A stretch of DNA of 64,000 nt. Source: the human T2T-CHM13v2.0 reference genome, Homo sapiens. The translations under genes were made by a program, and so were the position numbers. The notes under the pieces were generated by a model. The model made no database searches, was not told the DNA's origin, and saw nothing but the letters and a program-made list of their open reading frames with translations. Numbering within the stretch: the first letter of the stretch is position 1; each line of letters starts with the position of its first letter. The stretch covers positions 12,320,001 through 12,384,000 of the forward strand of contig CP068257.2 of the NCBI GenBank assembly GCA_009914755.4, read 5' to 3'. This document shows positions 1-64,000 of the stretch, one piece after another.

Positions 1-107
1 CCTCATTAATAAAGATGACAATAGTAGCTATCTCATAGGACACCATCGTGATGCTTAAATGAGAAGCTATGTATTTAGAATAGTTTCTACAACAACTCAA
101 TAATTGT

Positions 108-438
<331 letters not shown>

Positions 439-2261
439 TAACAAAAACATTTTAATTAGGTAAAAGACACAATTATACCTACTTTGCAGAATGGCTTAAA
501 GAGTAGGTCACATTTTAATACTTCTGACATTGGAATGCCACTTATATTGTTATAACTACAATTGGTAGCATTTTTAAAATTATCTTATTGATATATAAAA
601 TAGCGGGGCATCACACAATCCATGAGACCTTACATTAAGTAGAATATGGTATACTCAGCAGGTCTAGGGCAGTTCTAGGCATATAACTGGCATGTAAATA
701 CATTTTAGTTCTTAAAGGTACTATGGGGATAGAGCACTGAAATAACAATAATGCATTTTTTAAACAAATTAATTCCTTGATTTTCAAACAAACTGAAGCC
801 AAAGGAAACTCATGATTCAAATGAATACATACGGCTCATTTTATTCAATATTTATACTTACAGAATATATGCAAATAAGACTTTCCAATGATTAATATTA
901 GTATTTAAGACTGATAAACTTTTGAATGGGCAGTTAAAGGTTATCTTCTACTATTTTCTAACTTCAGAAATGCTTTTGTTTGAAAGGTGGGAGATAAAGT
1001 TTCAAGGAGATTAAGTCCCAATATTCCTATTTTAAATCTCTCAGCTTGTGCAGGCAGGGCAGGTAAACATGAAGTTTTTAAGGATAGAAGGGTCCTGAGA
1101 GATAGTAGAATATGTCTGCTACATAACAGGTACTCAGGTTATGTTCGATGAATAAATGGAATGAAAGAATGGATAAATACAGTTGGGGAGTTCAATATTT
1201 TTAAATAACTCCTATAAAGCAATATTTTTGCAATAGTAATTATCTATATGTTATTTTTATTTTTAAAGAATACAATTAAAATGAAATGATTAATCTATCA
1301 TTGTTTGCATAAATTGAATGAATATATAAGAAAAACATATGTACATAATAAAATATATAGGTAATAAAATCTGGAAACAGATAAAAACATTCCCTTTTTA
1401 CTTCTGAAGAGGCTAAAAGTTCAAAGAAGATAACAATACACACAATAATGATAAAAATAGAAAGTGAGAAATTATTTTTAATAATGTAAGATTCATATTC
1501 CTCTCTTCCTGAGGATTATTCCTTTATTAATAAACTTTACTAGAAGTTTTGTACATGCTCACTGCAGCAATCACAGATAAGAAAAAGGAAAAGAACTTTA
1601 CTTAAAATACAAATGCTCAGAAATTACAAATTTTATATTTTGTACATATTTTTTGCTAAAACAAGACCATAGTATGTTTGTGTGTATGTATAATTTAATT
1701 GATTTTTTTCCTCACTAGCTATAACAAAATACATTTTCGCACATCAATATACTTCTGTATCTATTGCCACCTTCAATGGTCACATATTATTCCATCTTAT
1801 GGATGCAACTGAAATTTATTTATAGGATCCATTCTATGGGTTCTTTTTAAAATAAGTGCTGTGAAAAATAAAGTGCATGTATCTTTATTTACTAAGGGTG
1901 TTTTAGTATAATGGAATTGATGGGTAAAGGGCATACATATTTTTTAAATGTAGTACTTACCACCAAATTATCTATTTGAAAAGTAATCAGCAACTTAAAC
2001 TTTAAACAGGAGTATAAAACATCCTCACAAATATTGTGGATAGAAAACTGTTTCATTCCTCTTTTAATTTAAATTCTTATACCAGAAATGCGAAGGACTT
2101 TTTGCTATGTACACAAATAACTTGCAGATCTGGAAAAAAGTACTTTGCCCAATTTTAAAGTTTTTGATGATTAGATTTGAAAGAATTCCCTGTAAAATGA
2201 AAATGTACTTTTCATCTAATGTGTATATATACATACAACTTTTCATCTAATGTGTATATAT

Positions 2262-2704
<443 letters not shown>

Positions 2705-3769
2705 TCATCTGAATATATATATATAATATAGTTAATATTTTTCAAGTAAGCTCTCTTTTATTTTTTTTCTGAAACACAGGCAGTTTTAATTTTTAGTTTG
2801 CTAAATCAATCTTCAGAATGCCTGCTTATGAGGTCATTCTTAGGAAGGCTTTTGTCAACATAAAGTGTACCTGTAAAATAAGCGTTTGTGTTTTCTTCCG
2901 GTACTTTACTCATTTTCATATGTAAAAATTTCAATCTGTATTCCATCAGGAACTCATGTTTGTGACATAAAATTTCATTAGTTTTCTTCAAACAGCAGAC
3001 ATTTTTTCGTTAATAATTCATCCTTTCGTACTCATTAATCCTTACATATATCTTACATAATTTCAGTGTTTCTGGGTTGCCTATTCTGTTCTATGCGTTT
3101 GTCTTTTCAGCTGTTAGTAAACAATTAATTGTAGAAATTAATAGCACATTTTGATATCTAGAGGAACAAGTGTTTTTTCACTCCATTATGAAATTTTTTT
3201 AAATGTCATCACAGTAGTGAAAGACAGCAGGTGTCATACAAAAATGTTAAAACCTTGATATTTTCATTCGGTCTATGTAAAATTGATAAACACAGAAAGA
3301 GCTCACATTTTGAGGAAAATGTGCCTTCCCATTCAAGAACACAGAACCCACCTCCCACTTCCAAGTTTCTCTCTAAGAACCTTCAGTAAAGAACCTACCT
3401 ACACAGGGGGATACGGATGTAAAACGGACAGTTTTATCTGAGAACTTTTCGCCTACTGAAAATAACTCACGGTATTTTTGACAGGGGAATGAGTTCTCTC
3501 ATTAGGCACCTCCTATAATGTATATAAACCATGTTTTAAACGTGTACGTTAAAATTAACAACACTATATGCTTAACTTTGTGAGTTAAATCACTCAAATT
3601 CTCCACCAACTGCTCCAGCCAGGGAATTATGAGGGATGGAAAACAGCTGAGGGTCCGTTTGGCTCCGCCGCTCAGAGGGTGCCCGGCGACCTCCAAGGCC
3701 CCCGTCCCAGGGGCTGCCGGAAAGCCGGACCTGGGGACCCCCTGCCACCCCGGGCTGAGCCCCCGCTAC

Positions 3770-3972
3770 CTGTGCTGCTTGTCCAGGGCGTCCAGGTCTC
3801 CGCTCCTGCGCGCCAGACAGCGCTCCATCTCCGCGGCGTCGCCCTTGACAGCTGCCTTGTGGATCTTCTGCAGTTCCGAGTACCGGATTCGGTACCCGGA
3901 ACCCGTGTACAGGTGGTCTATGGTGCCCAGGACCGTCTGGCCCCTGTGGCTCCTGAAGCCGAACAACTTCAT
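3770..3972 (-). CDS. ANKRD20A-family: First coding exon of an ANKRD20A-family (ankyrin repeat domain 20) gene or pseudogene paralog; the rest of the gene lies left of the window
   Basis: The minus-strand ORF translates as [68 protein letters not shown]. From memory this closely matches the ANKRD20A N-terminus ([68 protein letters not shown]). The Kozak context is caccATGa. The exon ends at CACAG|GTAGCG, a splice donor at the exon 1/2 boundary expected for this family (DKQHR|TALHL). The amino-acid differences suggest a divergent paralog or pseudogene copy. Confidence 0.8.
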
Positions 3973-4480
3973 GGTGGTGACTTCTCAGACTCCCAACCAA
4001 CTGCTCTTGAGAGGAGGCAGCTCCCTGTCACCTTTTCACCTCCCCGCCCCTGCCCCCGCCGACCCAGCCCCAAATCCCCTATCCAACCCCAAATCCGCAA
4101 TCCAACCCCCAATCGGCGATCCCAAATCTATTATCTAATCCAAAATCCGCGATCCAGCCCGGTCCACCACAGCCTTCAGCAGCGACACTCGCAGCCTCCG
4201 ACCTCTCAGACCGAGTGAGCCTCGCAAAGCCTTTGGGCGCGCGCCTGCACCGCGGTGGCCGCCCGGCTCCCGGAAGTCGCTCGGAGGCGGCACGCACTGG
4301 CAGGTGGGGCTGCAGCTGCGAGAGGGGGCGGGCCTGGGAACCACCGCGGGTGTGCGGGCCTTGCCATTCTCAAGATTCCTGCGGAAACGCTGTGCGCTGG
4401 CTGCGCTCCAGGAGCAGGAGCAGGAGGAGGTCGCCCTCTAGAGTCTGGAGTCTGGGGAGAGGAGGAAGGCTCCTTCTTTG
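3973..4480 (-). promoter_or_regulatory. CpG-island promoter and 5-prime UTR of the ANKRD20A-like gene
   Basis: Very high GC with dense CpG immediately upstream (in minus-strand sense) of the ATG at 3972. Contains short CCAAATCC-type direct repeats at ~4060-4170. No TATA box seen. The TSS is not mapped. Confidence 0.55.
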
Positions 4481-4489
4481 TAGGCCACT

Positions 4490-5725
4490 GGTGTTGCTGA
4501 AACCTCTGCCGCCACCTGCAGGGCACCCCCTGATAGCGCCCCTAACCCGCCGCCAGCTATTGGACCCGGGATGGCGCCCCTAACACCCTCCCCTCGCCGC
4601 TGCAGTGTAGAAACCCAATAGCGTCCCGAACCCGTCCCCGCCTCAGACGTTGCAGCACCAGATAACTCCCCCAACCTGCCCCCTGCCGTGGGCCATGCAG
4701 CCACGGATTGGACCCCCAACCAACTCCCTCGCCGCTGGCAGTGACGCCCCAGAAAGCGCTGCAACCTGATCCCCGCCGTGAATAGTGCAGCCACGGATCC
4801 TTAAGGCCCCCAACCCGCTCCCCACGATGGGCAGTGCCCTCCCAGATAGCGGATAGCACTCCCAACCATCCCCCAGCCGCGGGGTATGATGCCCTGGATA
4901 GCGCACCCAACCCGCACCCCCCGCCCCGTGGACAGCTTAGCCCCCGACAGCTCCCCTAACCCGTATGCCACTACCGAGAATATGGTCCCGATAGCGCACC
5001 AAACCTGACTCCCGCCACAGGCAGTGCAGCAGCTGATAGCTCCCCTAACTCGCTCCCACTGACCACAGTACAGCCCCCTAATGATGCACACAACCCACCA
5101 CACCTCCCCACCTGCCACCGGTGGGGTATCGCCCCCAAACTGCCCCTTGCCGCTGGCAGTGTAGCCCCCAATAGCGCACCCAACGCCCCCCTCTATCATG
5201 AGTAGTCTGGCCCGCGATAGGGCCTGAAACCACCCCCTCCAATCACCTCCCTGTACCCCCCTTTCCCGCCCCCCCCCCACCTGCAGTGTACCACCGGATA
5301 CTGCCCCTAACCTATCCCCTGCGGGGGGCATTGCAGCCCCAGATAGCGCCCCCAACAAGTCCCCCGCCGCGGGCGGTGCAGCCCCCAAACCACCCCCCCA
5401 CCCCACTATGGGCAATGAAGCCAGACCAGTCAGCACCCCGACCAGTCCCCCCACCCCGGCGCCGCCGGCAGTGTAACCACAGTAGCGGCCCTAACCCGCC
5501 CCCTGTCGCGGGCAGTGTAGCACCCAATAGGGCCCCCAACCAGCCCTACTGCTGCTGGCAGTACAGCCCAGGATAGTGCCCCCAACCTGCCCCCCCCCCC
5601 CCCCCGCTGCTGCGGGCAGCGCAGCCCGGGATAGCACACCTAAAGTAGTGACGCCCGGAATAACACCCCTACCGGCCCCCGGCCGCGGGCAATGTAGCCC
5701 CGGATAGCGCACCTACCCAATCGCC
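4490..5725. repeat. GC-rich minisatellite A, ~28 units of ~37-46 bp (approx. GCAGTGTAGCCCCCGATAGCGCCCCTAACCCGCCCCCTGCCGCGG on plus); C-rich on plus, G-rich on minus
   Basis: Degenerate units are visible by eye, e.g. gcagtgtaaccacagtagcggccctaacccgccccctgtcgcgg followed by gcagtgtagcacccaatagggcccccaaccagccctactgctgctg. Both strands give long artefactual ORFs. Confidence 0.85.
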
Positions 5726-6147
5726 TTTCTACGCTCTGGCCGGCTGCAGTGTCCGCTGCTGCCACCCACAGCAGCGAGGCGAGCCAGCGAGGCCAGCCGC
5801 AGTCCCACAGACTCTAGCCTCCAGCCTGTGGTAGGTGCCTCCTCTTTCCCTTCCTGTATCCAGGCAAGGAGCAGCTCTCGCTGCCAGCCGCCTGTCTCCA
5901 TCACCGCCACACACTATGCAGAGGCAAGCCCTGGTGCCACAGGATCCAGCCTCCAGCCCCAGCGTGTGGCGGGGGACTCCGCTTTCGCCTTCTTTAAGGT
6001 GCGAACGGAGGGGTTGGGAACGCTGAGGCACAACAGCCTGCAATGGCGCAACTCCCCCTTAGCATGCTTTATATACTGAGGTTATGCAAGCCAGGTTCCT
6101 GGACTTCATGTTCTGATTGGATGAGAGAAAACCGCTAGGCCTGCTAG

Positions 6148-6400
6148 TTGGGGGCACTATCCCAGACTGTATTGCCGGCAGCAGTGAGGTGGGTTAAGGG
6201 TGCTATCCAGGGCTGCACTGCTCGGGGGTGCGGGTGGGGGGGGTTTGGGTTTAGGCACTATGGGGTGCTGCAATGCCCACGGTGCAGGGAGAGGGGGAAG
6301 TTTGGGTGTGTTGGGTGCGCTATGGGGTGGGGGGGCTACACTGCTGGTGGCAGGGGGCGGGGTTGGTTGGGGACCGTATCAGGGGCTGCACTGATTGCTT
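6148..6400. repeat. Minisatellite A, inverted copy (G-rich on plus)
   Basis: Reverse complement of the 4490-5725 units: gggcactatcccagactgtattgccggcagcagtgaggtgggttaagggtgctatccagggctgcactgc... Confidence 0.8.
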
Positions 6401-7685
6401 TAGCTAGGATTTCCAATACTATGTTAAGTAACAGTGGTGACAGTGGGCATCCTTATCATGTTCCAGATCTTAGAGGAAAAGCTTTCCATTTTCCCCCATT
6501 CCATATGATTCTAGCTGTGAGTCTCTCTCTTGTGGTTTTTATTATGTTGCAGTTATGTTTCTTCTGTACTTGGTTTTTTGAGGATTTATAACATGAAGGA
6601 ATGCTGAATTTCATCAAATGCTTTTTCAGTTTCAGTTGACATAATCATACTGTTTTGTCGTTTATTTGGTTGATATGATGTATCACATTGAGTGTTGAAT
6701 GACCCTTGCATCCCAGGGATACATCCTACTTGATCCTGATGAATTATCTTTTTAATGTATTGCTGAATTTGATTTGCTGGTATTTTGTTGAGGATGTTTG
6801 CACCAATATTAGAGATACTGGCCTGTAGTTTCCTTCTTTGATGTCTTTGTCTGATTTTGGTATGAGGGTAATAATGGCCCCACAGAATAAGTTTGGAAGT
6901 ATTCCCTGCTGTTTTTCAAAATAGTTTGAGTAGGATTGGTACTAGGTCTGTAAATGTGTGGTGTGAAACCATCAGCAGTGAAGCCATTGGTTCCTGGGCT
7001 TTTTTTTACTGGGAGACTTTTTCTGATGGCTTCGATCTCATTACTTGTTACCGATCTGTTCTGGTCTTGGATGTTTTCACTGTTCAAACTAGGTAGGTTG
7101 TATGCGTCTAGGATTTCTACTAGGCTTTCTAATTTATTGGCATATAATAGCCAGTTAAGATCCTTTGAATTTCTGAAGTATCAGTTGTAATGTCTCCTAT
7201 TTTATTTTTTGATTTTATTTATTTGAATCTTCTCTCTTTTTTCTTAGGCAGCCTGGCTAAAAGTTTGTCAGTTTTGTGTAGCTTTCCAGAAAACCAACTT
7301 TTTGTTTAATTTTGTGTATTTTTTTAATTTCAACTTTATTTCTGCTATGATCTTTATTATTTCTTTTCTTATTTTGGGTTTAGTTTGTTCTTACTTTACT
7401 AGTTCTTTAAGATGTATGGTTTATTTGAAGTTTTTCTTCTGTTTGGATGGTAGGCACTTATAGCTATGAAACTCTGCCTTTGTACTGTTTTTGGCATATC
7501 AAAAGTTTTGGTATATTGTGTCTTCATTACCATTTGTTTCATGAAATTTTTCAATTTCCATCTTATATCTTCATTGACCCACTAGTCATTCATTCAGGAG
7601 TGTATTATTTAACTTCCATGTGACTGTATGGTTTCCAAAATTCTTCTTCTTATTGATACCTAGTTTTATTCTTTTGTAGTCAAAG
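6400..7685 (-). mobile_element. LINE-1 fragment, antisense, internal ORF2 (RT region through towards the endonuclease region), inserted within inverted minisatellite A
   Basis: Colinear with the antisense ORF2 of the L1PA at 14262-19690. For example ccaatactatgttaagtaacagtggtgacagtgggcatcc is similar to ccaacactatgttgaataggagtggtgagagagggcatcc, and ...tcattcaggagtgtattatttaacttccatgtg is similar to tcattcaggagcaggttgttcagtttccatgtag. It is more diverged, so older. Confidence 0.8.
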
Positions 7686-7861
7686 AAGATGACCATGGAG
7701 ACAGCAGCGTGGTCGGAGTGGTAGCAGGCAGCCATCAGCAAGAGCTGCTCCGTGCCAGGCTGCTGGAGGCTAGAGCCTGTGGCCCAGTGGCTTGCCTCAC
7801 TGTGGTTGGTGGTGGTGGTGACAGAGACTGCAGCATGACCAGAGTGATAGGATAGGGGCCA

Positions 7862-8200
7862 TCGGGGCTGCACTTTTCACAGTGTGGGGTGGGTTGGGGG
7901 CACTATCTAGGGTGTCACTGCCTGCACTGGGGGTACTGGTTGGTAGCATTATATGGGGCTGCACTGCCCATGGTGGGGACCATGTTATGGGTGCTCTCTG
8001 GGACTGCAATTCCCATAGAGGAGGACAGGTTAGGGCACTATCGGGTATACGCTGCTGGTGGCGTTGGGGGAGTGGAGGTGGGGGGCGCTATTGAGGGCAG
8101 GATTAGCCATGGAGGGGGGCAAGTTGGGTACTGTTGGGGGCTGCGCTGCTGGCGACGATCAGCAGAGTTGGCAGCGACAGTGGTGGCATCCAAGGAAGGA
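7862..8200. repeat. Minisatellite A, second inverted copy
   Basis: ggggctgcacttttcacagtgtggggtgggttgggggcactatctagggtgtcactgcctgcactggg..., the same unit family in reverse orientation. Confidence 0.8.
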
Positions 8201-8974
8201 GCGGTTCTCCTCTCCCTGGACTCCACACTCCAGAGGGCAACCTACTCTTGCTCATACTGGAGCGCGGCAGAGGCAGTGTTTCTGTGGAAATCCTGAGCAT
8301 GGCAGAGCCCCTACACCCACCGTGGTTACTGGGCCCATGCACTCTGGGTCTGTGCCACGGAGACTGCCTGGCACCCCCCAGTATGGAGTAGCAGACACCA
8401 CTGGGGACAGGTCCTTGTACATGGAGGCATCCGGAACAGGAAGTGGCACCTGGGTGCAGAGGGTTGGCTGGGTCTGAGTTTCTGCTGCTCCTGCTCCCCG
8501 AGGAGTGCAGCCCGAGTGGGCCCAGCAGTTCCTGTGGAGTGAGGAGCCAGGCACTATGGTGTCTCCAGCACCCACCCCAGGCCCCAGTTTCTGGCCAGCT
8601 TGGGCCAAAAGGAGAGTCTGGACTTTGAAGGGTGGGTGTGAGTGCCTTCACTGAAACTGGCCCCTGCCACCCAGTGGCTGGCATGACAAAGTGAGGCTCT
8701 GACGCTACCACCCCTTGCATCTTCCTCTAGGATTTTCTGGCTTTGCCCTCCCAGCTGCTCCGTGCCAGGAGGAGGAGGAGACACCTGGAGCCTGCAACAC
8801 CACAGCTCGCTTCTCTGTGGGCTGGTGGTGGCAATGCAGACTGCAGCATCCTGGAGCAGTAGGAGGGCAGGCGGCTGCGGCCAGGGTGGGGGCAGGCCTA
8901 CAGCAGTGGCCAGGTTGCAGCAGTGGCCAGGTGGTAGGAGCCTTGTAGGGAGGGCCGATGCATTCACAATGGGC

Positions 8975-11921
8975 CTGGCTATGCCCTGCCCGTGCTGTGG
9001 ACCTGGCCCTGTACTGCCCTGCCCAGCCTTGCCCTGGACCTGCCCTACCATTACCTGGACTGTCTCAGCCCTGCTCTGCTCTGGTCCCACCCTGGCCCTG
9101 TCTTGGCCCTGTGCTACCCTGTCCCTGCTCTGGTCCTGCCCTTGCACTTGCCCTTCCCTGGCTCAGGCCCTGGCTCCATCTCTGCCCTGGACCTTCCCTG
9201 AATCTGTGCTGACCCAGCTTTGGCTCTGGCCCTGCCTCCTGTCCTGACCCTGGCCCTGCCATGGCACTGGCCCTGCCAATGGTCATGGTCCTGGTCCTGT
9301 CCTGGCCCTGATTTGTCCCAGCCCTGCCTTGGCCTGTCCCTGCCCTGGCCCCACCATGGCCCTGCCTGTTCTGCCCTCTCCTGGCACTGACCTTGCCCTG
9401 TCATGGCCCGGCGGTGCCATTGCCCTGCCTTACACTGCCCTGGTTGTGCCCTGGCCCTGCCTGACGCTGGCCGCTCCCTGGACCTGCCCTGACCTTGCCG
9501 TGGCTTTTGCCCTGCCCTCGCTATGGCCTGGCTCTGGTCCTGTCCTGGCCCAGCCTCCTGGCCCTGATCCTGGTCCTGCCATATCCCTGGCTCTGCCCTT
9601 ATCCAGGTCCTGCCCTTGCCTGTGCCCTGGCCCTGGCCTGGAACCTGATCCTGCCAAGGACCTGCCCTGACTCTGCCATGGCCCTGGCCCTGCTCTGCCT
9701 TGCTCCTGGCCCTGACCCAGACCCTTTCCTGGTTCTGTCCTGGCCCTGGCCTTTCCCTGGCCCTGAGCTGGCAGTAGTCTGCCCCTGGTCTTGGCACCAA
9801 CCTGCCCTGCCGTGCTCTGGCTGTGTCATCACCCTGCCCTGGCCCTGCCCTCACCCTACTCTGGCTTTGACCCTGCCCTGGCCCTACCTTGGCTCTCACC
9901 CTCGTCTTGGCTACGGCCTGCTCTGGACCTGGCCCTAGCCCAGACCTGGCCCTGACCCTGGCCTTTGTCCTGCCATATCCCTGGCCCTGGCCCTGGCCCT
10001 GGCCCTGAAGTGACTAGACCCTGTTTTGGCCTGTCCCTGCTCTGCCCCTACCATTGCCTTGCCCTGTTCTGCCTTGTCCTGGCACTGACCCGGCCATGCC
10101 ATTGCCCTGCCTTACCCTGCCTTGGCCGTGCCCTGGCTCGGTTCTGGCCCCGGCCCCGCCCTGAACATGCCCTGACACTGCCTCAGCTTTGGCACCAGCC
10201 TGGCTCTGCCTTGGCATTGGCCCTGCTCTCTCTATGGACCGGCTCTGGTCCTGTCCTGCACTGGCCATACCATGCCTTGCCCTGACTCAGCCCTGACTCA
10301 GCCCTGGCTCAGCTCTGGCCTTGGTGTTGCCCATGGTCCTGCCGTGTTTCTTGCCCTGTCCCTACCCTGGCCCTGGCCCTGACCCTTACCCTGGTCTGGC
10401 CCTGCTCGTGCCCTAACGCAGACCCTGGACCTGTCCTGGCCCTGGCCCTTCCTGGCTTGAGACCTTACCCTGGTTCTGCCCTGGCCCTGACCCTGTCCTG
10501 ACCCTGAAATACTGGCCCTACACTGGTCTTGCACTGCTCTGGTCCTTGCCCTGACTCTGGCCCTGTCACTATCCTAGCCCCAGCCCTGTCGCTGGTCTTA
10601 CCATGGCCCAGACCCTGCCTTGGCCCTACCCTGACCCTGTCCTGGACTCCGGCTGTGCCAAGAACCTGAACTGTCCTTGCCCTTCTTTTGCTCCTGCCCT
10701 GAACCTGGTCCTGCCCAGGCCATGGCCATGGCCCTGTCCCTGCCCTGGTCTTGGCACTGGCCTGGCCCTGCCTTGGCCCTATGCTTTCATGGACCTGTCC
10801 TGCGTGCCCTGGCCCTGCCTTGGCCCTAGCCTGGCTTTGACCCTGCCCTGGCCCTACCTTGGCCTTCACCCTAGCCTTGCCTGAGCCCTGTCTTGTACCT
10901 GGCTATAGCACAGACCTGGCTGTGGCCCTGGCCCTGCCGTGGCCCTGTCCCAGACCCTGGCCCTGCCAGGTACCTGTCCTGGCCCTGGTTCTGCCCTGGC
11001 CCTCCCCTTGCCCTGGCCCCTCCCTGGCCATGCTTTTTCCCTGGTCCTTCCCTGGCCTGCCCTTGCCCTGGCCCCTTTCTGGTCCTGCCATGTTTCTGGC
11101 CCTGCCCTGTCCATGCCCCGGACCTGGCTCTGGCCCTAGACTTCCCTGGCTGTGCCCTGCCATACCCTGGCCTGGTCCTTGCTCTACACTGACCCTGCCC
11201 TGCCTTGGCCCTGTGCTACCCTCACCCTGCCCTGGCCCTCCACTGGCCCTGGCCCTGACCTGGCCCTGTCTTAAGCCCTGGCCCTGCCATGTCCCTGCCC
11301 TGGCCCTGGTTCTGCCCTGCTTCTGGCCCTGGCCTTGGTCCTGTCATGTCCCTGGCTGTGACCTTGCCCGGTTCTACCCTGGCTCTGGCCCTGCCCTGGT
11401 TCTGGTCCTGCCCTGGCCCAGCCCTGACTGGGAACTGTACTACCCTGGCCCTGCCCAGCCCAACACTGCCCAGGCTGGAGCCCTGCCTTGGCCATGCCCA
11501 TGGCCCTGCCCCTGGTCCTGTCGTGGCCCTTACCCTGCCACTGGTCCTACGATAGCCCTGACCCTGACTTGGCCCTGGTCCTGACCTAGCTGTGGCCCTG
11601 CCCTGCTTCTGGCCCTGTCCTGGCCCTGCCATTGCCTTGGCCCTGGCCCTGCCCTGGCTCCTACCTGCCCTGGCCTTTCCTCGGCCCTGTGCTACCCTGG
11701 CCCTGCCATGTTGTGGCCCTGCCTCTGCCTTGGCCCTGCTCTGGGCATGGCCTTAGCATTCGACCTGGCCCTGCCCTGCCCCTGCCCTGGACCTGCCCTA
11801 CCATTACCTGGCCTGTCCCGGCCCCGCCCTGCCCTGGCCCCACCCTGGCCCTATCTTGGCCCTGTGCCACCCTGTCCCTGCCCTGCCCTTGCATTGGCCC
11901 TTCCCTGGCACAGGCCCTGGA
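8975..11921. repeat. GC-rich satellite B, ~3 kb, degenerate 8-12-bp CCCTGGCC / CTGCCCTGGCC-type units (C-rich on plus, GGG-run-rich on minus), with ~0.93-0.98 kb higher-order periodicity
   Basis: Continuous cctggccctgccctggccctg... Near-identical ~100-bp blocks recur at ~9850-9960 and ~10830-10930, and at ~8995-9180 and ~11770-11920. The ORF track shows long GPGQGQ / LALPWP artefact ORFs on both strands. Confidence 0.85.
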
Positions 11922-12203
11922 TTAACAAAGTTGTACAGTCATCAATCACCACTGTTTCAGTGCAGAACATTTTCGTCTTCCCAAAAAGAAACCCCTCAGT
12001 AATCACTCCCTGTCCCCCTCCCCTCATGGCCCTTGGCAACCACTATTCTAGTTTTTTGTCTCTATGGATTTACTTATTCTAAACTAGACATTTGATATAA
12101 ATGGAATCATTCAGCATGTGACCTTTTTGTCTGGCATGTGCCAAGATTTTTGAAGCGTACTTTTTAATTTTTCTCTGATATTTTCTAAAGTTTAGATTTT
12201 TAA

Positions 12204-12516
<313 letters not shown>

Positions 12517-12547
12517 AAAAAAATGTATTTTTAGAAGTGTATTACAA

Positions 12548-12740
12548 AAAAAAATTAACTGGATGTAGTGGCAGGCGCCTATGATCCCAGCTACTCAGGA
12601 GGCTGAGGCAGGGAGAATTGCTTGAACCTGGGGGGTAGAGGTTGCAGTGAGCTGAGATCATGCCAGTGCACTCCAGCCTGGGCGACAGAGCGAGAGTCCA
12701 TCTCAAAAAACAAAAAATAAAATAATAAAATAAAATAGTA
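12548..12740 (+). mobile_element. Alu fragment (right monomer plus A-rich tail), sense
   Basis: GGATGTAGTGGCAGGCGCCTATGATCCCAGCTACTCAGGAGGCTGAGGCAGG...GGGCGACAGAGCGAGAGTCCATCTCAAAAAAC, then an A/T-rich tail. Confidence 0.8.
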
Positions 12741-13789
12741 TTCTCACCCTTTTCTACTCACATTCCCTCTGAGCTAATTAGTGCTATTGGCTGGTGTGTA
12801 TCCTTCCACTCACATTTACTTACTCGTACATTCAAATGCAAAATACACATACATACATAGTATGGTGGTGGTTGTATTTTAAAATGAAATTATTTTATGC
12901 ACATTACTTTGCATCTTGCTTTATTTAAGAAAATATTTTAGCTGTTCCTCAAAATAGTTGATAGAGATCTAACACATTCCTTTCAATATTAGGTAACATT
13001 CTGTTACACTAATGAGCCTCATTTACTCGACCATTTCACTGAATGGGTGGATATTCAGATGTTTTCAGTTTTTTGACACCATAGCTAAGTCTTAATAAAT
13101 ATCTTGTTCATATATTCTTCTTAACTGATGCTCTTAATTCTATAGGCTAGAATCCCAAATCTGGGGTTTCTGTGTCAAGAACATTTGCATTTAAAATTTG
13201 TAATAGTTATTACTAGATTTATGTTCCCCAGTAGTTGCAGCAGGTCACAGCTTCATCCCCACTGAAATGCCTATTTTCCTGCATTTTTATCAGGATTAGC
13301 TGTTTTGCAATCTTTAAAATTTTTTGCCCCACTAATAAGGTAAGAAAGTATCTTATCTCAAGTATTCTTACCTTCTCTTTCAGAGGTAAACTGTATGACG
13401 TAATGGATATGTTAATTACCTTGATTGTGGTACTCATTTTAGAATGTATAAGTTTATCAGAACATCATGTTTTGTACACCTTAAATATATACAATTTTTA
13501 TTTTTCAATCATACCTCAATAAACCTGAAAAAAAGTCATTCAGAAAGGAATCAAACAGTAGATACTAGCATTAAAAATATGTTATAAATTTTCAAGCCTA
13601 GAATGATAACATAAGATTAGGAACAAGAATATGTGTGTATAGATTTTAACATTTATATCTGTGAATATTAATCGATATATACAGATCTTGAAGGCAAGTT
13701 ACAATCGTGAAGAAAATGAAAATTATGTTGTGTACCTATAATATGAAAATAAAAAATCACACAAAGGCATATACCTTCACTCAAGGATG

Positions 13790-14240
13790 CATACTCGAGT
13801 ATACATATTATTTATAATAACCTAAATTTGTAAACAGCCCCAAATGTCCATTAACTTGTGAATAAATAAACCAACAGTGATACCTTGAAAGAATGGAATA
13901 CTATTCAGCAATAAAAAGGAACTAACTACTGACTCGGCAATATTCGTGAATCTCAAAAATATTATGCTAAGTGAAAGAGAGATGACATACTATGTGATTT
14001 CTTTTAAAATTTCTAGAAAAGACAAAATTCAGGACAGAAAGCAGATCAGTGGATGCCAGGAGTAGGAGTTAAGGGAGGAAATTTATTGCAAAGGAACAGT
14101 AGGCGACTGATTGTGGTGATGTTTGAAATGTTCTATGTCACGATCATGGTTGTGGTTACATGACTATTCTGAAAGTTCGTTAAGTTGTACACTTCAAATT
14201 GCTGATGCTCATTATATGTTAATTATACCTTAAAGCTAAT
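13790..14240 (+). mobile_element. Old LINE-1 (L1M-type) 3-prime end, sense
   Basis: ...aatggaatactattcagcaataaaaagg...ctaagtgaaagagagatgacatactatgtgatttc...ggatgccaggagtaggagttaaggg...acacttcaaattgctgatgctcattatatgttaattatacctta. This matches the general structure of older L1 3-prime ends, recalled from memory. Confidence 0.7.
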
Positions 14241-15027
14241 AATTCATATTTAATCTCCTTGTGGTTTTGATTTGCATTTCTCTGATGGCCAGTGATGATG
14301 AGCATTTTTTCATGTGTCTTTTGCCTGCATAAATGTTTCTGTTCATATCCTTTGCCCACTTTTTGATGGCGTTGTTTGATTTTTTCTTGTAAATAATTTG
14401 TTTAAGTTCTTTGTAAATTCTGGATATTAGCCTTTTGTCAGATGGGTAGATTGTAAAAATTCTCTCCCACCCTGTAGGTTGCCTGTTCACTCTGATGGTA
14501 GTTTCTTTTGCTGTGCAGAAGCTCTTTAGTTTAATTAGATCCCATTTGTCAATTTTGGCTTTTGTTGCCATTGCTTTTGATGTTTTAGTCATGAAGTCCT
14601 TGCCCATGCCTATGTCCTGAACAGTATTGCCTAGGTTTTCTTCTAGGGTTTTTATGGTTTTAGGCCTAACATTTAAGTCTTTAATCCATCTTGAATTAAT
14701 TTTTATATAAGGTGTAAGGAAGGGATCCAGTATCAGCTTTCTACATATGGCTAGGTAGGTTTCCCAGCACCATTTATTAAATAGGGAATCCTTTCCTCAT
14801 TTCTTGTTTTTGTCAGGTTTGTCAAAGATCAGATGGTTGTAGATGTGTGGTATTATTTCCTAGGACTCTATTCTGTTCCATTAGTCTGTATCTCTGTTTT
14901 GGTACCAGTACCATGCTGTTTTGGTTACTGCAGAGTTGTAGTATAGTTTGAAGTCAGGTAGCGTGATGCCTCCAGCTTTGTTCTTTTGGCTTAGGATAGT
15001 CTTGGCAATGCGGGCTCTTTTGTGGTT

Positions 15028-16219
<1,192 letters not shown>

Positions 16220-16333
16220 CTATTCAGGGATTCAACTTCTTCCTGGTTTTATCTTGGCAGGGTGTTATGTGTCCAGGAATTTATCCATTTCTTCGAGATT
16301 TTCTAGTTTATTTGCATGGAGGTGTTTATACTA

Positions 16334-16423
<90 letters not shown>

Positions 16424-16435
16424 TTATTAGTCTTG

Positions 16436-17566
16436 CTAGCGGTCTATCAATTTTGTTGATCTTTTCCAAAACCATCTCCTGGATTCATTGATTTTTTGAA
16501 GGGTTTTTTGTGTCTCTGTCTCCTTCAGTTCTGCTCTGATCTTAGTTATTTCTTGCCTTCTGCTAGATTTTGAATGTGTTTGCTCTTGCTTCTCTAGTTC
16601 TTTTAATTGTGTTGTTAGGGTGTCAGTTTTAGATCTTTCCTGCTTTCTGTTGTGGGCATTTAGTGCTATAAATTTCCCTCTACACACTGCTTTAAATGTG
16701 TCCCACAGATTCTGGTATGTTGTGTCTTTGTTCTCATTGGTTTCAAAGAACATCTTTATTTCTGTGTTCATTTCCTTATGTACCCAGTAGTCATTCAGGA
16801 GCAGGTTGTTCAGTTTCCATGTAGTTGAGTGGTTTTGAGTGAGTTTCTTAATCCTGAGTTCTAGTTTGATTGCACTGTGGTCTGAGAGATAGTTTGTTAT
16901 AATTTCTGTTCTTTTACATTTGCTGAGGAGTGCTTTACTTCCAACTATGTGGTCAATTTTGGAATAGGTGTGGTGTGGTGCTGAAAAAAATGTATATTCT
17001 GTTGATTTGGGGTGGAGAGTTCTGTAGATGTCTATTAGGTCCACTTGGTGCAGAGCTGAGTTCAATTCCTGGATATCCTTGTTAACTTTCTGTCTCGTGG
17101 ATCTGTCTAATGTTGACAGTGGGGTGTTAAAGTCTCCCATTATTATTATGTGGGAGTCTGAGTCTCTTTGTAGGTCTCTAAGGACTTGCTTTATGAATCT
17201 GGGTGCTCCTGTATTGGGTGCATATATATTTAGGATAGTTAGCTCTTCTTGTTGAATTGATCCCTTTACCATTATGTAATGGCCTTCTTTGTCTCTTCTG
17301 ACCTTTGTTGGTTTAAAGTCTGTTTTATCAGAGACTAGGATTGCAACCCCTGCATTTTTTTGTTTTCCATTTGCTTGGTAGATCTTTCTCCATCCCTTTA
17401 TTTTGAGCCCATGTGTGTCTCTGCACATGAGATGGGTCTCCTGAATACAGTGCACTGATGGGTCTTGACTCTTTATCCAATTTGCCAGTCTGTGTCTTTT
17501 AATTGGAGCATTTAGCCCATTTACATTTAAGGTTAATATTGTTATGTGTGAATTTGATCCTGTCAT
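16436..17566 (-). pseudogene. L1 ORF2 N-terminal endonuclease segment, truncated by a frame disruption
   Basis: A 376-aa ORF starting [46 protein letters not shown]. Confidence 0.85.
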
Positions 17567-17573
17567 TATGATG

Positions 17574-18656
17574 TTAGCTGCTTATTTTGCTCGTTAGTTG
17601 ATGCAGTTTCTTCCTAGCCTCGATGGTCTTTACAATTTGGGATGTTTTTGCAGTGGCTGGTACCGGTGGTTGTTCCTTTCTATATTTAGTGCTTCCTTCA
17701 GGAACTCTTGTAGGGCAGGTCTGGTGGTGACAAAATCTCAGCATTTGTTTGTCTGTAAAGTATTTTATTTCTCCTTCACTTATGAAGCTTAGTTTGGCTG
17801 GATATGAAATTCTGGGTTGCAAATTCTTTTCTTTAAGAATGTTGAATATTGGCCCCCACTCTCTTCTGGCTTGTAGAGTTTCTGCCGAGAGATCTGCTGT
17901 TAGTCTGATGGGCTTCCCTTTGTGGGTAACCCGACCTTTCTCTCTAGCTGCCCTTAACATTTTTTTCCTTCATTTCAGCTTTGGTGAATCTGACAATTAC
18001 AAGTCTTGGAGTTGCTCTTCTTGAGGAGCATCTTTGTGGCATTCTCTGTATTTCCTCAATTTGAATGTTAACTTGCCTCGCTAAGTTGGGGAAGTTCTCC
18101 TGCATAGTATCCTGCAGAGTGTTTTCCAACTTGGTTCCATTCTCCCCGTCACTTTCAGGTACACCAATCAGACATAGATTTGGTCTTTTCACATAGTCCC
18201 ATGTTTCTTGGAGGCTTTGTTCATTTCTTTTTACTCTTTTTTCTCTAAGCTTCTCTTCTCACTTCATTTCATTCATTTGGTCTTCAATCACTGATACCCT
18301 TTCTTCCACTTGATCAAATCAGCTACTGAAGCTTGTGCATGTGTCACATAGTTCTTGTGCCATGGTTTTCAGCTCCATCAGGTCATTTAAGGACTTCTCT
18401 ACACTGGTTATTCAGTTAGAAATTCATCTAATCTTTTATCAAGGTTTTTAGCTTCTTTGCGATGGGTTCGAACATCCTCCTTTAGCTCGGAGAAGTTTGT
18501 TATTACTGATCGTCTGAAGCCTTCTTCTCTCAACTCATCAAAGTCATTCTCCATCCAGCTTTGTTCTGTTGCTGGTGAGGAGCTGTGCTCCTTTGCAGGA
18601 GAAGAGGCACTCTGATTTTCAGAATTTTCAGCTTTTCTGCTCTGGTTTCTCCTCAT
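17574..18656 (-). pseudogene. L1 ORF1 (RNA-binding protein) remnants in three different frames
   Basis: ORF pieces at 18408..18656, 17944..18192 and 17574..17960 together cover the ORF1p sequence. The frameshifts prevent an intact ORF1. Confidence 0.85.
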
Positions 18657-20802
18657 CTTTGTGGTTTTATCTGCCTTTGGTCTTTGATCATGGTGATGTA
18701 CAGATGGGGTTTTGGTGTGGATGTCCTTTCTGTTTGTCAGTTTTCCTTCTAACAGTCAGGACCCTCAGCTGCAGGTCTGTTGGAGTTTGCTGGAGGTCCA
18801 CTCCAGACCCTGTTTACCTGGGTATCAGAAGCAGAGGCTGCAGAACAGCGAATATTGCTGAACAGCAAATGTTGCTGCCTGATCGTTCCTCTGGAAGTTT
18901 CATCTCAGAGGGGTACCCGGCCATGTGAGGTGTCAGTCTGCCCCTACTCAGGGGTGCCTCCCAGTTAGGCTACTCGGGGTTCAGGGACCCACTTGAGGAG
19001 ACAGTCTGTCCATTCTCAGATCTCAAACTCTGTGCTGGGAGAACCACTACTCTCTTCAAAGCTGACAGACAGGGACATTTAAGTCTGCAGAGGTTTCTTC
19101 TGCCTTTTGTTCAGCTAGGTCCTGCCCCCAGAGGTGGAGTCTACAGAGGCAGGCAGCCCTCCTTGAGCTGCGGTGGGCTCCACCCAGCTCGAGCTTCTCG
19201 GCCGCTTTGTTTACCTACTCAAGCCTCAGCAAAGGTGGGCACCCCTCCTCCAGCCTTGCTGCCACCTTGCAGTTCGATCTCAGACTGCTGTGCTAGCAAT
19301 GAGTAAGGCTCCATGGGCATGGGACCCTCCAAGCCAGGCAGCCAGGCATGGGATATAATTGTGCCATTTGCTAAGACCATTGGAAAAGCGCAGTATTAGG
19401 GTGGGAGTGACCCAATTTTCCAGGTGCCTTCTGTCACAGCTTTGCTTGGCTATGAAAGGGAATTCCCTGACCCCTTGCACTTCTGGGGTGAGGTGATGCC
19501 TTGCCCTGCTTCGGCTCATGCTCGGTGCGCTGCACCCACTGTCCTGCACCCACTGTCCTACAAGCCCCAGTGACATGAACCCAATACCTCAGTTGGAAAT
19601 GCAGAAATCACCCATCTTCTGCGTTGCTCATGCTGGGAGCTGTAGACTGGAGCTGTTCCTATTCGGCCATCTTCCACTTTACCACTTATCATTAGTTTTA
19701 AAGAAAAAAAAACTGACATAATGGAAATTTTCACTATACCTCAGGAAGGGAATTCAGTGGAAAAGTAAGCTTCCTATTCCCTCTTGACCTTCAGTTTATA
19801 CTTTTCTTCCTAAGTCAAGTACTACTACTGGTTTCTTATGCTATTTCTAGAACTAGCCTATCTATCTGTTGTCTATTTAAAATAACTCATTATTCACCTT
19901 TTATTTGAGCTGCCTTATGGATCTATGTAGTTTTTCTGTCTCTTTTTAAAATTTTTTATGTGGTAAAATACACATAACATAAAATTTACCATCTTAACCA
20001 TTTTTCAGTGTACAGTTTAGTAGCACCATCTTTCACATTGTTGTGCAACCAATCTCCAAAACCTTTTCATCGTGCAAAACAAATTCTGTATCTATTCAAC
20101 AGCTCTCCATTCTTCCCTACCCACAACTCCTGCAACCATCCTTCTACTTTCTGTCTGTCTGAATTTGAATACCTCACATAAGCGGAATCATACAGTATTT
20201 GCCTTTTTGACATGGGCTTATTTTACTTAGCATAATGTCCTCCAGTTCCATTCACGTTGCCTTGAAAGACAGGATTTCATTATTTCTTTATGGCTGAAAT
20301 AGTATTCATCCGTGTTGTAGCATGTCAGATTCTCTTCCTCTTTAAGGCTGAATGATATTCCATTGTATGTATATACCAACATTCTATTTATCTAAATGTA
20401 TCTGCCAATGGATTTTTCAGTTTCCACCTTTTGGCTATTACAAATAATGCTACTGTGAACATGGGAGTACAAATAACTTCAAAGCCCTGCTTTTAATTGT
20501 TCTGAATATATATCCAGAAGTGGACTTTCTGGATCATATCTTTATTCTATTTTTAATTTTTTGAAGAATTTCTTTTTTTAAGTCACTTTTGATGGTTTGT
20601 TCTTTGCCAGAAAATATATTTTTCAATTTTATCAGTGCAGAGTTGTATATAATATTTATATATTTTACTTGTACAATTATATAAAAGTTGTATTATATTT
20701 CTATATTCTCATATAATTATCTTCAGTATCCATGTTTGTAACTGTTTCCTTATTTCTCTTTTTCCTCTTTCATGTTTACTATTTTATTGGTCTTTAAAAC
20801 CT

Positions 20803-21115
20803 AGACTTTGATTTTTTTTTGTTGTTGTTGTTTTTGAGACAGAGTCTTGCTCTATCACCCAGGCTGGAGTGGAGTGGCGTGATCTCAGCTCACTGCAACC
20901 TCCGTCTCCCAGGTTCAAGTAATTCTCCTGCCTCAGCATCCTGAGTAGCTGGGATTACAGGTGCCGGACACCATGCCCAGCTAAGTTTTGTATTTTTAAT
21001 AGAGATGGGGTTTCACTACGTTGGTCAGGCTGTTCTCAAACTCCTGACCTTGTGATCCACCCACCTCAGCCTCCCAAAGTGCTGGGATTACAGGCATGAG
21101 CCACCGCGCCTGGCC
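20803..21115 (-). mobile_element. Alu SINE, antisense, inserted in the old L1
   Basis: Poly-T/GTT tract then GAGACAGAGTCTTGCTCTATCACCCAGGCTGGAGTG...GGATTACAGGCATGAGCCACCGCGCCTGGCC. Confidence 0.9.
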
Positions 21116-23169
21116 GTTTCCTAGCATTTAAATTTTTCTGTTTCATTAATTTTAGCTTTCATTTTATTTATATTGTTATTTCTTCAGGCAATGGCTTGGT
21201 TCATCTATTTTCAGTTTTTTTTAAAAAAAACTGTAAAGTGTAAGGCTCTAAATTTTATTTTTTTAGTTACAGGAATTTTTAATATATTCTGGTTATTAAT
21301 CCCTTATGAGATACATTATTTGCAAGTATTTTCTCCCACTCTGTGGATTGTTGTTTCATCTTCTTGATAGTGTCCTTGATAGACACAAGTTTTAATTTTG
21401 ATGAAGTCCAATTTATCTGTTTTTTCTTTTGTTGTCTGTGCTCTTTTGGCATCATATACCAGAAATCTTTGCCAAATCCAATGTTGGAAACATTTCTTTC
21501 CTATGTTTTCTCCTAGGAGCTTTATAGCTTTACTGTTAAGTTTTGGTCTTTGATCTATTTTGATTTAGTTTTTGTATATGATGTAAGGGAAGGGTCCATC
21601 TTCATTCTTTTGCATCTGGATAATCAGTTTTCCTAGCATCGTTTGTTGAAAAGACTGTTCTTTCTCCATTGAATGGTCTTACTACTTTTTTCAAAAATTG
21701 TTTGGTCATATGTGTGAGGTTTCTTTCTAGGCTCTCTATTCCATTGGTCTATATGACTGTGCTTATGCTAGTACCGCATTGTTTTGATTACTGTAGCTTT
21801 GTAGTAAGTTTTCAAATAAGAAAGTGTGAGTTCTCCAACTTTATTCTTTCTCGAGATACTTCTGACTATTATGTGGTTCTTTGAGATTCATATGAATTTT
21901 ACAATGGGTTTTTCTCTTTCTTTTTGCAAAAAAGACCATTGGGATTTTGATAGGGGTTGCATTGAATCTGTATATTGCTTTGGGTAATATTGTTACTTTA
22001 ACAATCTAGGAACATGGGATATCTTTCCATTTATTTATGTTTAATTTCTTTCAGCAATGTTTGTAGTTTTTTATTGTATAAGTTTTTCACCTCATTGATT
22101 AATTCCTAAATATTTTCTTTTTGATGCTATCATAAGTGGAATTGTTTTCTTAATTTCCTTTTTGTATTTTTCATTGTGAATGTATAGAAATCCACCTGAT
22201 TTTTGTGTGCTGACTTTGTATTCTATGACTTTGAATTTATTAGCTCTATCAGTTTGTTTTTGGTGTGTATGTGTCATCTTTAGGGATTTCTACATATATA
22301 TCTTCTGTGAATAGACATAATTTTGCTTCTTTCTGTCCAACTTGGATGACTTTTCCATCTTTTTCTTGCCTAATTGCCCTGTCTAGAATTTCTAGTATTA
22401 TGCCGAATAGAAGTAGAAAAAGTGGGTATCCTCATCCTGTTCCTGATATTAGGGGGAGAACTTTCAGTCTTTCACTATTGAGTATGTTGTTAGCTATTGG
22501 TTTTTAATATATGGCTTTTATTATGTTGAGGAAATTTCCTTCTATTCCTAGCTTGAGGTTTTTTTTTTTTTAATCATGAAATGTGTGGAAATTTGTCAAG
22601 TGGTTTTTCTGTATCGATTCAGATGATAATGTGGAGTTTCTTCTTCATTCTATTATGTGGTGTATTACATTGATTTTTTGTTGTTGTTGAAGCATCTTGT
22701 GTTCCTGGAGTAAGTTTCACTTGGTCATGGTGTGTCATCCTTTTAATAGGCTGCTGATTTTGTTGAGTTTTTCATCACTATTCCTAAGGTATATTGGCCT
22801 GTAGTTTTCTTGTATTATTTTTGTCTGGCTTTGGTATCAGAGTAATGTTGGACTCATAGAACTAAGGGGGAGAAGTGTTCCCTTCTCTTTAATTTTTTGG
22901 AAGTGTTTGAGAAACTTTCTTCTTTAAATTTTGGGTAGAATCAACCCATGAAAGCTATCTGGTCCTGACCTTTCCTTTGGGAGCTTTTTGATTACTGATT
23001 TGATCCCTTTACTAGTTATAGTTCTATTTAGATTTTCTATTTCCTTATGAGTTAGTTTTGGTAGATTGTGTGTTTGTAGGGATTTGTCCATTTTGTCCAG
23101 ATTATTCAAATTGTTGGCATACAGTTTTACATGGTATCATCTCATCATCCTTTTTAGTTTTGTAAATAA

Positions 23170-23545
<376 letters not shown>

Positions 23546-24429
23546 TAATCGAACTAACTAGAGTTTTCTCAACTTTTTCAAAGAATCAGCTTCTGGTTTT
23601 GTAATTTGTCTCCATGTTTTTCTGTTCTCTGTTTGTTCTCACTCTAATCTTTAGTATTTTCTTCCTTCTGCTAGCTTTGGTGTAGTTTACTCTTTTTCTG
23701 GTTCCTTGAGGTGTATGGTTAGGTTATTGAGTTGAGAATTTTCTTGTTTTTTTAATGTAAAGGTTTACAGCTTTAATTTTTTCTTTTAGCCCTGCATTCA
23801 CTGCATCCTGTAAGTTTTAGTGTATTGTGTTTTCATTTTCATTTGTCTCAAGATGGTTTCTAATTTCCTTCATGATTTTTTCCTTTGATCTATTGGTTAT
23901 GATTCACAAATTTTCCCATATTTGTGAATTTGTTAGTTTTTCATCTGCTGTTGGTTTTTCATTTCCATTATGATCAGAAAACATACTTTGTAAGATCTCA
24001 ATCTCTTTAAATGTATTAAGACTTACTTTGTAGCCTAATATATGGTCTGTTTTGGAGAATGTTCCATGTACACTTAAGAATATATTGTGCTGATGTTGGG
24101 TGAGTTTAGGTGTTGACATGTTACATTTGAGCATACATGTAGGTGGAGATGTGAGATATTCATTTAGGAGAAAAGCCAAGGGAAGAAATTTGTTAATGAA
24201 CTGTAAAGAGGGGTTGACATTCACAAGAATATGTAATTTTTTAAAAAAAAACAAATTTAGAGTGATAGAACAGCCTTGAATATATTCTTATTTAGAAGGC
24301 TGAAGTTTGAATATAGCCTGGAGTGTTAGAAAAGGATGGAACAGTTTATCATAGACCAGAGCCAAGAGAGTATAATATTTAGATTTTAAATATCAAAAAG
24401 AAGATATGATCAGCTGAATTCAAAGTTGA

Positions 24430-24776
<347 letters not shown>

Positions 24777-24998
24777 TTAAAAATTCAATAAAGAAAATAG
24801 AAAAAAGATGTTTTTTTTAATTTGAGAAACATTTAAATGATGACCACTACTTAAATTATGAAATTGAAAACCAGAAATATAAATTATGCACTCTTTATAG
24901 TATGAGTTTTAGAGGTTGTTAATTTGCTATCATATTAGGTAAATCTGGAATAGAAGAAACTTCATATATTATCTTATTGCTATATTTGAATTCTGTAG

Positions 24999-25172
24999 AA
25001 GTTGTTTCTGGACAGTCTATGGAAAGCTCTTGCTGGCCACGGAGGAAGTAGGCAGCTGACACAAAGTTCTGCAATTGCCTGTGCCAAACTGTGTAAAGCA
25101 AGTACTTACATCAACTGGGAAGATAACGCTGTCATTTTCCTACTTGTTCAGTCCATGGTGGTTGATCTTAAG
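24999..25172 (+). pseudogene. NF1 (pseudogene copy): NF1 (neurofibromin) pseudogene exon, homologous to NF1 exon 7 (174 nt)
   Basis: The acceptor is ttctgtag| and the donor CTTAAG|gtaaca. Translation KLFLDSLWKALAGHGGSRQLTQSSAIACAKLCKASTYINWEDNAVIFLLVQSMVVDLK matches NF1 KLFLDSLRKALAGHGGSRQLTESAAIACVKLCKASTYINWEDNSVIFLLVQSMVVDLK (recalled) with several substitutions. The length equals the NF1 exon 7 size as I recall it. Confidence 0.8.
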
Positions 25173-25613
25173 GTAACATGCTTATTCTTTCTCTACTACA
25201 AAGTTTAAGAAAATTAAATTAATTTTCTAACATAAGTATTATGTCAAAGAGAATTGCTAACATTAAAGTTCTGATTCTTCTTTGATAAGTTCATAGGACT
25301 TGCTTTTGTTGTTACTGCATTCATCAGTCTAAATGGACTGAGAATATGAAGAAAACACTGTTTTCTTAAATGAGCATAAATATACAGACTTGGGTTTAAA
25401 ATAATGTGGCAATCAGGGCCTGAAAGGAACCTATATATGGTACAGGAAGAATTGTATCAGATGGATGAACCACAGTATTGGTGCTTTGTGCTGCTTCTGG
25501 CAACTGAATTTTACTGCCATCTATGTGGATAATGTGTTGATGTTATTACATATTAGTAAAGAAATACTGCATGGGTATTTAAAGGCTTTTGTTTTCTGTT
25601 GGGGTTTTTATAG

Positions 25614-25734
25614 AACCTGCTTTTTAATCCAAGTAAGCCATTCTCAAGGGGCAGTCAGCCTGCAGATGTGGATCTTATGATTGACTGCCTTGTTTCTTGC
25701 CTTCGTGTAAGCCCTCACAACAACCAAGTTTAAG
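25614..25734 (+). pseudogene. NF1 (pseudogene copy): NF1 pseudogene exon, homologous to NF1 exon 8, with a 2-bp deletion giving a premature stop
   Basis: The acceptor is tttttatag| and the donor TTTAAG|gtgagg. Translation NLLFNPSKPFSRGSQPADVDLMIDCLVSCLRVSPHNNQV* matches NF1 NLLFNPSKPFSRGSQPADVDLMIDCLVSCFRISPHNNQHFK. The exon is 121 nt rather than 123, which puts TAA in frame. Confidence 0.8.
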
Positions 25735-25981
25735 GTGAGGGCACTGGTTTTTATCTAACTATGTTTACTGATGCCGTTATCCTTTATAAACGGAAAGACT
25801 AGAGGGATAACAGGTTCACCTCTATCGGCATTTCTCACTATTACGTATTGATGTTCATTTCAAGACCTTAAAAACTTAGTGTTTTTTAAAAAACTTTCTG
25901 TTTGCTGTTCTTTTTGACTTCATTTGTATTACTGAGTATTTTTCTCATAGAAATAATCTGCTTTTTTTTCTTTTTCTATAG

Positions 25982-26056
25982 ATCTGCCTGGTGCAGAATT
26001 CACATTCTACATTTCACTATGTGCTGGTAAATTCACTCCATCAAATCATCACCAAT
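25982..26056 (+). pseudogene. NF1 (pseudogene copy): NF1 pseudogene exon, homologous to NF1 exon 9 (75 nt)
   Basis: The acceptor is tttttctatag| and the donor ACCAAT|gtaagt. Translation ICLVQNSHSTFHYVLVNSLHQIITN matches NF1 ICLAQNSPSTFHYVLVNSLHRIITN. Confidence 0.8.
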
Positions 26057-26793
26057 GTAAGTCCAATAGGCATTGCTAAACTACTAAAAAAAAAAATTTC
26101 ATTATTTTCTTTGCATATTTCTTTTTACGAAACGCGCTCTTGGTTTTCAAAAAGGTTCTGAATTTAGATGTACGGAATAGGAAAATTTCTCCACGGTGAT
26201 TATATTTGATAATTGATAAATACTTGTATTTTTCATAGTAAGCCTTGACCGAAGGGCCCATATTAAGGAAGATGGAGTTAATAAGATGCTTTGGAAAGAT
26301 AAATCTAAAGCATTTTATTCAGATCAAAAGCCCTAGAGAAAAATGGCACTGAAAATATAATATAAAATTTTCATCCCAAAGCTTTTCAAACATATTATTT
26401 GAATACTCTTAGCCCTTTCACAGCATTTGATACATTGATTGCCACCTTACCATTTAAGTTAAAAGTAATAGTATTTATGTTGTAGTCCAGTATAGCACAC
26501 TGACAAAATGATGGGACTATATTTGATGGTACTTTAAAACCTTTTGATCTTAAATTTATTCATATTGTAAAATTTCATTTTTCTTAAAATAAAATATTAA
26601 CATACTTTAAAAGAGGTATTCACAAGATACAAAAGCATATCAAACAAAATAAGTGAAATCATTAAAAGGTACTTGGGAAACCTTCAACTCTGATATGGTG
26701 ACATTAAATAGAGAGCAAAACTTTATCAGATTTGGACTGTGGATTTTTAAAATTCTAATTATGAACAACCCAGTTTTGAAAGTTCTCAGATGT

Positions 26794-27084
<291 letters not shown>

Positions 27085-27425
27085 ATGGTTTAGCACTTAT
27101 TACTTAGTCATTGCTTCCATATTTGTGTACATTGCTATTGGTCCCATAAATTGATACATTTCTTGCAGTCTTTTTGGAACGCTATTTGGCAGGAGCTATA
27201 CAAACATTTCATTTTTTTTGTACAAATAATTCAATTTCTATGACTTTAAAAATGTTGTGAATATAACTCAAAAGGAAAAAGCTGCACACATAGGTACTTA
27301 TCGCTCTTGATTACAATAGGAGAATATTAGAAGAACTTTACTAGGAGGAGAATGGGTTAATATTCAATAATGAGAATGGTATTTTAACTTGGTGAGCTGA
27401 TAAACATTCATTAAAACCTATATAG

Positions 27426-27735
27426 GGCCGGGCGCAGTGGTTCTCGCCTGTAATCCCAGCACTTTGAGAGGCTGAGGTGGGTGGATCATAAGATCAGAAG
27501 TTCAACATCAGCCTGGCCAAGATGGTGAAACCTGTCTCTACTAAAAATACAAAAAAAAAAAAATTAGCTGGGTGTGGTGGTGGACCCCTGTAATCCCAGC
27601 TACTTGGGAGGCTGAGGCAGAGAATTGCTTAAACCTGGGAGGCGGAGGATGCAGTGACCCGAGATCACATCAATGCACTCCAGCCTGGGCCACAGAACGA
27701 AGCCACGTCTCAAAGAAAAAAAAACCAAAAAAAAA
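27426..27735 (+). mobile_element. Alu SINE, sense. First of two Alus inserted at the same target site. TSD aaaacctatatag
   Basis: Left flank cattaaaacctatatag|GGCCGGGCGCAGTGG. The A-rich tail is followed by aaaacctatatag. Confidence 0.9.
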
Positions 27736-27747
27736 CCTATATAGATC

Positions 27748-28364
<617 letters not shown>

Positions 28365-29271
28365 TTAATAGTTTTTTGAGATTCTCACAATTAATTGCAA
28401 TTTTCATTAAATATCTCAAAGTAATTACAATAACAATGTTTGAAATGAGATAATATGGGTCTGGCCTTTATACGTTGATAAGTTGACCAAGGGCTGAAAG
28501 GAATGTCCAGAGCTTCACAGTGTCTGCTGGGTTGGGGGTGGAGCGGGGTGGGAGGAATGTGAGTTGGGATTGTAGAATTGGAGTTAAGATAGGATCAGTT
28601 TGAAGGAAGAGTTTACGTTTTATTCTTTATATCTTTGATGGTTTTAATTTATGTAATAATCTATATGTTATATATTGTAAGTGAATTATTTAATTCCTGT
28701 TAATGTTCTCTGAACCAAATTCCAATTTCAGTTCTATGGTCCACTGAAATACTTTAGAATGGATAATCTGTTATGAAATACAAAATCCATTTTGCTTCCT
28801 CTCTCTTGATTTTGAAAAATAGTTGCTCTTTTCTGTTACGAGAGACTTTGTGGCAAGTGAGACGATTTTTACTTATCTTTTGCTGTGTGTATTAATTTTG
28901 GCAAGCCCTTCTTACTTGGGGATTAACTTTTTGTCTCACAGAGTTCTTTAATATCTGTTGAAATTATTTTGTTTGTTTCTTAAAGGAATTTTTACAGTTG
29001 TATATTGTTCTGAATTCATCATTTAGCTTTATATGGTTATGCCAGTTAGAGTAAGAATGATGAGAATAAAATGATATCATTCTGTCTATATTATTCCCTA
29101 GAGGTTTGTGTTCACCAGAGTTTATCTCTTTTTACCTTTTACTATGTATGGAAACTACAAATGAAATAGCTCAATTTCTTAGCATTTATACAGTAAGTAC
29201 TCCAGCGTTATGTTTACCAAACATGTTTGAGTGAGTCTTCTCTTTGCCTTTCTCTTTTTAAAAAAATTCAG

Positions 29272-29352
29272 GCTCTGCTGGTTCTTCGTCAGTTAGATAG
29301 CATTGATTTGTGGAATCCTGATGCTCCTGGAGAAACATTTTGGGAGATTAGG
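29272..29352 (+). pseudogene. NF1 (pseudogene copy): NF1 pseudogene exon segment, homologous to the NF1 region encoding ALLVLHQLDSIDLWNPDAPVETFWEIS
   Basis: The acceptor is aaaattcag| and the donor GAGATTAG|gtatatg. Translation ALLVLRQLDSIDLWNPDAPGETFWEI(S/R) matches NF1 ...EAMEALLVLHQLDSIDLWNPDAPVETFWEISS. The true 5-prime exon boundary in the parent gene is uncertain. Confidence 0.7.
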
Positions 29353-30933
29353 TATATGTACTTTTATTCTTTAAATTCAACTTTTAAATTTTATTTTGTA
29401 TTTTTTGTCTTGAAATATTAACTCTATAGTATTTAGTATATTGTAAAACTTATACTTCCAAAGGTTTTATGATTTTGTATTTTTTTGACTTCAAATTATT
29501 AGAATTTCTTGTTTTAACTGTAAAAAAAAGTGTCACAGCAATTTAGAAAATAAGTTTTAAGAATAGTGCTAAATTTTGTCACCCAAACAAGTACTGTTGT
29601 TTGGTATATTCCCTTTTTCAGATTTCAATGTGGTTACTACTATGATTTAAATAGATTTTCACAGTTTTAAGCCTAGAATGATAAAATTTTGTAAAAATAT
29701 TGTTTTTTCAGTTTTTTAAGCTGTGTGATCTTTCACAAACTTTCTGTAATACCAATGCTTTTGATGAATGAATTAATCATGGACACCTGCTTAGAAGACA
29801 AAAATATATACAGAATTTTGTGGTCTACTTCCTAGATTATATAAGTCATTACATTTTCATGAGCATAAAGTCACCACACTGAGGAAAATGGAAATGTGTA
29901 AACCTCAAGTTTGCCATTATCTTATAGGAATAGGTGTGCTAAGTTACATGGCAGCTGAATTAAACCTTACTCTAGAGCAATGCTCTCCAATAGTAATATA
30001 ATGAGAACCCCATATGTTAAAGTTTCCTACATTAAAGAGTAAAAAGAAGCAGGTAAAGTTAATTGTATTAAATTTTATTTAACCCCGTGTATATTATCTG
30101 TAATATAATTTCAACATGTAATCAATATAAAAGTTATTAATGACATATTTCATTGTCTTTTTTAAATAAAGTCTTCGAATTTTGGTGTGTCTTTTATACT
30201 TGCAGCACATCTCAATTTGAACAAGCCACACTTAAAGTCCTCGATAGCCATGTGTGGCTGCCCAGTGGCTACCATGTTAGACACTGCAGCTCTAGAGTAG
30301 GGATCAGGAAACTTTTCTCTTAAGGCCAGATAGTAAATATTTTAGGCTTTGCAGGTCATACAGTTTCTGTCATAACCATTCAGTTCTGCCTCTGAAGCAT
30401 GAAAGTGGCCACAGACAATATGTGAATGAACGGGCGTGGCTGTGTTTAACTAAGACTTTATATTTACAATAGCAAGTGATAGGCTGGATTTGGCCTATGG
30501 ATGGTAGCTTGCAGACCCGCTGTCCTCATTCAGCTACCTCTGTCCGCCAGGGGAGTGCCTAGGTGGCCAGAACCTCCTCTGGGCTTCAGCCCATGCTGCT
30601 TAGGTCCGGGGTCCCTTGGGGAGTCTCTGAACGTGCACCTCACAGTCTCACGTTTGTGTGGTGGACGATGTGCACATGCCTGCCCATCCTGGGTGGAATC
30701 CTCACGTGCTTGAGAGTCTAACACACTTCTAATAACTCATGAGGAAGACAAAATTATAAAGGAACTTTTCAAATACTTAGAACTGAAGAATAATAAAAAT
30801 ACTACATAGCAAAATGTGTAGAATGTAGTTAAAGTTCATTGTATACAGGGAAATGTAGCCTTTTAAAGACAGACTGGAAAAGAAGAAAGGCTACAAATTA
30901 ATGAGTTAAGCTTCCAACTTAAGGACAAAAGAG

Positions 30934-31159
30934 GCAAGGCATGGTGGCTCACGCCTGTAATCCCAGCACTTTGGGAGGCTGAGGTGGACAAATCACCTGA
31001 GGTCGGAAGTTCAAGACTAGCGTGACCAACATGGCAAGACCCCGTCTCTACTAAAAATACAAAAATTACCTGGGCATGGTGGCGGGCGCCTGTAATCCCA
31101 GCTACTCAGGAGGCTGAGGCAGGAGAATCGCTTGAACCTGGGAGGCAGAGGTTGCAGTG
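30934..31159 (+). mobile_element. Alu SINE, sense, truncated abruptly at 3-prime (ends ...GGTTGCAGTG) and abutting PPP6R2-homologous coding sequence
   Basis: GGCAAGGCATGGTGGCTCACGCCTGTAATCC...GGGAGGCAGAGGTTGCAGTG, then caccaagtcagaccctgactcacgc... with no poly(A) and no remaining Alu right-arm end. Confidence 0.85.
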
Positions 31160-31270
31160 CACCAAGTCAGACCCTGACTCACGCTACCGCCCCTGCCACC
31201 CCCAGTTGTTTCAGAAGTGCTGCCTGGGGCAGAGGATCCTGGAGGCCTGGGAAGCCAATGACCACACACA
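31160..31270 (+). pseudogene. PPP6R2-like exon (…[22 protein letters not shown]), 5-prime part replaced or abutted by a truncated Alu
   Basis: The sequence ends ACACA|gtaaga. Spliced to the next exon it reads Q-ATGCMRHGN. PPP6R2 has ...[39 protein letters not shown] (recalled). Confidence 0.75.
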
Positions 31271-32258
31271 GTAAGAGCCACTCGGACATGGAGGGACCCA
31301 GCCTGGCCAGTCAGGGATGCAGAAACGCACCTCAGCCGGGCACTGGTGATGCTGCGTGCAGGACTGCATGCTCTGGTGGAGCGCTGGGTGTGCGACACAG
31401 CTCCACACTCTGAGGCTGCCATGCAAGGGGCCCTCCTACTGGGTGGACAGCTGCAAATGCTACTTGGGGAGGGGACACAGGGAGCTGACAGGAAGCAGTC
31501 CCAGCCCCACCAGGCACCTGCTCTGGCCCCTGCCCAGCCTGGCTTGCCTAGGCTTTGCCCTCTTGCGGGTCCCCTGTCCATTCCTGATCTTCCCCCAAGA
31601 ACTCGGGTGCTCTATCAGCACTCGCACATGGGGACGCGTTATTTTGGTCTTTCCGTGTCTTCTGCTTAATGGGTGCTCCCTCTGGTCAGGACACATGTCC
31701 TGCTTATTGTCCTGGACCCAAAGCCATCCCCACCCATTCATTGTCCTGCTGGGAGCTGTCTGGCTCTGGGCGATATGAGGAGGGACTCACTGGAGCTGGG
31801 AGGGGTTTGAATGCAGCTGTGGGGAAGCAGAGGCTCAGCTGGGCTGCACAGCATGGAGGTCCCGCCCGACCCTCCCTGCAGGGTGCTGAGCCTGAGCTTT
31901 GCAGCTGACAGCGTGGGCTCAGCTCCTGCGCTACTGCTGCCACCAGCAGGGCTCAGGCCACACCACGGCCTTTCTGCCTCCGTTTCCCTGTCTGTAAAAT
32001 GGGATGAGAGCAGTGTCTGTCTCCACGTCTGTCTCAGTGGCACTTTTGGTAGTGAGGTTGGGGTGAGCCTGCTTCACGTGGCAGGTGCTGCTCAAACAGA
32101 AGTGTCTTGGAGGCAGGGCCGGGGGCACAGGCTCCGGGCAAGGGCCGGGCTCTTGCTCTGGAGGTGAACCTGGAGGCCTGTGCCACTTGGCTCACCGGGT
32201 CATGGGTCTGGCAAGGTTGGGGCCAGGCGGCCACCCTGATGGTGCCTGTGGCTTTTAG

Positions 32259-32374
32259 GGCGACGGGTTGCATGAGGCATGGGAACATAGGCCACCTCAC
32301 GCAGATCGCCAACGTGCTGGTGCAGAACCTGGAGCAGGGCTCTGTGCAGACGCACATCAGCGAGGTCATCTGAG
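32259..32374 (+). pseudogene. PPP6R2-like exon with an in-frame TGA where the parent has Arg (ISEVI* versus ISEVIR)
   Basis: The acceptor is gcttttag| and the donor TCTGAG|gtgagc. The TGA codon is at 32371-32373. Confidence 0.8.
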
Positions 32375-33659
32375 GTGAGCCCCCCACCCGGTCATCCTTT
32401 TGCTGGTCGTGGGCACCGGGGCTCTGAAGGAGCTGCTGCCCGAGGCTCCCCTCTGCCCGTCAGCAGGTGCTGATTGCACTGACAGTGAAAGACCCCGCAG
32501 CCGTCTCTGTCCTCTCACTTCCCACATCAGATCTGTCCTCAGGGGGACCTGGGTCTCATGTGTCAGTTCTGTTGGGCAGACTTCTGTGGAGACCCTACCA
32601 GGCATCAGCATGTAGCACAAGAGATAGTCCCTGCTGGGGGCAGTTGGTGACTCCGGAGCTGGTGCTCCGAAGCCATTAGCGCTGCCAAGCTCCTTGCAGC
32701 TCATGGAGTCCTGCCTGGGTGTAGGCAGTCCTGGCCGTGTGCCAGCTTTGCTCTGCATTCAGGTGGTTGGAGAGTCTCACATTCTCACTCAGGTGTGAGA
32801 CTTCATAGCACAAGTCTCAGGGAAACAGGTAGCACCCTGTTTCTTAAGAGCACAGTGGGTTAGGTGGACACAGGCACACCACATGTGTGGCAGAGGCGGG
32901 CCCAGCCATGGCCCCTCCTCCCTATACCGGTACAAAGTGAGGAAGCTCTGGATGGTCCTCCCCGCACCCCAGGACCATAGGGTGAGGGGTCTCCTGGGTT
33001 GGGCCCCATTGGCCCCTAGCAAGGTCAGGCCTGCCGGCCGCTGTCACAAATAATAAGAGCAGGGCAAGAGGAGGGCAAAAGAGATGGGTGGAGGTGGAGG
33101 CCAGGGAGGGCTCCCCAGGGCAGGGGTGGTTTAGGGAGGCGAGGGGCAAGCAGGAAGCTCTTGGATCATCCCATACAGTCTCCCGATTGTGAATCCTTCC
33201 GGGGTTCTGACCTCCCCGGAAAAACAGACAGGACACACACCCAGGCCTGCAGGCTGCTGCTGAGTTTGGGCCTGTGAGGCAGGGTGAAGGAAGCTTGCTG
33301 CTTTCTCAGATTCTGTTCCACAGCTTCTGCGTTTCTGGGAGTTCCTCAGAATGGGCTTCCACACCAACAGACTTGGAACTCGGTTGCCCACTGAGGTCTT
33401 GGTAGGGGCAGAAGTGCCCACCACCCTGCCCACAGTTGCTGCACCTCAATCTCACTGTGGCCCCAGGCCCCTCCGGACACGCGACTATGCTGACTCCTTC
33501 CCATCCAGCAAAGCTCCTGCTTCAGGCCCTCAGATGGACTGACCACAGTAGCACCGTCCCATCCTCCTGGACCCAGGATGCACCTGCCAGAGCGCCTGAG
33601 TGCCCTGAGCCATGTGCAAGGGCTCTCCCAGGGCTCACCAGGCTGCACTTTCCTTGTAG

Positions 33660-33745
33660 AGCTCCCTGTGGATTGCCATGGCTGCTAGGAGAGCTTCGTG
33701 GAGGAGACGCTGACGGAGACCAACTGCAGGAACACTGTGGACTTG
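33660..33745 (+). pseudogene. PPP6R2-like exon with an in-frame TAG (CHGC* versus CRGRW) and a mutated donor (TT instead of GT)
   Basis: The acceptor is ccttgtag|. The TAG is at 33686-33688. After GACTTG the expected gtgagg reads ttgagg at 33746. Confidence 0.75.
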
Positions 33746-34313
33746 TTGAGGAGGCTTGGGGCTGCGCCCTCGGCGCCGGCATGGTGCTGGGACGCAGGAG
33801 GCTCGGGGCTGCCCCCTTGGTGCATGCACGGTGCTGGGACACTGTCAGACACTCCTGTCTTTGCCCCGAAGCAGAGGCCAAGAGAGGCACAAGGGCCGCA
33901 CACCTGCCTGCTCCTCTTGGACGCGGGTGCCCGAGCATACCCTGCAAGTGTGCAGTCTGTCCTCCAGGCTGATGCCTGCAACACAGACCCTGTCCTGTGC
34001 CACACCCAGGGCTGGTCTCTGAGGACCTCTGTGCAGAGCTGGTGTTGGCCCCAGGTCCCTTCCCTCCCAGTCCAGGAGCTGTAGCTTGTTGGCAGGGGGC
34101 TCCATATGCCTGAGACCAACCTGCCCCCTGCACATGGATGTTGGGCTGTCACGGGGCCTTGGCCTCACCTGGGCACCTCCTTACACAGCAAGGCCTCCTG
34201 GGCCCAGAGATCTGATGAGTGACATGTTGGGCGGGGTCTGGGAGCCCTGGGCTGGGCAGGGTCTGGGGCGCTGGGCTGGCTCACACACCCACCCCATCTG
34301 GCCTGTGTTTTAG

Positions 34314-34388
34314 GCAAGCACTCACTACCTTCACTCCTGGAGTGAGGACATTGAGGGTGCTTTCCCTAATGAGCTGTCCCTTCAGCAG
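34314..34388 (+). pseudogene. PPP6R2-like exon (ASTHYLHSWSEDIEGAFPNELSLQQ)
   Basis: The acceptor is tgttttag| and the donor CAGCAG|gtgagg. The parent has ...STHHLHSSSEDEDIEGAFPNELSLQQ, so one codon is missing here. Confidence 0.8.
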
Positions 34389-34847
34389 GTGAGGGCGTGG
34401 CCGGCCCCTGCACCCTGCCGGGCCCTTCCTGGCACCTGTGTGCTCTGTGCTTGGTCCTCCAGACAAGTCTCTGATGGCATCTCACTAGCAAAAGGGAGAG
34501 GGGGCTCATCTCGGAGCACGTATGGGGTGGGGTGGGTCTGAGGGGAGAACTCCAAAGTCACTCCACCTTGATGAGAGCACTGAGAACACAGCAGATAAAC
34601 TCGAAAGTCAAAGAATATGGGACGTATCTCGGATGTAAGCACAGTGAGCACGCGGCCTGAGTTTGGGTAGAATCGTGAGCCCTGAACAGTCAGAGTTTAC
34701 TGCCCACTTTTGCTGGAGGAGAAGCTCCTGAACAACTAGAGAGACTGTGGTTCCCAAAGAGCAGCCTGTAGGCCTGAGGACTGCTCTATGACCGGCGTCA
34801 GTCCCTGCCTCCCTCCCTCCGTCCCTCCTTCCCTCCTTCCTTCCCAG

Positions 34848-34945
34848 GCCTTCTCTGACTACCAGATCCAGCAGATGACGGCCAACTTTGTGGATCAGTT
34901 TGGCTTCAATGATGAGGAGTTTGCAGACCATGACAACAACATCAA
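34848..34945 (+). pseudogene. PPP6R2-like exon ([32 protein letters not shown])
   Basis: A long polypyrimidine tract then cag|. The donor is ATCAA|gtgagt. Confidence 0.8.
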
Positions 34946-35070
34946 GTGAGTCCACTTGGATGCCCCCTGCACGAGGCACGACTCCCCCTCCTCGCTGCTG
35001 AAGTCCCATGGGGGCAGCTCCCTTAGTCCTTGCCGGGAGATAACAGGTGTTTCCAGTTGCATGAGGGTGC

Positions 35071-35412
35071 TGAGGCCCCCAGTGAGAACCAGGGGAGGAG
35101 CACTGAGGCCTCAGATGAGCACCGGGGGAGGAGCCCTGAGGCCCCAGATGAGCACCAGGGGAGGAGCACTGAGGCCCCAGATGAGCACCGGGGGAGGAGC
35201 GTTGAAGCCCCAGATGAGCACCAGAGGAGGAGAGCTGAGGCCCCAGATGAGCCCCGGGGGAGGAGCTCTGAGGCCCCAGACGAGCACCGGGGGAGGAGCG
35301 CCGAGGCCCCAGATGAGCACCGGGGGAGGAGCGCCGAGGCCCCAGATGAGCAGTGGGGGAGGAGCCCCGAGGCCCCCAGATGAGCAGTGGGCGGGGCAGG
35401 GAGCGCCGAGGC
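35071..35412. repeat. 30-bp minisatellite/VNTR, ~11 copies (GAGGCCCCAGATGAGCACCGGGGGAGGAGC), intronic in the PPP6R2 pseudogene
   Basis: Perfect or near-perfect 30-mers in tandem. They generate the periodic ORF EAPDEHRGRS... in the ORF track. Confidence 0.9.
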
Positions 35413-35432
35413 CATCCCCCTTGCTCTTGCAG

Positions 35433-35490
35433 CGCCCCATTTGACAGGATCGCGGAGATCAACTTCAACATCGACACTGACGAGGACAGT
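35433..35490 (+). pseudogene. PPP6R2-like exon ((N)APFDRIAEINFNIDTDEDS)
   Basis: The acceptor is ctcttgcag| and the donor GACAGT|gtgagc. It is in phase with the preceding exon. Confidence 0.8.
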
Positions 35491-35766
35491 GTGAGCGAGC
35501 GGGGCTGTGCGGGGTCATGCAGGCACCCTGTTCCCAGGCAGCTCAGGCCGCGCCCATGGCTCGGTCTGTGGTGGGCCTGTGCGGTGGGGCTGGGAGAGGC
35601 CCCTCTGTGGAGCTAGGAACAGTCGCTTTTCTTGACCCTCCCCATCATGCCCTCCAGCCCATGGCGCCCACATCCTGAACTAAGCCCCTCTGGGAGCCCT
35701 GTGGGGAGAGCGCCTCCTGTCTCCCCCAGACCCTCTGGAAACTGACCTTGGCGTTTTACTCTGCAG

Positions 35767-35864
35767 CCCAGCGCGGCTCTGAGGCCTGCTGCAGCGACCG
35801 CATCCAGCACTTTGATGAGAACGAGGACATCTCGGAGGACAGCGACACTTGCTGTGCTGCCCAG
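35767..35864 (+). pseudogene. PPP6R2-like exon with an internal frameshift (PSAAL in one frame, then EACCSDRIQHFDENEDISEDSDTCCAAQ in another). Coding homology probably continues past 35864
   Basis: The acceptor is tctgcag|. The two halves match the parent in different frames, so an indel of non-3 length near GCTCTGAGGCCTGC is implied. Confidence 0.65.
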
Positions 35865-36997
35865 GTGAAGGCCAGAGCCAGGTGCGGGGCCTGCCCATCC
35901 CCCCAAAGCCTCTGCCGAGGAGGTGCAGCCCCCAGAACACCCGTCAGATGCCCAGACGCCCTGCTGTTTGTTATGCCGGCTCGCAGAGCAAGCACACCGG
36001 TCCTGCAAGCACTGGCGCCCAACGCAGCGGGTGACCCTCAGGAGCTCGGAGCTGAGGCCTGGAGCGACTCGTGCTCCTCACTCAGGGCATTCTGTGCTCA
36101 CCCTCAGCCTGGAGCCTGCTGCTGTCACTGACCCTCAGTGTTAGGCATCTGTCCTGGGCCACCAGGCATCTGACTCTGCATCTCCCCGAGGTTTGGAGCC
36201 CCCCATGCTTCAGAAAGCTGCTCAAAGAATGGCCCGGAGTGCGGAGGCCAGGATGGGAAGGCGAGCTTGGAAGCAGACCATGATCCGCCTGGGGCAGGTG
36301 CCCCCTAGACCCTGGAAAGAACAAAGCCCCTCCTCTGGAGGGTGACTCAGAAGGTGGTGCTGTGGGGCAGGGGCCGGGGACGTGTGTGTTGGGGGCAGGA
36401 CATGGTACCCTGGCCTAGGGGTGTGGAGGCTTCATTTGGAGCTGAGGCATTTGGGGCTCACTGTGGCCCGAAACCTGCATCTCCAGCTCTTTCCCAGCCA
36501 TCCTGAGTAGGGGTCTGTGCTGCCCTGTGCCCGGCACAAGGTGGTCTCCTGCCCCTGCCTCTCGGTTGTTGTCACTCTGCCACTGTCACCAAGGTTGGTG
36601 GGTGGTGTCCACCTAGTCCCCATCGTCCACCCGGCCCCCACACAATGCGACACAGGCCTGATGCCCACCCCAGCACAGCAGCACAGCCTGGCCTCCACCC
36701 TCACGGCTGACATCTAGGGCAGGAGCCAGTCCACCCCGCAGGCTGCGCGGCTGATAAGACCCCTCTCCTTACCCCTGCTCTGGGGGCAGCACTGACCCAC
36801 TCAGGACTTTGGGGAGGGGGCAGGGATCTCTGTTAGGAGGTGCCGAGCTCTTAGCTGAGGCCAAAAGAGAGAGCAAGGGCAACACCCTGGGGAAGCAGGA
36901 ACGTCCCAGATAGGAGGAAGGCGGCTCATCCTTGAGGCCAGGGAGGGCCTGGTGGTGCTTGGTGAGCTGCCATCTCTGTTGGATGCGGTCCTGGATA

Positions 36998-37350
36998 GGA
37001 CAGGGCAGTGGCATCACCTCCACACTGTCAGCGTCAGCCATGCTGGAGGCCTAGGGGCCCTCAGGCGCCTGACTGAGCCCCAGGTCATGGAGGGCAGTGG
37101 CATTGCCTCCACACTATCAGCGTCAGTCCTGCTGGAGGCCTAGGGGCCCTCAGGTGCCTGACTGAGCCCTGGATCATGGAGGGTAGTGGCATCGCCTCCA
37201 CACTGTCAGTGTCAGCCTTGCTGGAGGCCTGGGGGCCCTCAGGCGCCTGACTGAGCCCCGGATCATGGAGGGCAGTGGCATCACCTCCACACTGTCAGTG
37301 TCAGCCCTGCTGGAGGCCTGGGGGCCCTCAGGCGCCTGGCTGAGCCCCAG
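36998..37350. repeat. ~90-bp tandem repeat x4 (GGATCATGGAGGGCAGTGGCATCACCTCCACACTGTCAGTGTCAGCCCTGCTGGAGGCCTGGGGGCCCTCAGGCGCCTGACTGAGCCCC)
   Basis: Four near-identical consecutive units are visible by eye at 36998-37350. They lie in the PPP6R2-pseudogene interval. Confidence 0.85.
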
Positions 37351-37570
37351 TTCACACACCCCATGGATGTTGGCAGCTTGTCAGGACCCTCGAGCTGTCC
37401 CCTGTTATTCTCTGAGGGGCTGAGGGGCACTGCTTGGGCCTCCCTCCTGGAGCAGCCCCATGTTCCTGTCAACCTCTGTGGGGCTCCCAGTGGGGGGTGC
37501 GCTGCCTCCCCTTTGCCTGCAGCACCCCAGACAGGCCTGCCCTCACCTGGCCACTGTGTCTCTCACCCAG

Positions 37571-37728
37571 CAGACACCATATGGATGACAGTGTTTGATA
37601 AGCCAGCAAACTCGACGCCCATAGCCCCAGGAGTGGTGAGGGACAGGGTTCCAGCGTGTGGGCAGCTGGCACCTCAGCTCCAGAGGAGAAAGGCTGGGCC
37701 AGTTCACCGAATTCCAGCCTTTCTGCTG
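37571..37728 (+). pseudogene. PPP6R2-like exon with a 1-nt frameshift (…MTVFDKPANSTPIAPGVVRD…SAPEEKGW then FTEFQPFCW in another frame)
   Basis: The acceptor is tctcacccag| and the donor TGCTG|gtaaca. The homology switches frame near GGGCCAGTTCACC. Confidence 0.7.
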
Positions 37729-37831
37729 GTAACAAATGCATTGGCAGGAGGGGGCCGTGTCAGGAAGTGCCTTCCAGGGTCAGGAGGTGCCCGTCCTCCG
37801 GGACTGACCCTGTCCTCGTCCTTGTCTGTAG

Positions 37832-37923
37832 CTCCGAGTCAGGGCCCAGGTGCAGCTCTCTGATGGACACAAAACACAGCCAGGCTGAGGCAGCCAGAGC
37901 CAAGGCCTCGAGAAAGCCTGTGA
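37832..37923 (+). pseudogene. PPP6R2-like exon (SESGPRCSSLMDTKHSQAEAARAKASRKP)
   Basis: The acceptor is ttgtctgtag|. The donor position is ambiguous (…CCTGTGA|gtagca fits the downstream frame). Confidence 0.65.
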
Positions 37924-38673
37924 GTAGCAGCAGTGCAGGCGGCACCCAGCCTCCTGCAGAGGCCTAGCCTTGCCCAGTTTAAGGCCTGAGGCCAGCTGGC
38001 CCCCCTCCTTGGGGTCAGTGGGAGGAGGTGGCCAGGACCCTGCATGCTGCTAGGTCTCTTGTGACATTGGGGTTTGATACAGCAGTGGGACTGGAGCAGC
38101 CACGTGCAGATGGGGAGGCCCCCAGAGGGGAGGCAGCAAGGCCATTGGGCTGGCCCTGAGCCCCGTCTGAGCAGGTGGCACAGCCCAGGTCTGTACCCTT
38201 GATTCTAGACAGCAGCACCAGGACCCCAGCATTGAGATGTGTGTGGGTGGGTTGTTGGCAGGAAGCCATTCTGGGGCCTGATCAGAGCCCCTGGCCCCCA
38301 GGCCCCTAGTCAGGCCGAGAGGCTCCCCCAGACAAGGCTGAGAGCTCCAGGCGAGCGACAGCTGGCTTCCAACACTGGTGTCCCCGGTGCTTGAAGGAGC
38401 TGTGGCGGGACCACACAAGGCAGAGCGGGCCCCTTCCTGAGCCTCTGCGTCCTCATGTGAGACCAGGGCACATTGCCCTGTATCATGGGGGAGGCAACAG
38501 TGTTGCTTGTGTGGAGACCACATGGAAGGTGTGTGAGCCTGTTAGCCTCGTCATGCTGTTTCCACACAGGTACACGTGTGCAGGTAACAGGCTGCATGTG
38601 AGAGGGCTACACGTAAGGGATCCCTATGGCCGGGGTTGCCACACCCTGTGGCCCCTCCTGCCTCACTGGACAG

Positions 38674-38905
38674 CACAGGCCTCCTACTCTGCAGTCAGCC
38701 CAGCTTCTCCATGTACCTCCGTGTACCTCCGTGTGTGTCACCAGGAAGGCCCCCCTGCTGGCCTCTGACAGCAGCTCCTGTGGGGGCTCCGACAGCGATA
38801 CATGACGACCAGAAGGCAGTGAGTGCCATGGATGCTGTGAACACCCGTCCGGGCCGGGAGGCCCCCCGCCCCCGCTGCCCACAGTGGCCAGGACAGAGGA
38901 GGCTG
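38674..38905 (+). pseudogene. PPP6R2-like exon (…QASYSAVSPASPC…DQKAVSAMDAVNTRPGREAP…PTVARTEEAV) with a 10-bp internal duplication, an in-frame stop and a frameshift
   Basis: The acceptor is cactggacag|. gtacctccgtgtacctccgt is duplicated at ~38707-38730. GGL*QQ is a stop in frame. The PTVARTEEAV homology is in a shifted frame. Confidence 0.65.
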
Positions 38906-40476
38906 TCAGCAGGTGTGTGGGGCGTCGGGGGTAGGTGGGCAGGCCTGCCTGGGTGCAAAGGCTGCGGCTTCCAGGCTCTGTCCCCAGCTCTTAGCTCCCT
39001 TGGGAGCAGGCTGAGGCCAGGCCAGGGGTCTTCTCCACACTGCTTCCCCGATGGCCCCGTGACCCCTTACAGGCTGGCTCGGGGTGGTCATGCCCACGCA
39101 TTTAAATAGAGGCAGGATGGGAGGAGTGTGAGGGCTTCCTTCTTGGACAGAACATCTGTGTTCTCTGTTGTGAGTGGTTAAGACAAGAAGACAGGGCCTG
39201 GATGTCCCAGACAGTCCCCCAGGGACTTGGTGGGGGCAGCCCCTACCCCAGACCCCAGTTAGAGAGAACAGCCCAGCTCTTGGGGCTCTGGGCCTGGCTG
39301 AGCCGCCTGGGATCTGGGTACCCTGGAGGTCGGGGAGGGGCACAGACTTTAAGTCCAGCAGGTAAGCAGGCATCTGTGGAGCTCATGCAGACCTCGCCTG
39401 CTGCTCCCCTTCCATGGGAGGCCTAGATTTCCAGATGCCTCAGAAGCCAGGACAGTAGGATGGGGGGGCGGGGGCCTCAGGACTGCACTTGGGGCATCCA
39501 AACCCTGACTGAGAGTTGGAGGCAGCTTGCAGATGGGCAGAGGCTCAGGCTCCCTTGAGCCTCCAAGAGCCATTCCTGGGGAGAGAGTGGAGAGGGAGGC
39601 ACTCCCTGTGAGGAGGCTGGAGTCTGGCCAGCCCCTCCAGCAAGCTGAATCCCATCCATCCCCCCACAGGAAGAAGGTCCCTGGCATCCTTCAGTGAACA
39701 GATACCTCTTCTGGCCTTTGGGGTCAGGGGTTGGGAGTTTAGCAGGAGGGCAGGACAGCTAGGGTAGATGCTAGGGCCAGGTAAACCTGAGGGGGAAGGT
39801 AGGACTGGGCTTGAAGTGGGGAGGAGGGCACACCCGGCAAGGGCAAAGCTGTGCAGAGGACCTGGGGCCTGAGCTCCCAGTAGGTCCAGGCAACAGTGGG
39901 GAAGTCCTTGGGCTGGATTCCTCTAGGAGAGGACAAGGTGCCTTTCACACCTGGCGGTGCATCCCAGTCACTCCTGTTTCCATGCTTGTGAAGGGCCTGC
40001 CTGGAGTGGGGTGAGGGTGCCCCCAGCCTCACTGCCCAATGCAGCTCAGCCTGCAAGCGTCCCACCTGTCCTACCCTCCCCCGACAGGAGGGGCAGGTCT
40101 GACACCTCAGAGGACCCTGCCCACTGACCCCCAGCAGTCCTGGAGGGTCTGTGTGGTATTGGGGCTCCGGGCATCTCCCCCAGCCAGGCTGCAAGCTCAG
40201 CACCAGGCTGGCTCTCCCTGCCCTGTTGACCAGCAGGCCATGTCAGTGCTCACAGCTCCTCCCCTTGTTTGGCCACGCTGCCGTCAGGGCATCTGCAGCA
40301 AGTGGGGGGCACAACACGGGAAATGGGGCCAAGGCCACAGCGGTGGATGTCCCGATGCTGCCAGTCACTGGAAAGCCCAGGCCAGAGCCCCTCGGGTTGA
40401 AAGTCATACAGAGTTCCTGCGTGGGCTTCATTCCTTCTTAAAGTTTAGTCACTGAAATTCTTAAAAATCTTTATCC

Positions 40477-41147
<671 letters not shown>

Positions 41148-41685
41148 TCACTGTGCAAAGTAAGTTGCTTTTCTCCACGGGGCTATCTGTGTAAAACTTG
41201 CCACTGAGAGCTCTCTCTGCTCTGCTGTGACAGCCCAGCCTGCAGGTGAGCTTGCTTGCACTCCCACCTGATCAGAGCACGCCTCCCTGGGTCAGACACT
41301 CAATATCCTTGCCCTGCAGGAGGCCAGAGGGCCCATCTGCTGCTCATGGCCAGGCTGGGCCTTGGGGTGCCTGACCCCCCCAGAGCAAGCCCCTTAGATG
41401 CCCGGCAGAATCCTCTCTCCCCTCCTGTACCTTGGAAGGTTTCCCCACACTATGCCCAGTGTCAGGCTGAAGTTGGGATCATGGCACAGGAGCCTCTGGG
41501 GCCCTCGGAGAATGAGGTGCTTGATGATGGGCAGAATCTGAACGCAGCCTGGACGGAGGTTTGAGGTCATCAATGGACAGACAGCTTGTCCCAGCACTTA
41601 GAACTCAGGGCAGCAGAGCTGCCTAGCTGGGCACAACCTGGGCCACCCCACAGAGGGCAGGAGTGGGAGAGGCCAAAGGGGGTGA

Positions 41686-42173
<488 letters not shown>

Positions 42174-42702
42174 TGAAGCTTTCTCTGCCTGTTACCAGGT
42201 ACTACCCATACACACACTACCCACGAACAAAGAAATGTGCGTTGTTCTGTGCTGCACGCCACCATTGTAACAATTGTGATGATTTACTTTACAAGTTTCT
42301 CTCCCCTCTAGACTGTTGGCTCTTACATTTTTATATCTTTATCCTTTCATGAGTATTTAGCATGGTGTCGCCTTGTAGTGAATGCTTCATAAATATTTGT
42401 TGAATGAATGAATTTTAACTGATTATCTTTTTCTAAGCCACATGGTAAGATGTTCTTGTCTGTCTTTCAGTTAGGACTTTATTTTTACTTTTAAGTTCAG
42501 AGCTTCTTGATGGTTGTTCTTTCTAAATAATTATTATTTAGCAACTGACTGTCATAAGAGATTCAAAATACATCAAATATCTAACACAAAATGTAAAATA
42601 TGCAGTAATCTTAGCCCTCAAGGAAACCCAGATTTCCCAATTCTGAGTATATTGTTCAAGTTCCTTTTCCAGGACAGCTCAAGGTTCTGTCATTTATTTT
42701 TG

Positions 42703-43000
42703 TCTTTGTTTTTGTTTTGAGACAGTTTCACTCTGCCATCAAGGCTGCAGTGCAGTGGTGTGATCATGACTCACTGTAGCCTCAACTTTCTGTGCTTAAG
42801 TGATCCTCCTGCCTCTGCCTCCAGAGTAGCTGAAACTATAGGCACACGTCATCATGCTCCACCTAATTAATTTTTTTTTTTTTTTGAGACAGGGTCTCAC
42901 TATATTGCTCAGGCCGGTCTCCAAATCCTGAGTTCAAGCAGTCTTTCCACTTGACCTCCCAAAGTGTTAGGATTGCAGGTATGAACCACTGCACCTGGCC
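42703..43000 (-). mobile_element. Alu SINE (older, AluJ-like), antisense
   Basis: A diverged antisense Alu with an internal T-rich linker: ...gagacagtttcactctgccatcaaggctgcagtgcagtgg... tttttttttttttttgagacagggtctcactatattgctcaggc...aggattgcaggtatgaaccactgcacctggcc. Confidence 0.8.
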
Positions 43001-44677
43001 AATTTTTTTATTTATTAACAAAGTGTTTCTAAAATTGTCACTGCCGGTCGTTTGGAAGAATCTGAGAAGTAGCAGCTCTGCTCTTGTTTCCAGAACTGCA
43101 TCCTCTGCTGAATAGGTCTGGGTGCCCCCAGCGCAAGCCTCACCTTATTCACTTACTGACTCAGTTATCTCCTGACTAGAGAAGAGGCAGACCCATCTCC
43201 ATCCTAGGAGGAGCTCTTAGTTCCTCCAGACAGGGATGTCTCCCTAGGACCAGGCAGTGTGGCTGGGATGAGCCATTCATCATCAGGGAAGACACAGGCT
43301 ACCTGGGTAGTCATGGTGTAGAATGCCTCCAGCACAGTGCACAGAAGCCCCTGAATCTGGGAAGAAAGCTACTTCCACATCAGGTGAGAATGCACCTCTG
43401 CCCATACCTGGACTGGGTCTTGATAACGCCCTCAGAAATAGCATGCAGGGAGTCACCAGTCTTTTGAAGTGGTGGTGGTTGTTCTCTTGGTAACCAAGAT
43501 CTGGGCTGCTTGCTGTGCCCAGTGGCACCCCTTGAGGGTCTCTTATGGTGGGCATCACTGGTCTTCTTAATTTGCTACTGTGTCCATCCTCAGAGTCCTT
43601 TGCTTTCTTTTTCAAAGTCAAGCTGTGCTCATATCCTAGACTCTTTCCTGTGGAGAAAGCACGTGAGTTAAAGATTCACCACAATAGTTCACACAGAAGC
43701 TTATTCCAGAACCTTCCCATGCACATTCAGGTGACCCCCACTTGTCTCACCTCCCACTTGCCAGCTCCCTCAGCCTGCCTAATAAAGTGAGATTGAGTTC
43801 GCTCCTGGGTCCCCAAATGCTCTCTGAATGCCAGGATCTCTAAAATTCTTTCAACCACCAAGAAGACCCCTTCTTACCCAAGCCTTGCTTGTCTTGCTTG
43901 TCTGTTAGGATAAAAAAGCAAGACTCTACCTGCTCTATCTTGTCAGGTGTCCTTGAAATTTTTTTTTTTTCTTCATTTCTTCTGCTCATCTGAGCTGGAC
44001 TCTGATTCTGTTGATAAAAATGGGTGTGTGTGAGTGCCTCCAACTGAACACCTTGGAAGCCTTAGTCCATTTTTGATACACTAGAGATGAGGTTTCCACA
44101 AAAACTCAGCTCTCCTCTGTGCTCCAGCGCCCAGGATCTGTAAAGTGCTGCATTCAAAAACGCTCTCAGTTTCTTTCTCAGGGGAGACTGTGTTAATCTA
44201 TATCCTGTCCCTTCTCACCTTGGAAGAGTCAAGTCTTATTTGATCTAGCATTGCTGTTTCTGGTTTTGAGCTTAGTTTTCTTGGAATTCTATTTCCCATT
44301 TGGATTGGGGTCTGGTCCTAGTGGAAAAGGGAGTTCGGGTGATTCACCTTTCTCTAGACCCAGAGTCCCATAGTCTATTTCTGACTCATATTTGTGGGTC
44401 ATTTTCTCAACTGATGCTGTTCAGCCAGCGTCAAAAGTGAGTGGGAAGAATACAGTCCCAGGAGATCATCACCACATTTCTCAAAGCCACCTGAGGGCTG
44501 TAATCCATTTCCTGTCCTCAATTACAAAATAAACTCCTATCAAAGACATACAGCTTAGTATCCTTCATTCCACCCCTCTTTGCAACCTTCATAAGAACAG
44601 CCCAAGGTCTTACCTGAGCTTTGAGTGCAGCTCTCACTGGAATGGAAAGAGATCATCTTGCCTTTTTCTTCAAATCA

Positions 44678-44872
<195 letters not shown>

Positions 44873-44909
44873 TTAAGTCTCTCTTTGCTTTGTTTTCTGT
44901 TTTTGTTTT

Positions 44910-45180
44910 GTTTTGCTTTTTTGAGACAGGGTCTCACTCTGTCGCCCAGGCTAGAGTGCAGTGGCGTGATCTTGGCTCAATGTAAGATTCTCCTGCCTCA
45001 GCCTCCTGAGTAGCTGGCATTACAGGCGCATGCCACTAGGCCTGGCTAATTTTTGTATTTTTAGTAGAGACGGGGTTTCACCATGTTGGTCAGGCTGGTC
45101 TCAATCTCCTGACCTTGTGATCCACCCGCCTCAGCCTCCCAAAGTGCTGGGATTACAGGAGTGAGCCACCGTGTCCGGCC
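44910..45180 (-). mobile_element. Alu SINE, antisense
   Basis: ...tttttgagacagggtctcactctgtcgcccaggctagagtgcagtggcgtgatcttggctca...gggattacaggagtgagccaccgtgtccggcc. Confidence 0.9.
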
Positions 45181-48100
45181 ATAAGCCTCTGTTTATAAGC
45201 ATGGCTCACTCTTACTGGCTGAAGAGATTGATTTCTCTTGCCTGCCGCTCTTCATAGCCTCCATAAGGAATGTTTCAGGATGTGATTATGCTGGGGACTT
45301 AGACACACATAAGGGAAGACTTTTGCAGAGTCCTGCCATAGCATCAAAAAACAAGATATAACAAAACCAGGAGGCACAGGGACTAGAATGCAGGAGGCTC
45401 ATCACCTTTTGTTTCCCAGTCCAGTTCCCACCCAGGAGTACTCAAAACTCTGCCCAGATTCAAAATGCAAAATTAAACAGACCATATATTAACAGTTGTA
45501 TATATATTTTGCACATGAAGAAAATCATTATAGTATTACAATTGTGTGTGTATATATATAGGTCATAATTTTTCAAATGCTTGGAAATGACAAATATTAA
45601 ATTATACTTGATTGTATTAAATATATATATATATGATAAAATAAAATTCTATGATAGGGGATGTGGCATCTTGAAGGCCTAGTTGGGCTGCGTGTGCCAT
45701 TAAGATATACCGGGCTGCAGAAAAGTAAACCCCAAATAGAATATTCCTTTATCCCTTGAATGTTGGAAGGATAATTAGATCAGATATGATCACGTTAAAT
45801 TGATCAGATTGGAGCCAGTGCTAACTCAATCAACTTCCAATTCCTAAGGCAGCAGAAAGCCCAGCTGGAGAGGGAAACTTCTGCTCTATCTCACCCTCCC
45901 TCATTCATCCTGGGAGCCACACTGTGTTCTGTAGAATTTGCTCAGGATTCACAATCTGAGCTGATAAACTTACCTGGATTATCACAACCCTTACCATTTT
46001 GGTATTTTCTTTTTGTTTCTCAGTTTAAAATGGGTTGTGAATATTACTAACGCATCATAAGTTTTCAGACACCCAGTATGTCACTTGTTTGGGTCCCGTC
46101 CTAGGAAATCAATACCTAAATTCAAAAAGTCATCCTAAGATTAATCTTTGAAAGCTGCCTGTGATGATTTGGACTCACTGACCTCCCTTCTCTTCAACCT
46201 ACAGAGAAAGTGAAAGAGCTACCAAGTCTTAGGGCACATGGACAGAACCAGAAGATGCCCAGTGAAGTGCTAGGATAGGGTACAGTCCCATAGCTTTCGG
46301 GCCAAATGAGAAGGAAAAGCAGAACCTGGGACCAGGAAAGCCCCAGCAGCTCCAGACTCCAGGGCTCTTTACCAAGACTGATGGGAGGAACTAAGGCAAA
46401 GATGAGACACCTGTCACCAAGACACTTGTCTTGGCTGCTTCCACCTCTGACTCAGTTGTGTTGGTGTGAATGCAAAACTGGCTCTCTGGCTCCCAAGAAT
46501 GTATAAATCCAGGAGACAAAACCAAGCATTTGGGCACCAGGCAAGAGGTCTTTCCAGATTCCCCAGACTTTTCAGAATTCCCCAAAGATACTGAAACTCA
46601 GACCCATTCTGACCCCACCCCAAAAAGTATCATAAATGGAATCTGGGAGCCATTCAGAGTCTCCAGCCTCCTCTTTGGTGAAAATGGACTTGGACCTAAA
46701 AAGGCACCCCACTGTCCACAAGGACACAAATTCAGATGCTGAGCACTGGCCTCCTGCCTTCCGATGACGGATCTTACCTGAGTCCCATCAAAGCCCATAC
46801 TGTTCCCCAACCTCCACCATCCAGACATTAGGAACAATCCCTCAGAACTGTCTTGATGAGATGGGACAAGCAGTGGTAGAGGTCCGGGTTCAGAATGGTT
46901 GCCTCATCTTTCCCTTCTGAGAAGTCTACACCCGCTGGTCTGAGCCTTCATCCCTTACATGGCTTAGCCCATGTCCCAGGAAGTGCCCCCTAAAAGAACC
47001 TTCTAGTATTTTTCTCCCCTGAAGAGAGGGTCCATGAGACACTCTATGCCAGGAAATACATGGCCTCCATTCTCACATGACTTGATTGACTGATAAACTG
47101 ATACCCTGAGAAAGAAAAAGATGCAGGGAACATCTTGTGTGTGGTGAATCTGCGCTCCTCAGCTGTGGTGCCTGTGCAAATGGTGGAACCCAAAAGAATA
47201 TTGGGTGGTAGACACACAGACCCTACCTAATAAAATTATGTAAGTTTAAGTTTAATATAGATGGAACTTATAATGTCATATAAAATGTTGTTACTTATTT
47301 TGTAAGAAAGCTGATTTAGATTTTGTAAAGGCATTAAATATAATTTTAATGGGAAGCTATGAAAATTGTGTGCATTTGGTGTGTAAATGACTCATTTTGG
47401 GTAATTCTGTAAAGGCCACCTATGAATGTGAGTCATTAGTAACCAAATCTCCTATAGATAGCATATTGCATATGCATTTTAATGTATTCTTTTACCTGAG
47501 CTCAATTTTTCTTAATTTTATTCATCAAATTTTATACACTTTAGATAAAAGACACCTTGTAGTTACCATGTGCTCTATGGATCTCTATTTTGTTAGAAAT
47601 ACAGATTTTCAGGCAAAACCCAAGTATATTGTATCAAAATCAGGTTTTTAAATAATATTCCCAGGTGATTCACATGCATATTAATAATTGTTAAGTGGGG
47701 GTAATTCTATAATTAAAAGGGAAAAGGTTATATGAGTGTATTTATTTGTTAAAAAGGTACAGAAAAGATTGTATGTTTCAATGTATATACATCTTATCTC
47801 ATAGAAAATAACTAAAAACAATAATAAAGTGGGGATGGGGAATGAGTTGTAGTAGAAGTTAAACAGAAATGGCACATAATTAGTAGATGTTTAGGCTGAG
47901 CATCAGTCTATTATACTACATTGCTTATTGTATATATGTTTAAAATATTCTCTAATAAAATACTTGTATAAAAAGACAAACTTTATCTACAACATTAGCC
48001 CTTAAGATTGTGGTTACTTTTGGAGGGGAGGAAAAGAGAAAGTGGTTTGTGTGGCAGAAACAAGGCTAGTTCTATCCTATGCCTACACAAATGTATTTGC

Positions 48101-50677
48101 TTGTAATAATTTACTGAGCATTATGTTAATGCTTTGGACATATATTTCTGTATGCACGTCATTCAATAAAATTTAAATATTACATATTTAATCTTAACAG
48201 AATAATAGCAATGTTTGGTATTGTTTTGTTTGAAAGTGAGGCATTTAGTGTCAGACATCATGAGATGGGTATTAATATTCCAAGGTATTTATTCACATCC
48301 TGACTCTTGGGGGTCCCCCTCGATCTTTCATTTTTACCTCAATTGAGTAAGTAGCATGGTTGTAGTTTTGGGGAATGCAATTTTTTACAGCAAAGTCCTT
48401 CCTCCACGATAGTACTCACCACGGCCAGGACACTTAGCACAGGGCCCTGTACGTAGTGTGCACTCAGTGTGTGTGGAACTGGTTTGAATCAGAAACAAAA
48501 CAAGTAGCAGAGGTCAGTTCTGCAAAGGATAGAAAGTAAGTAATCAAGACTGAAAGGCCGCAACTCAGCAGCAAACACTTCTATGTTAATTTGAGAAATA
48601 ATTTCAACTGGCTCTCCAAAAGATGTTGGTTTAAAGCAGTAACATGGGAGTTGAGCTGTGTGCTATAATCACCCGAAAGCTTTAAGTCACACTGTTGCCT
48701 AGGTCTCACTCCAGAGATTCTGACTTAATTACCCCATTGCAACTTGGGTTTGAAGACTTTAAACACTCCTCTACAAGGTTATTGAAATATGCAGCCAAGG
48801 GTGAGAAGCATTGATTCAGGGTGAGGAATACATTGGCTGTATGTGATTTTCATGTGTGCTTTAGGGATTTGCCCCATAGCTGCTCCTGAATGTGGGGTCT
48901 TAGAAAACATCTTTACCCTTCAAAGCATATTCTGCTGATTGGCTAAATTGCAGCAGGAAAAAATATCAGCAGCTCTGTCTTTATGTCACTTGCCTTCAAA
49001 GCAAAAGGTTTTTCAGGCACAGTAATTTGATTTAGTCTGTGTTAAAAATCATAAATAGCCTAGAAATACAAAAAAAAAAAAAGAGACAGAGTTTGCAGAT
49101 ATGTGGAGTGCATTATAGGTGTTTTCAAATTTCTCCTATGATGAGAAATTAAAAATAGAATGTTGGGCATTAATTTCCTAAACTCAGTGCTCAGCCATTT
49201 CCTCAAATTGTTTCCAGTTTTTCCAAGAGACTTCAGAAGCATTCCCTGGAATGAATTATTTCCAATGGTGAAGAGTACTAGATGGACAGGATGAGAATCT
49301 CAAAGAAATCTTGCTTCTATTTCAGAAGTGCCACTGTGCAGCACCTTGAAGGACCAGGAAACCTGGTTGAGGAGTGTGGTCTATGGAGGTGCATAGGCTT
49401 CAGAGTCAGGCAGAGTTGATCCTGAGTCCCAGCCCAGCTGAGTTAGAAGCTGTGGGACAGTTATATAAACCTCATCTGCAAAAAAAGGCCATACTAAAAT
49501 TGATTGAAAACAACAGCAAATTTTTAAAATTTCTTCTTGTGTTCATGCCTTGACAATGGATTTTATAGTGGTTCCCATTAAGAGACAGAATTTGTTTTCC
49601 ACATCTTGAATCTTTATGGCCTTATTTGCACAGGCCAAAGCTGTGCATATGACAGTGTGCTAGTTTGGGGCCTAGGCTCAAAAAGTCTCAAATGCTTCCG
49701 TTTTCTTTTTCAGAACCCTTCCATCTCCATGAGAACAAGCCCATTTTGGCCTGCTGGGCAAAAGCCAAAATGTCCCCATTGACAGCTCACTTACAGAAGC
49801 AGAGCCACTTAATTCACCAGCCGTTCACCACTCAACGTCTGAAGGAGCCATTCTGAGCCCTGAAGAATAGCCCAGCTGAGCCCAGCCTAAATTTCTAACC
49901 AGCTCAATCATGAGCGTTTGGGATTGTTTATTATGCTTACTAATATATACAACCATTAAAGACAGGATGCCAGGATGCCAGGACAGATTGATTACAAATA
50001 ACCTGCAAATGCTTGGCACCCTGTAAGTACTGATTTTATTTGCCCTTTATTTAGAGTTAGATTTGTTGTTAGATGGTATTGAGTTATATGGAAGTGCAGG
50101 TAGATGTGGATGCATATGACTGGTGCTTAAACGCACGCAGTGCCCCACACCACAGGAGAAAAACACACAGTTACAGACAGACAATTAGGTCCAAAGCCAA
50201 ATAGCAAAATAAGGAGTTTGACTTTTATCTATTCCCTCCACATCTGAACTCTGGAGGTCAAGGCTGTAAAGAGATCTGAAGACATGGTGTTCTCCCCTCC
50301 TGGGGCCCCATCATTTTTTGTTTACTGTTTGATATTTGAAAGGAAGAGAAACTCCCATCAAACAGCAACTGGGAGACAGTGGTCTCTACGTGACACTCTC
50401 TGCTTGCAGCCCCTGATCTCTCTAGGGGCACTGACCCTCCCACCCTTGAGCCTGAGGAGAAAAGTTAGTAGAGAGAGGCCAGTAGTTGGTAGGGAGAGAG
50501 CCCACTTCCAGCAGAAAAGAGGTGTTCAGGCCTTCACCTCCCTGAGATCGGAGCATCAGAGCCCTCATGGCTGCTGGTTTGAAGTAAAATGTGCTGCAAA
50601 CATAAAATACACAGCGAGTTTAAAAGATTTAGATCCAAAATATTTATAATTATTTGTTGACCACACATGAAAAATAA

Positions 50678-51012
<335 letters not shown>

Positions 51013-51379
51013 AGTCTTTTTATTACTATTTTTGATCTGGCTAATAAAACATTTAAAATTCACAATAGCTAACGTTTTATTTTTTAGAGGATTGCTTCTC
51101 TCTTAAAATCTTAGGTGTCCCACTCCAAAGACCGGCGGCCAGAAAGGTTATGAAATCTGAAATATTAAATAATTGTCATTATATTGCTTCCATTTGTGAA
51201 CAACGTGTGTGTGTGTTTTATAAACGAACATAACCTTCATAACGTTATACACCACAATGCTAAAAAATGACCCCTGGTTAGAGCCAGGCGCAGCACAGAC
51301 AGAAAGCCCTGCCTGAAAGTGACTGGAGCCAAGAGCCTGACACTCTCGGCTCATTCCGTACAGTGTATGGTAGCATCTT

Positions 51380-51670
51380 CTGACACGCAAGGCCTGAGGG
51401 CGCGGTGCCTGCACTACTATCCAATCAGGGCGCTGGGGTGGGAACTGTCCAATCAGGCGCGCAGCCAGGGAGGAAGGGGCGGCTTCCGGAATCTGGCGCG
51501 GCCTTTGTCTCACTTCAGCCAGAGAGCGGGGTTAGGGCTTCATTGCCTTGTGTCCTCTGCTCCGGGAGACTTCGGTGATTCTGCCACTCCCTCCGTCGCT
51601 CTGTGACCTGCTGGCATTGAATGATTTATAGCTAAGACTCCAGGACACCCCTGAAGCCGAGAAATGGTGA
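51380..51670 (+). promoter_or_regulatory. CpG-island promoter with two CCAAT boxes, plus a putative non-coding first exon ending in ATG|GT (gene unidentified)
   Basis: GC/CpG-rich: ...gcgcggtgcctgcactactatCCAATCAGggcgctggggtgggaactgtCCAATCAGgcgcgcagccagggaggaaggggcggcttccgg... Downstream is ...cctgaagccgagaaATG|gtgagtgtgggggg at 51664-51668. This is the typical geometry of an NF-Y-driven TATA-less promoter. Confidence 0.45.

Positions 51671-64000: not shown

What the first reader, a model, noticed from the sequence alone, without database searches (positions are those of the whole stretch)
3600..4500. Isolated ANKRD20A-family first exon with its own CpG-island promoter at the window edge
The minus-strand 67-codon exon is clearly homologous to the ANKRD20A N-terminus. 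It differs at roughly one residue in six ([18 protein letters not shown]... versus [18 protein letters not shown]..., recalled). It retains a good Kozak site and a plausible CAG|GTAGCG donor. Either it is exon 1 of a diverged ANKRD20A paralog or pseudogene whose body extends leftward beyond position 1, or it is an orphaned promoter plus first exon captured in a duplicon. Orphan CpG-island first exons like this often seed chimeric or non-coding transcripts.
Basis: partly seen in the sequence, partly recalled or inferred. Interest (0 to 1): 0.55.

Follow-up and report, generated by a model that had tools for sequence, protein, structure and literature searches.

The report
First exon of pseudogene ANKRD20A11P (C21orf81)
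This is the already-annotated CpG-island promoter and first exon of the human chromosome 21 pseudogene ANKRD20A11P (old name C21orf81); the feature is real, but it has been studied since 2009 as an example of DNA methylation that depends on which allele a person carries.

Summary
A minus-strand ATG at 3972, 67 codons plus 2 nt, and an AG|GTAGCG donor (exon ends at 3770) lie in a ~2.4 kb CpG island (3520-5883).

It is not new. Residues 1-67 are 100% identical to the nr entry 'C21orf81 protein [Homo sapiens]'. C21orf81 is ANKRD20A11P, a transcribed unprocessed pseudogene at 21q11.2.

Five of the six C21orf81 primers of Zhang et al. 2009 that should lie here map exactly. The sixth fails only on one extra A. 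Amplicon 23_1 is window 4012-4381 (370 bp, 31 CpG, as published). Window x = hg18 chr21:x+14,270,124.

Their exon-spanning RT-PCR starts at 4072-4091. Its reverse primer encodes SVSPRK, the start of the cDNA's second exon, which is not in the window. That second exon is not an ankyrin exon. The ORF stops at 89 aa and has no Pfam domain.

The published biology is genotype-linked allele-specific methylation of this island, with monoallelic expression in leukocytes.

Seen in passing: a ~45-bp repeat array upstream, and a CpG-decayed inverted copy of the promoter region at 7863-8336.

Verdict: already known, low interest.

The parts
3770..3972 (-). Coding part of exon 1 of ANKRD20A11P/C21orf81: ATG at 3972-3970, 67 codons plus 2 nt (phase 2), last exon base 3770.
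   Evidence: 100% identity over residues 1-67 to nr 'C21orf81 protein [Homo sapiens]' P0001.
3764..3769 (-). Splice donor GTAGCG, following exon-terminal CAG.
   Evidence: P0001 reads ...KQH-S, where AG plus the next exon's first base gives Ser. Read-through would give ...KQHR followed by a stop, so the donor is used in the cDNA. The hexamer is conserved in all paralog and monkey copies.
3973..4091 (-). 5' UTR of exon 1 shown to be transcribed. Exon 1 probably extends to about 4505.
   Evidence: The RT-PCR forward primer TGGGGTTGGATAGGGGATTT maps exactly to 4072-4091(-). The TSS near 4505 is inferred from the RnBeads promoter interval hg19 chr21:15352259-15354258 plus an hg18-hg19 offset of about 1,078,130 taken from memory.
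3520..5883 (.). CpG island covering exon 1, the proximal promoter and the upstream repeat array.
   Evidence: Sliding-window caller: 3520-5121 (103 CpG, GC 0.63, o/e 0.68) and 5172-5883 (42 CpG, GC 0.68, o/e 0.57).
4012..4381 (-). Published bisulfite amplicon 23_1 (hg18 chr21:14274136-14274505).
   Evidence: Both converted primers map with 0 mismatches. Length 370 bp and 31 CpG match the published table.
3630..4055 (+). Published bisulfite amplicon 23_2 (hg18 chr21:14273754-14274179).
   Evidence: The reverse primer maps at 4033-4055. The coordinate offset places the start at 3630. There are 26 CpG between the primers, as published. The forward primer did not match at 0 mismatches; by eye it carries one extra A relative to the window.
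3793..3793 (+). Candidate position of the exonic A/C (+ strand) SNP rs56270809. The window carries C. The change is synonymous (CTG/CTT Leu on the minus strand).
   Evidence: Five of six independent human-derived contigs encoding the same ORF carry A here. It lies inside amplicon 23_2 and inside the exon, as the paper requires. Not verified against dbSNP.
4064..4122 (.). 19-bp tandem repeat, 3.1 copies, inside the 5' UTR.
   Evidence: TRF, 85% matches. The RT-PCR forward primer lies within it.
1610..3769 (-). Proximal intron 1, paralogous to intron 1 of a langur ANKRD20A5-like locus.
   Evidence: Window 4280->1610 aligns to L012 9668-12351 at 87.4% over 2731 columns, and homology stops there. 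Includes an Alu at about 2345-2665.
2108..2188 (-). Decayed copy of the alternative 'EFFQIK...' exon predicted in human chr9-type and langur ANKRD20A models. It carries an in-frame stop here (EFFQI*SSKTLKLGKVLFSRSASYLCT).
   Evidence: tblastn 74% identity, E = 2e-8. The same exon lies at the same ~1.8 kb distance in L012.
4500..5760 (.). Degenerate array of ~45-bp C-rich (+ strand) units immediately upstream of the presumed TSS. It forms most of the island.
   Evidence: the repeat finder families D1-D7, 10-15 copies each, spacings of about 45 bp and multiples of it.
7863..8336 (+). Inverted, CpG-decayed partial copy of the upstream/promoter region (pairs with 4795->4330). No coding exon 1 follows it.
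   Evidence: blastn E = 4e-31. Local alignment: 74.6% over 448 columns, score 177 against shuffles 24.6 +/- 3.0. CpG count 30 versus 13, and 16 of 30 CpGs are replaced by TG/CA.

Best explanation
Window 3520-5883 is the CpG-island promoter and first exon of the human gene ANKRD20A11P (former symbol C21orf81). This gene is a transcribed unprocessed pseudogene of the ANKRD20A family at 21q11.2, read on the minus strand.

Shown here or in print: transcription includes at least 4091. Exon 1 carries the family's ATG (3972) and 67 codons. It is spliced at CAG|GTAGCG (3770|3769) to exons lying left of position 1. In the known cDNA the next exon is not the ankyrin exon, so the reading frame ends after 89 residues with no recognisable domain, and the transcript is effectively non-coding.

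Inferred: transcription starts in the island near 4505.

Published, not tested here: activity of the promoter is set by methylation of the island. In leukocytes of many heterozygotes the C-allele haplotype is heavily methylated and silent, and the A-allele haplotype is unmethylated and is the only one expressed.
For: Identity of the gene:
- Residues 1-67 are 100% identical to nr 'C21orf81 protein [Homo sapiens]'.
- C21orf81 = ANKRD20A11P, ENSG00000215559, transcribed unprocessed pseudogene, 21q11.2 (PMC13403586).

Locus:
- Genomic primers map exactly at 3973-3992(+) and 4780-4799(-). Three of the four bisulfite primers map exactly.
- Amplicon 23_1 is 370 bp with 31 CpG, and 23_2 has 26 CpG between its primers. 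Both match the published values.
- The exact ORF recurs in human and human-gut metagenome contigs, as host DNA.

Transcription and splicing:
- The RT-PCR forward primer is at 4072-4091(-).
- The reverse primer is absent from the window at up to 2 mismatches. Its reverse complement translates to SVSPRK, which is residues 69-74 of C21orf81.
- The paper obtained and sequenced this product from leukocyte cDNA.

Family relation:
- 85-87% identity to a langur 'ankyrin repeat domain-containing protein 20A5' and a human chr9-scale ANKRD20A-type model.
- Promoter, exon and about 2.2 kb of intron are paralogous at the DNA level.
- ATG context and donor are conserved across copies.

Methylation:
- PMC2653639 and PMC2812945 report allele-specific methylation of this first exon (A 28% versus C 94%) and expression only from the A allele.
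- The result is summarised in the review PMC5477265.
- The locus is also listed among methylation-variable or DMR loci in PMC9112484 and PMC12628973.
Against: - Nothing contradicts the identification.
- The exact TSS is not shown by any tool result. The ~4505 estimate uses a remembered hg18-to-hg19 offset.
- No ankyrin-repeat exon could be shown on the minus strand, because only 3.77 kb lies left of the exon. That the locus still carries an ANKRD20A-derived body therefore rests on the annotation biotype quoted.
- dN/dS of exon 1 against paralogs is 0.3-0.6 on 6-29 substitutions. This neither proves neutral decay nor constraint.
- Metagenome contigs encoding the identical ORF differ from the window by 0.5-5%. 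At least one very close second copy, or chimeric assemblies, therefore exist.
Confidence: 0.96

Rival explanations
1. Orphan module: the promoter plus exon 1 (with about 2 kb of intron 1) is a duplicon fragment no longer connected to any ANKRD20A-derived exons. Its transcripts join exon 1 only to unrelated downstream sequence.
For: The only product recovered continues with SSVSPRKCQSLYVDLPMEKETE, which is not ankyrin sequence. No ankyrin exon lies in 1-3769. The probe is valid, because it finds ankyrin exons at 81-89% in langur L012. Homology to the langur ANKRD20A5-like locus ends at window 1610. In the drill locus no same-strand ankyrin exon lies within about 20 kb downstream. In langur L012 the only ankyrin exons are on the opposite strand.
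Against: The biotype 'transcribed unprocessed pseudogene' and HGNC family naming imply retained parental exon structure further downstream. Only 3.77 kb could be examined. The drill locus contains 7.2 kb of N. The end of homology at 1610 may be a repeat insertion rather than the end of the duplicon.
Confidence: 0.2
2. A functional protein-coding ANKRD20A paralog whose first exon is under selection.
For: Intact ATG, open 67-codon exon, conserved donor. dN/dS is below 1 against paralogs (0.28-0.60).
Against: The known ORF stops at 89 aa with no Pfam domain. It is annotated as a pseudogene. The dN/dS rests on very few sites in a CpG-rich exon, where synonymous rates are inflated. The alternative exon at 2108-2188 carries a stop.
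Confidence: 0.02
3. The window is a different, near-identical copy (another human paralog or a great-ape ortholog) rather than the studied chr21 locus.
For: Contigs L002-L006 encode the identical ORF but differ by 1.4-5% in DNA and share a block of variants. The family is highly duplicated.
Against: Five of the six published primers that should lie in the window match with zero mismatches. Amplicon length and CpG counts are identical to hg18-based values. The nr human protein is identical. L007 is 99.5% identical.
Confidence: 0.02

Closest known systems
ANKRD20A11P / C21orf81 (human 21q11.2, ENSG00000215559)
   Same: Identical exon-1 peptide. All published primers that should lie in the window map, five of the six exactly. 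Amplicon sizes and CpG counts are identical. This is the same locus.
   Different: Nothing detectable. The window shows only the 5' end of the gene.
ANKRD20A1-A4 type genes (human chr9 pericentromere; represented here by P0007/P0010) and langur 'ANKRD20A5' model P0006
   Same: Exon 1 is 85-87% identical. It has the same ATG context, the same phase-2 AG|GTAGCG donor, and paralogous promoter and proximal intron, including the EFFQIK alternative exon at about 1.8 kb.
   Different: There are nine substitutions in exon 1: G7R, R9H, A14V, Q15L, S17T, V21L, D31Y, R39K, V49M. The known transcript continues into a non-ankyrin exon and stops at 89 aa. The copy of the alternative exon has a stop.
Non-imprinted, haplotype-dependent allele-specific methylation (hap-ASM) CpG islands, e.g. 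the CBR1, HSF2BP and RIPK4 amplicons of the same study
   Same: A promoter or first-exon CpG island whose methylation tracks a cis SNP allele and correlates with monoallelic expression.
   Different: This is a property reported in the literature. It is not testable from sequence here. Penetrance is incomplete: 8/17 and 7/8 heterozygotes.

Membership tests
ANKRD20A gene family (as a pseudogene member) | N-terminal exon homologous to ANKRD20A exon 1 | tested here: met
   87% to human P0007, 85% to langur 'ankyrin repeat domain-containing protein 20A5' P0006, E about 1e-30.
ANKRD20A gene family (as a pseudogene member) | Conserved exon-1 boundary: phase-2 donor AG|GTAGCG and ATG context | tested here: met
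   Identical in the window, human paralog contigs L008-L011, langur L012 and drill L001.
ANKRD20A gene family (as a pseudogene member) | Paralogy of flanking non-coding DNA (promoter, intron 1) | tested here: met
   Window 5772-4318 aligns at 81% and 4280-1610 at 87% to L012. Window 4295-3434 aligns at 90% to L008.
ANKRD20A gene family (as a pseudogene member) | Ankyrin-repeat exons downstream on the same strand | tested here: inconclusive
   None in window 1-3769 with a probe that detects langur ankyrin exons at 81-89%. Only 3.77 kb is available, and the second exon of the orthologous drill model lies 6-10 kb away.
ANKRD20A protein family (functional member) | Product contains ankyrin repeats and a C-terminal coiled-coil region | tested here: not met
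   The known product is 89 aa. Pfam finds no family at E <= 10 for it, and only a sub-threshold unrelated hit for the exon peptide.
CpG-island promoter | Length over 200 bp, GC at least 0.5, CpG observed/expected at least 0.6, overlapping the 5' end of a transcript | tested here: met
   3520-5121: 1602 bp, GC 0.63, o/e 0.68. Transcribed sequence reaches at least 4091.
Haplotype-dependent allele-specific methylation locus | Methylation difference between alleles that tracks a cis SNP, with allele-specific expression | not testable with these tools
   Reported in PMC2653639 and PMC2812945 for amplicons that map to 3630-4381.

The most novel reading that the evidence does not exclude
The sequence architecture around the island may be the cis determinant of the incompletely penetrant, haplotype-dependent methylation of this promoter. 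That architecture is a ~1.3 kb degenerate 45-bp repeat array abutting the TSS, a hypervariable stretch at about 4320-4515, and a CpG-decayed inverted copy of the promoter 3.5 kb away. Methylation could spread from the silenced twin, or depend on array length, rather than on the two marker SNPs. [quoted passage not shown]
Probability: 0.07. Interest if true: 0.4.

Novelty: already known. Interest (0 to 1): 0.08.

Why it matters
For discovery it matters little. The feature is an annotated pseudogene 5' end. Its one notable property, genotype-linked allele-specific methylation with monoallelic expression, was published in 2009 and has been re-observed in later methylation screens. The value of this check is that it closes the finding. 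It also fixes the window on chromosome 21 (hg18 chr21:14,270,125-14,334,124), which helps interpret the other findings from this window.

Tried and rejected
- Searched the window for the second exon of the C21orf81 cDNA (SSVSPRKCQSLYVDLPMEKETE) and for ankyrin-repeat exons, using a recalled ANKRD20A sequence. Nothing passed E = 0.1. The probe was later validated on langur L012.
- Looked up P0007, the human chr9-scale model, to get a reference ANKRD20A locus. It is not on record, so the human ANKRD20A1-4 intron-1 length could not be measured.
- Scanned the whole window against Rfam at gathering thresholds. No hits.
- Ran Pfam on the exon peptide, C21orf81 and P0007. No ankyrin or other significant family.
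- Computed dN/dS on 67 codons. The values of 0.28-0.60 rest on too few sites to decide.
- Tried to place both published SNPs. 3793 C/A fits rs56270809. For rs2297246, two T/G candidates (4232 and 4213) give conflicting phase with the published A-A/C-C haplotypes, so it stays unresolved.
- Looked for a second coding exon 1 in the inverted right arm (8300-9300). None was found in any frame.
- Tested whether the inverted twin is a general feature of the duplicon. It is not present within 10 kb upstream in langur L012.

Full report
**1. The observation**

The minus strand carries an ATG at 3972-3970 (context ACCACCATGA). An open frame of 67 codons plus two bases follows, and read-through adds AGG then TAG. 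The sequence CAG|GTAGCG puts the last exon base at 3770 and the intron GT at 3769-3768.

The surrounding DNA is a genuine CpG island. Segment 3520-5121 has GC 0.63, CpG o/e 0.68 and 103 CpGs. Segment 5172-5883 has GC 0.68 and o/e 0.57. The whole-window o/e is 0.26.

**2. What it is**

A search of the 68-residue peptide against 5.8 billion proteins returned, as best hit (E = 2.8e-37, 100% identity), the nr entry 'C21orf81 protein [Homo sapiens]', 89 aa.

That protein equals the window exon through ...DKQH. It then reads S-SVSPRKCQSLYVDLPMEKETE. The Ser arises from AG plus the first base of another exon, so the CAG|GT donor is used in the cDNA.

**3. Direct tie to the published locus**

Zhang et al. 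2009 (PMC2812945) list hg18 coordinates and primers for two bisulfite amplicons on 'the first exon of C21orf81'. Mapping them gave the following:
- Genomic primers map exactly at 3973-3992(+) and 4780-4799(-).
- Amplicon 23_1 primers map at 4357-4381(-) and 4012-4036(+).
- The amplicon 23_2 reverse primer maps at 4033-4055(-).
- The amplicon 23_2 forward primer did not match at zero mismatches. By eye it carries one extra A relative to the window.

Amplicon 23_1 is therefore 4012-4381: 370 bp with 31 CpGs, exactly the published values. Amplicon 23_2 has 26 CpGs between its primers, also as published. The offset is window x = hg18 chr21:(x + 14,270,124).

The exact ORF also occurs on contigs from human and human-gut metagenomes, as host DNA.

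**4. Transcription and splicing**

The paper's RT-PCR primers 'span different exons'. The forward primer maps to 4072-4091(-), so exon 1 extends at least that far upstream of the ATG. The reverse primer is absent from the window, even allowing two mismatches. Its reverse complement translates to SVSPRK, which is residues 69-74 of the C21orf81 protein.

The published leukocyte RT-PCR thus amplified exactly the junction of this exon 1 with the out-of-window second exon. This refutes a silent orphan fragment.

In the drill (Mandrillus) gene model for 'C21orf81', the equivalent second exon lies 10.2 kb from the ATG, or 5.8 kb in an inverted duplicate copy. Both distances exceed the 3.77 kb available to the left here.

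The RnBeads promoter interval for ANKRD20A11P is hg19 chr21:15,352,259-15,354,258. Combined with a remembered hg18-hg19 offset of about 1,078,130, it places the annotated TSS near window 4505. This step is inference.

**5. Relation to the ANKRD20A family**

- Exon 1 is 87% identical (59/68) to a human chr9-scale model, P0007.
- Exon 1 is 85% identical to a langur protein named 'ankyrin repeat domain-containing protein 20A5'.
- At the DNA level the window aligns to the langur locus over the upstream array (5772-4318, 81%). It also aligns over exon 1 plus about 2.2 kb of intron 1 (4280-1610, 87%).
- It aligns to a human paralog contig over 4295-3434 at 90%.
- An alternative 'EFFQIK...' exon predicted in those paralogs has a decayed copy with an in-frame stop at 2188-2108(-).
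- ATG context and the AG|GTAGCG donor are identical in every copy aligned.

No ankyrin exon is present in 1-3769. The probe used does detect langur ankyrin exons at 81-89% identity. Neither the exon peptide nor the 89-aa product has any Pfam domain. dN/dS against paralogs is 0.28-0.60, but on very few substitutions, so it is uninformative.

**6. How it works**

Shown here:
- A CpG-island promoter and a transcribed first exon.
- Use of the conserved donor.
- A truncated ORF with no ankyrin domain.

Published, not testable here:
- The island shows genotype-linked allele-specific methylation in leukocytes: A allele about 28%, C allele about 94%.
- The effect was seen in 8/17 heterozygotes for amplicon 23_1 and 7/8 for 23_2.
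- cDNA derived only from the unmethylated A allele. The result is summarised in a later review.
- The promoter recurs in later methylation screens.

Inferred:
- The TSS is near 4505.
- Position 3793 (C in the window, A in five of six independent contigs, synonymous) is the exonic A/C SNP rs56270809. If so, the window carries the hypermethylated allele.

**7. Rivals**

The main open point is whether ANKRD20A-derived exons still follow on the minus strand, or whether exon 1 is now joined only to unrelated sequence. I give the latter about 0.2. The cDNA's second exon, the loss of homology at 1610, and the monkey loci all lean that way. The annotation biotype leans the other way. A functional coding paralog, or a different near-identical locus, are each about 0.02.

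**8. Surroundings**

- Immediately upstream of the presumed TSS, the island consists of a degenerate array of ~45-bp units at 4500-5760. Inverted copies lie at 6142-6393, and GC skew changes sign near 6000.
- An inverted copy of 4795-4330 lies at 7863-8336. It is 74.6% identical over 448 columns, with score 177 against shuffles 24.6 +/- 3.0. It has lost CpGs (30 versus 13), 16 of them to TG/CA.
- This twin carries no coding exon 1. It has no counterpart in the 10 kb upstream of the langur copy.
- Beyond it lies about 3 kb of (GCCCTG)n-like repeat.

**9. Verdict**

However, it is the annotated and experimentally characterised 5' end of ANKRD20A11P/C21orf81. Novelty: already known. Interest: low.

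Noticed in passing
window 7863-8336 (+), pairing with 4795-4330: An inverted, diverged copy of the ANKRD20A11P upstream/promoter region (74.6% over 448 columns). It has lost most CpGs to TG/CA (30 versus 13) and has no coding exon 1 after it. It is absent from the 10 kb upstream of the langur paralog.
   Followed up: yes
window 4500-5760 and 6142-6393: A degenerate array of ~45-bp units (consensus roughly CCCCAACC..GCCGC.GGCAGTG.AGCCCC.GATAGCGC) makes up most of the CpG island upstream of the TSS. A short block of the same unit in inverted orientation follows, and GC skew flips sign near 6000. TRF missed it.
   Followed up: partly
window 9070-11920: About 3 kb of GC-rich but CpG-poor (GCCCTG)n-type simple repeat (periods 6, 11, 17, 28; CpG o/e 0.05-0.2).
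   Followed up: no
window 4320-4515: Homology with several otherwise close sequences breaks or degrades at about the same place: contigs L002 and L004, paralog contig L008, the inverted twin, and a 1.5 kb gap relative to langur L012. This suggests a hypervariable or recombination-prone stretch just inside the presumed 5' UTR.
   Followed up: partly
L002-L006 versus window 2750-4735: Metagenome-derived human contigs encode the identical 68-aa ORF but differ from the window by 1.4-5%. They share a block of variants (3793, 3835, 3347, 3315, 3313, 3309). This could be a second common haplotype, a very close paralog, or chimeric assemblies.
   Followed up: partly
L011 (P0003), and proteins P0008 and P0017: Exon-1 mosaics. 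L011 is identical to the window in the 5' two-thirds of the exon and paralog-like in the 3' third. P0008 and P0017 combine ANKRD20A-like and (from memory) ANKRD18-like halves. This suggests interlocus gene conversion among these duplicons.
   Followed up: no
L001 (drill) 3762-3821(-), 9581-9640(-) versus 10001-10225(+), 20158-20223(+): The drill 'C21orf81' locus holds head-to-head inverted copies of both exon 1 and the SSMSPRKCQ exon. The minus-strand copy is closer to the human window (85%) than the annotated plus-strand copy (80%). The locus has 7.2 kb of N, so an assembly artefact is possible.
   Followed up: partly
window 14253-15204: A segment of about 0.7-0.95 kb is 87-91% identical to sequence lying downstream of exon 1 in langur (L012 12725-13392) and drill (L001 22345-23029). 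Here it lies about 10 kb upstream of exon 1. This is either a rearrangement of the duplicon or a dispersed repeat adjoining the L1.
   Followed up: no
L012 (langur) 17255-21774 (-): Ankyrin-repeat exons of an ANKRD20A-type gene lie on the strand opposite to that locus's exon 1, convergent with it. The langur exon 1 is therefore also not followed by its own ankyrin exons within 10 kb.
   Followed up: no
window 15028-17566 (-): Two long ORFs (313 and 376 aa) that by eye look like the endonuclease and reverse-transcriptase parts of LINE-1 ORF2. About 17 Alu-like elements are scattered through the window (e.g. 111-398, 2345-2665, 12215-12734).
   Followed up: no
window 35069-35386 and 37002-37354: A 33-bp tandem repeat of 9.6 copies (88% matches) and an 89-bp tandem repeat of 4 copies (90% matches), in a GC-rich block at 31-40 kb of unknown identity.
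   Followed up: no
window 51204-52124: A second CpG island that does not coincide with the Alu-like matches (921 bp, 46 CpG, GC 0.57, o/e 0.61), with no feature identified.
   Followed up: no

What the first reader, a model, noticed from the sequence alone, without database searches (positions are those of the whole stretch)
8975..11921. 3-kb CCCTGGCC-type satellite with ~1-kb higher-order repeat and strong strand asymmetry (G-runs on the minus strand)
The array is built from 8-12-bp C-rich units. Long-range self-similarity is visible, with near-identical ~100-bp stretches at ~9850 and ~10830 and at ~9000-9180 and ~11770-11920. This implies about three higher-order units of ~0.93-0.98 kb. Together with minisatellite A, the minus strand carries dense GGG runs (CAGGGCCAGGGCAGGGCCAGG...). 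That is the sense strand of the adjacent ANKRD20A-like gene and lies upstream of its promoter, over ~7.5 kb. Such tracts are predicted to form G-quadruplexes on one strand and i-motifs on the other, and to be replication or recombination hotspots.
Basis: partly seen in the sequence, partly recalled or inferred. Interest (0 to 1): 0.55.

Follow-up and report, generated by a model that had tools for sequence, protein, structure and literature searches.

The report
Old CAGGG repeat at duplication edge
This 3-kb stretch is a decayed tandem repeat of the 5-6-base unit CAGGG/CCAGGG, a type of GC-rich repeat already described at the edges of duplicated DNA near human centromeres; it has no ~1-kb higher-order period, and it is an ordinary, known kind of sequence.

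Summary
The array at 8975-11921 is real and strongly strand-asymmetric: 236 C3+ runs against 2 G3+ runs on the + strand. Its base unit is 5-6 bp (CCCTG/GCCCTG), giving periods of 5, 6, 11 and 17 bp. It is heavily degenerate: only about 25% of units are exact.

There is no ~0.95-kb higher-order repeat. Identity at lag 970 is 0.352, against a background of 0.309±0.027. There are instead four old patch duplications at offsets of 2752, 970, ~700 and 321 bp.

G-quadruplex potential on the minus strand is moderate: mean G4Hunter score -0.66, with 13 canonical motifs.

The gene is the human C21orf81/ANKRD20A11P 5' end. The C-rich skew is not continuous over 7.5 kb; it reverses at 6000-9000.

Sixty-four human-derived metagenome contigs carry a paralogous copy. 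It is collinear with window 6147-10987 (88-90% identity in the array, as in the flanking GC-rich DNA). It then differs by a 3.5-kb indel inside the array and has an unrelated distal flank. The array therefore ends a duplicated segment, as described for the "CAGGG repeats" of Eichler et al. 1999. It evolves mostly by point substitution, with modest unit-scale slippage.

Verdict: known kind, low interest.

The parts
8975..11921 (-). Degenerate (CAGGG/CCAGGG)n array. The G-rich strand is the minus strand; the + strand reads CCCTG/GCCCTG.
   Evidence: TRF periods are 5, 6, 11, 17 and 28 with 57-62% matches. Autocorrelation peaks lie at lags 11, 6, 17 and 5. Of 427 TG-delimited units, 59 are GCCCTG and 46 are CCCTG, and exact CCCTG covers 29% of bases; CpG observed/expected is 0.10.
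9016..9173 (.). Left copy of the end-to-end direct repeat (partner 11768-11920, offset 2752).
   Evidence: blastn gives 87% identity over 159 bp at 173 bits; the null maximum is 85 bits. Identity is 90.8% excluding gaps.
11768..11920 (.). Right copy of the end-to-end direct repeat. It is the start of a second large unit, cut off at 11921.
   Evidence: Paralogue contig L040 follows window 10955-11839 at 93% identity and then continues as 9186-9498-like sequence.
9835..9963 (.). Patch duplication, copy 1 (partner 10805-10933, offset 970).
   Evidence: 82% identity over 129 bp at 116 bits. The same pair exists in paralogue L070 at offset 1005.
10805..10933 (.). Patch duplication, copy 2.
9286..9547 (.). 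Patch duplication, copy 1 (partner 9982-10258, offset about 696).
   Evidence: Three collinear HSPs score 81, 62 and 60 bits.
9982..10258 (.). Patch duplication, copy 2.
10923..10998 (.). Patch duplication, copy 1 (partner 11244-11319, offset 321).
   Evidence: 88% identity over 76 bp at 95 bits. The same pair exists in L070 at offset 331.
11244..11319 (.). Patch duplication, copy 2.
10955..10987 (.). Junction of a ~3.5-kb indel relative to the paralogue family.
   Evidence: The main collinear alignment ends at 10985-10987 in 35 contigs that continue beyond it. Homology resumes about 3.5 kb later in the contigs, at window 10955.
11918..11921 (.). Distal breakpoint: the array ends abruptly against unrelated AT-rich, interspersed-repeat sequence.
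   Evidence: No CCCTG-dense DNA occurs anywhere else in the window. The paralogues have a different distal flank.
6147..8974 (.). Proximal part of the same duplicated segment. It holds a G-rich ~45-bp minisatellite (6147-6400, 7850-8160), a LINE-1 fragment (6420-7680), an inverted copy of promoter-proximal DNA (7863-8345) and a ~95-bp motif (8753-8849).
   Evidence: Twelve paralogue contigs begin homology exactly at 6147. Segment identities are 86-92%. ORF 6809-7087(-) matches LINE-1 ORF2p residues 441-481 at E = 2.6e-6. The inverted copy scores 145 against a null of 12.
3772..3972 (-). Context only: exon 1 of the ANKRD20A-family gene (C21orf81/ANKRD20A11P).
   Evidence: Translation; 100% identity to nr 'C21orf81 protein [Homo sapiens]'.

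Best explanation
The feature is a copy of the GC-rich 'CAGGG repeat' type of pericentromeric interspersed minisatellite, with no sign of a function. The proposed history is as follows.

1. A 5-6-bp unit (CAGGG/CCAGGG) was amplified long ago by slippage or unequal exchange into a multi-kb array. (Inferred.)
2. A few unequal exchanges then copied patches of 75-260 bp at irregular distances and produced at least one large (~2.75-kb) second unit. (The patches and their age are shown; the mechanism is inferred.)
3. Amplification largely stopped and the array decayed by point mutation. (Shown: the units are degenerate, and the array aligns position by position with its paralogues.)
4. The array was then carried, with ~2.8 kb of adjoining DNA (window 6147-8974), as part of a segmental duplication that exists in several copies in the human genome. 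(Shown.)
5. In the window's copy the array is 3.5 kb shorter internally and is cut off at 11921, where paralogy ends. The array therefore marks the distal edge of a duplicated segment that happens to abut the ANKRD20A11P promoter region. (The differences are shown; whether they are deletions or insertions is not resolved.)

The G-rich minus strand has moderate predicted G-quadruplex potential. That could have favoured breakage or template switching at such arrays. This last step is inference and was not tested here.
For: UNIT AND DECAY. TRF periods are 5, 6, 11 and 17 with 57-62% matches, and autocorrelation agrees. Only 105 of 427 units are exact consensus.

PATCH DUPLICATIONS. They exceed the shuffle and Markov nulls. 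Two of them also occur in paralogue L070.

MULTI-COPY FAMILY. A 32-mer from the array found 64 contigs, many from records labelled human skin or gut metagenome; the rest carry no such label. All are 82-86% identical to the window. In pairwise comparisons they differ from each other by about 0.5-2.5% in substitutions.

COLLINEARITY AND EDGES. The contigs are collinear with window 6147-10987. They show sharp common breakpoints at 6147 (12 contigs) and at 10985-10987 (35 contigs).

ORDINARY SUBSTITUTION RATE. Identity excluding gaps is 88.6-89.9% in the array. It is 87% in the adjacent GC-rich unique DNA and 92% in the LINE-1 part.

UNRELATED DISTAL FLANK. Beyond the array the paralogue flank matches the window only at Alu elements.

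TRUNCATED SECOND UNIT. Shown by contig L040.

LITERATURE. CAGGG repeats are kb-sized, diverged blocks. They form a single block in macaque and spread to many pericentromeres in great apes (PMC2566985). That paper cites Eichler et al. 1999, Genome Res 9:1048; the citation was verified.

LOCATION. Exon 1 matches human C21orf81. That gene is ANKRD20A11P in proximal 21q; the map position is from my own knowledge.
Against: 1. The primary CAGGG-repeat paper and its sequences could not be read. Homology to the originally described blocks is therefore untested, and its statement that the repeats lie at duplication boundaries is recalled from memory.
2. The window's own locus was not recovered from any collection, so I have no population data for this copy. 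I also cannot show whether DNA distal to 11921 is single-copy.
3. The metagenome contigs are probably collapsed consensus sequences of several paralogues, so copy number and per-locus polymorphism cannot be separated.
4. The direction of the 3.5-kb difference (deletion here or gain in the family) is not polarised.
5. At least one ANKRD20A-side homology ends at about 5772. That is 3.2 kb from the array, next to the other minisatellite, so not every edge in this region is a CAGGG array.
Confidence: 0.8

Rival explanations
1. One reading: a satellite organised into about three higher-order units of 0.93-0.98 kb, homogenised like a classical higher-order repeat array.
For: One 129-bp patch pair lies at offset 970 with 82% identity. 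The two ends of the array resemble each other.
Against: There is no array-wide autocorrelation peak at 0.9-1.0 kb (0.352 at lag 970 against a background of 0.309±0.027). Windowed identity at offset 970 exceeds 0.6 only at 9825-10025. The other significant pairs have offsets of 2752, about 696 and 321 bp. Identities of 82-88% are far below those of homogenised higher-order repeats.
Confidence: 0.03
2. An active, hypervariable G-quadruplex-forming minisatellite, like mouse Ms6-hm (CAGGG)n. On this model it is a present-day replication and recombination hotspot with a high germline length-mutation rate.
For: The motif is the same as in Ms6-hm, whose G-strand forms secondary structure and which mutates at more than 1% (PMC4882425). 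GGGCAGGGCAGGG-CAGGG and GGGSCAGGGCCAGGGCCAGGG are listed among human G4 sequence families (PMC10048163). There are 13 canonical motifs and 19 G4Hunter regions at or beyond 1.2 on the minus strand. Array length varies by tens of bp among family copies (3671-3828 and 1715-1770 bp), against 430-437 bp for a non-repeat control. Indel bases per kb are 5-20 times those of non-repeat DNA.
Against: The units are degenerate: 25% are exact and TRF matches are 57-62%. The mean G4Hunter score of -0.66 is about half that of a perfect array (-1.18 to -1.6). The array aligns position by position with paralogues at the same substitution divergence as flanking DNA. Indel events are only 1.5-2 times those of non-repeat DNA. 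There was no kb-scale variation among 24-31 family copies. No PRDM9 13-mer, no Jeffreys core and no chi sequence is present.
Confidence: 0.07
3. A cis-regulatory or insulator element of ANKRD20A11P, for example a G4 or CTCF cluster or an upstream CpG-island extension.
For: It lies 5-8 kb upstream on the sense strand. The promoter CpG island of C21orf81 shows allele-specific methylation and expression (PMC2812945).
Against: CpG observed/expected is 0.10 in the array, against 0.63-0.66 in the promoter and the proximal minisatellite. There is no match to the CTCF consensus in the whole window. The paralogous arrays are not next to any ANKRD20A 5' end. The langur ANKRD20A-like locus has no such array within 10 kb upstream. 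A LINE-1 fragment and an inverted duplication separate the array from the promoter.
Confidence: 0.05
4. A protein-coding low-complexity (Pro/Gly/Ala-rich) exon or gene.
For: ORFs of up to 261 and 241 amino acids overlap the array.
Against: Long ORFs occur in several frames on both strands, as expected from the low A content. The repeat periods of 5, 11 and 17 bp are not multiples of three. The only protein hits were ORFs called on paralogous contigs. A search with 14 concatenated ORFs from the right-hand 2 kb found nothing.
Confidence: 0.01

Closest known systems
CAGGG repeats: pericentromeric interspersed GC-rich repeats (Eichler, Archidiacono & Rocchi 1999, Genome Res 9:1048; also described in PMC2566985)
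   Same: The array is kb-sized and degenerate and is built on CAGGG. It exists in several diverged copies in the human genome. It lies next to pericentromeric-type duplicated genes (the ANKRD20A family). Paralogy with the other copies ends inside or at the array. The blocks are old: 8-13% divergence between this copy and the main family, depending on the segment.
   Different: Direct sequence homology to the blocks originally described (16p11, 2p11, 10p11, 22q11, Yq11) could not be tested. The proximal edge of this duplicated segment (6147) lies in a different, ~45-bp G-rich minisatellite, not in a CAGGG array.
Mouse hypervariable minisatellite Ms6-hm / Pc-1, (CAGGG)n
   Same: The pentamer motif and the G-rich/C-rich strand asymmetry are the same. 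The G-strand of that repeat is reported to form secondary structure (PMC4882425).
   Different: Ms6-hm is homogeneous and mutates in length at more than 1% per generation. The array here is degenerate, collinear with paralogues at about 89% identity, and varies only by unit-scale indels.
Jeffreys-type GC-rich human minisatellites (core GGGCAGGANG)
   Same: Both are GC-rich and strand-asymmetric. The partial core GGGCAGG occurs 36 times on the minus strand.
   Different: The full core is absent and there is no PRDM9 13-mer. The unit is 5-6 bp, not 10-60 bp. No sign of high turnover was found.
Higher-order-repeat satellites (e.g. alpha satellite)
   Same: It is a tandem array with some long-range self-similarity.
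   Different: It has no regular higher-order period and no homogenised units.

Membership tests
CAGGG pericentromeric interspersed repeats | Tandem array built from a degenerate CAGGG unit, GC-rich, of kb scale | tested here: met
   CCCTG occurs 170 times and GCCCTG 120 times; unit-length modes are 5 and 6 bp; the array is 2.95 kb at 66% GC. TRF reports periods of 5, 6, 11 and 17.
CAGGG pericentromeric interspersed repeats | Interspersed: several diverged copies in the human/hominoid genome | tested here: met
   Sixty-four metagenome contigs, many from records labelled human skin or gut metagenome, carry a paralogous array at 82-86% identity to the window. In pairwise comparisons they differ by 0.5-2.5%. 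Copy number and chromosomal sites are not known.
CAGGG pericentromeric interspersed repeats | Lies at the boundary of a duplicated segment | tested here: met
   Paralogy runs from window 6147 into the array. The distal flanks of the window and of the family are unrelated. Caveat: whether DNA distal to 11921 is itself duplicated elsewhere was not testable. That this feature defines the family is recalled from the 1999 paper, which I could not read.
CAGGG pericentromeric interspersed repeats | Pericentromeric chromosomal location | not testable with these tools
   Inferred only. Exon 1 is 100% identical to human C21orf81, and from my own knowledge that gene, ANKRD20A11P, lies in proximal 21q11. 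No human genome map was available.
CAGGG pericentromeric interspersed repeats | Sequence homology to the blocks originally described | not testable with these tools
   The primary paper and its sequences are not held.
Hypervariable G-rich minisatellite (Ms6-hm / Jeffreys type) | Homogeneous units maintained by rapid turnover, with large length variation | tested here: not met
   TRF matches are 57-62% and 25% of units are exact. The array is collinear with paralogues at 89% identity. Length spread is about 4% or less among 24-31 copies.
Hypervariable G-rich minisatellite (Ms6-hm / Jeffreys type) | Recombination-associated core motif (GGGCAGGANG, or the PRDM9 motif CCNCCNTNNCCNC) | tested here: not met
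   There are no matches to either motif in the array.
Higher-order-repeat satellite | A regular long period with high identity between units | tested here: not met
   There is no autocorrelation peak at 0.9-1.0 kb. The offsets of internal duplications are irregular and their identities are 82-88%.
G-quadruplex-forming sequence | Four or more G3+ runs with short loops, or G4Hunter at or above 1.2-1.5 | tested here: inconclusive
   There are 13 canonical motifs, 19 regions at or beyond 1.2 and 6 at or beyond 1.5, but the mean score is -0.66 and 93% of windows fall below threshold. Actual folding was not tested.

The most novel reading that the evidence does not exclude
The window's copy preserves two 'scars' inside a CAGGG array: a 3.5-kb internal indel whose junction lies in about 30 bp of repeat-unit homology (10955-10987), and a truncation at 11921 where paralogy ends. 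The most novel reading is that these scars are direct footprints of G4-prone arrays acting as preferred sites of fork collapse and template switching. On that reading the arrays both receive and terminate pericentromeric duplications. This locus, together with its paralogue family, could then serve as a natural series for reconstructing that mechanism base by base.
Probability: 0.12. Interest if true: 0.4.

Novelty: already known. Interest (0 to 1): 0.15.

Why it matters
The practical value is in annotation. The array should be read as a decayed CAGGG-type pericentromeric repeat that ends a duplicated segment. It should not be read as a higher-order satellite or as a regulatory element of ANKRD20A11P. 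It gives one more example of GC-rich minisatellites sitting at both edges of a pericentromeric duplicated segment (6147 and 11921). This fits the long-standing idea that such repeats guide where duplications begin and end. It opens no new question, and the human reference and long-read population assemblies could settle the remaining points quickly.

Tried and rejected
1. ~0.95-kb higher-order period. Tested by autocorrelation, windowed identity and self-blastn with two null models; rejected.
2. Coding potential. ORFs occur in several frames on both strands, the periods are not multiples of three, and there are no homologues beyond paralogue ORFs.
3. Motif scans. No CTCF consensus. No PRDM9 13-mer, Jeffreys core or chi sequence.
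4. Rfam scan of the whole window at gathering thresholds: no matches.
5. Old World monkey loci fetched through exon-1 homologues (Mandrillus L001, Trachypithecus L002). Neither has a CCCTG-dense stretch within 10 kb upstream, and homology to the window ends at about 5772. They are probably other paralogues, so they do not date the array.
6. Exact look-ups of the two longest array ORFs: not on record.
7. Search with the concatenated ORFs of the right-hand 2 kb: no hits.
8. Scan of bacterial and archaeal genome contigs for the 32-mer: no matches.
9. Exon-1 relic in the inverted copy: none. The alignment score equals the null.
10. Homology between the window's distal flank and the gene's intron: only Alu elements, plus one ~0.7-0.95-kb segment (14253-15204) shared with the monkey loci.
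11. Pfam scan of flanking ORFs: nothing. LINE-1 identity came instead from a search of PDB sequences.
12. Reading Eichler 1999 and Horvath 2000 directly: neither paper is held.
Full report
**Checking the observation**

The sequence at 8975-11921 is a continuous C-rich, A-poor array on the + strand: C 42%, T 26%, G 24%, A 8%. GC skew is -0.25 to -0.31 and AT skew -0.40 to -0.57 in every 500-bp window. There are 236 runs of three or more C against 2 runs of three or more G.

Tandem Repeats Finder reports overlapping rows with periods of 5, 6, 11, 17 and 28 bp at only 57-62% matches. Autocorrelation peaks at lags 11 (0.508), 6 (0.487), 17 (0.480) and 5 (0.452). I cut the array after every TG, which gave 427 units. 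Their length modes are 5 and 6 bp. GCCCTG (59) and CCCTG (46) are the commonest; the rest are single-base variants such as CCTTG, TCCTG, GTCCTG and CTCTG.

The base unit is therefore CAGGG/CCAGGG read on the minus strand. The stated coordinates are accurate.

**The higher-order claim**

- 9016-9173 against 11768-11920: 87% identity, 173 bits, offset 2752.
- 9835-9963 against 10805-10933: 82% identity, 116 bits, offset 970.

Two further pairs exist:
- 9286-9547 against 9982-10258: three collinear HSPs, offset about 696.
- 10923-10998 against 11244-11319: 88% identity, offset 321.

All four exceed the best scores obtained in 40 unit shuffles (maximum 66 bits). Three of them also exceed the best of 40 order-5 Markov simulations (maximum 85 bits). 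For the pair at offset ~696 the best single HSP (81 bits) does not, and that pair rests on its three collinear HSPs.

There is no regular period. Identity at lag 970 is 0.352, against 0.309±0.027 for lags 100-2000, and the maximum in that range is 0.399 at lag 1971. At offset 970 only about 200 bp exceed 60% identity. The model of 'three units of 0.93-0.98 kb' fails its own test. What exists is a patchwork of old duplications at irregular distances.

**G-quadruplex potential**

On the minus strand the mean G4Hunter score is 0.66 in magnitude. Of 25-nt windows, 7.2% reach 1.2 and 1.3% reach 1.5. This gives 19 regions at or beyond 1.2 and 6 at or beyond 1.5. There are 13 non-overlapping canonical (G3+N1-7)4 motifs, against 3.6±1.7 in mononucleotide shuffles, and 28 if loops of up to 12 nt are allowed.

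A perfect CCCTGGCCCTG array would score -1.18 and a perfect CCCTG array -1.6. About half of the potential has therefore been lost to decay.

The array is about 7 times richer in above-threshold windows than the rest of the window. It is much poorer than the promoter-proximal minisatellite at 4500-5750, where 30% of windows reach 1.2. CAGGG-type motifs are listed among human G4 families (PMC10048163), and the mouse (CAGGG)n minisatellite Ms6-hm is reported to fold (PMC4882425). The prediction is therefore reasonable but moderate, and folding was not tested here.

**Surroundings**

The window is primate DNA: it contains Alu elements, and ORF 6809-7087(-) matches LINE-1 ORF2p. An exon on the minus strand at 3772-3972 encodes MKLFGFRSHRGQTVLG...DKQH, which is 100% identical to nr 'C21orf81 protein [Homo sapiens]'. 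From my own knowledge, C21orf81 is ANKRD20A11P in proximal 21q.

However, the C-rich skew is not continuous. From 6000 to 9000 the GC skew is positive. That interval holds the following:
- G-rich ~45-bp units (6147-6400 and 7850-8160).
- A LINE-1 fragment (6420-7680).
- An old inverted copy of promoter-proximal DNA: 4321-4795 against 8345-7863, 67% identity, score 145 against a null of 12.

The array is CpG-poor (observed/expected 0.10), unlike the promoter and the proximal minisatellite (0.63-0.66).

**Related sequences**

A protein search with the longest array ORF returned two ORFs. Their contigs, L003 and L004, align position by position with window 8835-9913.

A 32-mer invariant in that alignment was then scanned against metagenome contigs. 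It found 64 contigs of up to 13.7 kb. Many come from records labelled human skin or gut metagenome; the others carry no such label. I take them all to be human host contamination. None was found in bacterial or archaeal genomes.

None of the 64 is the window's own locus. All are 82-86% identical to it, counting gaps. In pairwise comparisons they differ from one another by about 5-25 substitutions per kb, depending on the segment. L003 is up to 99.7% identical to one of them. They therefore represent a multi-copy human paralogue family, probably partly collapsed by assembly.

**Anatomy of the paralogy**

Homology with the window starts exactly at 6147 in 12 contigs. It runs collinearly through the G-rich units, the LINE-1 fragment, the inverted copy and the first 2 kb of the array. 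It stops at 10985-10987 in 35 contigs.

The paralogues then carry about 3.5 kb that the window lacks. This extra stretch holds more array, short inverted CAGGG stretches, and a 430-bp AT-rich insert with a partial Alu. Homology resumes at window 10955-11419. The overlap of about 30 bp at the junction consists of repeat-unit homology only.

The paralogue array is thus about 3.7 kb, then a 0.65-kb gap, then about 1.75 kb. Beyond it, the paralogue flank matches the window only at Alu elements.

One contig, L040, follows window 10955-11839 at 93% identity and then continues as 9186-9498-like sequence. So the resemblance between the two ends of the window's array is the start of a second large unit. 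In the window that unit is cut off at 11921.

The patch duplications at offsets 970 and 321 are also present in paralogue L070, at offsets 1005 and 331. They therefore predate the split between the window's copy and the family.

**How the array evolves**

Between the window and the family, identity excluding gaps is:
- 88.6-89.9% in the array.
- 87% in the adjacent GC-rich unique DNA.
- 88-89% in the inverted copy.
- 92% in the LINE-1 part.

Substitution in the array is therefore ordinary. In the L003 alignment, most of the indels between the window and the paralogue are of one or a few units: 4, 5, 11, 12, 12, 12, 24 and 40 bp.

Among family copies, length varies as follows:
- Array block 1: 3671-3828 bp (n = 24).
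- Array block 2: 1715-1770 bp (n = 31; 15 of them are 1747 bp).
- The non-repeat insert, as a control: 430-437 bp (n = 26).

Per kb, mean pairwise indel events number 1.6-2.0 in the array against 0.7-1.0 in non-repeat DNA. Indel bases number 12-26 against 1-3.

This is modest slippage, not hypervariability. No PRDM9 motif, Jeffreys core or chi sequence is present, and there is no CTCF consensus.

**Relation to the gene**

The paralogue contigs show no ANKRD20A promoter or exon in up to 3.4 kb on the gene side of 6147. Human exon-1 paralogues recovered from human metagenomes lose homology with the window upstream of about 4300. A langur ANKRD20A5-like locus (L002) shares the promoter and the proximal minisatellite only up to about 5772, and has no CCCTG-dense DNA within 10 kb upstream.

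The region is therefore a mosaic. An ANKRD20A segment ends near 5772. A different duplicated segment runs from 6147 to 11921. Unrelated DNA lies beyond. The array belongs to the second segment and is next to the gene by juxtaposition.

**Comparison with what is known**

The closest known class is the 'CAGGG repeats' of Eichler, Archidiacono and Rocchi (1999, Genome Res 9:1048). The citation was verified, but the paper itself is not held. My recollection of it is that these GC-rich pericentromeric interspersed repeats lie at the boundaries of duplications and predate the split between hominoids and Old World monkeys.

A secondary source that I could read describes CAGGG repeats as follows. They form a single block on a macaque chromosome. 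[quoted passage not shown] They occur as kb-sized blocks of 1.7 and 5.6 kb that are only 72% identical to each other (PMC2566985).

The array here meets the features I could test: unit, scale, multiple diverged copies, and position at an edge of paralogy. Pericentromeric map position and homology to the original blocks could not be tested. The array does not meet the defining features of a hypervariable minisatellite or of a higher-order-repeat satellite.

**Verdict**

This is a real repeat that was correctly located, but its organisation was misread. It is a decayed CAGGG-type pericentromeric minisatellite that ends a duplicated segment. Its predicted G4 potential is moderate and I found no evidence of function. 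It is a known kind of sequence in a well-studied genome, so its interest is low.

Noticed in passing
window 4321-4795 and 7863-8345: An old inverted duplication. Promoter-proximal DNA and the start of the C-rich minisatellite recur, reverse-complemented, about 3.5 kb upstream (67% identity over 489 bp; score 145 against a shuffle null of 12). No exon-1 relic follows it.
   Followed up: partly
Its autocorrelation z-score is 5.4, with multiples at 90 and 135 bp, and TRF does not call it. It is CpG-rich (observed/expected 0.63) and much more G4-prone than the CAGGG array: 30% of 25-nt windows reach G4Hunter 1.2 or beyond. The proximal edge of the CAGGG-bearing duplicated segment (6147) lies inside its G-rich inverted version.
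   Followed up: partly
window 5892-5957(-), 7743-7836(+), 8753-8849(+): A motif of up to ~95 bp (...GCTGCTCCGTGCCAGG...GGTGGTGG...AGACTGCAGCA...) occurs three times. Each copy lies just before a GC-rich tandem array. Alignment scores are 33-34 against a null of about 10±1.6.
   Followed up: partly
L056:2900-3140 (orientation as fetched; window + strand equivalent), just proximal to the 6147 equivalent: In the paralogue family, the G-rich minisatellite is preceded by tandem units of the type GCGAGGGCGGAGCTGCGTTCTCCTCAGCACAGAC. These look to me like subtelomeric (TAR1 / TelBam3.4-type) repeats. That resemblance is from memory and was not tested.
   Followed up: no
window 31000-42000: An ~11-kb GC-rich block (57-66% GC) in otherwise AT-rich DNA. 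It contains a 33-bp repeat of 9.6 copies (35069-35386, 88% matches) and an 89-bp repeat of 4 copies (37002-37354, 90% matches), plus several canonical G4 motifs on both strands around 32.9-35.6 kb.
   Followed up: no
L001:8010-10409 (Mandrillus leucophaeus KN973055.1): The drill C21orf81-like locus has an inverted duplication. Intron-1 and exon-1 sequence (matching window 2152-3830) lies reverse-complemented immediately upstream of the promoter, and the proximal minisatellite is missing. This could be a real rearrangement or an error in a draft assembly.
   Followed up: no
L002:8187-9668; L006:270-1226; L007:1-906: The langur locus and two human exon-1 paralogues share about 1.4 kb between the proximal minisatellite and the promoter that the window lacks. 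The chr21-type copy therefore has a deletion there, or the others have an insertion.
   Followed up: no
window 14253-15204: This ~0.7-0.95-kb segment is 87.5-91% identical to sequence lying inside intron 1 of both monkey ANKRD20A-like loci (L002 12725-13392 and L001 22345-23029). In the window it lies upstream of the gene, beyond the array. It is either an interspersed repeat or a remnant of another ANKRD20A segment.
   Followed up: partly
window 3600-4500 (promoter / exon 1 CpG island): The C21orf81 first-exon CpG island has been reported to show genotype-linked allele-specific methylation with monoallelic expression in leukocytes (PMC2812945). CpG observed/expected here is 0.66.
   Followed up: no
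L040, first ~60 bases: This metagenome contig begins with sequence that looks to me like a Nextera adapter (reverse complement of CTGTCTCTTATACACATCTGACGCTGCCGACGA). Its right-hand array part is 93% identical to the window while its left part is 85% identical, so it may be a chimera of two paralogues.
   Followed up: no
all 64 metagenome loci L012-L075: The window's own locus was never recovered, although the 32-mer used for the scan is present in it. Only the paralogue family was assembled, at coverages of 1.8-19x. This fits a family with many copies and collapsed assembly, but it leaves the window's exact origin (human chr21 reference or another haplotype or hominid) unverified.
   Followed up: no
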